DNA of 64,000 bases from NCBI GenBank assembly GCA_018714385.1, contig DVNL01000014.1, positions 25,959 through 89,958 of the forward strand, in the 5' to 3' direction. Position 1 is the first letter of the stretch. Every line of letters begins with the position of its first letter. A model generated the notes under the pieces. The model was not told the DNA's origin and searched no databases. It worked only from the letters and a program-made list of their open reading frames with translations. Below, in pieces: positions 1 to 64,000 of this stretch. This stretch comes from Candidatus Enterosoma merdigallinarum (GTDB lineage Bacteria > Bacillota_I > Bacilli_A > RFN20 > CAG-288). The translations under genes were made by a program, and so were the position numbers.

Positions 1-2748
1 GAAAGAGACCCTCCTTTCGTCGAGGAATGCCGGCCACAGGACTTGCGGCAAGCCATATAACCTATTGAGGACATAGAAATCGCGCTTCACTGCGGAAGAG
101 GACGGGACGTTGTCCCTCAGAATTCGATCGATCAGAAGGAAAGAAGCCCTATCCTCCGAAGGCAAGAAGAAGTCCTTGCCCTCCGGCGTATCGCAATAGG
201 CATAGAAGAAATGGCCCGGGGCGACGAACAAGCCGCTTGAAGAATCCCGGAAAGAGAGGGCAAACCCCCGGATCCCACGATCGTTGTCCGCTTCGGATAG
301 AGGGTGGACTTCTTCTTTCATGGCATCGAAAACCCCTGTCCCGACAGACACGAGATAGGAAAGGGTCACCGGAGCGAATTCGTCCGAGAAATCCGCTCCC
401 GAAATCTGTCTTCCCTGTCTTCGATAAAAGTCCATCGCCTTCGTTCTGAGACCATAGCGTGCTTTCGCCAGATGAAACTCCAAGGACGTTCCGATGGCGG
501 CGCACTCGGGATCGACAAGGCAATCGACATCATGCCAGCGGGCATCCGGAAGAACAAGAACAGAGGAGGGGAGAGAACCATCCCCGACAAGATAGATGCC
601 TTCCCGCCACAAGGCCCGGGACGTCAGAAACTCCAAAAAACCAGGGACTTGGCACAATTCCGCCATTTTATCTTCCGAAAAGAAGTCGATGTCCTCCCGG
701 AAAGAAAGCTGAGGGACGACCTTTTTCGTCGGGTCTATTCCCAAACGCTCGAAGGCCTCTTTTCCAAGTCCGGTGACGAATGTCGCTTTCTCGAAAGGAT
801 CCGACGGATCGAGGAAGACCTTGCCGCGCCTTTCAAAAAAGCGCACGCCAAGATAGGACGGATTCTTTCCATGGAAGAAACGGTCATGGATGGCCTCCAA
901 GGAAGCCAAGGTTTCCCTTTCGCTTTCCGGGAAATAGAGATGTCCTTCCTCTTCGATGCAGATCGTCCTTTCCGTCATGAAGATCGACATGGACGGACTC
1001 TCTTCGTCTTCAATATCCATATAGCGCTGGCCGGATAAAGGCTGGACAGGAGAATCGATGTCCTTCTTGACATCCGGAAGACAATCCAGAAGGATCTCCT
1101 TGAGCAGATCGACGGCGAGGCCATTCAATTCCGAGACTTGGGAAGGATCGACATGGAAGAGATCTTCCGCGATGGTGAAGGAGGAATGGCCGTCGAGCAT
1201 TCTGCGGACGAATTCAAGGATCTGCAGATAGTTCCCTTCCTTGTCCTGGGAGAGAAGACGAAGCATCTCCCCGCCTTTTTTGTTTGTCTTTTCCTGGGCA
1301 AACAATCTGTCGATGAAAGGCTTCAAGAAAGCATAGGAAAGGGGATTCGAAATCTGCTTTTGTATCCCTTTCTCGAGATAGAGACGACAATCGAGATGAT
1401 CCAAGGAAAGGTCCTCATAGAGGAAGAAAATACCATGCCTGGCAAAAAGATAAGGCAAGAAATCGTAGGAATTTCTATCGGCAAGAAGAACCTCGCCGAA
1501 GTCGTCTAGAACCAAAGCGGGAAGGCCGCTGGAAAGATAGTCGAAATCGTCGACGTCCTGGAACAAACGGACAAAGGCCTCGGCATCCCCTCTTCGGAAG
1601 GAAAAATAACGGACGCTTTCCAAGGCGGGATAGGGGACTCCCATCCATCTCAAGAAAAGCTCCGGATAAGGTGTCATCCCCTTCTTCTCAAAATGGAAAC
1701 GAACCGCATCAAAGGCTATTTTCAAACCGGCGATATCTTGTCTTGAAAAGCAATATTTTCCTTGTTTTTCATGGATCTCTCGTTTCCCGTCTTTATTTAT
1801 TATTTGAAGGTCGCTTGTCGCATGCATAATGAAGTTTGACCCGACATAGAAATAGCGATAACGATAAGGGAACCATCCGGAGTCGTGGTCCAAGACCGTC
1901 CTTTTGAACAGGGGCATGATGCCGTACTGCCTTACAAAGAAAGTGTTGACCATATCCTTGAGAAGGGCCGAAAAATAGTTTCTCAAGATCAACTTCGCTC
2001 CAAAACGAACATCATCGAGTTCTCCCCTGTCGTTTCTGAAGGCAAAGCGGATCCTCTCCTGCGGGGACATCCCGTCGACGAATGCCGCATAGCGCCTAAA
2101 TCCCTTCGCATCGAAATCCGTCCCGGGGATTCTAAAGTCCAAAAAGAGCTTGCTCGGCGAGACCTTTTCCAAGAATTCTTTCGGGGCCTTGTCCGGATCG
2201 ATAAAGACGGGATAGTCCGGGAACGATTCGATGTCGTCGGAAATCAGCTTTTCCACGTTGGGGAAATAGATTCCTTTCGACACAAGGTAATTGCAAAGCC
2301 CGACCACGCAGTAGTCATTCCCTCTGAGGATGTCGTAAGTGACAGCCTTTCGATCGATCTCGCCATATCCGAAGAAAAGGCCTTCCTCGAAGGTGATTCT
2401 TCCCAAGACGGCATCCGGCGTCAGCCAAATGGGGTTTCCTGCGCCATCCCTGGCCTGGAAGACCTCGACGGGGAGGCCGAGGACCTGCTGGAAACAGAGC
2501 AGCGTATTGCTCTCTTCGTCGGCAAGGCCGAATTGAGCATCAAAGACAGGATACGTCTTTTCCTTGAGGATGAATTCCTTATAGAAGCAAAGACGCTCTC
2601 TCAGGGAAGCCTCCTCTTCCTTGGCCATGTGGAAAGAGCCGTCATCGCCGACATAGACGTCATAGAAGGCACCGGAAAGGACTTCCCGATAGCGTCCGTA
2701 GACATCTCTCTCCTTCGTGGTCAAAAACAGCTCCGGGTAGAATTCCAT
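1..2748 (-). CDS. Giant uncharacterised protein B, N-terminal >=916 aa (gene runs off the left edge of the window)
   Basis: Absent from the ORF track because it has no stop in the window. Manual translation from ATG 2748..2746 (MEFYPELFLTTKERDVYGRYREVLSGAFYDVYVGDDGSFHMAKEEEASLRERLCFYKEFILKEKTYPVFDAQFGLADEESNTLLCFQQVLGLPVEV...) stays open to position 1 (...PAFLDERRVSF). The + ORFs 304-1038, 1138-1509 and 1885-2778 are its codon-aligned antisense shadows. It starts 4 nt after the stop of the preceding gene. Confidence 0.75.
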   Translation of the reverse strand, partial: MEFYPELFLTTKERDVYGRYREVLSGAFYDVYVGDDGSFHMAKEEEASLRERLCFYKEFILKEKTYPVFDAQFGLADEESNTLLCFQQVLGLPVEVFQARDGAGNPIWLTPDAVLGRITFEEGLFFGYGEIDRKAVTYDILRGNDYCVVGLCNYLVSKGIYFPNVEKLISDDIESFPDYPVFIDPDKAPKEFLEKVSPSKLFLDFRIPGTDFDAKGFRRYAAFVDGMSPQERIRFAFRNDRGELDDVRFGAKLILRNYFSALLKDMVNTFFVRQYGIMPLFKRTVLDHDSGWFPYRYRYFYVGSNFIMHATSDLQIINKDGKREIHEKQGKYCFSRQDIAGLKIAFDAVRFHFEKKGMTPYPELFLRWMGVPYPALESVRYFSFRRGDAEAFVRLFQDVDDFDYLSSGLPALVLDDFGEVLLADRNSYDFLPYLFARHGIFFLYEDLSLDHLDCRLYLEKGIQKQISNPLSYAFLKPFIDRLFAQEKTNKKGGEMLRLLSQDKEGNYLQILEFVRRMLDGHSSFTIAEDLFHVDPSQVSELNGLAVDLLKEILLDCLPDVKKDIDSPVQPLSGQRYMDIEDEESPSMSIFMTERTICIEEEGHLYFPESERETLASLEAIHDRFFHGKNPSYLGVRFFERRGKVFLDPSDPFEKATFVTGLGKEAFERLGIDPTKKVVPQLSFREDIDFFSEDKMAELCQVPGFLEFLTSRALWREGIYLVGDGSLPSSVLVLPDARWHDVDCLVDPECAAIGTSLEFHLAKARYGLRTKAMDFYRRQGRQISGADFSDEFAPVTLSYLVSVGTGVFDAMKEEVHPLSEADNDRGIRGFALSFRDSSSGLFVAPGHFFYAYCDTPEGKDFFLPSEDRASFLLIDRILRDNVPSSSAVKRDFYVLNRLYGLPQVLWPAFLDERRVSF

Positions 2749-2752
2749 TTTT

Positions 2753-5700
2753 CTAGCCCCCCAAGATCTCTTCCTTGAAGAGATAAGAATCGACAAGCTT
2801 TCCGACGAGGAACGTGAAGAAGCCGAGGATGCGATTCATCACCGGCTCGACATCTGTATGCCTCTCCCTCAGAACCGGGAAGAAAGAAAGGAGAAGCTCA
2901 CGCAACGTCTGTTCCCTCCCGACGGCCTCGAAGAAACGGACAAAGATCGACCGATCCGAACCATAGGCGGCAAGAATAAGAGTCGAAGCCTCCTTGGAAA
3001 ACTGATCGCCGCCGGACTTTGAGACGAATGTCTTCAAAAGGCTCTGAAGGAGACCGTCGCTAGGCATGAGAGAGGAAGACAATGTCGTCGGAATGCCCAA
3101 CGTGGAATAGAGGAAATAAGGAATCTTCCTGTCGAGGAAGGCATCCAGGCTATAGACATAGTTCGGTTCATAAAGGACATCCCTGGGAAGGACGAAGTAG
3201 GGGAGGAGAAATCCGTCTTTCGCCATCGCGTTCCGCATGGAGACAAACTCGGCATCCCTTCCCTCTTTCCGAGGAAGCATGGAAAGAAAAGGATAATAAG
3301 GGTTCAAGCTTGGGACGGCCTTCTTCTGACAGCGATGGCATATCCCGCTTTCAAAGCGCAGCCTCGACATCAAGACATCCACGTTGGTCTCATTCAGAGG
3401 AAAGTCCCTCAGGGCATGGACGGCAGCAAAAGGAAGGCCGGCCAGGCCGAGGACAAGGACCGTCAGAAGGCACGGATCCATGTCCCTTTGTCCATAGCTG
3501 CGCAAGGCCATCTCGATCAGATCCTTCATCGCCTTCTTGTCGCTCTCGCAGAAAAGAGGGACTTCATCGGGAGAATCGGCATAGCCGTCGAAGACGCGGC
3601 CAAGGAAGACATAGGGATGCGGCAGTCCGGAAACATAGACGGCATCGACATAGGTGTCCGTCTCAAGACCGGGTATCGAAAGCGCCCCCTCTTTGTAGGC
3701 ATAGGAAACGGAAAGGCGATTGTAAAAGAAAGCAAGTCGAGAGAAGATCCAGGGATTGTCAAGGATAATACCATACAGATCCGGCGTGCAGGAGAATAAT
3801 GCCGAACGAATAGAGGCGATATCATTTTTCAAGAAGTCCAGGATAGAGTCGGTAATATCCATCCATTGGAAATAGGGGGTGAAGAAGCAGGAGAATATCG
3901 CCATCAATGTCGTGGAATCCAATTCGACGTATTTCCTGAGAGCCGGAGCGCTCTTCTTTTCATCGACGTCCAGGATCCCGCGATAAGTCTTGTTGACGAT
4001 GCTTTCATAGAGGTCTCGCGCGCCGAGCTCCTCATTCCGGATCTCACCGATATGAAGGCCTTTCTTCGAGGCGCTTGCCCGTACATAGGTAAACATCTCG
4101 TTTCGCCTCGAGGCCGGGTTGGGGAAGATGACCTCATGATAATCCGGGACGGCATCGTTGCAGAGATGGCAGACATGATCCCGATAAAGGATCTGGGAGG
4201 AAAGTTCCTTCCGGCAATCCATCCTGTGATAGACGTTCTCGGGAAGCCCGAGATGGTTCAGAATGTAGAGATTCCGGCGGACGATCCCTTCCTCTCCCTT
4301 CCCCTTTGCCTGATGGAAGGAATCAAACCGCCTGCCATAGAAAGCGATCCTCTCTTCGATAGCCTCCTTCTGGCAAGAACAGAGGACCGGCTTGGCAAAA
4401 TAGCTCTCCCGGAAGGAGTAGGCCGTCTGGCCATAAACGACATAGGGCAAGGGAAGATCGGGCTCATAGGTCTCCGTCGGCTTGGTCAGACAATCCAGAA
4501 GAGACAGGATATACGTGTCCTTCTTCCGGATGGCCTGTTTCCGAAAGTCGCTCCGGACGATGGAAAAGAGGCTTGAGAGAACATAGGCGAAGAAAGGATA
4601 GGTCTCCTTGTCCATCGGCCTGCGGACATGGAAGTAGGCGAGAGTGGCATCCGTCGCCTCCTGGGCGGTGGCGTCCGAGAAAGAAGACAGATAATAGGAC
4701 AAAGCCGTGCCCAGGGACTTCTTGTCCAGTTCCTGCAGCAGTTTGAGAAGGGCAGGGAAATTGTCTTCCCCGCGCTGGAGGCAATAGGAAAGATAGTATT
4801 TCTCCACAAGCGAGCAGGAAGGCCTGTCAAGAAGGGAAGAAAGCTCAGGACATCTCTTCGCCGGAAAAATCTTGATGGTGATCCTTTCCTGAATGCCGTC
4901 CTGCCTCGAAAGATAGTAGACTCCCTGGTCGAGAAGCCGGCGGAGAAGGAAGGCAAGAAGATGCCTCCGATTTCCGGGAACGTAGGAATAGTTCCAATCG
5001 AACCGTTTGACGGAAAGGAAAACCTCCCTCTCGTCGACCCCGTCTTGGAACGGGAGCTTGGAAAAGAGATTTTTCGACGTCAGCGAAGGATCGTCCTGTA
5101 TCATGCGAAAGCCTTCGAAGGGAAGGCCGAGCCGGGAATAGAGAAGAACCGGAGAAAGGTTCTTTTCGCTTTTGAGAGCATCCTTGTATAGAAAATGGAT
5201 TCTCTTCCTGTCTTTCTTGGAAAAGAAGAAATGTTCGCCGTCCTTCGAATACATCTCCGCATGGTAGGAAGAAAGGCTGTACCAAGGTCCGTCCTTTTCT
5301 TTCCGGACGGTCAAATAGGACAGTTTGTTGGTATAGACGTTCACGACATCGCGGAAATAATCGTCATAGAGCATGTTGACGATGGCGATGACGTATTTCC
5401 TCAGAAGAACGGCATAGGCCTCATTTCGAGAAGGATCGTCGGCAAGCTTGGAAAGCCTGGGGTCGGGGATGCGATCGATAAAATAAAGCACCTGCTCGTT
5501 TAGAGAAAAAGCGTCGAACCGGCGCATATATTCCAAAAAGGAAGCATCGCATTCGCCTTTCATCAGATCAATGGCAACGCGAGCGCCAGAAAAAGAGGCA
5601 TAGGGCTTCAAAATCTTCGAGTCGATCCTCTTTTCATCGAAGAAGACGGGATACTGGGGATCGTTGAAACGCAAGAACCTTTTCGTCTCGTCATAAAGGA

Positions 5701-6145
5701 AGAAAACACCCCTCGAAAGAAGATAGACCTTGAAATCGTCTACCATCCATTTCTTCCCGAGCATGGAAAAGACAGAGAAGTAGCTGTCCCGCTTGAGACG
5801 GAAGAGTCCCTTCCGGAAATGGAGCTGGGAGAGGATATCCTTTCCTAAATCCAGATCGTCGAAAACGACATCCGGAAGACCGAGGACCTGTTTGAAGACC
5901 CGTCTCTCCGTGCCCTTCAGATAGGTCGTCTCCCCTTTCTGGACATAGGGATACATGGCCATGTTGGCGATATGCTCGTCATAGAAAAACAAGGCTTCCT
6001 CGATGCTTTTCTTGTCATCGCTATCGAAGTAGTAGAGCCCGTCATCGGCCAAAAAAGCCACATGATAGAATCCGAAAAAGGCCGCATCGTACCCTTTGAC
6101 GGAATGAAGCTCGATTTTCGTGCCAGGAGGAAGGATCTGGCTCAT
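2753..6145 (-). CDS. Giant uncharacterised cytoplasmic protein A (1130 aa), paralogous to protein B at the N-terminus
   Basis: 1139-aa ORF in the track whose first codon is GTG. The preferred start is ATG 6145 (MSQILPPG...), preceded by AAGGAGG and forming an ATGA overlap with the stop of the protease gene. No signal peptide, TM segment or known catalytic motif recognised. Contains an internal duplicated Cys/CHxC module. Confidence 0.8.
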   Translation of the reverse strand: MSQILPPGTKIELHSVKGYDAAFFGFYHVAFLADDGLYYFDSDDKKSIEEALFFYDEHIANMAMYPYVQKGETTYLKGTERRVFKQVLGLPDVVFDDLDLGKDILSQLHFRKGLFRLKRDSYFSVFSMLGKKWMVDDFKVYLLSRGVFFLYDETKRFLRFNDPQYPVFFDEKRIDSKILKPYASFSGARVAIDLMKGECDASFLEYMRRFDAFSLNEQVLYFIDRIPDPRLSKLADDPSRNEAYAVLLRKYVIAIVNMLYDDYFRDVVNVYTNKLSYLTVRKEKDGPWYSLSSYHAEMYSKDGEHFFFSKKDRKRIHFLYKDALKSEKNLSPVLLYSRLGLPFEGFRMIQDDPSLTSKNLFSKLPFQDGVDEREVFLSVKRFDWNYSYVPGNRRHLLAFLLRRLLDQGVYYLSRQDGIQERITIKIFPAKRCPELSSLLDRPSCSLVEKYYLSYCLQRGEDNFPALLKLLQELDKKSLGTALSYYLSSFSDATAQEATDATLAYFHVRRPMDKETYPFFAYVLSSLFSIVRSDFRKQAIRKKDTYILSLLDCLTKPTETYEPDLPLPYVVYGQTAYSFRESYFAKPVLCSCQKEAIEERIAFYGRRFDSFHQAKGKGEEGIVRRNLYILNHLGLPENVYHRMDCRKELSSQILYRDHVCHLCNDAVPDYHEVIFPNPASRRNEMFTYVRASASKKGLHIGEIRNEELGARDLYESIVNKTYRGILDVDEKKSAPALRKYVELDSTTLMAIFSCFFTPYFQWMDITDSILDFLKNDIASIRSALFSCTPDLYGIILDNPWIFSRLAFFYNRLSVSYAYKEGALSIPGLETDTYVDAVYVSGLPHPYVFLGRVFDGYADSPDEVPLFCESDKKAMKDLIEMALRSYGQRDMDPCLLTVLVLGLAGLPFAAVHALRDFPLNETNVDVLMSRLRFESGICHRCQKKAVPSLNPYYPFLSMLPRKEGRDAEFVSMRNAMAKDGFLLPYFVLPRDVLYEPNYVYSLDAFLDRKIPYFLYSTLGIPTTLSSSLMPSDGLLQSLLKTFVSKSGGDQFSKEASTLILAAYGSDRSIFVRFFEAVGREQTLRELLLSFFPVLRERHTDVEPVMNRILGFFTFLVGKLVDSYLFKEEILGG

Positions 6146-7728
6146 TGGGCCTCCTTGAAATGGAGGACGCACGAATCCCCATCAAGAGATTCGACCTCGA
6201 AACCATATCGAGGAACGCTTCCATCATCAAATTTGAAATCGTCAAACGTCTCTTCCGGCAAGAAGAACGCATCCCCCTCCTGGAAAAGAGAGGAGTTTCC
6301 AGCCATCGTAACATTGGACTCGAATGTTGTCTTCCTGCCGTCGGCAGAAAGAAGGGAAATCAATCTGCCGCGATAGAAAGGAGACTCGGAATCGTCCATG
6401 CTGGTATCCAGGCAATAGGAACGCGTATTGGAATAGATGTAATAGAACAAAAAGTTGCCGCTGTCCTCCAAAGCATCGGAAATCTTGTCGTAGCATTCCC
6501 CATTCCACTTGAATCCCATATCGGAGAGCCTGTCGGGAATCATCTTGCCGACACGGGAATCGACATGATAGACGAGTATGCCGGACTGGGAGAACATCTT
6601 GAGATTGTTGTAGGCAACCCTCGAGTCCATGGAGTTGACGCCATCCGGCGTATAGTATTCCAGGATGAGATATTCATCGAAGGCCGTCCCGTTGTAGTCT
6701 ACTTCCCCTTCCTTCTCGATAGGGAGTATGAGACAGTCGCCATAGTTGGCAAAGGAATCCAGGGTCAGACGATAATCGCTTGCCTTCAAGGTCTCCTCCG
6801 TGACGACGATCGGATCGACCCAGTCGAGGACGAACTTGGAATAGGCATCGTGATCGCCGATATTGTAGTCCATCATCACGGCGCCTCCGGTCGGCGAATC
6901 CATGTTTTCAACCATGTCAGCATCATAGGAATAATAGTCATCGAGTCCCATGAGATGTCCTGTCTCGTGCACGAAGGTATGGGCATCGCCGTTTGTCGTC
7001 GATGTGCTCGTCGAAAAGCTGTTCCGGGTCAGAAAGTCGACGGACGCCCAGGAATAGGAAGAAGCAGAATAACCGGAGAAATCATTCTCTCGTCCTCCCA
7101 CTGCCCAAGTCGTGAAAGCCCAGAAGAGATCCGACCCCTCGTCATACGAGGCGGAATAGACCATCCAAACAGCATCGAGATAGCCATCGCCATTGGCATC
7201 GAAACGGCTGAAGTCCATCCCGTTGTCTTCCAAGACACGCAAGGCGGAAAAGAGAATGTCCTGGGTCAGCTCCGACGTCCCTTCCCTCTTCGCCCGTTCC
7301 GCGACTTCCGCGGCGGTGATGTCAAAGTGGATGACATCGCTCACCTCGCCATCGATTTCAAGCTTGCCATAGCTTGACTTGTCATAATAGGACCGGACAG
7401 ATTCCCATGAGGTTTCATCGCTGTCGCCGAAAAAGGTCTTTTCCATCCGGGTCAGTTCGACCTGGCTGAAGGGACAGTCGGAGAATTCGATCGGAAGCAC
7501 GAGGATCGAGCTTCTGCCCGTGGACGGCATGAAGACCTGACCATTCCAATAGCCGAGATTGGTGACATTGAGATTCTCGGAGCGATAGTCCGAGGGATAG
7601 TCCGGCTCACGGAAAACGGCATCCTCCCCAGGATTTCCGGAGCTGGAAGAGCCTTGGAAAAAGAGGCAGGATGAAAGGATGGGCAAAACGAACAAAAGCG
7701 AGAAAAATGCTTTCTTTTCCTTTTTCAT
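6142..7728 (-). CDS. Zinc metalloprotease lipoprotein, M6 (immune inhibitor A-like) type
   Basis: HExxH motif in HTFVHETGHLMGLDDYYSY resembles the M6-family HExGHxLGLPDxY. The N-terminus MKKEKKAFFSLLFVLPILSSC has a signal peptide plus lipobox. Start moved to ATG 7728, which has GGAGA upstream; the track start at 7794 is over-extended. Confidence 0.7.
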   Translation of the reverse strand: MKKEKKAFFSLLFVLPILSSCLFFQGSSSSGNPGEDAVFREPDYPSDYRSENLNVTNLGYWNGQVFMPSTGRSSILVLPIEFSDCPFSQVELTRMEKTFFGDSDETSWESVRSYYDKSSYGKLEIDGEVSDVIHFDITAAEVAERAKREGTSELTQDILFSALRVLEDNGMDFSRFDANGDGYLDAVWMVYSASYDEGSDLFWAFTTWAVGGRENDFSGYSASSYSWASVDFLTRNSFSTSTSTTNGDAHTFVHETGHLMGLDDYYSYDADMVENMDSPTGGAVMMDYNIGDHDAYSKFVLDWVDPIVVTEETLKASDYRLTLDSFANYGDCLILPIEKEGEVDYNGTAFDEYLILEYYTPDGVNSMDSRVAYNNLKMFSQSGILVYHVDSRVGKMIPDRLSDMGFKWNGECYDKISDALEDSGNFLFYYIYSNTRSYCLDTSMDDSESPFYRGRLISLLSADGRKTTFESNVTMAGNSSLFQEGDAFFLPEETFDDFKFDDGSVPRYGFEVESLDGDSCVLHFKEAQ

Positions 7729-7729
7729 G

Positions 7730-8071
7730 TCAATCTCCATAGTCCGATCCGCGGCTCTTGTCCTCGACGAGGACACGGGCCTGATCGGCGACATCGATGG
7801 CCGTCAGATAGATGGCATGCTCCGTCTCCACCAACGGGTTGTCCTCCTGGCCGATGAAGACGACCTTCCGATTCTTCCTCACGATCTCGTCCATCTTGTC
7901 GAGGATGGCCTGATACCCCTCCGGTCGGAGCATTTTGTATCCCTGGAGATACGTATAGAATTGCGGCTCGACGTAAAAGATGGAGCCATCCGGATTGCGA
8001 TAGCACGTCGCAAAGCGATTGCGAAGGTCGATCAGGACTTCGCGATCCTTCCATTCTTCATAGTGTTTCAT
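7730..8071 (-). CDS. Hypothetical protein, 113 aa
   Basis: Starts MKHYEEWKDREV... with a strong GAGGAGGA RBS. The stop is 1 nt before the protease ATG, and the ATG is 1 nt after the upstream stop. No family recognised. Confidence 0.6.
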   Translation of the reverse strand: MKHYEEWKDREVLIDLRNRFATCYRNPDGSIFYVEPQFYTYLQGYKMLRPEGYQAILDKMDEIVRKNRKVVFIGQEDNPLVETEHAIYLTAIDVADQARVLVEDKSRGSDYGD

Positions 8072-8072
8072 A

Positions 8073-8447
8073 TCAATCCTCCTCGGTGCCTTGCAGACAA
8101 CACAAGGCATTCTCTATCGACTCGCCGATCCAGACGAAGTCCCTTCTCAGCGATGCCATGCGAACCTCTGCCATCGCTTCTTGACACGTCTTGCCGATGG
8201 CGGCCAAAAGCCTGCCATCGACAATGCCGTCATCGTCCGTCATGGCGAAGGCCTCAAGCATGGCCATGCCTCTTTTTATCTCCACAATCCTGTCCTTGAA
8301 TGCAAAGGCCTCGGAATAAGGCCTCTTTCCCTTTTGCTTTCTCGTCATCAACTTGCAAAGCATGGCAAGAACAGGAAGAAGAGACAATGCCATCTTCTTT
8401 TTGTCGCAATCGGTTTGTCGTGAAAGAAAGCAATAGTTGTCTTGCAT
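8073..8447 (-). CDS. Hypothetical protein, 124 aa
   Basis: Starts MQDNYCFLSRQTDCDKKK... The first 110 codons of track ORF 8073-8777 overlap the upstream gene out of frame and are discounted. GGAGA lies upstream of ATG 8447. No family recognised. Confidence 0.55.
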   Translation of the reverse strand: MQDNYCFLSRQTDCDKKKMALSLLPVLAMLCKLMTRKQKGKRPYSEAFAFKDRIVEIKRGMAMLEAFAMTDDDGIVDGRLLAAIGKTCQEAMAEVRMASLRRDFVWIGESIENALCCLQGTEED

Positions 8448-8449
8448 TT

Positions 8450-8791
8450 TTATTCTCCGTCGATCATTTCGTATAATGTCAAAAGAAAATTTTTGTCGGC
8501 GATGAGTTGTCTTTTGACAACGCCTTTTGACTTCTCTATCATCCTTTCGACATAAGACAGGGAAAGCTGATAACCTTCCTTCGTCTTGGAAAGGATGTCG
8601 GAATCCTCCTCTTTCTGCCCACGAGATGCCGCAAAGGCCTTGGCGTCCCTTTCGGCCATTTCCAAAAAGAGCGCCGCCGCCTTTTCCCGCTCGTCTTCCA
8701 AAAGAGAACAGAAGGGCAACAAAGAGACAAAGCAGGCACAGCCGCAAAAATAGTCCGTCTCTTCCGATTCCAGACATTCAAGGATCGTCAT
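8450..8791 (-). CDS. Hypothetical Cys-rich protein, 113 aa
   Basis: Starts MTILECLESEETDYFCGCACFVSLLPFCSLL... The ATG forms an ATGA overlap with the sirtuin stop (8788-8791), and GGAGGG lies 5 nt upstream. Codon usage looks genuine. Confidence 0.6.
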   Translation of the reverse strand: MTILECLESEETDYFCGCACFVSLLPFCSLLEDEREKAAALFLEMAERDAKAFAASRGQKEEDSDILSKTKEGYQLSLSYVERMIEKSKGVVKRQLIADKNFLLTLYEMIDGE

Positions 8792-9522
8792 AGCATCCCT
8801 CCGAAGAGTTCCCCTGCCTTTTGATGGATGATCAACGAGGCTCTCGCATCCTTTGCTTCCGGGTTCTTGTCGATCAAGACGAGATTCCGGCCTTGGAAAT
8901 AGTTCAAGAACCCGGCGGCAGGATAGACGACAAGAGAAGTTCCGCAGACGATGAGAAGATCCGCTTCCATGATGGCGATCATGGCTTTCGTCATCACCCT
9001 GTCATCCAGAGGCTCCTCATAGAGGACAACGTCCGGCTTGACGATGCCGCCGCAATGCGGACAGCGGGGGACAATGTTCGGACTTCCCGCGACGAAAGAG
9101 GCATCATATGGCCTATGGCACTCCATGCAGAAATTGCGGTGGATGGATCCGTGGAGCTCGATGACGTTACAACTTCCCGCCTTCTGGTGGAGACCGTCTA
9201 TGTTCTGCGTCACGACGGCCTTGAGCTTCCCCTCCTTTTCGAGCTTGGCAAGATAAAGGTGGCAAGGATTCGGTTCCTTGTCCAGAAGGAGCATCCTTTC
9301 GCGATAAAAGCGATAGAACTCTTCCGGCTCCCTCATGAAGAAGTGATGGGAGATGATCTCTTCGGGATTGTAACGATATTTTTGGTTGTAGAGACCATCC
9401 TTGCTGCGGAAGTCCGGGATTCCCGACTCCGTGGAGACGCCGGCACCACCGAAAAAGACGACGTTCGGACTGTCGTCGATAAGCTTCATCAAGGCTTCCC
9501 TGTCTTGTTCGATGCCGGTCAT
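8788..9522 (-). CDS. cobB: NAD-dependent protein deacylase, SIR2 (sirtuin) family
   Basis: Carries the canonical motifs GAGVSTESGIPDFR, TQNIDGLH and ELHGS, plus the Zn-ribbon cysteines CMEC...CPHC. RBS is GGGAGG. Confidence 0.9.
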   Translation of the reverse strand: MTGIEQDREALMKLIDDSPNVVFFGGAGVSTESGIPDFRSKDGLYNQKYRYNPEEIISHHFFMREPEEFYRFYRERMLLLDKEPNPCHLYLAKLEKEGKLKAVVTQNIDGLHQKAGSCNVIELHGSIHRNFCMECHRPYDASFVAGSPNIVPRCPHCGGIVKPDVVLYEEPLDDRVMTKAMIAIMEADLLIVCGTSLVVYPAAGFLNYFQGRNLVLIDKNPEAKDARASLIIHQKAGELFGGML

Positions 9523-9544
9523 TCTCGCCTCCCGATACCCCTAT

Positions 9545-9572
9545 ATTATAGGCCGAAATGCCGGATTTCCAA
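9545..9572 (-). promoter_or_regulatory. Putative sigma-A-type promoter of the sirtuin operon
   Basis: Minus strand reads TTGGAA (9572..9567), 16-nt spacer, TATAAT (9550..9545), 22 nt upstream of the ATG. Confidence 0.55.
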
Positions 9573-9585
9573 ATCGAGAAGACCA

Positions 9586-9612
9586 CGAAAAAGGGGCTGC
9601 CGAAGCAGCCCC
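9586..9612 (-). terminator. Rho-independent terminator of the PFOR gene
   Basis: Minus strand reads GGGGCTGC-TTCG-GCAGCCCC followed by TTTTTT, about 20 nt after the nifJ stop. Confidence 0.8.
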
Positions 9613-9631
9613 TGGGATTGCGGAATAGACC

Positions 9632-12600
9632 TTACTTCTCGAGTCCGCCGTAGCGGAGGATGTCGTGATAGCGCTGCTCGGCGAGCTTCTCGCTCTTGGT
9701 GAGAAGTTCCTCGGCGTGATCCGGATTGACACGGAAGAGCTGAGAGTAGCGGGTCTGGGTCATGACGAAGTCGCGGAACTTGCTGAAGTCGGGGTTGCAG
9801 GACATCGTCAGAGGGCTCTTGCCCTGTTCGCGGAGACGCGGATCGTAGGTGTAGGTAAGGAAGTAGCCGCAGTCGACGGCCATCTTCTCCTGTTTGATGG
9901 AGTTTCCGAGTCCGCCCTTGATGCCGTGCTCCTGGCAAGGCGCATAGCAGATGATGAGGGACGGTCCGTTGTAGCTCTCGGCCTCGGTCATCGCCTTGAT
10001 GGCCTGGGTCGGATTGCTTCCGAGGGCGATCTGGGCGACATAGACATGATCATAGGCCATGGCGATGAGGCCGAGATTCTTCTTGGCGGTCTTCTTTCCG
10101 GAAGCGGCGAACTTCGCGATCTGTCCGGTCTGAGAGGACTTGGAGGCCTGTCCGCCGGTGTTGGAGTAGACCTCGGTGTCGAGGACGAGGATGTTGACAT
10201 CGTCATCGGTAGCGATGATGTGATCCAATCCGCCATAACCGATATCATAGGCCCATCCGTCTCCGCCGACGATCCAGACGGACTTGTCGAGCAAGTCGTT
10301 CTTCATGGCTAGCAAAGCCTTGATGTCGCTATTGCCGGAAGTCTGGATGAGGTTGAGCATCTTGGGAAGGATCTCGCGGACGTGCTTCCTGTTCTTGATG
10401 TTGTTGAGATAGTCGACGAGGATATCCTTGAGTTCGGGCTCGACCTTGTCGAGGGCGCCGTTGATGATGTTGACGATCTTGGCGAGCTTGAAGTCGGTGG
10501 CGACTCTCATGCCGTAGCCATACTCGGCGTTGTCTTCGAAGAGGGAGTTGGCCCAGGCAGGTCCGTTGCCGTTCTTGTCGCAGACAAACGGGGTCATCGG
10601 AGTGGAACCGTTATAGATGGAGGAGCATCCGGTGGCGTTGGCGATCAGCATGTCCTGACCGAAGAGCTGGGAGGCAAGACGATAGTAAGGCGTCTCGCCG
10701 CAGCCGGCACAAGCGCCGGAGACTTCCTGATAAGGTCTCTTGAGAGCGACTTCCTTGACCGTTCCGGCAGGGAAGAGACCGGTTCTGGGTTCAATCTCGT
10801 TGTAGAGGATCTTGGCAGCCTCTTCATGGGCGAACTGGCTCTTGGCCTCGACGAGGGTGAGGGCCTTGTGCTGCTCGAAGACGGTCTTGCCGTTCTCGTC
10901 CTTGACCTCGTTGCCGTTCTCGTCCTTCTTAGCGACGCGCTTTCCAGGGCACTGGTTGACGCAAAGGCCGCAGCCGACGCAATTCATCGGGGAAACCTGG
11001 ATACGGAAGTAGAGTCCCTTGACGTTGGGGCCGCCCATCGCAGGAAGGACATCCATCCTCTCACTTTCGGGAAGCTTCTCGATTTCTTCGTCATTGAGAA
11101 GGAAGGGACGAATGGTGGCATGCGGGCAGACAAAGGCGCATTGGGCGCACTGGATGCAGTTGTCCTTGTTCCAGACAGGGACTCTGTCGGCGATGGCTCT
11201 GTCTTCGCGAAGAGTGACGTTGGGCTCCATGGTGCCATCTTCGAGTTCCCACTTGCGGAAGGTGGAGACAGGGATATCGTAGCCTTCGAGGTTTCCGATG
11301 AGAGCGACGTAGCTGTCCCAATAATCGTCTCCGGTCAGTTTGACGGTGTTGCTGACAGGCAGATCGGCCCAGGAAGGATCGACGGCGACTTCGCGAAGCC
11401 CTTCGGTTCCCTGGTCGATGGCCTTGTAGTTGAGTTCGACGACATCCTGACCCTTCTTTCCATAGGTCTTGGCCGCGAATTTCTTCATCCATTCGTTGGC
11501 TTCGCTATAGGGCATGATCTGCTGATTGAGGTAGAAGAAGGAAGCCTGGAGAATGGTGTTGGTATGGCGTCCCATTCCGATGGAAAGGGCAATCTTGTTG
11601 GCATCGATGACATAGAACTTGGCATGCTTGTCGGCAAGCTGCTTCTTCATTCTGTTGGGGAGGCTGTTGTAGAGCTGCTCGTCGGTCATGTCGGTGTTGA
11701 GGAGGAATGTTCCGCCTTCCTTCAGGTTCTTGAGCATATCGAACTTGAAGATATAGGAATCGAGAGAGCAGGAGACGAAGTCGGCATTCTCGACATAGTA
11801 GGTGGAATGAATCGGAGTCTTGCCGAATCTCAAGTGAGAGCGGGTGACACCACCGGCCTTTCTGGAATCGTAGGCAAAATAGGCCTGGGCATATTGATGA
11901 GTCTCGTCGCCGATGATCTTGACAGAAGACTTGTTGGCAGAGACGGTACCGTCGGATCCCAATCCGTAGAAGAGGCAGGAGGTGTAGTCGTGAGGAACGG
12001 TGTATGTCTCATCGACAGGAAGAGAAAGGTGGGTGACATCATCATCGATACCGATGGTGAAACCGGTCCAGGTCTTCTTGGCGTCGAGGAAGTCATAGAC
12101 GGCCTTGATCTGGTTGGGCTGAGTGTCCTTGGAAGAGATGCCGTATCTTCCGCCGAGGACTTCGATATCGGTCCTTCCGCCCTGCTTCAGGGCAGCGACG
12201 ACATCGAGGTAAAGCGGCTCGCCGTCGCTTCCAGGCTCCTTCGTCCTGTCGAGAACGGCGATCTTCTTGACGGAAGCAGGAATGGTGGCAAGCAAATGCT
12301 TGACGGAGAAAGGACGATAGAGATGGACCTTGACGAGGCCGACCCTCTCTCCCTTCTTGAGCAAGTCATCGATGACTTCGATGCAGGTCTCTGTGACAGA
12401 ACCCATGGCAACGATGATCTTGGTCGCCTCGGGATCGCCATAGTAGACAAACGGAGCATAAGGACGTCCGGTCGCATCGCTGATCTTCTGGAAGTACTTG
12501 CAAGCGACGTCGACGATGTTCTCCTCATGGAGGTTCTGGGCTTCGCGTCCCTGGAAGCAGATGTCATCGTTTTCGGCTCCGCCCCTGGTGACGGCATGGC

Positions 12601-13243
12601 CATGCGGATTGAGGGCTCTCTTCTTGAATTCAGCGACCTTCTCGGTGTTGAGGAGGGATTTCCAGAATTCATCGTTGACGAATTCGACATTCTGGATTTC
12701 GTGAGAGGTGCGGAAGCCATCGAAGAAATGGATGACAGGAGAGGCAGCCTCAATGGCGATCAGATGGGAAAGGGGAGCGAGATCCGCGACTTCCTGAACG
12801 GAATGAGAGCAGATCATGCAGGCTCCGGTCTGACGGACGGCATAGATATCGCCTTGATCGCCGAAGATGGAAAGGGAACGGGAAGCCAGAGCTCTGGCAG
12901 CGACGTGCAAGACAGCGGGAAGTTCCTCGCCGACCCACTTGTAGATGTTCGGGATCATAAGAAGCAGACCCTGGGAAGCGGTGTAGGTGGTGGCAAGGCT
13001 TCCTCCCTGGAGAGCGCCATGAACGGCACCGGAGGCTCCGGCCTCAGACTGCATCTCGACGACCTTCACGACATCTCCGAAAACGTTCTTCATGCCCTGG
13101 GAAGCGTAGACATCCACGTTCTCCGCCATAGGGCTGGAAGGGGTGATCGGATAGATGGCTGCAACTTCGGTGAACTTGTAGGATCCAAGCGCCGCCGCGG
13201 TGTTGCCATCGACGGACTTGAATGTGAACTTCTCTTTTTCCAT
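9632..13243 (-). CDS. nifJ: Pyruvate:ferredoxin (flavodoxin) oxidoreductase
   Basis: About 1200-aa single-chain PFOR. N-terminus FKSVDGNTAAALGSYKFTEVAAIYPITPSSPMAE, two ferredoxin-type clusters (CIQCAQCAFVCP, CVGCGLCVNQCP) and the TPP motif GGDGWAYDIGYGGLDH. Start set to the second ATG (13243), 6 nt after GGAGG. Confidence 0.95.
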   Translation of the reverse strand: MEKEKFTFKSVDGNTAAALGSYKFTEVAAIYPITPSSPMAENVDVYASQGMKNVFGDVVKVVEMQSEAGASGAVHGALQGGSLATTYTASQGLLLMIPNIYKWVGEELPAVLHVAARALASRSLSIFGDQGDIYAVRQTGACMICSHSVQEVADLAPLSHLIAIEAASPVIHFFDGFRTSHEIQNVEFVNDEFWKSLLNTEKVAEFKKRALNPHGHAVTRGGAENDDICFQGREAQNLHEENIVDVACKYFQKISDATGRPYAPFVYYGDPEATKIIVAMGSVTETCIEVIDDLLKKGERVGLVKVHLYRPFSVKHLLATIPASVKKIAVLDRTKEPGSDGEPLYLDVVAALKQGGRTDIEVLGGRYGISSKDTQPNQIKAVYDFLDAKKTWTGFTIGIDDDVTHLSLPVDETYTVPHDYTSCLFYGLGSDGTVSANKSSVKIIGDETHQYAQAYFAYDSRKAGGVTRSHLRFGKTPIHSTYYVENADFVSCSLDSYIFKFDMLKNLKEGGTFLLNTDMTDEQLYNSLPNRMKKQLADKHAKFYVIDANKIALSIGMGRHTNTILQASFFYLNQQIMPYSEANEWMKKFAAKTYGKKGQDVVELNYKAIDQGTEGLREVAVDPSWADLPVSNTVKLTGDDYWDSYVALIGNLEGYDIPVSTFRKWELEDGTMEPNVTLREDRAIADRVPVWNKDNCIQCAQCAFVCPHATIRPFLLNDEEIEKLPESERMDVLPAMGGPNVKGLYFRIQVSPMNCVGCGLCVNQCPGKRVAKKDENGNEVKDENGKTVFEQHKALTLVEAKSQFAHEEAAKILYNEIEPRTGLFPAGTVKEVALKRPYQEVSGACAGCGETPYYRLASQLFGQDMLIANATGCSSIYNGSTPMTPFVCDKNGNGPAWANSLFEDNAEYGYGMRVATDFKLAKIVNIINGALDKVEPELKDILVDYLNNIKNRKHVREILPKMLNLIQTSGNSDIKALLAMKNDLLDKSVWIVGGDGWAYDIGYGGLDHIIATDDDVNILVLDTEVYSNTGGQASKSSQTGQIAKFAASGKKTAKKNLGLIAMAYDHVYVAQIALGSNPTQAIKAMTEAESYNGPSLIICYAPCQEHGIKGGLGNSIKQEKMAVDCGYFLTYTYDPRLREQGKSPLTMSCNPDFSKFRDFVMTQTRYSQLFRVNPDHAEELLTKSEKLAEQRYHDILRYGGLEK

Positions 13244-13320
13244 ACACATCCTCCAATGTTTGTGTTGTTAAAGCAATTTATTATAAAACAAAGAAAAACA
13301 ACCGAGTAGATAAAACCCGG

Positions 13321-13349
13321 AAAAAGGGGCGATTTTGCCCCTGTTTTTT
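13321..13349. terminator. Orphan bidirectional hairpin terminator in the PFOR-cadA spacer
   Basis: AAAAA-GGGGC-GATTTT-GCCCC-TGTTTTTT, with uridine runs on both strands. No annotated gene ends here. Confidence 0.55.
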
Positions 13350-13748
13350 GTTAATTATAATTAACTCTTTTCTTTTTTTCCGCTTCGAAAATAGGTTGCG
13401 CTTTTCTTAATCATTATTCGAATCAGGGTCTTTCAATACAAAAATAAATTCCAACAAAGAATATCCACTTGCTCTGTCGTCCCTGAATGACTCAAGCGAT
13501 GCCGAAGATGCGCCAAAGCCGAATTTATTATACAAGTGTCAATTATCTTTTTCATCTGTAATCGCTTCCAATTTTTAGACTTTCTCTGCCATTCTTAAAG
13601 GTTTTATAGGTGAAAGGGTTTTCATTTTGCTTGTGTTATGGGGAATTTAAGAAAGAAATGTGCTTTTTGCTTCACTTTTTTTCTTTCTCGAAATTTATGC
13701 CAAAGCGTGTTGACAAGATTTCGGATTTGTCGATTTTTGCAAAAATCG

Positions 13749-13777
13749 TTGCATTATTGATATGAAGTTTGTATCAT
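13749..13777 (+). promoter_or_regulatory. Putative cadA promoter
   Basis: TTGCAT (13749-13754), 17-nt spacer, TATCAT (13772-13777), 33 nt upstream of the cadA ATG. RBS is AAAGGAG. Confidence 0.45.
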
Positions 13778-13797
13778 ATGAGTGTAATTTCATATGA
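13774..13797 (+). promoter_or_regulatory. Candidate metalloregulator operator (two palindromic TCATATGA boxes)
   Basis: TCATATGA-N8-TCATATGA overlaps the -10 box and the transcription start region of cadA. An ArsR/SmtB-family repressor gene lies just downstream of cadA. Confidence 0.4.
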
Positions 13798-13809
13798 AAG
13801 GAGCCGACC

Positions 13810-15825
13810 ATGTCTTGCCATTGCCACGGAACGCACGATAGCACCTGTCCAAAAGAAAACACGGAATGCAAAGAGTCGAGAGAAAGAAAACGCAACTTTC
13901 TCTTTCTCGGCATCGGGGTCCTGCTTCTCCTTGCCGCATTCCTTCTTTCCTATTTCGATCCTTCCCCCTTCAAAGAAATGTCCTGGAGCCATTTCAAAGA
14001 TCCGGACTTTTTCTCTTCACTGACTTTCGGCTCCTTTGTTCTCTATTCCTTTGATTATCTTATCCTTTCTTATACCCTCATCACAAAAATGGTTGAAGAG
14101 ATCCGCGAGAAAAACTATATCAACGAATTCACCCTGATGTTGGTCGCTACCATCGGCGCCTTCGCCATCTGTGAATTCCCGGAGGCGGTCCTGGTCGTTC
14201 TCTTCAGCATCGTCGGCGAAATGCTTGAAGACTATGCGACGGAAAAATCCTCCCAATCGATCAAAAAGCTCGTCAACGACATGCCTCTTTACGCCCATGT
14301 TCTTCAAGAGGACGGCACGTTCCAGGACAAAAACCCGGAGACGCTTCCCGTAGGCTCCATCCTCGAGATTCGTCCTGGGGAAAAGATAGCCGTCGATGGC
14401 ATCCTTGCAAAAGGCAAGACCACCCTCGATCTTTCTTCCATCAATGGAGAGTCCTTGCCGAAAGAAGCGGAGGAAGGAGACAAACTCTTTTCCGGTTCCA
14501 TCAACCTTTCTTCCTCCATCCTCATGAGAACGGAAAAGACCTATCAGAACTCCACGTTATCGAAGATCATGGAACTGGTCGAAAACGAGCAGGGGAAAAA
14601 GGCAAAAAGCGAGAAGTTCATAACGCGTTTCAGCAAATTCTACACGCCGCTCGTCGTCCTTGTCGCCCTCGTCGTCTTCCTGGTCGGATATGGCCTCTCC
14701 GGCTTTGTCTGGGAAGGAACGAATGGCGGCGAGGAATGGCTCTACCGCGCCCTGTCCATCCTCTTGATTTCCTGTCCCTGTGCCCTTGTCATATCTGTCC
14801 CTATCTCTTTCTTTGCCGGTATCGGAAGGGCAAGCCGTTTCGGTGTCCTTATAAAGGGTTCTTTGCCAATGGAAAACCTTGCAAGAAGCAATTCTTTTTT
14901 CTTCGATAAGACCGGTACACTGACGGAAGGCAATTTTGTCCTTGAGAATAAGGTCGAGGAAGAATATCTCGCCATCGCAGCATCTCTGGAAAACAAGTCG
15001 ACCCATCCTTTGGGGAAAGCCATCGTCAACGCCTACAAAGGCAAGATGAAAGACGTCGAAGACTTCCTCAACGTCCCCGGTTTCGGCATCCAGGGGAAAA
15101 TTCAAGGGGAGACGTATCTCATCGGAAACAAAAAATACCTCCTTGCAAACGGAGTCGAGGATTTCCCGGAGGAGAAGACACCATACAAAGTCCTCTATCT
15201 CGCCCCAAAAGACGGCAAGAGACTCGCCTCTTTCATCGTCACCGACCAGATCAAGCCGGATGCCAAGGAGGCCATCGCCGATCTCAAGGCCGAAAGGGTC
15301 AATGCCACCGTCATGCTCTCTGGGGATGACGAGCGGATCGCAAAGGCAGTCCAGGAAAAAATCGGCCTGGATGCCTATCGAGGAAATCTTCTCCCGGAAG
15401 AAAAGCTCGATTGTCTCAAGGAAGCGATGAAAACGGGCAAGGTGGCTTTCATCGGCGACGGGATAAACGACTCGCCGAGCCTTCTTGCCAGCGACGTCGG
15501 AATCGCCATGGGCGCTTTGGGAAGCGACGCGGCAATCGAAGCGAGCGACATCGTCGTCATGGATGACAGCCTCAAAAAAGTCGCCGAGGGGCGCCGACTT
15601 GCCAAAAGGACGATGCTCAACGTCATCGTCGGCGTTTCCTTTGCCATTCTCGTCAAGATGCTCATCATGATTCTTGTCGCGTTAGGATATTGCGGTGATT
15701 TTGCCATGATCTTAGGAACCTTCTCCGATACTGGAATCATGGCTATATGCGTCCTTCATTCCATGTCATTGATGCTCTATAGAGAAAAATATATCGATAG
15801 CAAAAATAAGAAGAAAAACACCTAA
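13810..15825 (+). CDS. cadA: Heavy-metal (Cd/Zn/Co-type) translocating P1B-type ATPase
   Basis: Motifs DKTGTLT, SCPCALV (the CPC motif) and GDGINDSP, with a Cys/His-rich N-terminus MSCHCHGTHDSTCPKENTEC. Confidence 0.9.
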   Translation: MSCHCHGTHDSTCPKENTECKESRERKRNFLFLGIGVLLLLAAFLLSYFDPSPFKEMSWSHFKDPDFFSSLTFGSFVLYSFDYLILSYTLITKMVEEIREKNYINEFTLMLVATIGAFAICEFPEAVLVVLFSIVGEMLEDYATEKSSQSIKKLVNDMPLYAHVLQEDGTFQDKNPETLPVGSILEIRPGEKIAVDGILAKGKTTLDLSSINGESLPKEAEEGDKLFSGSINLSSSILMRTEKTYQNSTLSKIMELVENEQGKKAKSEKFITRFSKFYTPLVVLVALVVFLVGYGLSGFVWEGTNGGEEWLYRALSILLISCPCALVISVPISFFAGIGRASRFGVLIKGSLPMENLARSNSFFFDKTGTLTEGNFVLENKVEEEYLAIAASLENKSTHPLGKAIVNAYKGKMKDVEDFLNVPGFGIQGKIQGETYLIGNKKYLLANGVEDFPEEKTPYKVLYLAPKDGKRLASFIVTDQIKPDAKEAIADLKAERVNATVMLSGDDERIAKAVQEKIGLDAYRGNLLPEEKLDCLKEAMKTGKVAFIGDGINDSPSLLASDVGIAMGALGSDAAIEASDIVVMDDSLKKVAEGRRLAKRTMLNVIVGVSFAILVKMLIMILVALGYCGDFAMILGTFSDTGIMAICVLHSMSLMLYREKYIDSKNKKKNT

Positions 15826-15849
15826 ATTAAAAACAAACAACTTCTTTTG

Positions 15850-15879
15850 AAAAAAGAGACCTTCTCTGGTCTCTTTTTT
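15850..15879. terminator. Bidirectional terminator between convergent cadA and the ArsR-family gene
   Basis: AAAAA-AGAGACC-TTCTCT-GGTCTCT-TTTTT. Confidence 0.75.
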
Positions 15880-16243
15880 AATATCCCTTCTCTTTTCTCT
15901 CCTTGTAGAGAGCTTCGTCTTTTTCTGAGGAATGTTCCAATCCCGTCCGGAACAAATCTTTGATGTGATTGTCTTTGAGCGTGTAAAGAACTTGCTTGCC
16001 AGAGCGGTAAAAGGTGACAACGTCATGCTTTCGAAGAACCTGGAGCTGATGGGAGACACGGCTTTGAGAAAGAGAGAGGACTTCGGCGATATCGTTGACA
16101 CACAACTCATGACTCAAAAGAAGTGCGACGATGGAGAGGCGTGTCGAATCAGCGAAAATGGAATAGAAGGAAGCCAGCGTCTTCATGGCCTCTTCGGAAA
16201 GGGCCGTTTTTTTGATGGCTTCGATATGACATGTCTTGTCCAT
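15878..16243 (-). CDS. ArsR/SmtB-family metal-responsive transcriptional repressor
   Basis: MDKTCHIEAIKK...FYSIFADSTRLSIVALLLSHELCVNDIAEVLSLSQSRVSHQLQVLRK is a typical winged-HTH ArsR core. The track ORF 15878-16465 is over-extended, so the start is set to ATG 16243. Confidence 0.85.
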   Translation of the reverse strand: MDKTCHIEAIKKTALSEEAMKTLASFYSIFADSTRLSIVALLLSHELCVNDIAEVLSLSQSRVSHQLQVLRKHDVVTFYRSGKQVLYTLKDNHIKDLFRTGLEHSSEKDEALYKERKEKGY

Positions 16244-16250
16244 ACCTTTG

Positions 16251-16279
16251 ATTATACCCTTTCCTTGTCCCCAAGTTAA
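16251..16279 (-). promoter_or_regulatory. Putative promoter giving a leaderless ArsR-family mRNA
   Basis: Minus strand reads TTAACT (16279..16274), 17-nt spacer, TATAAT (16256..16251), then 7 nt (CAAAGGT) before the ATG. No properly spaced Shine-Dalgarno. Confidence 0.45.
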
Positions 16280-16382
16280 TGCTGCTTTTTCGAAAGGAAT
16301 CCGTTGAATATTTAAAAAGGCAAAGTAGATTTTATATATATTTATATATATAATATGTACGTTTGACACTGGAGGATTCCAC

Positions 16383-16607
16383 ATGGCGACAACAGCTAGA
16401 AAGTGTGTTTCCGTCAAAGGAGACCACATCACTCTCGGCCAGCTTTTGAAAAAGTTGGACATCATTCAGACCGGAGGCGAGGAAAAGGCCTATCTCGCCA
16501 TGCATGACATCCTCGTCAACGGCGAGAAGGACATCCGGAGGGGGAGAAAGCTAAGGCCTGGCGATATCGTCGAGATCGAAGGCCAAAGCTACGAGCTATG
16601 TTCGTAA
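16383..16607 (+). CDS. yaaA: S4-domain RNA-binding protein YaaA
   Basis: 74 aa with ITLGQLLKKLDIIQTGGEEKAYL...VNGEKDIRRGRKLRPGDIVEI. Sits in the conserved position immediately upstream of recF. Confidence 0.8.
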   Translation: MATTARKCVSVKGDHITLGQLLKKLDIIQTGGEEKAYLAMHDILVNGEKDIRRGRKLRPGDIVEIEGQSYELCS

Positions 16608-17695
16608 AAAAGCTCATCCTGAACAACTTCCGTTCCTATGCCCATGCCGAAGTCGACTTCCCGCCAGAAGACATCTACCTGACCGGAAACAACGGCCAGG
16701 GCAAGACAAACGTCCTGGAAGCCATCCACTATCTCACTCTCGGGCGAAGCTTCCGCAAGGCGGAGGACAAAGACTTGATCCGAGACGGGACGGAGGAGGC
16801 CTCTATCTATCTCATCTATCACGATGAAAGCGACGGCAAGGATCACGTCCTCTCCTGCCTGATCGGACGCGGCTACAAGGTCTTCTCCATCGACGACAGA
16901 AAGGCCAAGACGCTCTCGGAGATGCTCGGGAAGCTCCTCGCCGTCCACTACGATCCCTCTCAAGTCTTCTTCTTCAAGGACGAGCCGGGCGATAGACGCA
17001 AACTGCTCGACGAGACGCTCAGCCAGCTCGACGGAAAGTATCTCTATGCGATAGCACGATACAAAAAGCTTCTGAAGGAAAGAAACGTCGGCCTTGCCCA
17101 AAACTACGACGTGGATGTCCTCAACGTCCTGAGAGACCAGCTATCGAATCTCGCCTACCGGATCGTGACGGAAAGAAAAAGGCTCGTCGCCTTGCTGTCC
17201 AAGAAAATGGAAAGGATCTATTCCGAACTCTTCTCCAAGGAGAAAAGCCTATCCCTTCTATACCGGACAAACTGCCCGCTCGACGATGACCAGGAAAGCT
17301 TCGTCCAAAACGCCACGGCACTCTTCGATGCCAACCGTTCGTTGGAGAACCTGAGGAAAACGACATTGATCGGTCCTCATCGAGACAATCTATCCGCCCT
17401 CCTCGACGGCAAGGACGTCGCCGCCTTCGGAAGCCAGGGGGAAAATCGCCTGGCATCCCTGAGCTTGCGTCTAGCCATCCGGGAGCTGTTCCACGAGAAA
17501 ACAGGTAAGGAGCCATTGCTCCTGTTGGATGACGTCGCCTCGGACCTGGATGCGACGCGTTGCCAAAACCTGCTTCAAAGCATAAAGGGGCACGGACAGG
17601 CCTTCGTCACCGGCGCCCAGATACGGGAAGGATTCGAAGACTATCAGATCTATGTCGCCTCAGAAGGAAGTCTACGGAGGAAAGAAAATGACTGA
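16598..17695 (+). CDS. recF: DNA replication and repair protein RecF
   Basis: N-terminus MFVKKLILNNFRSY, Walker A GNNGQGKTNVLEAI and a C-terminal LLLDDVASDLD motif. Confidence 0.92.
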   Translation: MFVKKLILNNFRSYAHAEVDFPPEDIYLTGNNGQGKTNVLEAIHYLTLGRSFRKAEDKDLIRDGTEEASIYLIYHDESDGKDHVLSCLIGRGYKVFSIDDRKAKTLSEMLGKLLAVHYDPSQVFFFKDEPGDRRKLLDETLSQLDGKYLYAIARYKKLLKERNVGLAQNYDVDVLNVLRDQLSNLAYRIVTERKRLVALLSKKMERIYSELFSKEKSLSLLYRTNCPLDDDQESFVQNATALFDANRSLENLRKTTLIGPHRDNLSALLDGKDVAAFGSQGENRLASLSLRLAIRELFHEKTGKEPLLLLDDVASDLDATRCQNLLQSIKGHGQAFVTGAQIREGFEDYQIYVASEGSLRRKEND

Positions 17696-19853
17696 CGAAG
17701 AAAAGAGAAAGGCTCTGGACCTGGAGACCGAAAAACAGAGAAGAAAGGTCGAAGAGGTAGCCAAGGCAGAAGCCAAGGCCGCTCCCGCAGAAACGCGCAA
17801 AGTCGAAGAAGTCCCGGAAGAAACCTTCGATGAAGAACATGTCGAGCACGATGACCTCTCCGAAGCCCAGGAGGAAAAAGCCCTCAAGGCCAAAGAGGAG
17901 TACACCGGAAAAGATATCGAGATTCTTCAGGGACTCGAAGCCGTTCGGCAAAGACCCGGCATGTATATCGGAACGACATCTTCCAAAGGTCTCCACCATC
18001 TCGTCAGAGAAGCCGTCGACAATGGCATCGACGAAGCCTTGGCAGGCTATTGCAAGCACATCCGCGTGACTCTCCTTCCGGGCACGAAAGACAACCCCGT
18101 CAATCGCGTCCGCGTGGAAGATGATGGAAGAGGAATCCCCTGCGACATCAACGCCCAGACCGGCCTTTCCACGGTCGAGACGGTCTATACCGTCCTTCAC
18201 GCCGGCGGAAAGTTCAACGACAAGACGGGATACAAGATCTCCGGCGGTCTTCACGGCGTCGGTGTCAAGGCCGTCAATGCCCTTTCCACATATGTGGAAG
18301 TTACCGTCTATCGCGACGGCAAAATCCATCATATCGCCTTCGAGAACGGCGGCAAGACGGTTGCCCCTGGCCTTCAGGTCATCGGAGAATGCCCTTTGGA
18401 GAAGACCGGCACGACCGTCGAGTTCACGCCGGATCCTTCCATTTTCAAAGAGACGGTCACCTTCGACTTCAACACCATCAACACCTATCTCCGCCAGACC
18501 GCCTATCTGACAAAGGGACTCGATCTCACGCTTGAAGATCTCCGCAATCCAGATAATCCTCTCCATTCCCACTACTGCTTCGAAGGCGGCATCAAAGAAT
18601 ACGTCGCCTATATCAACCAGGAAAAGGACAAGGTCTTTGAATCCATCCCCTATGTCGTCGGCGGATCGAAGGTCGATGTCGGGGAGAGCACCACGACGAT
18701 CATCGTCGAATGCGCCATGCAGCCGACAAAAGGCGGCATTCTCTCGATGAACTCTTTCTGCAACAACATCCGGACGACCGGCGGCGGAACGCATGAGGAA
18801 GGATTCCGTCTCGCCATAGGAAGAGAACTCAACAGCTACTTCCGTGCCAAGGAATGGCTCAAGGACAACGACCAAAACTTCAAGTCCGAAGACTGCCTGG
18901 AAGGCCTGACGGTCATCCTCTCCATCAAGCACAGCAACCCGCAATACGAAGGACAGGTCAAGGACAAGCTCGGAAACGACGAAGTCCGCAAGGTCGTCTC
19001 CTCCATCGTCGGCGACTATCTCAAAGAATGGTTGATGGAGAATCCCAAGGAAGGAAGGCTCTGGTACGAAAGGGTCGCCCTCGCCTTCAAGAGCCGTCGC
19101 GCCGCCGAAAAGGCCCGCGCACAGGCCCAGGGAAAGCTCTCTGCCGGTGCCGGCATGCCCGACAAGCTCACCGACTGCATCTCCAAGGACCCCAAGGAGA
19201 GAGAACTGTTCATCGTCGAGGGTAATTCCGCAGGCGGTTCCGCCGTCCAAGGAAGAGACGCCAGGACGCAAGCCGTTCTCCCCTTGAGAGGAAAGATCCT
19301 GAACGTCGAAAAGGCTCCTGCCCTTCGAATCGAAAAGAACGCTGAGATCAACAATATGGTCACGGCGATCGGCGCCGGGCAGGGCGAAAACTTCGACGTC
19401 AGCAAGATCCGCTACGACAAGGTCATCATCATGACCGATGCCGATGTCGACGGCAGCCACATCCGCATCCTTCTCATGACTTTCTTCTATCGCTTCATGC
19501 GTCCCTTGGTCGAGACCGGCCATCTCTACATCGCCCAGCCGCCTCTCTATCGAGTCGCCTATCAGGGCCACTACTATTACGCCTTCAACGACGACGAGCT
19601 CGAAGTCATCAAGAGCAAGCTTCCGCAAAACGCCCGTTACGGCCTGCAGCGTTACAAAGGTCTCGGTGAAATGGATCCCGACCAGCTCGACTCTACGACG
19701 ATGGACAAGAACCACAGAAGAATGTATCAAGTCACCATCGATGATGCCCAGGCGGCAAACGATGCCCTCATCGACCTCATGGGCGAAAACGTCGAACCCA
19801 GGAAGGACTACATCACCGCCAACGCCAAGTTCGTCAAGAACCTGGACATCTAA
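17688..19853 (+). CDS. gyrB: DNA gyrase subunit B, with a Lys/Glu-rich N-terminal extension of about 65 aa
   Basis: Motifs [56 protein letters not shown] and [12 protein letters not shown]. Start set to ATG 17688 after GGAGGAAAG. Confidence 0.95.
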
Positions 19854-19867
19854 GGAGGCAAGGAACA

Positions 19868-22507
19868 ATGGCTGACAACGAACAGGAAAAGAAAGAAGAA
19901 GGCCAGCAGAGCACCGGAAAAGGCATCGAAGGCCTGCAGGAAGGCATCGTCTCGGGAATCTCGCCTGACGAGTTTGCCACCGAGATCAAGAATTCCTTCC
20001 TCGACTATGCCGTCTCGACTCTGACAAGCCGTGCCATCCCCGATGCCAGGGACGGACTCAAGCCGGTCCAGAGAAGAATCATCTACGATATGTGGGACAT
20101 GGGCGTCACGCCGGACAAGCCGTTCAAGAAATCGGCTCGTGTGGTCGGCGACGTCATGGGAAAATATCACCCTCATGGCGACTCCGCCATCTATCTTGCC
20201 ATGTGCCGCATGGCGCAGGATTTTGCCATGCGATACACCCTCGTCCAGGGCCACGGAAACTTCGGCTCTCCCGACGGGGACGAACCCGCCGCTTCCCGTT
20301 ACACGGAAGCCCGTCTTTCCAAGATCGCCATGGAGATGACAAGGGACATCGACAAGAACACCGTATCCTTCATCGACACCTACGATTCGGAGGGAAAGGA
20401 GCCGACCGTCCTGCCTTCCCGATTCCCCAATCTTCTCTGCAACGAATCCTCTGGCATCGCCGTCGGCATGGCGACTTCCATTCCTCCCCACAACCTCCGC
20501 GAGACCATCTCCGGCATCCAGGAAGTCATCCGCAATCCGGAAATCACGACGGAAGAATTGATGCAGATCATCCAAGGCCCGGATTTCCCGGGCGGTGGCA
20601 TCATCCTGGGACGCTCCGGCATTCGAAAATATTTCGAGACCGGCCGTGGCTCTGTCAAGGTCCGGGCGAAGTATGACATCAAAGAAAAAGACGGACATCA
20701 GGAAATCATTTTCTCTGAGCTCCCATATATGGTCAACAAGCGTGATTTGGCCAAGAGAATCGTGGAACTTGCCGATTCCAAGACAATCGAAGGAATCGCC
20801 TCCGTCGCCGACTATTCTTCCCAAAAGATGGGAACCCATTTCGTCATCGTCTTGAAGAAAAACGCCAATGCCGAACTGGTCCTGAACCATCTCTTCCGCT
20901 TCACCGCCCTGCAATCCTCCTTCGCCGTCAACATGCTCGCCCTGGACAACGGGACGCCGAAGGTTCTCTCCATGAGGCAGGCTCTCGACATCTACATCAA
21001 GTTCCAGGAAGAAGTCATCACCAACCGGACGAGATACAACCTGAAGAAGGCGCAGGACAGAATTCACATCTTGGAAGCCTTCCTCCTCATTGCCGATGCC
21101 ATCGACGAGACCATCCGCATCATCCGTTCCTCGGAGACAGACGACGAGGTCATCTCTCGGCTCAACGAGCGCTTCGGTCTGGACGAGATCCAGTCGAGGA
21201 GCATCCTGGAGATGCAGCTCAAGCGTCTGAAGAAGCTCGACCAGAGAAAGTATGCCGACGAGAAGGCCTCTTTGGAAGCCGATTGCGCCCACTACAACAG
21301 CATTCTTTCCGATCAGTCCGTTCTCGAGGACACGCTCATCGGCGAACTCGAGGAAATCAAGAAGGCCTACGGGGATGAGAGAAAGACCCTCATCACAGAT
21401 TACGACTACGATGAAAGCGACGAGGATCTGATCCCGAACAAAGAAGTTCTCGTCATCCTCACCAAGGGAGGCTATATCAAGAGGATCGACCCGACGGAGT
21501 TCAAGGTCCAGAACCGGGGCGGCGTCGGTATCCAGGGCATGAAGACGAAAGAGGACGACGACGTCGAAATCCTCCGCCATACCCGGACGAAGACGGATGT
21601 CCTCTTCTTCACCGATTTCGGCAGGGTCTATCGTTGCCGTGGTTACCAGATCCAGGAAGGAAGTCGGACCAGCAAGGGTCTCCCCATCGTCAATTTCCTC
21701 AAGCTCAACCCGGGAGAGAAGGTCACTTCCATCATCTCGATGGACGATTATTCCGAGGACAGCTTCCTCTTCTTCGGAACGGAGCAGGGCGTTGTCAAGC
21801 GCTGCAAGGCGACCGACTTCGAAAACATCAATTCCAACGGCAAGATCGCCATCCTTCTCAGAGACGGCGACAAGCTCATCGACGTCAAGCACACCGACGG
21901 TTCCGCCCTCATCTCTTTGGGTTCGACGGAAGGAAAGGTCTGCACGTTCCGTGAGGGCGAAGTCCGCTGCATGGGCCGATCGGCCACCGGCGTAAAGGGC
22001 ATGGATTTGCCTGAAGGCGAAAAGGTTGTCGGCATGATCACGTCCCTGGAAGGAGACAAGATCTTCTCCCTCTCCGCAAACGGCTACGGCAAGATCACGC
22101 CCGGGAGAGAATACCGCATCACCTCCAGAGGTTCCAAGGGCGTCAAGACGATGCGAGTGGAAGACAAGAACGGTGCCTTGATCGCCATCAAGACGGTCAA
22201 GGGGGACGAAGACATCATCATCATCACCGACCACGGCACCACCATCCGGACCACCCTCACCCAGGTCAGCAACATGTCCCGCAACACCATCGGCGTCAAG
22301 ATCATCACCCTCCGCGACAAAGAAAGGATCAGCTCCTGCTCCATCGCACCCAGCGAATCCGAATATGAAGCCACCGAAGAAACCGCTGAAGAAGCCGTGC
22401 CCTCCTCTTCCGACAGCGTCGATCCCGCCCTCCAGGAACTTCTCCGCAGAGCCGAAGAGCAGCAAGACGAAGACAACACAGACGACGAATCAAGCAAAGA
22501 AGAATAG
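19868..22507 (+). CDS. gyrA: DNA gyrase subunit A
   Basis: Motifs [24 protein letters not shown] and [10 protein letters not shown], with an acidic C-terminal tail. Confidence 0.95.
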
Positions 22508-22509
22508 AC

Positions 22510-23436
22510 ATGGACGTCAAGAAGATCTTTCTCGGCTCCGATCCCTATAGGGAAGGCCATACCTTCTCCTACGTCAGCCGAGAAAACATCACCCGCAATC
22601 TGGATAGGCTCGGCATCCCCTACACACGGGATGCCGATGCGGATTTCGATATGGCCATCTACCCGTCGGCAGAGGACATGGCCGCCATCCATCCGCGCTT
22701 CAGAAAAAAGTCTTTCCTCTCCGCCCTAGTCATCGGCTGCGATATGGATGACTACAACGACGACCCAAAAGCCAGCAAATTTCTCTCCGATGCGGCTTTG
22801 ACCATGTCGAGAGTCGCCGACGTCCTCGTGACGAACTTCGATTCCCAGATGCGAGCCCTTCTTAGAATGGGCATCCGAAAGGAAATTCGGATCAACAATC
22901 CCTTGGCGACATACGATAAAGACGATGTCCTGCAAGCCGAAAAAGATGCCTTCCGTTCTTTCTATCGTCTCCCCAAGGGCAAGACGACGATAATCTCGTT
23001 CGGCTTCAAGAGGGATCCCGAAAGCTTTTCCCTTCTCGATTCCTTGGCGCGGGTATTCCCGAACTACGAATTCCTATACTTCGGCGAACTGGAAAGGGAA
23101 TTCCTCCACCAGAAGATGCAGGAAAGGCTATACCACCATCTCAACATCCGCTATCTTCCCGCCCTTCCCGAGGAACTCTATCATTCCGCCCTCCTTTCCG
23201 CCGACGCGGTCTTCTTCCCGCAGCTCTTCTTGTCCTATCCGACAATGATCGTCGACTTCATGGCCCATGAGGTCCCCATCGTCGCCTATCGTCCCATCAA
23301 TCTTCCGGAGCTGGTCAACGAAAAGACCGCTCTGATGCCGAAGGATTTCTCTTCCCTCTACCGGGACATCAAAGACGTCAAGACAGTCAACAGAAAGAAA
23401 GAAGCCAAACAGAGTCTTGCCCGATTCATCCTCTGA
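22510..23436 (+). CDS. Divergent GT-B-fold (GT4-like) glycosyltransferase-like protein
   Basis: The C-terminal half ([33 protein letters not shown]...) resembles the nucleotide-sugar-binding half of GT4 enzymes. The ATG is 2 nt after the gyrA stop. Confidence 0.45.
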
Positions 23437-23482
23437 TCAAGTTGCTATAATAGTTTGGTTCCAAATCAAGGAGATAACAAAT

Positions 23483-24799
23483 ATGCTCGATGTGAAATAC
23501 GTTATCGACAATCTCGAAGAAGTCATCGAAAGACTCTCGACAAGGACGGGAGACTATTCCTATCTTCGCCAATTGCCGGCCCTCGAAGAAAAGAGGAAGG
23601 AACTCATCCTCAAGGCGGACCGTCTCAAGGCGGAAAGAAACAGCCAATCCAAAGAAATCGGAAAGCTCAAGGCCCAGAAGAAGGAAGAAGAAGCCAAGGC
23701 CTTGATGGAGAAGATCAATTTCGACAAGGACGAGATCGCCCGTCTCGACAAAGAGAGAGCGGGGGTCGAAGACGAGATCCACGAAATCATGCTCAAGACC
23801 CCGAACATCCCGGACAAGTCCCTTCCCATCGGAACCGACGACAGCTTCAACCGTCCCGAAAAATACTGGGGGGATCCGACCGTCTTCCGCTTCAAGCCCA
23901 AGGCCCACTGGGACATCGGCCAGAGGCTCGGCTACTTCGACTTCGACCGGGCGGCCAAGGTCTCGGGTCCCCGTTTCACCTTCTATCTCGGCGCCTTCGC
24001 AAGACTGGAGCGCTCTCTTGCCGCCCTCATGCTCGACACCCATGCCGCAAACGGCTATACCGAGGTTCTGCCTCCCTACATGGTCAACACCGCATCCCTG
24101 ACCGGATCCGGCCAGCTTCCGAAGTTCGCCGACCAGGCCTACAACACGAACCCCGGCGATTTCTGGATGATTCCGACCGCCGAAGTCCCCGTCACCAACT
24201 ATTATCGCGATGAGATCCTCTCCGCCGAGGACCTTCCGAAGTGGTTCTGCGCCTACTCCTCCTGCTTCCGCGCCGAGGCTGGAGCTGCCGGAAGGGATAC
24301 CCGCGGCATCATCCGTCAGCATCAGTTCCAGAAAGTGGAGCTGGTCAAGTATTGCCTGCCCGAGAACTCGTTCGCGGAGCTTGAGAGCCTGACGGAGGAG
24401 GCCGAAAGGATCCTCGAACTGCTCAAGCTGCCCTACAGGAGAGTCTGCCTCTCCACGGGAGACGTCGGCTTCTCCTCGGCCAAGACATATGACCTCGAGG
24501 TCTGGATGCCCTCCTACAACGACTATGAGGAAAAGGACGGCCTCTTCGTCCCCACAACGAAGAACTACAAGGAAATATCTTCCTGCTCCAACGACACCGA
24601 CTATCAGGCCAGAAGAATGAACATCCGCTTCAAGAGGACAAAGGACAGCAAGACAGAGTACGTCCACATGCTCAACGGCTCCGGCCTTGCCGTCGGCAGA
24701 ACGGTCGCCGCCGTCATCGAGAACTACCAGAACGAAGACGGCTCCATCACCGTCCCGGAAGTGCTCCGTCCTTACATGGGCTGCGACATCATCAAGTAA
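23483..24799 (+). CDS. serS: Seryl-tRNA synthetase
   Basis: N-terminal coiled-coil arm ([14 protein letters not shown]...), class II motifs [21 protein letters not shown] and [15 protein letters not shown], and [27 protein letters not shown]. Track start over-extended. Confidence 0.93.
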
Positions 24800-24811
24800 T
24801 CCCTGTCGGAA

Positions 24812-24837
24812 GGGCCCGATTCGTCGGGTCCTTTTTT
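24812..24837 (+). terminator. serS terminator
   Basis: GGGCCCGA-TTCG-TCGGGTCC followed by TTTTTT. Confidence 0.8.
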
Positions 24838-24841
24838 ATCC

Positions 24842-24868
24842 AAAAAGCCGTCCCCTTTCGAGGACGGC
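24842..24868 (-). terminator. Terminator of the ABC importer operon
   Basis: Minus strand reads GCCGTCC, 8-nt loop, GGACGGC, then TTTTT, 20 nt after the stop of the binding-protein gene. Confidence 0.75.
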
Positions 24869-24887
24869 ATTTTGTTGTTTCTGCTTT

Positions 24888-26513
24888 TTAGCCGATGGCA
24901 GCGGAATAGGCGGTCTTGAAGGAATTCTCGACGAGGGCTTCGATCTCGTCGTCGGTCGTGGCGGGCGTGTTGAAGATGGTGTTGACCAGCTCTCCGACGG
25001 CAGTGCGGCACGAAGCGGAATGTTCATTGATCGGGGCGATGAAGTAGTCGTCCTGCTCATTATACTGCTCGTTGATGCGATAGCTGAGACCCTTGTATTT
25101 GTTCATCTTGGCGGTGAGATCGGCATCGTTGTTGGACTTGTCGTTGATGGTGGAATCCGCGGCATCGATGATGGTCTTCAACGTCGGCGTGTCGTTGGAG
25201 GACTGACGGACGGGGAAATAGCCTGTTGTGGCGGAGAGGCCAGCACCATTTTCGGTGTTGGTGAGGAACTTGTAGAACATGAAGGTGGCCTTTTGGACGT
25301 TCTCGTCGGCATTGCGGAAGAGAACGAGGGAAGGGCCCTGAGAAATGGCATAATGCTCTCCGGTCTTAGAGACCTTGTCGGAGAAGGTGACATCGGGCAT
25401 GTCATCGGCACCGACGGTCGGAGTCTGATAGACACCGACGCGATAGCCGTCGACACCCATATACATACCGGAGGTCGTGGAGGAAATGAGCATGAAGACC
25501 TGGCCGTAGTTCACGACCGAGGTGGAATATTCGTGCCAGCCTTCTTGAGGGTTCTTGATGGGAAGCTGGTCGGCGGTTCCAATGAGGCCTTCGTTGTTCC
25601 ACTTCTTGAGCTGGACCATCATGGCCTTGGCATCGTCGTTGTTGAAGAGGACGCTCTTGCTGTCGGTATAGTCGATTCCCATCATCTTGCAGAAGGTGAT
25701 GAAGAGATTGTCTCCGGAATCGTAGCAGATCGGCATGGCCTTGAAATAGCCGTATTCGTCCTTGGAGCCATCGAAGAGGGTCGGGAAGTCCGTCTTCATC
25801 TGGCGGGCAAGCGCGATCATGTCTTCCCAGTCGGTCGGGACGGCATACTTCTTCTTGGAAGCCGCTGCGACAGGAGCCTTGTACTTCTCCTGATCTCCCA
25901 TGACCTCGTCGGCGCTGTCGTTTCCGCACAGGCCGGCTCCTTCCTTGTCGAAGACGGTCTGGTTGATGAAGAGAGCCTCGGAGGAACGGGAATAGGGGAG
26001 AGTGAGAAGCGGTCCTTCGCCATAGCCGGACTTTTCCGACTCGATGGAGGACTGGATATCGCTATAGGCGGTGGATTCGTCGGTGGTGACGTTGCCTTGG
26101 TCATCGTTCATCCTGCCGAAACCGATCAGGCTGTCGTTGAAATACTCTTCGGTGTGAAGGATGGCATCGGGCGTCTCGTCCCAGACGATGGTCGGATCGG
26201 GATAGACGGAAGCCATGTTGGGGATGTTGCCGGCAGAAAGGCCCGTGTTGATGTCAGAGGCAATTTTGCCGTAGCTTTCATGATTTTCCTGGACGATTTT
26301 GATGTTGGGATAGATCTTGTTGAATTCTTCGATGACTCCTTGGACGTAATCATAACGCTGCGTCTCGGCCTCCGTGCCTTCTTGGGCATAGTCGTTCCAC
26401 CACGTGATGGTCGTGTCGAGGGTGAGAAGATCCGTTGGGATCTGACGCTGACAGCCGACGAGAGAAAAAGCGATCGTCGCCATGGCAAGCAGGGAACAGA
26501 CGGATTTTTTCAT
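24888..26513 (-). CDS. ABC transporter substrate-binding lipoprotein (carbohydrate-type, family 1)
   Basis: MKKSVCSLLAMATIAFSLVGCQ carries a lipobox. 541 aa. Last gene of the ATPase-permease-permease-SBP operon. Confidence 0.8.
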   Translation of the reverse strand: MKKSVCSLLAMATIAFSLVGCQRQIPTDLLTLDTTITWWNDYAQEGTEAETQRYDYVQGVIEEFNKIYPNIKIVQENHESYGKIASDINTGLSAGNIPNMASVYPDPTIVWDETPDAILHTEEYFNDSLIGFGRMNDDQGNVTTDESTAYSDIQSSIESEKSGYGEGPLLTLPYSRSSEALFINQTVFDKEGAGLCGNDSADEVMGDQEKYKAPVAAASKKKYAVPTDWEDMIALARQMKTDFPTLFDGSKDEYGYFKAMPICYDSGDNLFITFCKMMGIDYTDSKSVLFNNDDAKAMMVQLKKWNNEGLIGTADQLPIKNPQEGWHEYSTSVVNYGQVFMLISSTTSGMYMGVDGYRVGVYQTPTVGADDMPDVTFSDKVSKTGEHYAISQGPSLVLFRNADENVQKATFMFYKFLTNTENGAGLSATTGYFPVRQSSNDTPTLKTIIDAADSTINDKSNNDADLTAKMNKYKGLSYRINEQYNEQDDYFIAPINEHSASCRTAVGELVNTIFNTPATTDDEIEALVENSFKTAYSAAIG

Positions 26514-26572
26514 TTTTCGGAATGCTCCTTTTCGTTGCTGCCAGATAAGGATTATTCTGGCAACACATAAGT

Positions 26573-27538
26573 TTACCCTTTAATACCTGCCCTGGCAATA
26601 CCGCGCATGATGTACTTTCTAAAGATTATGAAAAGAATCAGCAAAGGAACCGTCGTCAGGACAGTCGCCGCCATCTGCCATGAATACATGGGGCGGTAGG
26701 CCTCATGCTCATAGTATTGGAAGGACGTTCCTCGCAAGGCCACCGAAAGGACGGACATGTCCGCATCCGGCCGGATGATGATCGTCTTCGGCCAGACGTA
26801 GGAATTCCAGGACTCGATGAGGTTGAGAATGAAGACGGTGATGAGCGTCGGCGCCGCAAGCGGGACCAGGACCTGCCACAAAAACTGCCAATCGCTCTTG
26901 CCATCCACTTTGGCGGCGAGATAGAGCTCGTTTGGAATCTGCTTGAAATTCTGCCTGAGGAGATAAATATAAAAGACATTGCACAGGAAAGGCAGAATCA
27001 AAGTCAGATAGATCTGGAATTGATTTTGCTTGGCGTGGGCAAGACCGAGATTGGACATCGTGATGTAATTGGTGATGACCATCATCTCTCCAGGTATCAT
27101 CATCGTCGCCAAAAAGATGGTGAAAAGGATCTCCCGGCCCCGGAAGTTGAGCTTGGCAAAAGCAAAAGCCGCCAGAATCGTGATAACAAGACTTCCGCAG
27201 GTGGTGCACAAACCGACGATGACCGTATTGCGGACAAGGGCCCAATACGGAAAACTCTCGCTGTTTATCGTATTGGAGTAGTTGAAGACGATGTTGTCGA
27301 GAAAATTCCCTTCCGTCGGGAAGAAAGAACCGGAAGAGAGCTCATCCTCCGTCATGAAGGAGGCCGCGATCATATAGTAAAAAGGAACGAGGATGACAAA
27401 GGCGGCGATGGCTAGGAAAAGATAAGTGAAGACAAGTCCGACGATCCTCAGGGCCTTGTCTCTCTTTTCCGTCGCATGAATGTCCCGCTTCTTGCCGGGG
27501 ATGATGAGGGTGAGATGCGTCTGTATTTCGTTTTCCAT
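26573..27538 (-). CDS. Carbohydrate ABC transporter permease (MalG-type)
   Basis: Six predicted TM segments and the EAA loop LYLAAKVDGKSDWQFLWQVLVPLAAP. Confidence 0.85.
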   Translation of the reverse strand: MENEIQTHLTLIIPGKKRDIHATEKRDKALRIVGLVFTYLFLAIAAFVILVPFYYMIAASFMTEDELSSGSFFPTEGNFLDNIVFNYSNTINSESFPYWALVRNTVIVGLCTTCGSLVITILAAFAFAKLNFRGREILFTIFLATMMIPGEMMVITNYITMSNLGLAHAKQNQFQIYLTLILPFLCNVFYIYLLRQNFKQIPNELYLAAKVDGKSDWQFLWQVLVPLAAPTLITVFILNLIESWNSYVWPKTIIIRPDADMSVLSVALRGTSFQYYEHEAYRPMYSWQMAATVLTTVPLLILFIIFRKYIMRGIARAGIKG

Positions 27539-27539
27539 T

Positions 27540-28472
27540 CTAGTAATGAACCCTCTTCTTGGAGACCTGCATTTGAATCAGGGTGAAGGCGAAGATGATC
27601 AGGAACAGAATCACCGATCCTGCGGCGGCATATTCCAGATGCTGTCTTCCGCCGGTCATCTGGATCTGATCATAGATATAGTAGACGACAGTGTAGAGGT
27701 CATGGAGATTGCCGTCCGTCGTATAGGCTCTGTTAAAAAGACCGACGATGGCATTGTACTCCTTGAATCCCGATATGAAGGATGTGATCGAGACATAGAG
27801 CAACTGCGGGGAGATCAAGGGAAGGACGATCTTGAGGTCTGTCTTCCATTTCGGAGTCGAGTCGATTCTGGCAGCATCGTAATACTGTTGATCGACGCTT
27901 TGCAATCCGGATGCAAATATCAATATCTTGAAAGGCAGGGCGGTCCAAATGACATAGAGACAAATGACGAACATACTCTTCCCCCATGTCGTTCCAACGC
28001 CGATCCAATTGACATTTTCTAGCCAAAACAATGAGTTGAAAATTCCGGTGTTCGAAAAAATAAGGGCAAATACCATGCCGATGGCTATCGTATTAGTGAC
28101 ATAAGGCAGGAAGAAAATCGTCTGGAAGAAACTTCTTACCGCCTTGATTCGATTGAGTCCGATAGCAATCAGCAAAGCGATGACAACTGAAATTGGGACC
28201 GTCACGAACGTAATGAGAAGCGTATTGGGAAGAGCATAGCGGATGAACTCCGTCATGACAGAATTGGGATCTCCTTCGATTCTCTCTGTCAAGCCGAGAA
28301 CGATGCCGTAATTGTCGAAAGTGAACCCGTCATTCGCACCGGTGGCGTAGCTGTAATCCTTCAAAAAGGAGATGATAAAAGTGTTCACGATCGGAAAAAG
28401 GGTGAAGAGAGTAATCAAGATGAGAGCGGGGGCAAGGTAGAGCCACCCCTTCCAATTGTTCTTTCTTTCCAT
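27540..28472 (-). CDS. Carbohydrate ABC transporter permease (MalF/UgpA-type)
   Basis: EAA loop YYDAARIDSTPKWKTDLKIVLPLISP in a polytopic membrane protein. Confidence 0.85.
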   Translation of the reverse strand: MERKNNWKGWLYLAPALILITLFTLFPIVNTFIISFLKDYSYATGANDGFTFDNYGIVLGLTERIEGDPNSVMTEFIRYALPNTLLITFVTVPISVVIALLIAIGLNRIKAVRSFFQTIFFLPYVTNTIAIGMVFALIFSNTGIFNSLFWLENVNWIGVGTTWGKSMFVICLYVIWTALPFKILIFASGLQSVDQQYYDAARIDSTPKWKTDLKIVLPLISPQLLYVSITSFISGFKEYNAIVGLFNRAYTTDGNLHDLYTVVYYIYDQIQMTGGRQHLEYAAAGSVILFLIIFAFTLIQMQVSKKRVHY

Positions 28473-29975
28473 CTAGAAGCGGATCCTCTCCTTCGTCACG
28501 GCATCGAAAAGATACAGCTTGGAGGCACGGACGAGGAAAGTCTCTTTTCCAATTTCCGGTTTCGTTTCGGAGTCCATCGTGATCTTGAGCTGATCTCCGA
28601 CAAAGGCGGCATGGGACCCAATCAGCGAGACATCCTTGCCGTTGGCCTGAATGTTTTCGATATCCAAAGTCAATCGTCCCTCCATCGATTCGAGTCCGTC
28701 CAAAAGAATCTCGTGGAAAGAAGCGCCTTGTCTCTCGATCTCCCTAGGCAAAAGGAATCCCTCCGGTCGGATGCCGACGTAGACCTCTTTCTCCGGCAAG
28801 CCGGGGCAAGAAGAAACGCACTCCTCGCCGACATAGACCTTTCCTGCCTTGATGTGTCCTTTGAAGACATTGATCGGCGGGTTGCCGAGGAATTTGGCGA
28901 CGAACAAGTCGTTGGGGTCGTTGTAGACATCTTGCGGCCTGCCGACTTGCCGGCTTCTGCCGTCTTTCATGACGACGATTCTATCGCAGATAGACATCGC
29001 CTCGTCTTGGTCGTGCGTGACGAAAACGGTTGTGATGTTCGTTTCTTTTTGAATCCTGCGGATTTCCTCTCGGGTCTTCAGCCTCAGACGGGCATCGAGG
29101 TTGGAGAGAGGCTCGTCGAGGAGGAGGACCTTCGGTTTCTTGACCAGGGCTCTTGCGATGGCGACTCTCTGCTGCTGGCCGCCGGAAAGTTCTGCCGGCT
29201 TCCTGTCGAGATAGTCATCGATCTGGACGAGATGGGAGACCTCACGGACCAGACAATCGATCTCGTCTTTCGTCAGACGCCTCGTCTGCATGATCCGATT
29301 CCCCTGGTCGTCACAATAGCAGAAATCCTCGCCCATCTTTCTGCCTCGTCTTTCCGCTTCGTTTTTCGTCTTGGAAAGGAAGGCGTCGTATTTTTGCCTG
29401 GCTCTTTGAAGGATCTTTTCGTCATCTGCCCTTCCGATCGCCATGCCGATGGGGAACAGCTTCTTCGCCGTGAAAAGCGAAACATGGAACGCCTTTGCCA
29501 AATAACGAAGCGCAGAATCTTTCTTGATCTTGCCGTCGATCCGGCTTTCGAGAATCGCTTTCCGGATATCTTCCGGATTGTCTAAGATTTCCCGGATTTT
29601 CTTGGCCTCGACAGCTTTGGCATCCCTTTTCTCGATATAGATGCGAAGATTCGTCAAAGGAAAGGCGATGTTGCGATAGACGGTCATATGAGGATAAAGG
29701 GCATAGTTCTGGAAGACCAGTCCGATTCCTCGTTTTTCCGCCTCGAGATCGGTGACCTCCTCGTCATCGAACCAGATTTCGCCGGAGGTCGGAGCCTTCA
29801 GGCCGGCCAGCATATAGAGCGTGGTTGATTTGCCGCATCCGGACGGTCCGAGAAGTCCCAAAAGCTCGCCGTCTTGAATCTCCAGAGACAAAGAATCGAC
29901 GGCTTTCGTCTCCGCGATATCCTTTTTTTCGTCACTGGCATAAGTTTTTGTCAATTCGACAAGCTTGATTTTCAT
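28473..29975 (-). CDS. ABC transporter ATP-binding protein (MalK/UgpC-type) with an insertion of about 125 aa in the helical subdomain
   Basis: Walker A GPSGCGKST, Q-loop VFQNYALYPHMTV, signature LSGGQQQRVAIARAL, Walker B LLLDEPLSNLD and H-loop VTHDQ. Start set to ATG 29975 (MKIKLVELTK). Confidence 0.88.
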   Translation of the reverse strand: MKIKLVELTKTYASDEKKDIAETKAVDSLSLEIQDGELLGLLGPSGCGKSTTLYMLAGLKAPTSGEIWFDDEEVTDLEAEKRGIGLVFQNYALYPHMTVYRNIAFPLTNLRIYIEKRDAKAVEAKKIREILDNPEDIRKAILESRIDGKIKKDSALRYLAKAFHVSLFTAKKLFPIGMAIGRADDEKILQRARQKYDAFLSKTKNEAERRGRKMGEDFCYCDDQGNRIMQTRRLTKDEIDCLVREVSHLVQIDDYLDRKPAELSGGQQQRVAIARALVKKPKVLLLDEPLSNLDARLRLKTREEIRRIQKETNITTVFVTHDQDEAMSICDRIVVMKDGRSRQVGRPQDVYNDPNDLFVAKFLGNPPINVFKGHIKAGKVYVGEECVSSCPGLPEKEVYVGIRPEGFLLPREIERQGASFHEILLDGLESMEGRLTLDIENIQANGKDVSLIGSHAAFVGDQLKITMDSETKPEIGKETFLVRASKLYLFDAVTKERIRF

Positions 29976-30119
29976 AGCGGTTTCCTGCCTTTTCTGGGCA
30001 AATCCGGACTTACTCATTATAGTTTAATGCGCAAAGCCATTGAAAGAAGATATCTCGGGCACTACAATGTTTCCGCAAAGCAAAACAAGACAGAAAGGTC
30101 ATGAAGGAGGAAGCAGCCA

Positions 30120-30317
30120 GTGAGAGTGTCCGTGAGCAATTTCCGCAAGAACCTGAAGGAGTACCTGCGCATTGCCAACAATGAGCCCATTCAGGTCTAT
30201 AGCGGCAAGACACACATCGCCACCGTGTATGGAGAGAGAGCCGAAGATATGAAGAAACTCTCCGACATTCAGAGAAAACTGTTCTACAAGAAGACCGGCT
30301 ACAGCTGGGGATCCTGA
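30120..30317 (+). CDS. Phd/YefM-like antitoxin-domain protein (orphan)
   Basis: GTG start 9 nt after AAGGAGG. VSVSNFRKNLKEYLRIANNEPIQVYSGKTHIATVYG resembles the Phd/YefM N-terminal fold. No toxin ORF is adjacent. The 3' end overlaps the convergent RDD gene by 19 nt. Confidence 0.4.
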   Translation: MRVSVSNFRKNLKEYLRIANNEPIQVYSGKTHIATVYGERAEDMKKLSDIQRKLFYKKTGYSWGS

Positions 30318-31288
30318 TCAACCCCAGAGACGGGACGATACTTTTCATCCTCGAGGGTCAATCCCTCGTCTTTTTTTAGCGAAAGACGATACTCGGCGAC
30401 ATCCTTGAATATCGTGTTTTTATCCAAAACGATGACATAGGTGTTGAAAACATAATCGTGCAGGGACTGATGGCTTTTGGAAAGCGCCATCATGCCGATG
30501 GAAACGGCGAAAGGAATCAGGAAAGCGACGAGAGACAAGACGACCTCGACAAAGAAAAGGAAGAAGAACCTTCCGACAAGTTTTCCCGTGCGGACGGAAA
30601 GCCCGTCTGCCGAAATCAGGGCGATCCGGGTCAGCCTCATGCCGAAAGTCTGTCTCGTCCTCGAGAAGCAAAGAGGAACAATCAAGAAAAAAATCGGGAT
30701 GGGAAAAAGAAAGTTCCCGACGATGGAAAAAGTATAGATGAGGATCAGCTCCCGGCTGGCCGAAGAATACTGAGAGTTCTGGAAAAGGTATCCCAGGGCG
30801 ATGTCGAAACTTTCCGAGTAGAAGTCCAGATATGTCTGGTCGTAATCATCGTTGACAAGACGTCTCCTTCCCTCTTCAAAAAGCTTTTCTCCGTTTTCAA
30901 GCGCCGCCTTTTCCTTATATTCGAAGTAGATTTCCAATCCATCCTCTTCCGGAAAAAAGGAAGGCATCGCATAGAAAGCAACAAGGCGATCGTCCAGAAG
31001 CTGGGACTTCTCATCCACAGAAAGAGTTTCCTCCTCAAGCACTTCGTCCCGATAGCGGACCGGTTTGCTCTCTCCTTCCACATAAAGACCGGATTGCAAA
31101 GCCAAGGTATCTCGGATCGCAAAGCGGGATTCCACGACAGGGGACTTTTCCAAAAGGAAAAGAACGAGGGTCAAAAGGACAAAACCCAAGAAGAAAGAGC
31201 AGAAGGTATCGAAAAGAAGGCTAGAAAGTCTTTTTCCGTTTCCGGCCCTCTCATAATAAAGCTCGACAGTCTTTCTATCCTCTTTCAT
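30299..31288 (-). CDS. RDD-family membrane protein
   Basis: N-terminal GKRLSSLLFD, then a TM segment, an extracytoplasmic region of about 130 aa, further TM segments with TFGMRLTRIALISADG, and a C-terminal SLHDYVFNTYV. GGGAGGG RBS. Confidence 0.6.
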   Translation of the reverse strand: MKEDRKTVELYYERAGNGKRLSSLLFDTFCSFFLGFVLLTLVLFLLEKSPVVESRFAIRDTLALQSGLYVEGESKPVRYRDEVLEEETLSVDEKSQLLDDRLVAFYAMPSFFPEEDGLEIYFEYKEKAALENGEKLFEEGRRRLVNDDYDQTYLDFYSESFDIALGYLFQNSQYSSASRELILIYTFSIVGNFLFPIPIFFLIVPLCFSRTRQTFGMRLTRIALISADGLSVRTGKLVGRFFFLFFVEVVLSLVAFLIPFAVSIGMMALSKSHQSLHDYVFNTYVIVLDKNTIFKDVAEYRLSLKKDEGLTLEDEKYRPVSGVDQDPQL

Positions 31289-32450
31289 AAACGCCCTCCC
31301 TGGCCTTGAATTCCTTGCCGTCCCGAACGACGATCAAAGAAAGAAGCTCAACCAGAGTCTGGTGGACACCCTTTCTTGTCCAGAGATCGAATAGGGAGGA
31401 GAGAACAAGAAAGACTATACCGAAGACCATGCCGACGAAGAGATTGAAGAATCCCAAGATGTTGATGTCCATGAAATAGATGCCTTCCCCTCCGAAAAAG
31501 AGAAGGGCAAGAAAGAAAGGAAGGAACATGTTCTCCAAAAGGGCAAAGACGTTGCGCAGGAGATGATTCCCGATTCCAGGGACTCGTCCCTCCAGATCCG
31601 TCACACCGATATCCAGGATACGGTAGGATATCGTCTTGCCGTCATGGAAAAGGAGAGGGAAAAGAAGATAGACAAGGAGAACGGAGACGACATAGGAGAC
31701 AAGAATGGCTATTCCCCGCATCTCCAAAAGAGAATCCCGGCAGGAGACAAAGGCAGCATATTCCGAGAGATACGGAAGATAATTTTCCTCCAAATCCGCC
31801 CGCGCCTTTCGATTCCCGTCGGAATAAAGCTTGATGACATCCTCGTATATCTTTTCTCCCTCCGCAGAGGCAGAAAGATAATACTGGTCGATAGCAAGAG
31901 CGGAAGAGGCAGTCAAACGAGGATAATCTTCCCAACAATCGAAATAAAGAAGGCCTTTCTCTCCGAGGATTTCCCGATGATAGTATTCAATGCCGGTATT
32001 ATTTCTGCTTTCTTCGTTAAATAGGAGATTGTTTGTCGTTTTAAACTCAGTGAAATAGTAAAAAATACCATCCGTTTCTTCTGTTATCGGTTCAACTCCA
32101 TCATAGATTTTCTTGCTGATTTCCGCCTCCGGCTTAACTTCCATCAATGTCGCAAGAACACTGGCTTTGAGATATTTTTCGGCACAGGCTTCCGGTGTGG
32201 AAAGCCTTCCCCCATCATACTCGCTCAGCTTGGACGCCGCGACGATGCCATAGAGGTTTTCTTGTCGCTTTCCCGCTTCATTCTGAATGGTCTTGTAGCT
32301 TGGCATGACGGATAAGATGGCATCGGAAGCCGAGAAAAGAACGGCAGAAAAAATAAACAAGATCAGGATGTCCAAAAAAGAGGCCAGAGCCTTCCTCGGC
32401 CTTTTGAGCAAGACGGCGTCTTGATAACGGCTGCTTTCCTTTTCTTTCAC
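31275..32450 (-). CDS. RDD-family membrane protein (paralogue with a larger loop domain)
   Basis: RKALASFLDILILFIF..., then GKTISYRILDIGVTDLEG and HQTLVELLSLIVV. Proposed GTG start at 32450 forms a GTGA overlap with the upstream stop. The first 37 codons of the track ORF are discounted. Confidence 0.55.
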   Translation of the reverse strand: MKEKESSRYQDAVLLKRPRKALASFLDILILFIFSAVLFSASDAILSVMPSYKTIQNEAGKRQENLYGIVAASKLSEYDGGRLSTPEACAEKYLKASVLATLMEVKPEAEISKKIYDGVEPITEETDGIFYYFTEFKTTNNLLFNEESRNNTGIEYYHREILGEKGLLYFDCWEDYPRLTASSALAIDQYYLSASAEGEKIYEDVIKLYSDGNRKARADLEENYLPYLSEYAAFVSCRDSLLEMRGIAILVSYVVSVLLVYLLFPLLFHDGKTISYRILDIGVTDLEGRVPGIGNHLLRNVFALLENMFLPFFLALLFFGGEGIYFMDINILGFFNLFVGMVFGIVFLVLSSLFDLWTRKGVHQTLVELLSLIVVRDGKEFKAREGVYERG

Positions 32451-32866
32451 TTCCTGTTCCTGAGCAAAGTCCGGAAATAGCGCATGCGGCGAACGGCCGG
32501 GATCATCTTGATGCATGCCAGGACAAGAAAGACGGCAAAGCCTGCAAGGGTGAGGCAGCAAAAAACGAATTCCGCCGAAAGCGGCGTGAATACCCTCTGT
32601 CTGAGGACGTTATAGCGGAAGCTCAAAAGAAAGAAGACAAGCCCCAGAACCAAAAGGATGGCGGCGATGACGTAAAAACTGAGCGCCTGGTTCTTTCTCT
32701 CCCGGCAACGGTTCATCTCGGTATAGCAATGCCTCTTGAAATCATGGATTTCCATGCTGGAGACCCGTTCTTCCGAATTGTCGGCTCCGCAATGAGGGCA
32801 GACATCCCCGGCCTTCAACCGATGGCCACAGTCCAGACAATATTTATCTTTCATAAGCGAGTCCAT
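32447..32866 (-). CDS. Zinc-ribbon membrane protein
   Basis: CLDCGHRLKAGDVCPHCG (CxxC...CxxC) followed by two TM helices. The real start may be ATG 32854 (MKDKYC), because the sequence around 32866 looks like a -10 box. Confidence 0.6.
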   Translation of the reverse strand: MDSLMKDKYCLDCGHRLKAGDVCPHCGADNSEERVSSMEIHDFKRHCYTEMNRCRERKNQALSFYVIAAILLVLGLVFFLLSFRYNVLRQRVFTPLSAEFVFCCLTLAGFAVFLVLACIKMIPAVRRMRYFRTLLRNRK

Positions 32867-32904
32867 TCTAGCAGAAACGGAGAAAAAGAGAGACGTTCCT
32901 CTTA

Positions 32905-32913
32905 TGGTAGAAT
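32905..32913 (+). promoter_or_regulatory. Extended -10 element upstream of the S41 peptidase gene
   Basis: TGGTAGAAT lies 31 nt upstream of the ATG. The RBS GAAGGAGG follows. Confidence 0.35.
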
Positions 32914-32943
32914 AAGGTTTATCGCTCGAAGGAGGCTCTCATC

Positions 32944-34464
32944 ATGGACAAGGGAAAAGAAAGTTCGAAAGAAATCCGTTCCAGGATTCTTTCCGTCTCC
33001 GCCATCGTCGGAATCATCGCCCTCGTCGCCGGCGGAATAGGCGGATTCCTGATCCACCGTGGCATCAACGGCCTTGATCCGGATGAGCAGAAACTCGTCG
33101 ATGAATACAGGACATTGAAGGACGAGTGGCTCTTCGGGAACGAAGAAGAATTCCTCGCCGATTATGCCCTTTCCGGTCTAGCCTCCGGCGTTGCCTCCCA
33201 AGAAGGGGATGACTTCACGTTCTATACGCCGACCATGGAAGATCAGAATCTATCCGTCGATCACAGCGGCTTCGGTTTTTCTTCCCGCAGCTATGACGGC
33301 GGACTCTATCTCACCGAGGTCCACGAAGGCAGCGCAAAGAAAGCCGGTCTACGAAAAGGGGATGTCCTCTATGGCGTCACGCGAGGAGAGGAACCCTTCT
33401 ACGACTTCACCATTCACTCTCACTCCGATGTCACGGCCTACATCGGCTCGGAAGATCATGCCAAAGAAGACTTCTGCTTCCTCGTGGAAAGAGACTCGAA
33501 GCGGTTCGATGTCACAATCCAAAGGAGTTCCTTCAGCGAAAACATGATCGAAACGATCGAAACGCCATCGGCAGAAAACGGATATACCTTGACTTTGCGA
33601 ATCCCGACATTCCTTGGAAATCCATCGCAAGTCCTGGAAAGCACCCTGAAGGAGCAGACAGGAAAAAGCCGGATCGACCGTCTCGTCCTCGATACGAGAG
33701 GAAACGGAGGAGGCTATGTCAGCGAGTGCGAAAAAATGGCAAAGCTCTTCGTCCGGAAGGGCTCCCTGATATATCAGATGCGAGACAAAAACGACAAAAT
33801 CATCCAGGAAAAATACCAGACATCGGACCCCAAATATCCGTTCGATTCCTATGCAATCCTTCTGGACGGCAATTCCGCCTCGGCAACAGAGACGTTTGCG
33901 ATGGCGATGCGGGCAGGAACAGATGACTGCCTGATCTATGGTTTGCCTTCCTATGGAAAGGGAATCGCACAGGGCTTTCACGAATTCGCCGATGGTTCCA
34001 TCCTCCGCTATACCTATGCCTACGTCTACAGCCCCGAAAAGGAAAACGAAACCATGTATGGGGAAGGGGAAGATGAAGACAAAGTCATGTGTATCCATGG
34101 GAAAGGCATCGTCCCCGATGTTTCCTTCGACTATGACTATCTGTGGCTAAGTTCTCTCCCCTCCATCACCGACAGCATCGCCGTCGGAGAAAAAAGCCAA
34201 CGATACGTTTTGGATCTTTTAAACCTTGTCGATGCCGAAAAAGATTCACTTTATACATACAATTCTGATTATCATTTTACGGATGCCATAACCGATTTTG
34301 CGAATATTGAATATGAAAAGTATCAAGAGTCTTCTCTTTTGACACCCTTCAATGACAATGGAACGGTCTCTTTACCTGTCTTCAACAAAATCGCCAAAGA
34401 AAGTTACGATTTCTATCTGCAATATGCCGAAAGACTGCTGGAGGAAACGATCGATGACAGATAA
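32944..34464 (+). CDS. S41-family C-terminal processing peptidase with N-terminal membrane anchor and PDZ domain
   Basis: TM anchor ILSVSAIVGIIALVAGGIGGFLI, PDZ-like GGLYLTEVHEGSAKKAGLRKGDVLYGV, and S41 motifs LVLDTRGNGGGY and LLDGNSASATE. Confidence 0.8.
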   Translation: MDKGKESSKEIRSRILSVSAIVGIIALVAGGIGGFLIHRGINGLDPDEQKLVDEYRTLKDEWLFGNEEEFLADYALSGLASGVASQEGDDFTFYTPTMEDQNLSVDHSGFGFSSRSYDGGLYLTEVHEGSAKKAGLRKGDVLYGVTRGEEPFYDFTIHSHSDVTAYIGSEDHAKEDFCFLVERDSKRFDVTIQRSSFSENMIETIETPSAENGYTLTLRIPTFLGNPSQVLESTLKEQTGKSRIDRLVLDTRGNGGGYVSECEKMAKLFVRKGSLIYQMRDKNDKIIQEKYQTSDPKYPFDSYAILLDGNSASATETFAMAMRAGTDDCLIYGLPSYGKGIAQGFHEFADGSILRYTYAYVYSPEKENETMYGEGEDEDKVMCIHGKGIVPDVSFDYDYLWLSSLPSITDSIAVGEKSQRYVLDLLNLVDAEKDSLYTYNSDYHFTDAITDFANIEYEKYQESSLLTPFNDNGTVSLPVFNKIAKESYDFYLQYAERLLEETIDDR

Positions 34465-36436
34465 GGATCATCCTTTCGAACTCGTATCGCCTTATCGCCC
34501 GACTGGCGATCAGCCCAAAGCGATCGAAAAACTCTGCCAGGGACTCGACGAAAACAAACGCTGGCAAGTCCTTTTAGGTGCCACCGGAACGGGAAAGACC
34601 TTCACCATGGCCAACATCATCGCCCATGCCCAAAGGACGACGATGGTCCTCGTCCACAACAAGACGCTCGCCGCTCAGCTCTACGGAGAATTCAAAGAGC
34701 TCTTCCCTCACAACCGAGTCGAATATTTCATTTCAAACTTCGACTTCTACCAACCGGAAGCTTACATCCCGAAAACGGACACCTATATCGACAAGCAGGT
34801 CGTCATGAACGACGAAATCGAAATGATGCGTGCCAGCGCCGTCAATTCCCTTCTGGAAAGACGGGACACGATCGTCGTCTGCTCCGTCGCCTCGATTTAT
34901 GGCCTTTCCGATCCTGACGAGTATCGCGATCTGGCCTTCACCCTCCATGTCGGCGAGCCTTTCAATCCTCAGGACATTGCCAAAAAGCTGGTTCTATCCC
35001 AATACAAGAGAAACGATATCGACTTGACCCCGGGGTGTTTTCGCATCCGCGGAGAGGTGATGGACATCTATCCGCCCTCTGCGGAAAACTTCTTTATCCG
35101 CATCTTTTCGGACTTCGACGAGATCGCCGAAATCGATCAGATCAATCCGGTGACGGGAGAAGTCCTTCATACCGTCGACTATTTCCCGATTTTCCCGGCC
35201 CATGAACACGCTTCCGGAACCGCACGCATAAAAAAGGCCTGCAAAACGATACGGGAAGAACTTGTCGACCGTCTCAAATTCTTCGACGAGCAGGGAAAAT
35301 ATCTGGAATCGGAACGCCTCAAAATGCGAACCGAACACGATCTGGATTCCCTCGAGGAATTCGGGATGTGCCCGGGAATCGAAAATTACGCCCGTCATTT
35401 CGACGGCAGGAAAGAAGGGGAAACCCCCTATACCCTCTTCGACTATTTCCCGAAGGATTTCCTTCTCTTCATCGATGAAAGCCATGTCACCATCCCCCAA
35501 GTCGGTGGCATGTACAACGGCGACCGCTCCCGCAAACAGACTCTCGTGGAATACGGCTTCCGGCTTCCCTCGGCCCTGGACAACAGGCCTTTGCGTTTCG
35601 AGGAGTTCGAAAGGAAGATAAACAATGTCATCTGCACCTCCGCGACTCCTGGAGACTATGAGCTAGGCCAGACGAAAGGGGAGATCGTCGAGCAGATCAT
35701 CCGTCCTACAGGACTTCTCGACCCACTGATCGAAGTCCGCTACAACACCAACAACCCGATCTACGACCTCATGGAGGAAATCAAGAAGCGCATCGAGAAG
35801 GACGAAAGGGTCCTGGTCGTCACTTTGACCGTCAAGGATGCCGAAAACCTGACGGACTTCCTCAAGGAACGGGATTTCAAAGTCGCCTATCTCCAGCACG
35901 AAATCCTGACGCTCCAAAGAAGCGAGATCATCTACAAACTGAGAAAAGGCATCTATCAGGTCCTCGTCGGAATCAATCTTCTGAGGGAGGGATTGGACAT
36001 TCCGGAAGTTTCCCTCATTGCCATTCTGGATGCGGATAGAGAGGGATTCTTGCGTTCGACGAGATCCCTGACGCAGATCGTCGGCCGTGCCGCCAGAAAC
36101 AGCAACGGCCATGTCATCATGTATTGCGACACCATTTCCGATGCCATGGCGGAAACGATCAAGGAAACGAAGAGAAGGCGTGAAATCCAAGAAAAATACA
36201 ATGCCGAGAACGGCATCGCTCCCAAGACCATCGTCAAGCCCATCCAATCTCCGATCAAGATGATCGATGACGAAAGCAAGGTCAAGAAGAGAAAGGAAGG
36301 CAAGCTCTCCAGGAAGGAAACGGAACTGCTGATCAAGCAGCTGACAAAGGAAATGAACCAGGCGGCGAAGGATCTCGACTTTGAAAAGGCCGCCCAACTT
36401 CGCGACCAGATATTGGAATTGAAGGCGACGATTTAA
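34454..36436 (+). CDS. uvrB: Excinuclease ABC subunit B
   Basis: Motifs [31 protein letters not shown], DESH and [29 protein letters not shown]-like, with a C-terminal UVR motif [11 protein letters not shown]. Start set to ATG 34454 after GGAGGAAAC. Confidence 0.95.
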   Translation: [660 protein letters not shown]

Positions 36437-36462
36437 ATTCCTTTTTGCCTTTTGGAAGTTGA

Positions 36463-37287
36463 CTATTCGTTTTCTTCCGTGAATTTCAATATTTCTTCTG
36501 CCAACGATGATAATTCTTCGGTTTTCAATTGTCTGGCTCTTTTTGCCAACCTTTCCTCCCCCTTTTCTTTCATCTTTTCGAGAGCCGGGAGATACTTGTC
36601 GAACTGCCTGAGACAATTTGAAATGGTCTTGTTGGGATCTTTGAAAAGAGCTTTGAAGATCGGATAAAGCGAAAAGGAAACGGGATGAGTCCTATCGATC
36701 CGCAAAAAGGCGGAATCCACCTTCGGCGACGGATCGAAGGCCGAACGGTCGACATAGCTGACAAGACTGAGATCCCCGCTTGCGGCGATGAAGGCTCCCA
36801 AAGGCGTGTTGTCCTTCTTGCCAGGTCTGTAGTCCAGCTTTTCATAGACTTCCTTCTGCACCATGAAGCCGGCGGAGCGGAATCCTTTCTCCAGCATGTA
36901 CTCCAAAAGCCGAGAGGTGATGTTGTAGGGAAGATTTCCGATGAACAGCCTCTCCTCCTTGCGGCTGACCGAATCCGGATCGAAACGCAGAAAATCCGAT
37001 TGGACGACCGTCACTTTTTCCTGGCCGGCGAAAAGATCCCGAAGAACCTTGACCATGTCCCTGTCGGCATCGACGAGATAGATTCTCTTCGCCTCTTTGG
37101 AAAGGGGGAGGGACAAAGCACCGAGGCCTGGGCCGATCTCAATGACGGTTTCGTATTCGGAGACAGCCATGTTCTTGACGATTCTACGGATGATGCCGTC
37201 ATCCACCAGGAAGTTCTGTCCAAAGGATTTCTTCGCCGTGAATCCGTATTCCTTCAAAAGCGTCTTGGTTCTTTCTCTTTCAATCAT
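36463..37287 (-). CDS. rsmA: 16S rRNA (adenine1518/1519-N6)-dimethyltransferase
   Basis: Motifs KKSFGQNFLVDDGIIRRIV, VIEIGPGLGALS and IGNLPYNITS. Confidence 0.92.
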   Translation of the reverse strand: MIERERTKTLLKEYGFTAKKSFGQNFLVDDGIIRRIVKNMAVSEYETVIEIGPGLGALSLPLSKEAKRIYLVDADRDMVKVLRDLFAGQEKVTVVQSDFLRFDPDSVSRKEERLFIGNLPYNITSRLLEYMLEKGFRSAGFMVQKEVYEKLDYRPGKKDNTPLGAFIAASGDLSLVSYVDRSAFDPSPKVDSAFLRIDRTHPVSFSLYPIFKALFKDPNKTISNCLRQFDKYLPALEKMKEKGEERLAKRARQLKTEELSSLAEEILKFTEENE

Positions 37288-37840
37288 CCAGAATCTCCTT
37301 TACCTTTTTCTTGTCCAAGGCGAGCATGAGAAGACATTCCTCGACCTTTTTTGCGGAAGTATAGGGAAGGGAAAACTTTTCGACGAGAGCCATGCGCCTT
37401 TTCTTTCCGCCGGCACCGATCAGTCCGAGATCATAGAAATCTTCTTCCTCTAGGGAAAGCCTTTCGTCGGTGAACAGATCGTGGCGAATAAAGGGGCGGA
37501 GATGTTCCTTGAGATCCGTCATGGCCATCTGTGCGATGCCGACCTTTCCCTTCTTGATTGCTTCCTTCTTCGGAACATCAATATGAAGGCAAGATCCGAT
37601 CCTGTCCTCCACGATTTTCTTGATCTTCTTCCCGGGGCCGTCGGGATCCAGGACAAGGACGATATTCCGAACCTCACGGCATCGCAAAAGAAAGTCGGTT
37701 ATCTCCCGACGGATGAATTCGCCGCCGGTCGGAACGACAAAAAGACATCCGAGCTTCTTGAGCCGGTCCTCGTCCGTGACACCTTCACAGACATAGAGAT
37801 AACGCCTATCGGCATGGTTTTCTTCAAATATGGGTTCCAT
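37280..37840 (-). CDS. rnmV: Ribonuclease M5 (Toprim domain)
   Basis: YVCEGVTDEDRL and VLDPDGPGKKI Toprim motifs. Conserved position between tatD and rsmA. Start set to ATG 37840. Confidence 0.8.
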   Translation of the reverse strand: MEPIFEENHADRRYLYVCEGVTDEDRLKKLGCLFVVPTGGEFIRREITDFLLRCREVRNIVLVLDPDGPGKKIKKIVEDRIGSCLHIDVPKKEAIKKGKVGIAQMAMTDLKEHLRPFIRHDLFTDERLSLEEEDFYDLGLIGAGGKKRRMALVEKFSLPYTSAKKVEECLLMLALDKKKVKEILDD

Positions 37841-38609
37841 AGAATCTCTCCGCATTCTCGTAAAGTTTTTCCGCACAGGATGTCGTCTCCAATCCCTTGA
37901 GAGAGGCGATGGCCTCGATGACGAGGGGAAGATAGGAAGGATCATTCCTTTCGCCGCGATGAGGCGTCGGAGCAAGATAGGGCGAATCCGTCTCGGTCAA
38001 AATGTGTTCGATCGGGAGGTTGGAAACGACTTCTTTCAGCACTCGGCTGTTTTTGAAGGTCAAAACACCGCCGACCCCGATGTAGAATTCGATCGGCAGA
38101 TCAAGATATCGCTTCGCCATCTCCCAGGAACCGGAATAGCAATGCAGATCGATTCTCTTCGGCTTCTCCGCTGCCACAATCGAATAGGTGTCCAGATCCG
38201 CATCCCGACTGTGTATGACGATCGGCAGTTCCAAATCCTTGGCGAGACGGATCTGATCGACGAAGACTTTTTTCTGTCTTTCCTTCGTTCGCTCGTCTTT
38301 TTCATAATGATAATCCAAACCGATCTCCCCGATGGCGGCGATTTCCGATCGATGCTGTCGGATAAAAGCGTAGGCCTCTTCTAGATAAGCATCGCTTTTC
38401 TTTGCGAATTCCGGATGGATGCCGAGGACAGGGCGAAAGAAAACAGGATCTCTTTTTCTATGCTCCAGAATCTTTTCGAAAGCCTCGAATGAATCAGAGT
38501 TTTCATAGCAACAGACGATTCCGTTTCTTTTACATTTTTCGATAACTTCCGAAAGATCATCTGCAAACCTTTCGTCATAAAGATGACAATGTGTATCTAT
38601 GATTTTCAT
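37824..38609 (-). CDS. tatD: TatD-family metal-dependent hydrolase (YabD-like)
   Basis: MKIIDTHCHL..., IGEIGLDYHY, IHSRDA, ETDSPYLAP. Confidence 0.9.
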   Translation of the reverse strand: MKIIDTHCHLYDERFADDLSEVIEKCKRNGIVCCYENSDSFEAFEKILEHRKRDPVFFRPVLGIHPEFAKKSDAYLEEAYAFIRQHRSEIAAIGEIGLDYHYEKDERTKERQKKVFVDQIRLAKDLELPIVIHSRDADLDTYSIVAAEKPKRIDLHCYSGSWEMAKRYLDLPIEFYIGVGGVLTFKNSRVLKEVVSNLPIEHILTETDSPYLAPTPHRGERNDPSYLPLVIEAIASLKGLETTSCAEKLYENAERFYGTHI

Positions 38610-38611
38610 AT

Positions 38612-39967
38612 CTACTTTCCTAAACAGAACCTGGAAAAGAGAGTCTGATAGATGTCTTCCATAGACTGCGTGGCCCCCTCCCCCATCAAAGCGTTGATCA
38701 GATCGAGAGCCTGGCGAATCGTGTCGGAAGCAATGTCGATCTGATGTGTTTCTTTTATCGTCGAAAAAGCCTCGTCGAGCTTTGTGACGATGCTTGCAAT
38801 ATAGTCTTCCTCTCTCTTTCCAAGAAACGCCGATTCCTCCTTCTTGTCGAGGTCAAGCTTTTTCAGAATCAAAGCAATCAAAGGGGTGAGATCGTCCTGC
38901 AAAGACGACAAAAAGATATCCGCCCCTTGACTGACTCCTCCAAGATCGCGTTTCGTCCCGACCTTGATCATCGGCTTCTCTCCTATGGCCTGAAGCAGAT
39001 CCTTTTCCCCGGACAGGAAAGCGAAACCCGAATCCGAAACCAAGAGGATTATGTCCGCCTGGCGGATGGTCTCGAAAGACTTGTTGATTCCGATGCTTTC
39101 AATTTCATCGTCCGTCTTGCGGATTCCGGCCGTATCCTTGAACATGAAGCGAAGGCCATCGATTTCCCTTTCCCCTTCGACGATGTCCCTTGTTGTTCCG
39201 GGAATCGAAGAGACGATAGCCTTGTCCTCCTTGATCAAGGCATTCAAGAGGGTCGACTTGCCGACGTTCGGCTCGCCGACGATGGCGACACGGATGCCTT
39301 GGTATTCCCTATTGCTTCGCCTTGTCCTGTCCAGGATATCTCTCCACTGGGCGACTTCCTTTTCCAAAGAAGAGGCGACTTTCTCCAATTCCTCGTCATA
39401 GTCGTCCTTTTCATCGGAATATTGATCCTCGACGTAATATTCCAGGCTGGCGATGTCTTCCAAAAGGTTTTCCTTGAGCCTTTGCACCAGCTTCGTGTTC
39501 TCGCCGCTCAAAGTATGGTTGGCCACTTCCACGGCCCGTCTTGACGTCGCATGAATCAGATCGTTGATTCCCTGCGCCTTGAGGAGATCCATCTTGCCGT
39601 TGAAATAGGCCTGTGCGGAGAATTCGCCGCGTTCGGCTCTTCTTGCCCCGGCCTCAGACAAAGCGGCGAGCAAGACCTCGGCGACGATAGGCGATCCGTG
39701 GATGGAAAAGTCGACGGAATCGAATCCGGTATAGGACTTCGGAGCCTTATAGAGAACCATCAGACACTCATCGATGTAGCCTTCCTTGAGCTTCCCGCCA
39801 CGATAAAGCTTTGTGAGATAGGCACGATCCATTTCCAGTTTCGAGACATCCCGATGGACGATCTTCTGGAGCACGTCAAATGCTTTCGGCCCGGAAAGCC
39901 GGACGATGGCGAGAGCACTTCGATATGGAGGTGTCGCAAGAGCGCAAATCGTGTCGAAAACAAGCAT
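38612..39967 (-). CDS. mnmE: tRNA modification GTPase MnmE
   Basis: DTICALATPP, G-domain GEPNVGKSTLLNAL and DTAGIR, and a C-terminal FCLGK. Confidence 0.93.
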   Translation of the reverse strand: MLVFDTICALATPPYRSALAIVRLSGPKAFDVLQKIVHRDVSKLEMDRAYLTKLYRGGKLKEGYIDECLMVLYKAPKSYTGFDSVDFSIHGSPIVAEVLLAALSEAGARRAERGEFSAQAYFNGKMDLLKAQGINDLIHATSRRAVEVANHTLSGENTKLVQRLKENLLEDIASLEYYVEDQYSDEKDDYDEELEKVASSLEKEVAQWRDILDRTRRSNREYQGIRVAIVGEPNVGKSTLLNALIKEDKAIVSSIPGTTRDIVEGEREIDGLRFMFKDTAGIRKTDDEIESIGINKSFETIRQADIILLVSDSGFAFLSGEKDLLQAIGEKPMIKVGTKRDLGGVSQGADIFLSSLQDDLTPLIALILKKLDLDKKEESAFLGKREEDYIASIVTKLDEAFSTIKETHQIDIASDTIRQALDLINALMGEGATQSMEDIYQTLFSRFCLGK

Positions 39968-39973
39968 GTTTTA

Positions 39974-39982
39974 ATTATATCA
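39974..39982 (-). promoter_or_regulatory. Extended -10 element placed 6 nt from the mnmE ATG (probable leaderless mRNA)
   Basis: Minus strand reads TGATATAAT-TAAAAC-ATG, with no Shine-Dalgarno. Confidence 0.45.
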
Positions 39983-40180
39983 GTTTCATCGAAAGCTCTC
40001 TATTTGTATGCCTTTCCTGTCATTTCACTGCTACATTCATCCATGTAAAAAGGCATGTTTCCATTTCCGGAAGAAAATAAGCTGTCGTGACCACAAAAGA
40101 ACACATCCAAGCGTCCTAGGCAACCCCAAACCGAGGTCATATCCTAATTCTTGGGAGTCCTTTGCCTTTTTGAGATTTTA

Positions 40181-40209
40181 TTAACTTGTTTTACCTTTTT
40201 TGCTAGAAT
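40181..40209 (+). promoter_or_regulatory. Putative eno promoter
   Basis: TTAACT, 17-nt spacer, TAGAAT preceded by TGc (extended -10). The RBS TAGGAG follows. Confidence 0.45.
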
Positions 40210-40223
40210 AGTCGAGTCATTAA

Positions 40224-41543
<1,320 letters not shown>

Positions 41544-41561
41544 GTCTTCTTCCGTCATCAA

Positions 41562-41589
41562 GAGCCATGTCTTCGGGCATGGCTTTTTC
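41562..41589 (+). terminator. eno terminator
   Basis: GCCATG-TCTTCGGG-CATGGC followed by TTTTTC. Confidence 0.7.
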
Positions 41590-41779
41590 TATGCACGGAA
41601 CAGCTTTCAAACCGTTCGAAAGCGTTTTCAGTTACAGTGTGAGATATTTGTACGTTGTCTTTCCTTTTTGCTTGTTCTAATTATTTTTTCGGTTAAATGG
41701 CAATAAATGAGAAAACAGCGAAGACACTAGAAAATTATTAGGATGACCAAGAGAGCATTTTTGAATGCAAGTGTCTCGC

Positions 41780-41808
41780 TTGAAAATGTTTTTTTCTTTT
41801 CTCATAAT
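41780..41808 (+). promoter_or_regulatory. Putative ftsH promoter
   Basis: TTGAAA, 17-nt spacer, CATAAT, 45 nt upstream of ATG 41854. Confidence 0.5.
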
Positions 41809-41853
41809 AATATTGTTTCTATTCGAAACCTTTTTCTTGGAGGTGACCTATTG

Positions 41854-44619
41854 ATGAAAAAAAGCCACTGCGTTGCGGAAGAGACGATAACCTCTTCTTC
41901 ATACGAAATGGACTTCTCCGACGACAACGGTCCGAACAATAACAGACAGCCCCAAAACGAGACAAGGCGTCCCGGACACAACGGAAAGGGCTACATTTCT
42001 GTCATCCTTTTGGCCGTCGTCCTGACACTGATGATCAGCCTCATGCTGTACTTCTTCGTCTTTAGAGGAAGCAGTCTCTCCTATACCTTCACATCCAGCG
42101 ACATCCAGTATCGCATCGACACCGATCACGACGGCAAGGCAGAAGTCAACCCCGACGGTTCTCCCGATTTCAGCGGGTTCAACGACCCTGAAAACCAATC
42201 TTTCTCCATCTATGACCCCATCAGCAATCCCGAGGGCATCATCATGCCCCTCGAGAAGGAGAACGCCGACGATCTGACTTTCTTGGAAGTCCTCGTCAGC
42301 CCCTACGACTACTCCGTCGTCATGAATGCCATCCGCAGCAACATCGACCCCAACACCGTCTATATCCAAGGTCAGTTCAATCAGCCCGATTCGAACGGCC
42401 GTTCCATCACGGCGTCTTTTTCCATGACGCTGACAAACAGCGACTTTGAAACCTATCTCAAGCCTATCGTTCAATACGTGGAATATATTCCTGATAATAT
42501 GCAGGAACCTGTCGCCTACTATAACGGTAGGCATTATCAATACGGCATCGAATCCACTTCCTCCATCAGTTCCTGGCTTCTTCCTTTGGTTTTGACCCTC
42601 GTCTTCGTCGGCATCATATTCTTCTTCTACAACCGCATGAGCAAATCCCTCGGTGGCGGTTCCGGCGGTCCGATGGCAGGTTTTGTCAACAATATCGCCA
42701 GAAAGGAGACTTCCTCGAAGGTCCGTTTCTCCGATGTCGCCGGATGCGACGAGGCGAAAGCCGAGCTCGTCGAGCTTGTCGATTACTTCCATTCGACGGA
42801 CAAATACACAAGATTGGGGGCGAAACTGCCTCATGGCGTGCTCCTTGTCGGCCCTCCGGGCACCGGTAAGACCCTTCTTGCCAAGGCTGTCGCAGGCGAG
42901 GCCAGCGTCCCGTTCTATTCCATCTCCGGATCCGACTTCGTCGAAATGTATGTCGGTGTCGGCGCCTCGCGTGTCCGTTCCCTCTTCAAGACAGCGAAGG
43001 CCAACGCCCCTTGTCTCATCTTCATCGATGAAATCGATGCCGTCGGACGTCAGAGAGGAGCGGGTCTTGGCGGCGGAAACGACGAAAGAGAGCAGACCTT
43101 GAACGAGCTCCTCGTCGAAATGGACGGATTCGAAGACAATTCCGGTATCATCGTCATGGCCGCCACCAACCGATCCGATGTCCTCGACCCTGCCTTGACG
43201 AGACCCGGCCGTTTCGACAGGACCATCACGGTTGACCTTCCCGACAAGAACGGAAGAGCCGCCATCCTGAAGGTCCATTCCCGCAACAAGAAGCTCGCCA
43301 ATGATGTCAGCCTCGAAGACATCGCAAGCCGTACCGTCGGCTTCTCCGGTGCCGATCTTGCCAACATCATGAACGATGCCGCCATCCTTGCCGTCCGTGC
43401 CAACCGCAACGCCATCACAACGGCGGACATCGACGAAGCCATCGACAGAGCAATCTCCGGCCCGGCGAAGAAGTCCCATCTGGAACCCAACGAAAAGAAG
43501 CAGGTCGCCTACCATGAATCCGGCCATGCCGTCATCGGCATCTTCCTCCCCTATTCCGATGTCGTCCAGAAGATCACGATCGTCCCGAGAGGAAGGACTG
43601 GCGGTCATGTCCTGATGACACCGGCCCAAGATCACTTCCTCTTGACGAAAAACCAGCTGATGGCCCGAATCACCGGCTATCTGGGCGGCAGGACCTCCGA
43701 AGAAATCTTCTTCGGGGATGTCTCGACCGGCGCCTCGAACGACATCGAAGTCGCCACGCAGCTCGCCCGCTCGATGGTCACCCAATACGGTATGTCCGAC
43801 CTCGGCCCCATCCAATATGAAAGGCCGGGCGGATCCGTCTTCTTGGGCAGAGACTACAATTCCACCCAGGCCAACTATTCGACGCAGATTGCCTTCGAAA
43901 TCGACAAGGCCGTCCGCGACATCATCGACCAGTGCCACGAAAAGGCCAAAGCCCTGCTCAACGAACATAGCGAAGACGTCAAACTGATCGCCGAAACCTT
44001 GATCGAACACGAAACGATCACGGCCGACCAGATCGAATACCTCCTCAAGAACAGGCATCTCCCTCCCGTCGACGAACACAAGCTCACTTCCGAGGAGGGC
44101 GTCCATCCGAAGAATCCCAACAACATCATCCTCTATCCCGGATTCGAGCCCTTCTATATCGCCGCCGACAGAATCATGGCAGGGAATCCGTCCCGCTTCG
44201 TCCTGGCGGTCGCGACAGGCTCCGGAAACCCCATAACCGACAACGAATTCAAGTCCGTGTGCGTCCGTGGCGCCTCCGATTCTTCCCGCATCGGCATGAT
44301 GTTCCTGGAATTCAGTCAGACGATGCGCATCTCCCTCTCCCTGGAAACCTTTGCCTCGCACATGGAATCCTATGTCGGAACCTCTGTCCTCCTGATCAAG
44401 ACGGACGATGCCTCCATCCGCCAGCTCAAGGCGATCTACGAGCCGAAGAACGAAGCAAAAGAGGAAAAAGCGAAGATGGATCAAGAAAGGCCGGGTGTCG
44501 TCCAGGAGATCCTGCCTTCCGACAAAACGGAAGAGACGAAGACGGATTCGACCGACGAAAACACTGACAAACCGGACAATCCGGATCAGAATAACAACTC
44601 ACAGCAAGGAGGAAATTAA
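41854..44619 (+). CDS. ftsH: ATP-dependent zinc metalloprotease FtsH (921 aa, enlarged ectodomain and C-terminal extension of about 187 aa)
   Basis: Two TM segments, AAA+ motifs [23 protein letters not shown]-like and SRH region, and the zinc site HESGHAV. Start set to ATG 41854 after GGAGGTGA. Confidence 0.93.
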
Positions 44620-44620
44620 C

Positions 44621-45193
44621 ATGTCGTCCAAAACCTTCACCAAGCATGCACAACGCGTGCTCAACAAGAACCCCAACGTCGTCAAATGCTCGACCGCCAA
44701 GATCATCTTCACGGAAGACTTCGCCCTCAAGGTCTGCGAAGCCCTGAAGGCGGGAGAGGATCCCTACAAGATCTTCACGGACAACGGCATTTCCGTCCGT
44801 GTCCTCGGCAAGAGCCGCGTCAATGGCATCATCGGCCTGTGGAAATCCAAATACAATTTGGAGAACCTGCCGAGAAGGAAGGCACCGGTCAAGCCGAAGC
44901 CCCATGTCGAGACGGCCCAGGAAAGGAAGGAGAGAAATCTCCGCGAGGCAATCGCCCTCTGCGACACCTTCATCGCCGATCCGGCTTCCCTGGAACTGTC
45001 TCCGGACACCGATCCGGACATCATCCGCTTTGCCGCCATCAAGAAGGTGTACGATTCCGGAAAGCCCGTCATCGTGAAGGATCTTTGTGCCCACTACGGC
45101 TATCCCTACTCCAAATACTATGGCTATCTGACTTCCATCCGTCCCAAGAGCGATACCTTCGTCAACATCCTCAATCCGCATCGAAAGAGATAG
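44621..45193 (+). CDS. HTH-domain protein resembling IS3-family OrfA / transposase-helper proteins (no DDE partner)
   Basis: LNKNPNVVKCSTAKIIFTEDFALKVCEALKAGEDPYKIFTDNGISVRVLGKSRVNGIIGLWKSKY, and a C-terminal VKDLCAHYGYPYSKYYGY that resembles the LCxxxGxSRSxYYxW motif of IS3 OrfA. AAGGAGG RBS. The ATG is 1 nt after the ftsH stop. Confidence 0.4.
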   Translation: MSSKTFTKHAQRVLNKNPNVVKCSTAKIIFTEDFALKVCEALKAGEDPYKIFTDNGISVRVLGKSRVNGIIGLWKSKYNLENLPRRKAPVKPKPHVETAQERKERNLREAIALCDTFIADPASLELSPDTDPDIIRFAAIKKVYDSGKPVIVKDLCAHYGYPYSKYYGYLTSIRPKSDTFVNILNPHRKR

Positions 45194-45199
45194 TTCGCC

Positions 45200-45796
45200 A
45201 TGTTCTTGATAGCGACAGGCGGCATCATCGGCATCATCGTCGGTGGCGTCATCTTGATCTGCCTTCTCGTCACCGTGTTCTGGTTCATCGCCAAGCACAA
45301 TTACTTCCGGCGCATGGAGATCAAGATCGACGAATCTGCCAGCGATATCGATGTCGCCCTCAACAGACGTTTCGACCTTCTGACGAAGGAATACGAAATC
45401 TGCAAAGGCTATGCCAAGCACGAAAGCGCGACGCTGTCGGAAATCATCCGGATGCGGCAAGCGCCTTCCTCCTCCCAAGAAGGAAAGGTCGACATGGAAA
45501 AGCTCTCCCGGATCAACGACGGTCTCAACCGCCTCGCCGGAGACATCCATGTCACGATGGAACAATACCCCAACCTCAAGGCCGACAAGGTCTTCCTCAG
45601 CCTGGCGGAATCCTGCCGGGACGTCGAGGAGCATCTGGAAGCGGCAAGACGTCTGTATAACTCCAACGTGTCTCTCTACAATCAGGAAATCGTCGTCTTC
45701 CCGTCCTCTATCGTCGCCTCCTTTGCCCACTGCCAAAAGAGGGAACTCTTCAAAGTCGAGGAAGGCAAAAGCAAAGACGTGAAACTGGAGTTCTGA
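45200..45796 (+). CDS. lemA: LemA-family membrane protein
   Basis: N-terminal TM segment, then NYFRRMEIKIDESASDIDVALNRRFDLL and YPNLKADKVFLSL...LEAARRLYN. Confidence 0.85.
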   Translation: MFLIATGGIIGIIVGGVILICLLVTVFWFIAKHNYFRRMEIKIDESASDIDVALNRRFDLLTKEYEICKGYAKHESATLSEIIRMRQAPSSSQEGKVDMEKLSRINDGLNRLAGDIHVTMEQYPNLKADKVFLSLAESCRDVEEHLEAARRLYNSNVSLYNQEIVVFPSSIVASFAHCQKRELFKVEEGKSKDVKLEF

Positions 45797-46411
45797 ATGG
45801 ACATCGTCACATTCGAAGACGACAAGGCGGCAAAGACGTTGCGCGAAGGCAAAATCCTCGCCCTTCCGACGGAAACCGTCTATGGCCTTGCCGTCTGCTG
45901 GGATGACGGCAAAGCCTACGAAAGGCTCGTCGAGACGAAAAGAAGAAGACCGGACAAGGCGATAGCCTGTATGTGCGCAGACACGTTCGACTTCGAGAAG
46001 TACTTCGTCCTCGACGAAGGCATCCGTCGTGTCATGGCCCACTTCCTCCCCGGCCCTCTTACGATTCTCGTCAGAGCGAAGGAAACGGTGCCCTTCCAAA
46101 GCCACCTCGGAACCGGTGTCTGCGGCATACGCGTTCCTGGGAAAGAGGATCTTCTTTCCTTCCTGAGGGCTTTCGGAAAACCGCTTCAAGCCACAAGCGC
46201 CAATCTTTCCGGCAATCCTCCCCTTCACGACTGGCAGTCGGTATACGAGCAGTTCCGGGACGACGAAAACATCGGCGCCATCGTGCGGGGAGAATGTCAA
46301 AGCGATATCCCGACGACCGTCGTCGACCTGACCGGTGAGGAGCCCATTCTGATCCGGCAAGGCGAAATCCGTATCGAATCGATCAAGGAGATCTATCATG
46401 GAAAACATTAA
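45797..46411 (+). CDS. tsaC: L-threonylcarbamoyladenylate synthase (YrdC/Sua5 domain)
   Basis: Motifs LALPTETVYGLAV, LPGPLTIL, ATSANLSGNPP and PTTVVDLT. Confidence 0.88.
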   Translation: MDIVTFEDDKAAKTLREGKILALPTETVYGLAVCWDDGKAYERLVETKRRRPDKAIACMCADTFDFEKYFVLDEGIRRVMAHFLPGPLTILVRAKETVPFQSHLGTGVCGIRVPGKEDLLSFLRAFGKPLQATSANLSGNPPLHDWQSVYEQFRDDENIGAIVRGECQSDIPTTVVDLTGEEPILIRQGEIRIESIKEIYHGKH

Positions 46412-46859
46412 GACTGTCAGCTTCGGCTGCGACCACGGCGGCTATCCCTTCAAGGAAGACGTCATCGCCCATCTCAAGGGACTGGGCTTCGAAGTCATCG
46501 ACTGCGGCACCTTCTCCAAAGAGAGCTGCAACTATCCCGAGCAGGCCTTCAAGGCTGCCACCACCGTCTCGGAAGGAAAGGCCCAGGCTGGCGTTCTCAT
46601 CTGTTCGAGCGGGGAAGGCGTCTGCATCTGCGCCAACAAAGTCAAGGGCGTCATCTGCGGCCTTGCCTACAACGACGACGTCAGCCATCTCATGGTCGCC
46701 CACAACCACGCCAACATGATCGCCTTCGGCGGCGCCTATATGACGCTTGAGGAAATCCTCCATCGCATCGACATCTTCTTCAATTCCTCCCATGACGAAG
46801 GAAGGCATCAGAGAAGAGTCGACCTCATCAAAGCCTACGAGGAAACTCATAGCAAATAA
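46398..46859 (+). CDS. rpiB: Ribose-5-phosphate isomerase B
   Basis: Motifs FGCDHGGYPFK, GVLICSSGEGVCICANK and HNHANMIAFG. Confidence 0.9.
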   Translation: MENIKTVSFGCDHGGYPFKEDVIAHLKGLGFEVIDCGTFSKESCNYPEQAFKAATTVSEGKAQAGVLICSSGEGVCICANKVKGVICGLAYNDDVSHLMVAHNHANMIAFGGAYMTLEEILHRIDIFFNSSHDEGRHQRRVDLIKAYEETHSK

Positions 46860-46861
46860 AG

Positions 46862-46892
46862 AAAAGCCCACGGTTCAAGTGGGCCTTTTTTG
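46862..46892. terminator. Bidirectional terminator between convergent rpiB and vsr
   Basis: AAAA-GCCCAC-GGTTCAA-GTGGGC-CTTTTTT. Confidence 0.8.
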
Positions 46893-46926
46893 TTTGCCGT
46901 CAAAGAAATAAACATCCTCGTCTTTT

Positions 46927-47358
46927 CTAATGGAGTTTTTCTTCTCTCTCCCTTTTCATTATCGCCATCTCGATTTCCTTGACGACCCTTTCGATATCCG
47001 TGTCGATCTCATGCTCCCAGAAGCGGAGGACGAGATAGCCCATCTCGACGAGTTTCTGATCGACTTTCCTGTCCCGTTCTCTGTTCCGTTCGATCTTGGC
47101 CTTCCAGAAGCCACTGTTCGTCTTGAGCTGCTTGTCGATCTGGACATAGTCGTAGCCATGGAAAAAATCGCCGTCGCAGAAGAGACATATCCGGTACCGG
47201 GTCAAGACGATGTCCGGACTTCCCGGAAGACTTTTGACGTTCTTGCGATAGCGATAGCCCCGATGGTAGAGCGCCCTTCTCAAAGCGAGTTCGATCTTCG
47301 TGTCCTTTCCTTTGATCCGGGACATCATCTCGCTCGTCTTGGAAGGGTCTCTTCTCAT
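46927..47358 (-). CDS. vsr: Very-short-patch-repair (Vsr) endonuclease
   Basis: MSRIKGKDTKIELALRRALYHRGYRYRKN...LPGSPDIV...FWKAKIERNRERD...VLRFWEHEI. Start set to ATG 47358, an ATGA overlap with the nudix stop. The track ORF is over-extended by 99 codons. Confidence 0.85.
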   Translation of the reverse strand: MRRDPSKTSEMMSRIKGKDTKIELALRRALYHRGYRYRKNVKSLPGSPDIVLTRYRICLFCDGDFFHGYDYVQIDKQLKTNSGFWKAKIERNRERDRKVDQKLVEMGYLVLRFWEHEIDTDIERVVKEIEMAIMKREREEKLH

Positions 47359-47792
47359 CGATTTTCTTCCTTCGTCAGCCTTTTTTGCATGCGCGAAAGA
47401 TAGCTGTCGGCAAGGGAGAGAGTCTCCTTGTCCGAATCGTAGGTCAGCAAATCCCTGGCTTCTTCGAAAGGCAGGAACAGGATTTCTGAGACTTCCTCTA
47501 TTTGAGGCGTCGGCGTCCCGGAAGAAACTTCGGCAAGATAGAAAGTGACGTCCTTGTTCACGCCGGGTGCCGGACTGTAGGAAACGGTGTGTCCGTAGCT
47601 CGTGTCCAGAAGGACATCCAAGCCCGTCTCCTCTTTGATTTCGCGCATGGCACACTGCCGTGGCGTCTCGCCTTTCTCGATATGCCCCTTGGGCAGAGAG
47701 ACATGCCCGAGGCGCATCTTTTCGATGAGATAAAGCCTCTTTCCTTCTTCGCTGCGATAGACGACAGCCCCGTAACTATATTCCTGTTTCAT
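47355..47792 (-). CDS. NUDIX hydrolase
   Basis: Nudix box GHIEKGETPRQCAMREIKEETGL. Start at ATG 47792 after GAGGAG. Confidence 0.85.
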   Translation of the reverse strand: MKQEYSYGAVVYRSEEGKRLYLIEKMRLGHVSLPKGHIEKGETPRQCAMREIKEETGLDVLLDTSYGHTVSYSPAPGVNKDVTFYLAEVSSGTPTPQIEEVSEILFLPFEEARDLLTYDSDKETLSLADSYLSRMQKRLTKEENR

Positions 47793-47813
47793 GTGTCTTC
47801 TCCTCGATATACC

Positions 47814-47846
47814 AAAACTCCCCTGCACCGATTGGCACAGGGGAGA
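47814..47846 (-). terminator. Hairpin terminator downstream of feoB
   Basis: Minus strand reads CTCCCCTGTGCC-AATC-GGTGCAGGGGAG followed by TTTTGG. Confidence 0.6.
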
Positions 47847-47981
47847 GAGCAAAAGGAATTTTTATGTTGGAATTTATTATCGTTTATCATCGCCCAAGAA
47901 AACTTAGCCTCTTAGGCACATAAGACTATATCGTATGTGTCCCGATATTGTCAACATAGGGGCGACGATGAAAGCGGTTTT

Positions 47982-50384
47982 CTAATGACAGCAACCGTCC
48001 TGTTTCCTCCCGAAGAGAACTCTTAATCCCTTTTTCCGACTCTGGCACTCGCCGACGCCGGCAGAAGAAACATCGATGGCGTTCTCGACAAATCGGGCAT
48101 CCTTGTCTTCGACGACAAAGGGAAGGAGACGGATGGCATGATGCTTTTTCCGGACAAACCAATAGTTGACGACGAAGAGCACGGCAAGCCCGGCGATAAA
48201 GACGATGGCGATGATTCCGTCGACGATTTCAAGCGTTCCGTAGGATCCTGTCCCGATCAGGGAGAAGGAACCCAGGCCATAGCAGACCAAAGAGAGGACA
48301 TAGGAGGTGACGATCCAGAAGCAGAGGACGAAACGGAAGTTTTTCTTGCTCTTCAACTCCGCTTTTGCAGCCGACATGGCGGCGACGCAAGGAAGGGTGA
48401 AGAGGTTGAAGATGAGGAAGGAGAAGGCGCCGGGAAGATTGATGCCGGCCGTCTCGACAGTGTAGATGTTCAAGGATTCCATCGTGCCGACGACCTGTTC
48501 CTTGGCCACAAGGCCGGTGACGGCGGAGACGATATATTTCCATCCGTCCGATCCGTGTGCGAAGCCGAGAGGATAGAAGAGCGGCTGTATGAAAGAACCG
48601 ATTGAAGCCAGAATCGACGACCCGATGTCCGGGACGGGTTCCTCGAGCCCCGGCACTTCGATTTCGCCGACCATCGTCCAGTTCCACTGGAATGTCTGGA
48701 GGAACCAAAGCAAGGCGGACATGAGAGCGATGATCGTTCCTGCCCTCTTCAAGAAGCGCTTCGTCTCCTCCCAAAGGGCGATGCCTGTTGCCTTGGCCTG
48801 CGGAATCATATAAGGCGGGAATTCCATGATGAAAGGAGAGCTCTTTCCTTGAATGATGAATTCATTGGAGAAGAAACCGGCGATGATGGCACCGAGGATA
48901 CCGATACCATACATGATGAAAGCGACGATACCTCCTTGAATCGCCCCTCCCGTAAGAACCTGGATGATGTTCGTCCCGATCCCCATGAAGATGGGAAGCT
49001 TTGCGCCGCAGGCAAAGAAAGGCGTCAACGAAATCGTGAGGACCCTTTCCCTCTGGCTGTCGATTGTCCTGGCCCCCATGATTCCGGGAACGGCGCATCC
49101 GAAGCAGGAAATCAAAGGAACGACGCATTTTCCGGAAATGCCGAACCGTCTGAGAATGCGATCGAAGACAAAAGCGACACGGGCCATATAGCCGGAATTC
49201 TCAAGAAGCTGGATGAAAAGCGTCAGAAGGACGATCAAGGGCAGGAAGGTCAAGACAGCAAAGACAGAGCCGAGAATGCCGTCACACAAAAGGGAAGTGA
49301 ACCACGGATCGACATTTGCTGCCGTCATGGCAGAAGAAAGATTCTCGAGGATAAGTCCATTGAGGAACCAATCGAGGAAATCCTGAAGGAAAATGCCAAG
49401 AGACGGCATACCCGGTTCCGGATCTTCAAAGAAAGGCCGGACAGGGCCAAGGCCCATCGCACCCATGAAAAGAAAATCGGAATTGAAGACGATGCAAAAG
49501 ACCAAAAACATGACGATCGCGAAGATTGGGAGTCCAAGCCAACGGTTTGTCAAAATGCGGTCGACACGATCCGAGAAAGAGATCTTCGGATTGAGAACGT
49601 TCCGATGATAGAAGGGATAAAGCACGGAATCGATAAATTCATAGCGATCATCGGCGATTCTTTCTTCCAAGGAGTCTTTCGAATTGGCAATTCCGCTCTC
49701 CTTGATGATTTGTTGCGCCTGTTTGGCGACATCCGGGTATTTATCACTGACAATTTTATCGTTTTCCATCAGCTTGCTTGCAACAAACAAAGATGATGAA
49801 ATTTCATTTTTCTCTGCAATAGCAGCAATAGATTCTCCGATTTCCTTTAGCTTTGAATCATTGAACTGAAGTTGTCCTTTTCTTTTCTTTCCTTTTTGGG
49901 AGTAGACGGCTTTCATCAGCTCCTTCATGCCGTTTCCCTTCAAAGCCGAAATCGGGAGAACCGGCACGCCAAGCTTTTGGGAAAGAGCATCGACATCGAC
50001 TGTGTCACCCCGCTTCTCGATGACATCCATCAAGTTGAGCGCGATGACGACAGGGACATCCATTTCGAGGACTTGGCTTGTCAGGAACAGGTTTCTCGAA
50101 AGATTCGTCGCATCGACGACATTGACGACAACATCGGGATTGCCGTCAAGAAGGAAGTTTCGGGAGATGACTTCTTCCGGCGTATAGGGGGAAAGAGAAT
50201 AAATGCCGGGAAGATCGACGATTTCGATTTCCTCCGGAAAGTCTTTTTTCCTTTTATAGAGTCCCTCCTTCCTCTCGACCGTCACGCCAGGCCAGTTTCC
50301 GACATGGGCTTGAGATCCCGTCAGGTTGTTGAAGAGGGTCGTCTTTCCGCAGTTCGGATTGCCGCACAATGCTACTTTAATCAT
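47982..50384 (-). CDS. feoB: Ferrous iron transporter FeoB
   Basis: N-terminal G-domain MIKVALCGNPNCGKTTLFNNLTG...VDLPGIYSL followed by a polytopic permease domain. 800 aa. Confidence 0.95.
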   Translation of the reverse strand: MIKVALCGNPNCGKTTLFNNLTGSQAHVGNWPGVTVERKEGLYKRKKDFPEEIEIVDLPGIYSLSPYTPEEVISRNFLLDGNPDVVVNVVDATNLSRNLFLTSQVLEMDVPVVIALNLMDVIEKRGDTVDVDALSQKLGVPVLPISALKGNGMKELMKAVYSQKGKKRKGQLQFNDSKLKEIGESIAAIAEKNEISSSLFVASKLMENDKIVSDKYPDVAKQAQQIIKESGIANSKDSLEERIADDRYEFIDSVLYPFYHRNVLNPKISFSDRVDRILTNRWLGLPIFAIVMFLVFCIVFNSDFLFMGAMGLGPVRPFFEDPEPGMPSLGIFLQDFLDWFLNGLILENLSSAMTAANVDPWFTSLLCDGILGSVFAVLTFLPLIVLLTLFIQLLENSGYMARVAFVFDRILRRFGISGKCVVPLISCFGCAVPGIMGARTIDSQRERVLTISLTPFFACGAKLPIFMGIGTNIIQVLTGGAIQGGIVAFIMYGIGILGAIIAGFFSNEFIIQGKSSPFIMEFPPYMIPQAKATGIALWEETKRFLKRAGTIIALMSALLWFLQTFQWNWTMVGEIEVPGLEEPVPDIGSSILASIGSFIQPLFYPLGFAHGSDGWKYIVSAVTGLVAKEQVVGTMESLNIYTVETAGINLPGAFSFLIFNLFTLPCVAAMSAAKAELKSKKNFRFVLCFWIVTSYVLSLVCYGLGSFSLIGTGSYGTLEIVDGIIAIVFIAGLAVLFVVNYWFVRKKHHAIRLLPFVVEDKDARFVENAIDVSSAGVGECQSRKKGLRVLFGRKQDGCCH

Positions 50385-50802
50385 GGTCCTTCCTCCCCAA
50401 ATCGCGTTTCTTTTCCTCGCGCAAAGACTTCAGTTTCTCTTTGGCCTCTTTTTCCTGCTTTGCCATTTCGGCATCTTCCTTCCGGAAGATCTCCACGGCT
50501 TCTGGAGTCGGCTTCCGTATTTCGACTTTATGCCGTCCTTTGCCAAAGCCGACATTTTTCTCAACGACATGGAAATACTGCGGGTTGAGGGGTTCCACTT
50601 CGATCTTTTCCGCAAATTCCCTATTGATGGCGATGCGCCCGTCCTTCACCTTGATGACAACGTCTCCCGTCCGATTGCAAAGGCAGGTCACAACCTCTCC
50701 TTTCAGAATCGAAAGATTTTCCAAATGCCTTTTGTGACGATAGTCCGTGTCGACCGAAACTATCTCGAGGTCTTCTCGTTGGCAGGCTTGCGTAAGTTTC
50801 AT
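50377..50802 (-). CDS. feoA: FeoA-domain protein with a charged C-terminal extension of about 70 aa
   Basis: SH3-like FeoA core (LEIVSV...LENLSILKGEVVTCLCNRTGDVVIKVKDGRIAI). Overlaps the feoB start by 8 nt. Start set to ATG 50802 after AGGAGG. Confidence 0.8.
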   Translation of the reverse strand: MKLTQACQREDLEIVSVDTDYRHKRHLENLSILKGEVVTCLCNRTGDVVIKVKDGRIAINREFAEKIEVEPLNPQYFHVVEKNVGFGKGRHKVEIRKPTPEAVEIFRKEDAEMAKQEKEAKEKLKSLREEKKRDLGRKDHD

Positions 50803-50832
50803 GGCGGCCTCCTGTGTTAACATACATTAACT

Positions 50833-50860
50833 AATATAGACGCTTTTTCTTCATTTGCAA
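50833..50860 (-). promoter_or_regulatory. Putative feoAB promoter
   Basis: Minus strand reads TTGCAA (50860..50855), 16-nt spacer, TATATT (50838..50833). Confidence 0.45.
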
Positions 50861-50878
50861 GACTCAAAAGAGATTTTT

Positions 50879-52267
50879 TCAGTAATTTTCGTATCGCAAA
50901 GGCATCGTCTGCCCATAATCGCGATAGTAGGAATCGTGGACGACCACATCGTCGCGTCTATCGGATATCTGATAGCAGGAATAGGCAAGAAGGGCATACA
51001 GAAGAATGAAGATGTTGTAGAGGGTGTTGTCGACAAGGCCAATAGTTTCAAAAATGAGAAGGAAGAGGAAGAACAGCCATTTTTCCTTCGCTTTCTTTTG
51101 AAAGATCGTCACATAGAGGACAACTTCATAGATGACGAAGAAAAACAGGCCGAAAGCACCACCCATCGCCAGCGTGGAGATGACCGTATTGGAACAAAGC
51201 ATGACCGTTCCGTGTTCGATATCACTCAACACAGAGATGGACATGCCGAAAGCAGGCGATTCCAAGAAGGCATTGATGCCCCTCTCGAAAAGTTCTGCGC
51301 GCGGAGAATTCGGATCGCCCAAATTGAGGCTGGATAAGGCCATGATGACGCGCCGGCTGAATTCGTCGTTCAGAATCATGAGGACGACGAAAACCAGGCC
51401 GATGGCGCAGATCATGCAGACAGATATATAAGGATAGGCCTTTCCATAGCTGCGGAAAGAAAGAAGAATGAGAGGAATCGTCGCCGCCATCAAGACGAGG
51501 AGTCCCGAATCGGTAGACAAGACGATGATGGCGTAAATGACAAGAATCAACCAGAAAATCCAGGCAAACTTTCGCCGGGCGATGATCATGCCGAAGAAAG
51601 GCAGAGACAGGCAAAGGATGGTCGAGGCAGTCTGACTGGTATAGGCCCAGCCGAGATTGAAATTCGGATCGCCGATAAGGAGGCCATGCCGAATCTGGTA
51701 AAGGACGATCTCGATAGCGACGGCCACGGCAAGAAGGGCCACCGTCCGTGCAAAATAAAGAATGGTATCCTCCCTCTTGAGGCATGTGTTGAACAAAATA
51801 TAGATCAGAAGGACGAAAAACAAAGAAAGAAGGAAAAGAAGGCCTGTCCTTTCCACCCTTCCATCTCTCACGGCATTCACCAGATAGGATATGACAAAAA
51901 CAACGAACAGCAAGCCAATCGGAACGGATAGTTCTCCTTTTTTCATGGGAAGCTTTTTCAAAATCAGAAAGAGAACAATGGACAGAACTGTCGTTCCGCC
52001 GATAACGTACAGATAAATCGGAAGCGTCACGAAGCTGACCTTGGAACTGACCGTGATGGTGACAAAAAAGATAAGAGGCATATAAGCCCGGCCATCCGAG
52101 GCAAAGAGAGGAAAGAAAGAAAAAAGAATATAGAACGAAGCAAAAATCCAAGGCAGGTTATCGCCCGGCATCATCCAGATCAAGATGGAAAGAACAGCGA
52201 TGACGATTTGGAATATTTCCGATCCCGTGAACTCTTTGATTCGTCGATTTAAAGCAGTAAGCAGCAT
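50879..52267 (-). CDS. Polytopic membrane protein, O-antigen ligase/polymerase (Wzy/WaaL)-like
   Basis: 462 aa with about 11-12 hydrophobic helices and one larger loop, the general architecture of Wzy_C proteins. Assignment is by architecture only. Confidence 0.45.
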   Translation of the reverse strand: MLLTALNRRIKEFTGSEIFQIVIAVLSILIWMMPGDNLPWIFASFYILFSFFPLFASDGRAYMPLIFFVTITVSSKVSFVTLPIYLYVIGGTTVLSIVLFLILKKLPMKKGELSVPIGLLFVVFVISYLVNAVRDGRVERTGLLFLLSLFFVLLIYILFNTCLKREDTILYFARTVALLAVAVAIEIVLYQIRHGLLIGDPNFNLGWAYTSQTASTILCLSLPFFGMIIARRKFAWIFWLILVIYAIIVLSTDSGLLVLMAATIPLILLSFRSYGKAYPYISVCMICAIGLVFVVLMILNDEFSRRVIMALSSLNLGDPNSPRAELFERGINAFLESPAFGMSISVLSDIEHGTVMLCSNTVISTLAMGGAFGLFFFVIYEVVLYVTIFQKKAKEKWLFFLFLLIFETIGLVDNTLYNIFILLYALLAYSCYQISDRRDDVVVHDSYYRDYGQTMPLRYENY

Positions 52268-52273
52268 GACTTT

Positions 52274-52282
52274 AGTATAACA
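52274..52282 (-). promoter_or_regulatory. Extended -10 element placed 6 nt from the ATG of the Wzy-like gene (probable leaderless mRNA)
   Basis: Minus strand reads TGTTATACT-AAAGTC-ATG, with no Shine-Dalgarno. Confidence 0.4.
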
Positions 52283-52367
52283 AAAGAAATCGGACGTTGT
52301 TTCTTGTTTTCGAAGGATAGAAAATTAGTGTTTGTAATGGTTAAATATAAATCTAGGTACATCAAAA

Positions 52368-55300
52368 ATGGGTAAAAACAGCCTTTCCGGAAACATCCTC
52401 TACCTTCGTATGGAAGAAGCCCTCTCCCGTTTCGGGTCTCGAGTTAAAAACACTCTTTTCCATCCCTCCGAAAGACTCAAGACATTTTATGCCTTGGTCA
52501 TCGTCGGCCTTCTTTGCTTCGGATACAGCTGGATCATCAACGACATGACCGTTCCTCTCGGAGGAGACTACACTCTCCAAGAGATGACTTTCATCTTCAA
52601 CGGCTATGATGACTGGCACCATTTTTTCGAGACCGGAGAATTTCCTTTTTGGGACAGAACGCCATTTTTGGGCATAGACAATATCGGCGGAAACGCCTTC
52701 TATTATCTCTTCGACCCTTTCTTCCTCATCCTGCTCCCATTCCCGAGGGATTGGCTCCTCTATCTTCAAGGCTTCATGTTCGTCCCGAAACTCGTCCTGT
52801 CCGGGATGCTGTTCTATTGGTATCTCTCCTCCTTCCCCCTGTCCGACAAGAATCGTCGTCTCGGCGCATTGTGCTTCGGTTTCTGCGGCTATTGCTTCGG
52901 CTATCTCTGGTTCCACTTCATCGATTCCGTCGCCTTCTTGCCACTGACATTCTTGGGCATCGAAAGAATCCTGCAAAGGAAGGATCCCAGAATCCTTCTT
53001 GTCGGTTTCCTTCTCAACGCCATGACAAGCTATTTCTTCTTCGTCGTCTTTACGATCGGCGCTTTTCTTTATGCCATCTTCCGCTTCCTCCAGACGATGA
53101 AGGAGAGGGAGGCATATGAACACTGGGCGGTCTTCGGAATAGGCGTCTTCGCCTTTGTCATCGGCATCTTTTTGGGAGCCTTCACCTTGCTCCCTGGTAT
53201 GTATACCGCCATATCGATGCCTCGCGTCTCAGGGGGCGAATCCTGGCTTTCCACGGTCCTTTCCAGCCAATCCCTGTCCGAGCTTTTGGACAACCTCTTT
53301 ACGTTCTCCTCGACGACGGAACACAATCAGATCACGCCCCTTTTAAACTTCCTTTTCATGCCGGACAGCTGCTATTACTCCAACCTTCTCAACGTCTCGT
53401 GGTATGACAATCTCGCCTCGTCCCTCTATGCCACGACACCTCTCCTTCTCCTCTTCTTCGTCGGGCTCATCGACGCCTTCCGTTCCCGCCGATGGTCTTA
53501 TCTCATCGGCATGGCTTTCATCCTCTTCCTCCTTTTCACCCCGATCGGTTTCTATCTCTTCTCCGGCTTCACCGTCGCCTATGCCCGCTATTTCATCCTG
53601 CCGACGAGCTGGATGATCGTCTTCGATCTCCTGACTCTCCAAAGAAGAAGGGAGTTGCCGCGATCCGACCTCGATCTATCCTTTGCCTTCGTCATGGTCT
53701 TGGATGCCCTCGCCGCGATCCTGGTCATTTTCGGCGTCAATGAGAACCCCAGCCATTTCCCCTCCTCCACCTATTGGGACTTGAAGATGATCGAAATCCC
53801 TCTTTCCATGGCCTGGGTCTTCGTCTGCTATCTGGTGATGCGGCCGCTTTTCCACAAGAAAAAACTGTCGAAAGCCATGCTCGCCCTCTGTGCCATCGAT
53901 ATCGCCGTCATGGGCAACGTCACGATCCTCTTCCAAGGAACCGTCCACCCCGATTCCATGGCCGGCGGCAGGGGCAATATCGCCGAAGAAGAGAAGATCG
54001 TCACTTTGCTGAAAGAAAGTGAAGGAGACGATTTCTATCGGCTCTTCTCGCCGACGGCGGACAGAAACAACATCAACATCTCCATGCGCATCGGCTACAA
54101 CGGCCTCGGTTCGTTCCATTCCGTCTACGCCTTTGCCGCCCAGGATTTCATCGACCGGAGCCATATCCCCTACTCTTCCGGAAACTGGTCCATGGGCATA
54201 CACAACAGAAGGGAAAACATGGAGACCTTCCTCGGAACGAAATATTATCTCTTGCCAAAAGTCGACTTGGATTACGATCGTCATTCCGCCCTGACCATCA
54301 CCGATTATGACATCCCCTACGGCTATCGAAACATCCTCGACCTGACCGCAGAAGAAAAGGAAAAGCTCGGTATCGACTATTCCGAGGAGCTTCTTTCCTT
54401 CCTGGCAAGCGACGCCTGCAACAAGAGCCTGTACGTCAACATGAACTTTGTCGACTTCGCCTTCGCTTTCGATACCATCATCAATACGGCGTGGCTCTCT
54501 GCCGGCACATATGCGGACGGTTCCTATTATTGGGGACGATACGAAGACATAAACGAATACCCCCTGCTCCGCTTTGCCATGCTTGACGATGCGGATTACG
54601 AAACTTTCGCACGGCAGGGCAAATACAACGCCGGGACCTACACGATGAACGGAAAGGAGTATGACATCCCTCTGACAAGCCAAAATGGGGCTGCGACTTT
54701 CTACAACAACCTCGTCACGACGGACTACGTTCCCGGAGATTCCGACCCGATCGAGCATTACTATTCCTCCCGCATCGACGTCGAGGTCTTTTCCGCGAAC
54801 TGGCCCGCGACTGCCAGCGTCCCCAGCGGCGAATACGCCTACATGAATCCTCTCGACCCCTATGACCGGGAAGGCGAAGAGGAGTGGAACCAAGAGCATC
54901 CCCTCTATGCGATGAACGGCATCGGCAAGGCGGACACGAAATACGACTTCGACACGAAAAGGGACGACGAAGGCCAGACTTCCGATACGTACACAGACGA
55001 AGTCCTCTACAACTCCAAGCTCTATCTGACATTCAAGAAGAACAACAAACAGGTCCTCCTCGTTCCGGAGGCCGACCCGTCCGATCCCTCGACAGGCGCC
55101 TACATCTCCATCGATTCGTCGAACAACATCTCCTGGCGCTTCTTCGACGAGAACGACAACCTCATCTGCATTGCCCAGCACTCCTATTCCGATTACCAGA
55201 AGGCTCGCGGCTACTATGTGGATCGCCCCGTCAAGACGATCGTCGGCGTCATCATGGAAGGAAACAAGGACACGCCTTGCAAGATCGATCGTCCCGAAAT

Positions 55301-55781
55301 CTACATCATCCGGAACAAAGACTATCAGGACGCCATCGACAAATTGCAAGAAGAGCCGATCGAAATCCTTTCGAGAGGCGAAAACAGCGTCCTCTTCACG
55401 ACGGATTATTCCAAAGACAAATTCGTCGTCCTCAACTATCCCCGCCAGGACGGCTGGACTCTCTATGAGCACGGAGAGGACAAGGAGGGAAATCCGACGA
55501 AGACCGAAATCGTGACCTACAAGGCACAAGGCGGTTTCATCGGCTTTGAGGCCGAGGAAGGGGAGCATACCTATTCCCTGGAATACAAGTCGCCTTGGTT
55601 CACCATAGGCATGCTCTTCACCGGCATCGGCCTTCTTGTCACGCTTTTGTCTCTCTACGGGTTCGGGATACTGGCCAAGAAAGAGAAATTCCGCCGTGAA
55701 CAGCTCGACAGATTGCGCTATCAGGCCAAGCAGGATCAAAACCGCCTGATTCTTTCCTATCAAGATTGCGAGGATCGCTGA
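52368..55781 (+). CDS. YfhO-family membrane glycosyltransferase-like protein (1137 aa, large extracytoplasmic C-terminal domain)
   Basis: The N-terminal polytopic region contains GGNAFYYLFDPFFLILLPFP and repeated hydrophobic helices typical of YfhO. Long soluble domain and a final TM helix. The start codon is uncertain because there is no clear RBS. Confidence 0.65.
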   Translation: MGKNSLSGNILYLRMEEALSRFGSRVKNTLFHPSERLKTFYALVIVGLLCFGYSWIINDMTVPLGGDYTLQEMTFIFNGYDDWHHFFETGEFPFWDRTPFLGIDNIGGNAFYYLFDPFFLILLPFPRDWLLYLQGFMFVPKLVLSGMLFYWYLSSFPLSDKNRRLGALCFGFCGYCFGYLWFHFIDSVAFLPLTFLGIERILQRKDPRILLVGFLLNAMTSYFFFVVFTIGAFLYAIFRFLQTMKEREAYEHWAVFGIGVFAFVIGIFLGAFTLLPGMYTAISMPRVSGGESWLSTVLSSQSLSELLDNLFTFSSTTEHNQITPLLNFLFMPDSCYYSNLLNVSWYDNLASSLYATTPLLLLFFVGLIDAFRSRRWSYLIGMAFILFLLFTPIGFYLFSGFTVAYARYFILPTSWMIVFDLLTLQRRRELPRSDLDLSFAFVMVLDALAAILVIFGVNENPSHFPSSTYWDLKMIEIPLSMAWVFVCYLVMRPLFHKKKLSKAMLALCAIDIAVMGNVTILFQGTVHPDSMAGGRGNIAEEEKIVTLLKESEGDDFYRLFSPTADRNNINISMRIGYNGLGSFHSVYAFAAQDFIDRSHIPYSSGNWSMGIHNRRENMETFLGTKYYLLPKVDLDYDRHSALTITDYDIPYGYRNILDLTAEEKEKLGIDYSEELLSFLASDACNKSLYVNMNFVDFAFAFDTIINTAWLSAGTYADGSYYWGRYEDINEYPLLRFAMLDDADYETFARQGKYNAGTYTMNGKEYDIPLTSQNGAATFYNNLVTTDYVPGDSDPIEHYYSSRIDVEVFSANWPATASVPSGEYAYMNPLDPYDREGEEEWNQEHPLYAMNGIGKADTKYDFDTKRDDEGQTSDTYTDEVLYNSKLYLTFKKNNKQVLLVPEADPSDPSTGAYISIDSSNNISWRFFDENDNLICIAQHSYSDYQKARGYYVDRPVKTIVGVIMEGNKDTPCKIDRPEIYIIRNKDYQDAIDKLQEEPIEILSRGENSVLFTTDYSKDKFVVLNYPRQDGWTLYEHGEDKEGNPTKTEIVTYKAQGGFIGFEAEEGEHTYSLEYKSPWFTIGMLFTGIGLLVTLLSLYGFGILAKKEKFRREQLDRLRYQAKQDQNRLILSYQDCEDR

Positions 55782-55782
55782 A

Positions 55783-56901
55783 ATGAGACGGATCGTCTAT
55801 CTTCAAGGCGGAGGCCCGACCGCCGTCATCAACGAATCCTTTCTCGGCGTCTTGTCTGCCGCCCGCAAAGAGAAGGCCTCCCTCTATGTTTCCAGAAATG
55901 GGCTTATGGGCCTTATCGAGAACCGGCTCGAAAGGATAGATCTTGAAAAAGACTTCTCCTTTCTGACCCGTTATCCGGGCGCCTATTTCGGCTCGGCGAG
56001 AATCAGTCTCAAAAAAGACCCGGAATCTCTCCTTGTCATCCTGAAGACATTGAAAGAAAACAAAGCGGATGCCCTGCTGCTCAACGGCGGAAACGATACG
56101 ATGGACAGCGCCATGCGGATTTCAAAAGCCGTCGAAGAAAAACTTCCTTCCTGCCATGTCGTCGGTATCCCCAAGACGATCGACAACGACCTCGTCGGGA
56201 CGGACAGGTGTCCCGGTTTTCTCTCTGCGGCAAAATTCGTCGCATACAACGTCTCGGCGATCCTGGCAGACGACAGATCCTACAAAAAAGGTCGAATCAA
56301 TGTCATCGAAGTCATGGGTCGAGACAATGGTTCCTTGGCAGCCTCCGCAAGTCTTGCCTTCCTTGACGGAAAACCGGATTTTATCTTTATTCCAGAAATT
56401 TCTTTCCATCTCGCGACAGCAATCCAAAAGATGGAGGAAACCTATGACGCAAAAGGTCGGTGTAACGTCGTCGTTTCTGAAGGAATACGGGACGAAAAGG
56501 GGCATCTTGTCTCGTCTTTAAAGGCGTCGGACAGCTTCGGAAACATCCAGCTTGGCGGAGTTTCTTCCCTCCTTTCTTCTCTCGTCGCAAAAGACGGCTA
56601 CAAAACAAGGGCGATCGAACTCTCAATCCCCCAAAGGGCCGCCTTCTACCTCAAATCGGAATATGACTCGCGCGATGCCTTCCTCTGCGGCGAGACGGCG
56701 ACCGAAGAAAGCCGTCGAAATTCCGGTGTCATGATCGGCATCAAAGGAAAGAAGGACTCTTCTTTCGACTATCGCATCGTGCCTCTTGTGGATGTTGCGG
56801 GAAGAACAGTCCCCCTTAACAATCGCTACTTCGACGCCCAAAAAGGAATCCTGCCGACATTCGCGGAAGACTTCGAAAAGCTCATCCTCGGGAATATCTA
56901 A
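55783..56901 (+). CDS. pfkA: 6-phosphofructokinase family enzyme (residues suggest the PPi-dependent type)
   Basis: Motifs LQGGGPTAVINES, LLLNGGNDTMDSA, VGIPKTIDNDL and VMGRDNG. The ATG is 1 nt after the YfhO-like stop. Confidence 0.85.
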   Translation: MRRIVYLQGGGPTAVINESFLGVLSAARKEKASLYVSRNGLMGLIENRLERIDLEKDFSFLTRYPGAYFGSARISLKKDPESLLVILKTLKENKADALLLNGGNDTMDSAMRISKAVEEKLPSCHVVGIPKTIDNDLVGTDRCPGFLSAAKFVAYNVSAILADDRSYKKGRINVIEVMGRDNGSLAASASLAFLDGKPDFIFIPEISFHLATAIQKMEETYDAKGRCNVVVSEGIRDEKGHLVSSLKASDSFGNIQLGGVSSLLSSLVAKDGYKTRAIELSIPQRAAFYLKSEYDSRDAFLCGETATEESRRNSGVMIGIKGKKDSSFDYRIVPLVDVAGRTVPLNNRYFDAQKGILPTFAEDFEKLILGNI

Positions 56902-56951
56902 GTTTCACAGAAGAAAGTCCTGTCGTTATATCCTTGCTTTTTTACGACACG

Positions 56952-56986
56952 AAAAAAGGATGCCGGAAGAGTTTTCGGCATCCTTT
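56952..56986. terminator. Bidirectional terminator between convergent pfk and groEL
   Basis: AAAAAA-GGATGCCG, 10-nt loop, CGGCATCC-TTT. Confidence 0.75.
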
Positions 56987-57008
56987 ATGGATCAAAGACG
57001 GATTGGAA

Positions 57009-58637
<1,629 letters not shown>

Positions 58638-58659
58638 TCAATACCTCCGATGATTTTTC

Positions 58660-58941
58660 TTATTCGACGATGGCGAGAATGTCCTTGTCTTGGATGAGCA
58701 TCAGCTTCTTTCCGTTTTCCTCATAGTCGGTCGTGGAGTACTTCTTGTAAATGACTCTGTCTCCGACCTTGGCTTGGACTTCGATTTTGTGTCCTTCCTC
58801 GTTGGTATAGCCGGGGCCGACGGCAATGACGTTGGCGACGGCAGATTCGTTTTCATGGCTGGTCGCAATGATGATTCCGCCGATTTTCTTTTCTTCGGGA
58901 ACCTTTTCCAGAACGACGTAGTCTCTTAAGGGTTTGATCAT
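58660..58941 (-). CDS. groS: Co-chaperonin GroES
   Basis: MIKPLRDYVVLEKVPEEKKIGGIII...AVGPG. Start set to ATG 58941 after GGGAGG. Confidence 0.93.
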   Translation of the reverse strand: MIKPLRDYVVLEKVPEEKKIGGIIIATSHENESAVANVIAVGPGYTNEEGHKIEVQAKVGDRVIYKKYSTTDYEENGKKLMLIQDKDILAIVE

Positions 58942-58984
58942 TTCTATGTCCTCCCAATTGAGTCCTTTTTTCAAGACTGCCCCT

Positions 58985-59012
58985 ATTATAATCGCAAAGT
59001 TAGCAAATTCAA
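58985..59012 (-). promoter_or_regulatory. Putative groESL promoter
   Basis: Minus strand reads TTGAAT (59012..59007), 16-nt spacer, TATAAT (58990..58985). It overlaps the CIRCE element. Confidence 0.5.
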
Positions 59013-59026
59013 GGTGTAAGTGCTAA
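59000..59026 (-). promoter_or_regulatory. CIRCE-like HrcA operator
   Basis: Minus strand reads TTAGCACTT-N9-ATTTGCTAA against the consensus TTAGCACTC-N9-GAGTGCTAA. The left arm matches 8/9 and the right arm 6/9. Confidence 0.65.
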
Positions 59027-59098
59027 TTTTTTGTCTCTTTCTGTTTTTGTGCACCTAAAACTGTCGTTTGTTATCGGCTTTTTTCTTTTTGAACGCTT

Positions 59099-59875
59099 TT
59101 ATCGTCCGATTTCCGACGACTTGTCGACCAATCGTGTGATGACTCTTTTGGGAACAAAATGCGAAAAAAGATGAACCGTCTTCATCCAGAGTCCCGGCAC
59201 GATCTCAAAACGTCCGGCAAAAAGGCCGTCCACCGCCTTTCTGGCAACCTTGGCCGGATCCATGGCCTTTCTTCTCATCGTCATGCCCGCCGCTTTGGCA
59301 AATCCGCTATCGACCGGTCCGGGAAGAAGAAGGGAGACAGAGACAGAGCTTTTCCTTCTCTTCAGTTCCCGATAATACCCGTGGACAAGATAGGTGACGA
59401 AAGCCTTCGTGGCATGATAGAGAGACATATAGGGCGCCGGTCCAAAACTGGCGGCGGAAGACACGAAAAGAAGCTTTCCTTCCCCTTTCTCGAGAAAACG
59501 CAGAAGAAAGCTTTTTCCGAGAATCAAGGTCGCGATGTCATTGAGTTTCACCATGTCTATTTCCTTGGAAAGAGACGTCTTTTCCAAGAATCCGATGTCG
59601 CCGAAACCGGCGCTGTCGACAAAAACGTCTATCGTCATACCCTCCGTCTCTTTCAAAAGCCGGAAACACTCTTCTTCGGAGGTCAGATCAAACGGCAAAA
59701 AAGCGATCTCCCTTTTGGGAAACCGCCTTCGAAGTTCATCCAGTCGTCCTTCCGTCCTGGAAACGGCGAGGATATCGTATCCCCTTTCCAAAAGCTCTGT
59801 GGCGATGGCAAAGCCGATGCCGGAACTGGCTCCCGTGACCAGGGCAAGCACGATATCACCCTTGCAGTTTGGCAA
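59099..59875 (-). CDS. Short-chain dehydrogenase/reductase (SDR) family oxidoreductase
   Basis: LVTGASSGIG cofactor motif and the YxxxK site (YHATKAF). The track start at 59875 is TTG. A GTG at 59851 preceded by AAGGGTGA is an alternative start. Confidence 0.85.
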   Translation of the reverse strand: MPNCKGDIVLALVTGASSGIGFAIATELLERGYDILAVSRTEGRLDELRRRFPKREIAFLPFDLTSEEECFRLLKETEGMTIDVFVDSAGFGDIGFLEKTSLSKEIDMVKLNDIATLILGKSFLLRFLEKGEGKLLFVSSAASFGPAPYMSLYHATKAFVTYLVHGYYRELKRRKSSVSVSLLLPGPVDSGFAKAAGMTMRRKAMDPAKVARKAVDGLFAGRFEIVPGLWMKTVHLFSHFVPKRVITRLVDKSSEIGR

Positions 59876-60764
59876 GCTCGCAGGCGATGGCCCCGGCGAC
59901 CTTGCTGTTGTTTCGAATCAAGGCGATATTTGTCTCGAGGGACTTGCCTCCCGTGAGACCGACGAGCTTGTCGAGAAGATAGGGCGTGACCTTCTTTCCG
60001 TGGATGCCATCCTTTGCCATCATCGCCAAGGCTTCATGGATTTTGGACTCGACGAACAACGGATTGAGGGAATATTCGACCGGAACGGGGTTGACGAACA
60101 AAGACCCCTGTTTGAGGCCGAGCATCTCCGAGATGTGGATCAGCCTTGCAGCGTCCTTGGCATCCCTGGCGACAACGTCGAGCGGGAAATCGGATTCCCT
60201 GGTATAGAAAAGCGGCAGGGTCTCCGTCTGATAGCCGATGACGGGAATCCCCTTGGTTTCCAGATATTCCATCGTCCTCGGGATGTCGAGAATGGCCTTC
60301 GGTCCCGCGCAGACGACGTTGACGGGCGTCTTGGAAAACTCCTCAAGATCGCTGGAGACATCCATCGTCTCTTCGAAGCCGCGATGCACACCACCGATTC
60401 CTCCCGTTGCGAATACCTTGATGCCGGCCATATGGGCGATGATCATGGTCGCAGCGACGGTCGTCGATCCCGTCAGGCCTTCCGCGATGCAATAGGGGAG
60501 ATCCTTGCGGGAAACTTTAATGGCGGAAGTGTTTCTTCCAAGAGCCTTGATTTCATCTTCCGTCAGACCGACCCGGATCTCTCCATCGATGATGCCGATC
60601 GTATAGGGCTTGCCCCCGGCTTTGCGGATTTCTTCTTCGCAAGCCAGGGCGCATTCCACGTTCTGTGGATAAGGCATGCCATGCGTCAAGACGGTCGTCT
60701 CGAGTGCGACGGCAGGTTCCTTTTCAAGATGTGGGATGGACGCAAGCATTTTCTGAATATCCAT
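59856..60764 (-). CDS. psuG: Pseudouridine-5'-phosphate glycosidase
   Basis: ALETTVLTHGMPYPQN, ...ATMIIAHMAGIKVFATGGIGGVHRG... Start set to ATG 60764; the track ORF is over-extended by 49 codons. Confidence 0.85.
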   Translation of the reverse strand: MDIQKMLASIPHLEKEPAVALETTVLTHGMPYPQNVECALACEEEIRKAGGKPYTIGIIDGEIRVGLTEDEIKALGRNTSAIKVSRKDLPYCIAEGLTGSTTVAATMIIAHMAGIKVFATGGIGGVHRGFEETMDVSSDLEEFSKTPVNVVCAGPKAILDIPRTMEYLETKGIPVIGYQTETLPLFYTRESDFPLDVVARDAKDAARLIHISEMLGLKQGSLFVNPVPVEYSLNPLFVESKIHEALAMMAKDGIHGKKVTPYLLDKLVGLTGGKSLETNIALIRNNSKVAGAIACELAKLQG

Positions 60765-60780
60765 ATTTATTCTCTTTCCT

Positions 60781-61755
60781 CTATTTTTCCAGAATACGAT
60801 ATCGCATAACGTGCCGATAGACCTCTCCCGGACGAAGGATTCTCTTTTCGGTCGGGAAGAGCTGCGGTTCGATGGCGATAGCCCTCCTTCCCTTGACGGG
60901 TCCGTTGGCAAATTTCACCGGCGTGTCCGTGACATCGACATAGACGTTGACGCCATCATAATCGGTATAGCATTCGATCTTCATTCTCGGTGTGTCGAGT
61001 ACGACTTTCGGTTCCGTCGGTTCCTTTTGATCGAAAAGGAAAGGATGGTCCAAAGTCCCTGGCTCGCCGGGATGCTTTTTGATCGCATCAAGCTTGTCCT
61101 TGAGAAGGGCTCCTTCCGTGAAGTCGAGATAATCCGGAACGACTCTGGTGTTGACGACGAGTTCCGATTGCTTCTGCAGCGTTCCACAATGCGTTGCAGC
61201 AATCATCAATAGATAAGCATTTACGTCTATGTCAGGAAAGATGTTCCAATAGATATGATTCGACAAAGAAATGATCGTTTCTTTCGTTGTCGTCGCTTCT
61301 TGTTTGATGATCAGTTCGTTTGAGGACAGCGGAATAAGATACGTTATCTTGACATCGAGCTCGCCGGGAAACCCGCATTCGCCATCGGGCGAGATGTAAT
61401 TGAACATGACGCCGTTATAATCGCCTTCGGAAAAGACGATACCGGAAAAGTCCCGGAAGGAGAGGCTTTTTTCTCCCCCGCCATGGAGACATATGCCGTC
61501 TTTCCCGGCGAGAAGGTCGCATTCCTTTCCGAGAATTTTGACGTCTTTTTTAAGCCGGCCTATGACCCTGCCCATCGTCTTTCCGAAATATTGATTCGAA
61601 GAAAGGTAGACTTGCCTGTCGACAGGCTGAAGGATCAAGGGCTTTCCATGAAGGGTAAGCGAGTAAACGCCGGCGCCAAGCGTGGTAAAAACGCCTTTCA
61701 GCCCTCTGTCATTCTCGATGGCAAGATAGCCGGAAGTATATTTTTTCTTAGTCAT
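60781..61755 (-). CDS. Aldose 1-epimerase (galactose mutarotase) family protein
   Basis: GAGVYSLTLHGKPLIL, GRVIGRL, LHGG. Size and motif pattern match the aldose epimerase fold. Confidence 0.7.
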   Translation of the reverse strand: MTKKKYTSGYLAIENDRGLKGVFTTLGAGVYSLTLHGKPLILQPVDRQVYLSSNQYFGKTMGRVIGRLKKDVKILGKECDLLAGKDGICLHGGGEKSLSFRDFSGIVFSEGDYNGVMFNYISPDGECGFPGELDVKITYLIPLSSNELIIKQEATTTKETIISLSNHIYWNIFPDIDVNAYLLMIAATHCGTLQKQSELVVNTRVVPDYLDFTEGALLKDKLDAIKKHPGEPGTLDHPFLFDQKEPTEPKVVLDTPRMKIECYTDYDGVNVYVDVTDTPVKFANGPVKGRRAIAIEPQLFPTEKRILRPGEVYRHVMRYRILEK

Positions 61756-61781
61756 TCGAAACCTCTCGAAAGAGAGTCTTT

Positions 61782-62798
61782 TTACTTGCTTTCGGTGGTG
61801 GACGCGGCAGGGGCAGCCGTCGGGGCGGGATTGGGCTGGAGCTTTCCGTCCTTGAAGGCCTTGTAGCGGAAGTCGAGGTCATCGGCGAAGAAGCTGGTGA
61901 CGTTCTTCTGGAATTCGGCGGCGTTCGTCTTCATCAGCTCGCGAATTCTTTCAGCGGCGGCCTTCTGCTCTTCCGTCCATCCGTTGGAAAGGGTGAGACG
62001 ATTGTTGTTGAAGATGTCCTGGGTCATGATGACGCCCTGCTTTTCATCGTCATCTCTGCGGAAGAAGGCGAAACGGGTCTGCGTCTCGGGATCGTCATAG
62101 ACGAACTGGCAAGTGAACTCGACTTTCTTGCCGTCCTTGTCGTTGAGAGTGACGCGGGCCTTGGCATCGCCGGAAAGGACCTTGGCAGCATCGGCGATGG
62201 TCCGATAGGAAGGGAGAAGCCTATTGGCGAGGAGCTCGCCCATCATGTCGACTCTCTTCCTGAGATCCTCGCTGTTGTTGACGACAAGACGGAGATGCTT
62301 CGAATCCGGTGTGACGGAGAAGAGATACTGTCCAGGGAAGGAAAGGCCGATACATGTGACGAAGAAAATCTTGGAACGGAAGTCGAAATAGCGGTAGACC
62401 TCGATCATCGTGACGTCTCTTCCGACGGAAGAACGAAGCTTGACTTCGACACCGCCGTTTTCAAGACGGCTCTCGAGAACGATCTCATATTCGCCGTTTT
62501 CCTCGACGGCAGGAGGGACAAGCTTGAGTGTCGGCTTGACCTCTCTGTTGTAATGGGCGGTCAGCCTTGCCGTCTCCTTGATATCTCTTTCCTCATTGAT
62601 GTTCCCATCCTTGTCGACATGGAAAATGCGGAAGACAAGGTGCGGCATATCCGAGCCCAAGCAATAGACATCCTTTCCGCCGTCTTCCTTGTCCTCGATG
62701 TGGATAAGGGTCAGCTCGGCAGGACGGATGAAATGATGTTCGGCGACACTTTCGTCGGCGACCTTCTGAATCTTGGACATCAATTCGTTGTTATCCAT
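61782..62798 (-). CDS. Hypothetical cytoplasmic protein, 338 aa, with a Pro/Ala/Thr-rich C-terminal tail
   Basis: Strong AAGGAG RBS and good codon adaptation. The segment VTLNDKDGKKVEFTCQFVYDDPETQTRFAFFRRDDDEKQGVIMTQ weakly resembles DUF1292-type proteins. Confidence 0.7.
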   Translation of the reverse strand: MDNNELMSKIQKVADESVAEHHFIRPAELTLIHIEDKEDGGKDVYCLGSDMPHLVFRIFHVDKDGNINEERDIKETARLTAHYNREVKPTLKLVPPAVEENGEYEIVLESRLENGGVEVKLRSSVGRDVTMIEVYRYFDFRSKIFFVTCIGLSFPGQYLFSVTPDSKHLRLVVNNSEDLRKRVDMMGELLANRLLPSYRTIADAAKVLSGDAKARVTLNDKDGKKVEFTCQFVYDDPETQTRFAFFRRDDDEKQGVIMTQDIFNNNRLTLSNGWTEEQKAAAERIRELMKTNAAEFQKNVTSFFADDLDFRYKAFKDGKLQPNPAPTAAPAASTTESK

Positions 62799-62856
62799 AT
62801 TTCTTTCTCCTTTGAAGTGGCTTCTTAATTATAGTTTCCTCAAGAATATTATTCTA

Positions 62857-63564
62857 CTACACAGTTTCATCGATGCGGAAATCGATGGATTTCATCCCTT
62901 GAGAGATCAGATAGTCATTGCAGCGCATGAAACAATCCGAGCAGAAAAACCCTCTGTTTGCTGATAGGGGCGAGGGGTGTGCCGTGTGGATGATGCACGC
63001 CTTGTCGCTGTGGATCAAAGCAGCTTTCTTATTGGCATAGCTCCCCCACAAAAGATAAACGATCGGCCTATCCTTGGAATCGAGATAGGAAATGGCCATG
63101 TCGGTGATCTTGTCCCAGCCATATTTGGAATGACTGTTTGGTTCCCCCTTCCTAACGGTGAGAGAGGCGTTGAGAAGCAATACCCCCTGCTTCGCCCAAG
63201 GCGTCAAATCGCCGTTTCTCTTCGGTATCGGGTATCGGTACTCGTAAGAAAGCTCCTTGTAGATGTTCATAAGAGAAGGCGGGAGCATGACGCCTTTCCC
63301 GACAGAAAAAGCCAGTCCGTTGGCTTGATTGGGGTTGAAATAGGGATCTTGGCCGATGATGACGACTTTCACTTCCTTTTCAGGAGTCAACCGAAAGGCG
63401 CGATAGACATCCTCGAGCGGAGGATAGACCGTCTCTTCGACAGCCTCTTTGGCCACCCGGTCCACGACGGAGAGAAACGCCGGTGTGTCGCGAATCGTCT
63501 CGAAGAACTCTCCCCAACCTTCTGGAAAGGACATCAAAGCCTTTTTATTTTGTTCCAGAGTCAT
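62857..63564 (-). CDS. ung: Uracil-DNA glycosylase
   Basis: Motifs VVIIGQDPY, GLAFSV, LLLNASLTV and HPSPLSA. Confidence 0.93.
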   Translation of the reverse strand: MTLEQNKKALMSFPEGWGEFFETIRDTPAFLSVVDRVAKEAVEETVYPPLEDVYRAFRLTPEKEVKVVIIGQDPYFNPNQANGLAFSVGKGVMLPPSLMNIYKELSYEYRYPIPKRNGDLTPWAKQGVLLLNASLTVRKGEPNSHSKYGWDKITDMAISYLDSKDRPIVYLLWGSYANKKAALIHSDKACIIHTAHPSPLSANRGFFCSDCFMRCNDYLISQGMKSIDFRIDETV

Positions 63565-63787
63565 CGCCCTTCTCCTCTTCCTGCTTCTTTTTGTTCTTCA
63601 AAAAAGTCAGCAGGTCATAAACAAAGGCATACGTCAAGAAGCCGCACGCCAAAACCGCCAAAATAATCAACACTATGCCGGTGATCGCCCAGTCGATGAA
63701 ATAAGACAGGGTAATGGAAGCCCCCAAAAGAAAATAGGCCAATATCACCGCCAGAAGAACCATATGTTCTCTTAATTTATATTTCAT
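63545..63787 (-). CDS. Small membrane protein, 80 aa, two TM helices
   Basis: Two hydrophobic stretches, LLAVILAYFLLGASITLSYFI and ITGIVLIILAVLACGFLTYAFVY, and a charged tail. Overlaps the ung start by 20 nt. Confidence 0.5.
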   Translation of the reverse strand: MKYKLREHMVLLAVILAYFLLGASITLSYFIDWAITGIVLIILAVLACGFLTYAFVYDLLTFLKNKKKQEEEKGDDSGTK

Positions 63788-63848
63788 TTTTATATGTGGA
63801 GTTGTTATACACTTTTCTTTGATTCAGCAAAGTTTGCTTTATATTAAC

Positions 63849-64000
63849 TTATTTGTGTGTAAACCAATTTTCATGAATGAAATCAAGTGTCTCATCCAAG
63901 TTCTCTTCTTCCATTGCGGCGATGGCGAACATATAAGAAGGCATCGGCAAGGCATCATCGAGCTTGAACTCATAGGCCTCTCCGCAAAACGCCCTCCCTT
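63849..64000 (-). CDS. C-terminal end of an unidentified protein (gene enters from the right edge)
   Basis: Manual translation of the minus strand gives ...GRAFCGEAYEFKLDDALPMPSYMFAIAAMEEENLDETLDFIHENWFTHK, with stop TAA at 63851..63849. Not in the track because there is no start in the window. Confidence 0.5.
   Translation of the reverse strand, partial: GRAFCGEAYEFKLDDALPMPSYMFAIAAMEEENLDETLDFIHENWFTHK

Follow-up and report, generated by a model that had tools for sequence, protein, structure and literature searches.

The presence of a sirtuin gene at the head of a long run of closely spaced genes, most of which encode proteins of no recognised family, raises the question whether such an assembly constitutes a module of its own or whether a housekeeping enzyme shares its transcript with unrelated genes. 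We have addressed this question for a locus of Candidatus Enterosoma merdigallinarum, for which an earlier note, made from the sequence without database searches, had proposed an undescribed module. The window that was analysed, a stretch of 64,000 nucleotides, also contains genes for PFOR, gyrBA, uvrB, ftsH and feoB, and the chromosomal setting of the operon is ordinary.

Organization of the operon

The minus strand of the window carries seven tightly packed open reading frames, here termed G1 to G7, behind a promoter-like site located just past the terminator of the PFOR gene. The gene of the sirtuin G1 (8788-9522) overlaps with G2 (8450-8791) in an ATGA at 8788-8791, and G3 (8073-8447) follows G2 after a gap of 2 nt. 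The junction between G3 and G4 (7730-8071) consists of TGAtATG at 8069-8075 and the one between G4 and G5 (6142-7728) of TGAcATG at 7726-7732, while G5 shares an ATGA at 6142-6145 with G6 (2753-6145), from which the last gene G7 (1-2748), open at the edge of the window, is separated by 4 nt. On re-examination, all seven reading frames and each of their junctions are located exactly where the earlier note had placed them. The upstream boundary of the operon is marked by the intrinsic terminator of the PFOR gene (9592..9613, minus strand), whose stem of 9 pairs, 7 of them G-C, and loop of 4 are followed by TTTTTCGTGGT. Besides this strong terminator, our promoter scan recovers the element that had been proposed to drive the operon, a sigma-70/SigA-like candidate of the form TTGGAA-16-TATAAT (9545..9572, minus strand) with 10 of 12 matches, whose -10 box ends 22 nt before the ATG of G1. 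Judged by count, with 6 promoter-like sites found and 5.4 expected by chance, this element alone is not above chance; a -10-like box is found at the same position, ending 18-24 nt upstream of the sirtuin ATG, in at least 9 of 17 related loci. A Shine-Dalgarno sequence (GGGAGG) is located upstream of the G1 start codon. The proposed lack of intergenic space holds for the window, where G3 and G4 are 1 nt apart, but not for most of its relatives, in which a spacer of 49-167 nt between the two genes could be the home of an internal promoter. Past G7, the next gene is convergent in three related loci (L001, L003 and L004).

Conservation in related genomes

In every related locus of sufficient length, amounting to about 19 loci in 18 species-level MAGs of uncultured Bacilli, G1 to G7 are found in identical order, whereas the flanking genes vary between at least four arrangements. 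The co-localisation on which the proposal of a module depended is thus conserved. The sirtuin gene adjoins the block in all 19 loci in which the upstream side is present, and its overlap of -4 nt with G2 is kept in 17 of 19, a conservation that may have no other cause than that overlapping genes are hard to pull apart. Median gaps at other junctions are about -8 nt between G2 and G3, 2 nt between G4 and G5, -1 nt between G5 and G6 and 3 nt between G6 and G7. Pairwise identities between loci correlate with those of G6 (Spearman correlation of 0.72 for G1, 0.80 for G5 and 0.94 for G7), as would be expected for a block that is inherited together. At the same time, the components differ in their conservation, with median identities across loci of 79% for G4, the best-conserved component of the operon, 65% for G1, 46% for G5 and 24-34% for G2, G3, G6 and G7. 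Gene fusions combine G3 with G4 in L001 and L006 and G2 with G3 in L004, which argues that the three small proteins act together. Within the reach of our searches, the operon occurs only in a single clade of uncultured Bacilli from gut, rumen and digesters, and no copy was found in IMG/VR. One of the related MAGs consists of a single contig of 2.08 Mb, and the operon, with a length of about 12.5 kb, thus occupies about 0.6% of such a genome. We conclude that the seven-gene operon is a real module, which is kept intact in its clade.

A sirtuin and a metalloprotease of known families

Two of the seven products belong to known families. G1 (244 aa) contains a GAGVS motif at residues 26-30, the catalytic His124 as part of an ELHG sequence and a Zn ribbon formed by C132, C135, C154 and C157. 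It matches the entire Pfam model PF02146 (positions 1-180 of 180, E = 1e-56) and, with 315.7 bits, exceeds the cut-off of 221 of the NCBIfam equivalog NF001752. These features assign G1 as a canonical CobB/Sir2-type NAD-dependent protein deacylase, in line with its initial description as a Zn-ribbon sirtuin, and with all motifs present the enzyme looks catalytically intact. We have also considered a defence-type SIR2 identity of G1, which was rejected in favour of the canonical CobB type with its intact Zn ribbon: matches to PADLOC models are partial (Dsr1 with E = 0.013 at 11 bits and Aga SIR2 with E = 0.022), and the NCBIfam Dsr1 model is reached with 11.8 bits at a cut-off of 1400.

G5 (528 aa) carries a lipobox (LSSC21), the segment HETGHLMGLDDYYSYD and a DxNxDG motif resembling a calcium loop. 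The protein scores 28.5 bits against PF05547 (cut-off 22) and 106.8 bits against TIGR03296, just under the cut-off of 110.8. Its full-length homologues share the sequence HETGH(L/M/I)xGLDDYYSY in 20 out of 20 cases, and nearly all are predicted to contain a signal peptide and a lipobox of the form L[ST]SC at about residue 21. We thus assign G5 as an M6-type (InhA-like) zinc metalloprotease lipoprotein, which is predicted to be exported, as had been suggested from its lipobox and HExxH motif. A search by sequence detected no solved structure for this protein. In contrast to G5, neither a signal peptide nor a transmembrane segment is predicted in G2, G3, G4, G6 and G7, as the earlier note had stated for the two giant proteins. 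With G5 outside the membrane and the other six products devoid of an export signal, a single complex of all seven proteins is excluded.

Three small proteins located between sirtuin and protease

G2 and G3 are small helical proteins, which are probably paralogous, as suggested by a comparison of their profiles in hhalign (74.5% probability, E = 2.7e-5). The acidic G2, which comprises 113 aa in the window and about 160 aa in most relatives, is detected by profile in all related loci and contains the motif SxYYCGSACLLSLLP. G3 (124 aa), which is equally found in all related loci, is characterized by the motifs LLxxLPxLxMLxKLxxRKQxGKKPFS and EIxxxSLKxDF. The idea that G2 might contain the C-terminal domain of formiminotransferase-cyclodeaminase (FTCD_C) was rejected, since none of 18 homologues matches PF04961 even at E <= 10 and the comparison with one FTCD_C protein in hhalign gave a probability of 0.2%.

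G4 is an alpha/beta protein of 113 aa with an acidic, disordered and invariant C-terminal tail of sequence EDKSRGSDYGD. Its family encompasses 87 clusters, in which this tail is conserved down to 44% identity. The AF2 model of G4 is confident (pLDDT of 90.1, pTM of 0.81), with values of about 52-55 in the tail. The distance between G4 and G5 is 1-12 nt in almost every locus whose start codons are reliably called. Outside of the clade, homologues of G4 adjoin either a homologue of G5 (L024, L023) or an alpha/beta hydrolase (L025, L035-L037), and the pairing with this cytoplasmic enzyme indicates that G4 is not specific to the M6 protease.

Giant paralogs containing a module found in phage proteins

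G6 comprises 1130 aa, a length that is closely maintained throughout its family, and displays a four-fold internal repeat of a beta-meander/helix/'LGLP' module together with a helical region. Its acidic and fast-evolving neighbour G7 enters the window with the first 916 of about 1117 residues; the full length is taken from the 98% identical protein P0017 (1117 aa), which leaves about 200 residues past the window edge and agrees with the initial estimate of at least 916 aa. In hhalign, G6 and G7 align over 1047 columns with 100% probability (E = 2.9e-40), which identifies them as full-length paralogs, and each is built of four repeats. The only strongly hydrophobic stretch of G6 (891-909) includes the conserved GLP motif of repeat unit 4. 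Whereas G6 had initially been described as lacking a nameable catalytic motif, we find two copies of a Cys/His motif that resembles a zinc site, LCSCQK...CHLCN near 589-662 and FCxC...CxxC near 866-939. The first copy is part of repeat unit 3 (3941..4480, minus strand; residues 556-735), which follows the pattern LPLPYV..YSF..LCSCQK..LGLP..CHLCN and in which C589, C659, H660 and C662 are invariant in the family alignment. The second is located in unit 4 (3296..3649, minus strand; residues 833-950), with the pattern FCxCDK...GLPY...ICRRC, and has partly degenerated in the G6 of the window, whose sequence FCESDKK contains Ser in place of the second Cys. Both units align to each other in hhalign with a probability of 98.5%. 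G7 contains no conserved Cys and shows YFDxxD in place of YLCSCQK; it has kept the four-repeat plan but lost the Cys ligands.

The module defined by these repeats extends beyond the operon. The G6 profile matches proteins of 150-650 aa at G6 positions of about 560-700, including proteins of prophages, SPbeta-like phages, plasmids and an integrative element. Among these are PHROG 19778-type proteins of about 350 aa, whose N-terminal domain of about 165 aa (LPxPxVHYP..YLCSC.K.AI.NYI...F.D.LCH.CN..P..YGWYI) precedes a C-terminal domain (GLELDIYI...GIEYQGxQH) that matches the homing- or HNH-annotated PHROGs 559, 9084, 3339 and 7140. When compared in hhalign with A6, an alignment of these phage and plasmid proteins, G6 563-732 aligns to columns 10-174 with 99.6% probability (E = 4e-24) and G6 841-948 with 98.4% (E = 4.5e-15), while the match of a G7 unit is weaker (91.9%). 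In the reverse direction, searches with single G6 sequences against phrog_19778 retrieved one member at E = 0.15. These profile matches assign units 3 and 4 of G6 as homologous to the N-terminal domain of PHROG 19778-type proteins. Since the alignments of G6 and G7 to A6 do not extend past about column 174, into the nuclease-like domain, the two proteins share a domain with this family without being members of it. The sole hint at the ligand of the repeated module, which would be nucleic acid, comes from this relationship to a domain of phage proteins resembling homing endonucleases. Conversely, the net charge of the G6 and G7 modules, about -2 to -5 per 100 aa and thus neutral to acidic, argues against generic DNA binding.

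Interpretation of the operon

The proposal of five proteins of no recognised family is borne out by our searches: G2, G3, G4, G6 and G7 do not show a significant match in Pfam, NCBIfam, PADLOC or the sequences of the PDB, and Foldseek did not retrieve a match for the model of G4 in the PDB (at E <= 0.001) or for that of G6 (pLDDT of 85.2) in the PDB or BFVD. With these proteins assigned to no known family and their co-localisation conserved, the claim of an undescribed module is supported. The operon is a real but functionally unexplained module, since no described family accommodates five of its seven products, the two giant repeat proteins among them.

As a tentative working model, which we hold with low confidence, we envisage a cytoplasmic complex controlled by the sirtuin and linked to the surface. 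In this complex, G6 and its degenerate paralog G7 would form a large hetero-assembly with G2, G3 and G4 as accessory subunits. The co-translated sirtuin would determine the state of the complex through lysine deacylation of at least one operon protein, whereas G4 and G5, as an older pair recruited to the operon, would connect the cytoplasmic complex to proteolysis at the surface.

The main rival to this model, somewhat doubtful in our view, regards G1 as a housekeeping CobB that shares a promoter with the unrelated, lineage-specific G2 to G7 and does not act on them. The earlier note had raised this caveat and it stands, since G1 exceeds the cut-off of the housekeeping model NF001752. The conservation of G1, which is far above that of G2, G3, G6 and G7, the wide distribution of related sirtuins without the module and the occurrence of G4 and G5 without a sirtuin outside of the clade point in the same direction, and in L003 other small genes lie 5 nt upstream of the sirtuin gene itself, which indicates that membership in the operon may be loose. 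Against it stands the strict adjacency of the sirtuin and its overlap with G2, which persists despite several changes of the upstream neighbour.

It appears improbable that G4 would act as cytoplasmic inhibitor or chaperone of the exported G5, with its invariant tail placed in the active site and the rest of the operon being unrelated. Such an arrangement would follow the logic of the staphostatin-staphopain pair and is consistent with the short distance between both genes, with the recurrence of the pair outside of the clade and with a tail that is disordered, invariant and ends in -YGD. However, an inhibitor would rarely be so much better conserved than its protease as G4 is (79% compared to 46% for G5), the same tail is found in other G4 homologues that pair with the cytoplasmic hydrolase, and two genomes contain G4 as a fusion with G3. 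We ascribe a still lower probability to a regulatory machine centred on the sirtuin, in which a CobB-type deacylase would be hard-wired to G6 and G7, with their eight phage-nuclease-like modules, and to three adaptors, and would act on DNA or the nucleoid, in loose analogy to Sir2 with its large partners Sir3 and Sir4, or which would constitute an NAD-linked conflict system employing a housekeeping-type sirtuin.

An anti-phage or conflict system, with G6 and G7 as sensors derived from nuclease modules of mobile elements and the NAD-consuming sirtuin, the protease or both as effector, is very unlikely. Such a role would account for a SIR2 domain adjoining very large and fast-evolving proteins, for a module that G6 shares with mobile elements and for the weak match of one of its fusion partners, a TerB_N protein, to PADLOC SngA. 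Yet, PADLOC found nothing for G2 to G7 and 11-bit partial matches for G1, which is a small canonical CobB and not a divergent defence SIR2. Moreover, the operon encodes neither an ATPase nor a nuclease domain, its protease is an exported lipoprotein, and its restriction to a single clade, its core chromosomal setting, its absence from IMG/VR and a divergence consistent with co-inheritance as a block do not favour defence. Least probable of all is an envelope or secretion module in which G5 would mature released or surface-exposed G6 and G7 with G2 to G4 as export chaperones, for despite the extracellular G5, whose gene overlaps the start of G6, and the lack of sortases and sometimes peptidoglycan in some related uncultured Bacilli orders, possibly not those of the operon clade itself (PMC10868615), the five putative partners are devoid of export signals and membrane segments, no transporter or membrane protein is encoded, and motifs of the Cys/His zinc-site type are usually found in cytoplasmic proteins.

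Five undescribed protein families have stayed linked to a sirtuin across deep divergence, in a clade of uncultured gut bacteria with small genomes, and two of them are represented by confident AlphaFold models without match in the PDB, in case of G6 also without match in BFVD. If the sirtuin indeed acts on its operon partners, it would be a rare example among bacterial CobB enzymes, with dedicated substrates to which it is genetically linked. The Cys/His module of the repeats defines a new domain common to widespread nuclease-like proteins of phages and plasmids, and solving the function of either the G6 module or PHROG 19778 would inform the other.

Comparison with known systems

The likeness to SIR2 defence systems such as Thoeris ThsA, DSR1/DSR2, SIR2-HerA and SIR2-pAgo is found in a SIR2 domain encoded beside large partner proteins in one operon. 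In contrast to these systems, G1 is of housekeeping type and matches no PADLOC model in full, Pfam, NCBIfam and PADLOC detect no TIR (ThsB), HerA ATPase or Argonaute partner in G2 to G7, and the operon resides among core genes outside of a defence island or mobile element. Its distribution is not the patchy one of such islands but that of one clade, with correlated divergence of its genes. Compared to other M6 peptidases, G5 shares the match to the catalytic domain, the HExxH motif followed by GLDDYY and the export signal, but is a lipoprotein of about 530 aa that scores just under the TIGR03296 cut-off and is always preceded by G4. PHROG 19778-type proteins contain a Cys/His domain homologous to units 3 and 4 of G6 and, more weakly, to one unit of G7. 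Both giant proteins are three times longer, contain the module four times, are chromosomally encoded and apparently co-inherited with the block, and G7 lacks the Cys ligands.

As a CobB/Sir2 deacylase (NF001752, PF02146), G1 shares with its family the full-length SIR2 domain, the GAGxS motif, the catalytic His and the four-Cys Zn ribbon, but differs in the position of its gene, which is the first of a conserved operon of seven and overlaps with its neighbour. No CobB operon of such make-up is known to us, and literature searches found nothing relevant. The logic proposed here, in which a sirtuin would act on a product of its own operon, has a counterpart in Firmicutes, where SirTM is reported to share an operon with a macrodomain protein, GcvH-L and LplA2 and to act on one of its small products. 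SirTM differs from G1 in being a distinct class M ADP-ribosyltransferase, and Pfam detects in G1 to G7 none of the domains of its partners, namely a macrodomain, a lipoyl carrier or a lipoate ligase.

Organization of the operon

On the minus strand of positions 1-9572, the earlier note had described seven consecutive ORFs, which were reproduced exactly together with their junctions. The sirtuin G1 (8788-9522) is the first gene and is followed by those of three small proteins, G2 (8450-8791), which overlaps with G1 in an ATGA at 8788-8791, G3 (8073-8447), which starts after a 2-nt gap, and G4 (7730-8071), which is connected to G3 by a TGAtATG junction. The M6-type protease G5 (6142-7728) is joined to G4 by a TGAcATG junction, the giant protein G6 (2753-6145) overlaps with G5 in a second ATGA, and another giant, G7 (1-2748), begins after a 4-nt gap and runs off the edge of the window. 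Upstream, a consensus scan identified the terminator of the preceding PFOR gene (9613-9592, minus strand), which contains 9 pairs, 7 of them G-C. The promoter TTGGAA-16-TATAAT claimed to follow this terminator was found at 9572-9545 on the minus strand and is retained as a candidate, although promoter-like sites overall were not above chance in the scan (6 seen compared to 5.4 expected, that is no enrichment). Of 17 related loci, at least 9 share a -10-like box whose end lies 18-24 nt upstream of the sirtuin ATG, and this recurrence provides positional support for the site. In six loci (L003, L008, L009, L011, L013 and L022), small genes on the same strand are located ahead of the sirtuin. Those of L003 (5560-6395) encode Zn-ribbon/TM2-domain proteins and are separated from the sirtuin by only 5 nt, so that the transcript may begin further upstream in such genomes.

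On the minus strand of 1-10000, weak hairpins resembling terminators occur about two times as often as in shuffled sequence (24 vs 11.9 ± 4.2). Except for the PFOR terminator, all reside within coding sequence and have short stems, and their excess probably reflects sequence composition. Neither Rfam families nor tRNAs were detected across the whole window, which is ordinary chromosome encoding PFOR, a P-type ATPase, gyrB, gyrA, uvrB, ftsH, feoB and yfhO. The region near the operon that extends from the adjacent gyrB and gyrA (17652-22507, plus strand, about 8 kb away) to a YfhO-family membrane protein of 1137 residues (52368-55781) is a core chromosomal neighbourhood, with UvrB (34352-36436), FtsH (41743-44619) and FeoB (47982-50384, minus strand) in between. 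Two other plus-strand ORFs of the window, 24687-26570 (627 aa) and 56934-58697 (587 aa), are likewise unannotated, as Pfam gave no match to either at E ≤ 1e-5.

Conservation within a single clade

The operon is real, conserved and translationally compact, and within the reach of the searches it is confined to one uncultured clade of Bacilli. A search covering 5.8 billion proteins returned only 16 clusters of G6, each of about 1130 residues and all unnamed. When a single genome of each GTDB species was scanned by pattern, G6 was found in at least 18 species-level MAGs, a lower bound since the scan demands exact pattern matches, with titles such as "Bacilli bacterium", "Candidatus Enterosoma", "uncultured Firmicutes", "Erysipelotrichaceae" and similar. 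The genus "Candidatus Enterosoma", which we take to be a member of the GTDB order RFN20, is listed in the NCBI taxonomy as Caryophanales incertae sedis. A complete Bacilli-type operon also occurs in L014 (CAVCCX010000029.1), on a contig titled 'Bacteroides uniformis ... cleanbin' that is probably mis-binned or mislabelled.

The order sirtuin-G2-G3-G4-G5-G6-G7 is kept in every locus of sufficient length, with G2 being recovered in all related loci once a profile search was used, which answers the question of co-occurrence beside a sirtuin raised in the earlier note. Flanking genes are found in at least four arrangements on either side of the operon, and those downstream of G7 are convergent, which defines G7 as its last gene. 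The 4-nt overlap between the sirtuin and G2 is retained in 17 of 19 loci and median gaps amount to 2 nt between G4 and G5, -1 between G5 and G6 and 3 between G6 and G7; only the spacing between G3 and G4 is usually looser (median 70 nt, commonly 49-167 nt, 480 nt in L004). Median identities to the proteins of the window are 65 % for the sirtuin, 27 % for both G2 and G3, 79 % for G4, 46 % for G5, 34 % for G6 and 24 % for G7. The pairwise identities of G1, G5 and G7 correlate with those of G6 (Spearman 0.72-0.94), consistent with inheritance as a single block.

Sirtuin and protease

Membership in described families holds only for G1 (CobB) and G5 (M6). G1 matches Pfam SIR2 (E = 1e-56) and the NCBIfam equivalog NF001752 (315.7 bits, cut-off 221), and its translation contains a GAGVS motif, His124 and a four-Cys Zn ribbon, features that assign it as canonical CobB-type deacylase. 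G5 exceeds the gathering score of PF05547 and scores 106.8 against TIGR03296 (cut-off 110.8). With the block HETGHxxGLDDYYSY found in all full-length homologues, it is classified by sequence as M6-type metalloprotease, and the lipobox L[ST]SC present in nearly all of them predicts an exported lipoprotein. A single-sequence search of the PDB with G5 gave no match at E ≤ 1.

Small proteins

G2 and G3 show no relative among families or in the PDB and match each other in hhalign (74.5 % probability, E = 2.7e-5). G2 and G3 constitute a single fused gene in L004, as do G3 and G4 in L001 and L006, which are classic indications of the three proteins acting together. A resemblance of G2 to an FTCD_C-like cyclodeaminase domain (SxYYCGSA to PGGGSA) was supported neither by profile search nor by hhalign, and membrane anchoring of G2 and G3 was dismissed as their hydrophobic stretches are short.

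G4 is the most conserved component of the operon. Its family comprises 87 clusters, with the C-terminal tail EDKSRGSDYGD being retained down to 44 % identity. The AlphaFold model displays a well-defined body (pLDDT 90.1, pTM 0.81) and a disordered tail, and finds no match in the PDB at E ≤ 0.001 (Foldseek). A Nim/PNPOx-like barrel was rejected based on the poor score of NimABCDEF (E = 0.014, 15 bits vs a cut-off of 260), and fold prediction and fold search lend it no support either. Other Firmicutes encode divergent homologues of G4 that do not belong to the module. In L024, the homologue is in tandem with one of G5 (34 % identity, E = 4e-85) and in L023 such a pair is divergently oriented. 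About 8 kb from the latter, a sirtuin homologue (L023:1115-1995) for which no gene is called has profile positions 7-166 in one reading frame and 149-240 in another, owing either to a frameshift in a pseudogene or to faulty assembly. In L025 and L035-L037, distant homologues carrying the EDKSRGSDYGD tail have a gene for a cytoplasmic alpha/beta hydrolase (Hydrolase_4/Abhydrolase_1) 2 nt downstream, in place of the M6 protease. The combination of G4 with a downstream hydrolase thus predates the seven-gene block. G4 is not specific to the M6 protease, and its pairing with an alpha/beta hydrolase in other lineages weakens its assignment as dedicated M6 inhibitor. In the same loci, an FTCD_C gene resides two genes upstream of the G4 homologue (L035:6001-7250, also L025, L036 and L037).

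Giant proteins

In hhalign, G6 and G7 match with 100 % probability over 1047 columns (E = 2.9e-40) and are thus assigned as paralogs along their full length. The halves of each giant match each other at about 98 %, and quarters of G6 (6a-6d) at 96 % (6a and 6c), 98.5 % (6c and 6d) and 94 % (6b and 6d), so that each of the two proteins is a four-fold repeat. In the G6 model (pLDDT 85.2), a short beta-meander followed by helices with an "LGLP" turn appears four times, and units 3 and 4 contain the added Cys/His motifs LCSCQK...CHLCN and FCxCDK...CRRC, with C589, C659, H660, C662 and C866 being invariant. In G7, which is acidic, the cysteines are replaced and YFDxxD is found in their place. The G6 model has no match in the PDB or BFVD at E ≤ 0.001 (Foldseek). 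Signal peptides and convincing membrane segments are absent from both giants; membrane anchoring of G6 was rejected as its hydrophobic stretch belongs to a conserved structural motif of the repeat unit, and the net charge of both proteins lends no support to generic DNA binding.

An exhaustive profile search with G6 identified 176 proteins at E ≤ 0.001, including about 37 full-length representatives, the G7 family and many proteins of 150-650 residues that aligned only to profile positions ~560-700. The latter align as one family, which is PHROG 19778, with the G6-type Cys/His module at the N-terminus and a C-terminus of the pattern IENEVR...W..ET...GLELDIYI..GIEYQGxQH..WGG..RD..K. This family matches residues 563-732 of G6 at 99.6 % (E = 4e-24), repeat unit 4 at 98.4 % and G7 at 91.9 % (hhalign). 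Matches to its C-terminal domain are PHROGs with annotations as HNH, homing or intron-encoded endonucleases and, weakly, DUF2726; a sequence-profile search of the PDB with the family gave nothing below E ~0.1. In other proteins, the module is fused to TerB_N, CpXC and HRDC domains. Members of PHROG 19778 reside in SPbeta-like Staphylococcus phages, on Bacillus, Priestia and Haladaptatus plasmids, in an integrase/capsid element, in an element with a TraG-like protein and in a Clostridium tetani prophage directly before the small terminase subunit. In Clostridium phage phiCT19406A, gene 29 (L033:5995-7083), annotated only as hypothetical and directly preceding the small terminase subunit, combines the Cys/His module with a homing-endonuclease-like C-terminus, which alone matches 286 phage records. 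A link of the giants to nucleic-acid binding is weakened by the poor match in the reverse single-sequence test, where one G6 member matched phrog_19778 at E = 0.15, and by the neutral to acidic net charge of the G6/G7 modules.

Discussion

The operon combines a housekeeping-type sirtuin and a predicted exported M6 protease with five proteins without described relatives. As a tentative working model, G6 and its degenerate paralog G7 would assemble into a large cytoplasmic hetero-complex with G2, G3 and G4 as accessory subunits, the co-translated sirtuin would regulate this complex by lysine deacylation, and G4 and G5 would form an older pair that was later recruited into the operon. We consider this model as a whole possible, albeit not probable. 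Nearly as probable is the main alternative, in which the sirtuin is a hitch-hiker that only shares the transcript. A function of G4 solely as partner of the protease, as could be read from its pairing with G5 homologues, is unlikely in light of the alpha/beta hydrolase neighbouring it in other lineages. That the operon is a defence system appears quite improbable, with the canonical nature of the sirtuin, the lack of PADLOC matches, the distribution in a single clade with co-inheritance as a block and the predicted export of the protease all arguing against it. Least probable is an envelope or secretion role of the giants, for which both export signal and transporter are absent.

The earlier note had claimed that the combination matches no known operon and that the giants and small ORFs fall outside recognizable families, and both statements stand: full-text literature searches disclosed no described operon or system of such composition, Foldseek searches with the G6 and G4 models gave no match, and PDB sequence-profile searches with G2, G3, G4, G6 and G7 found nothing below E ~0.1. 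PADLOC, whose use on the locus had also been proposed, detected no defence system among the seven operon proteins and ten module-bearing relatives: G1 gave only 11-bit partial matches, and a TerB_N fusion among the relatives gave the one weak SngA match. A phage origin of the operon was rejected, with six of its proteins lacking a significant PHROGs match and a scan of IMG/VR with the G6 alignment finding no relative, neither G6 nor G7. PHROG 19778 has the Cys/His module in common with G6 and G7, and its nuclease-like domain is missing from both; the giants share one domain with this family of phage and plasmid proteins without being members of it.
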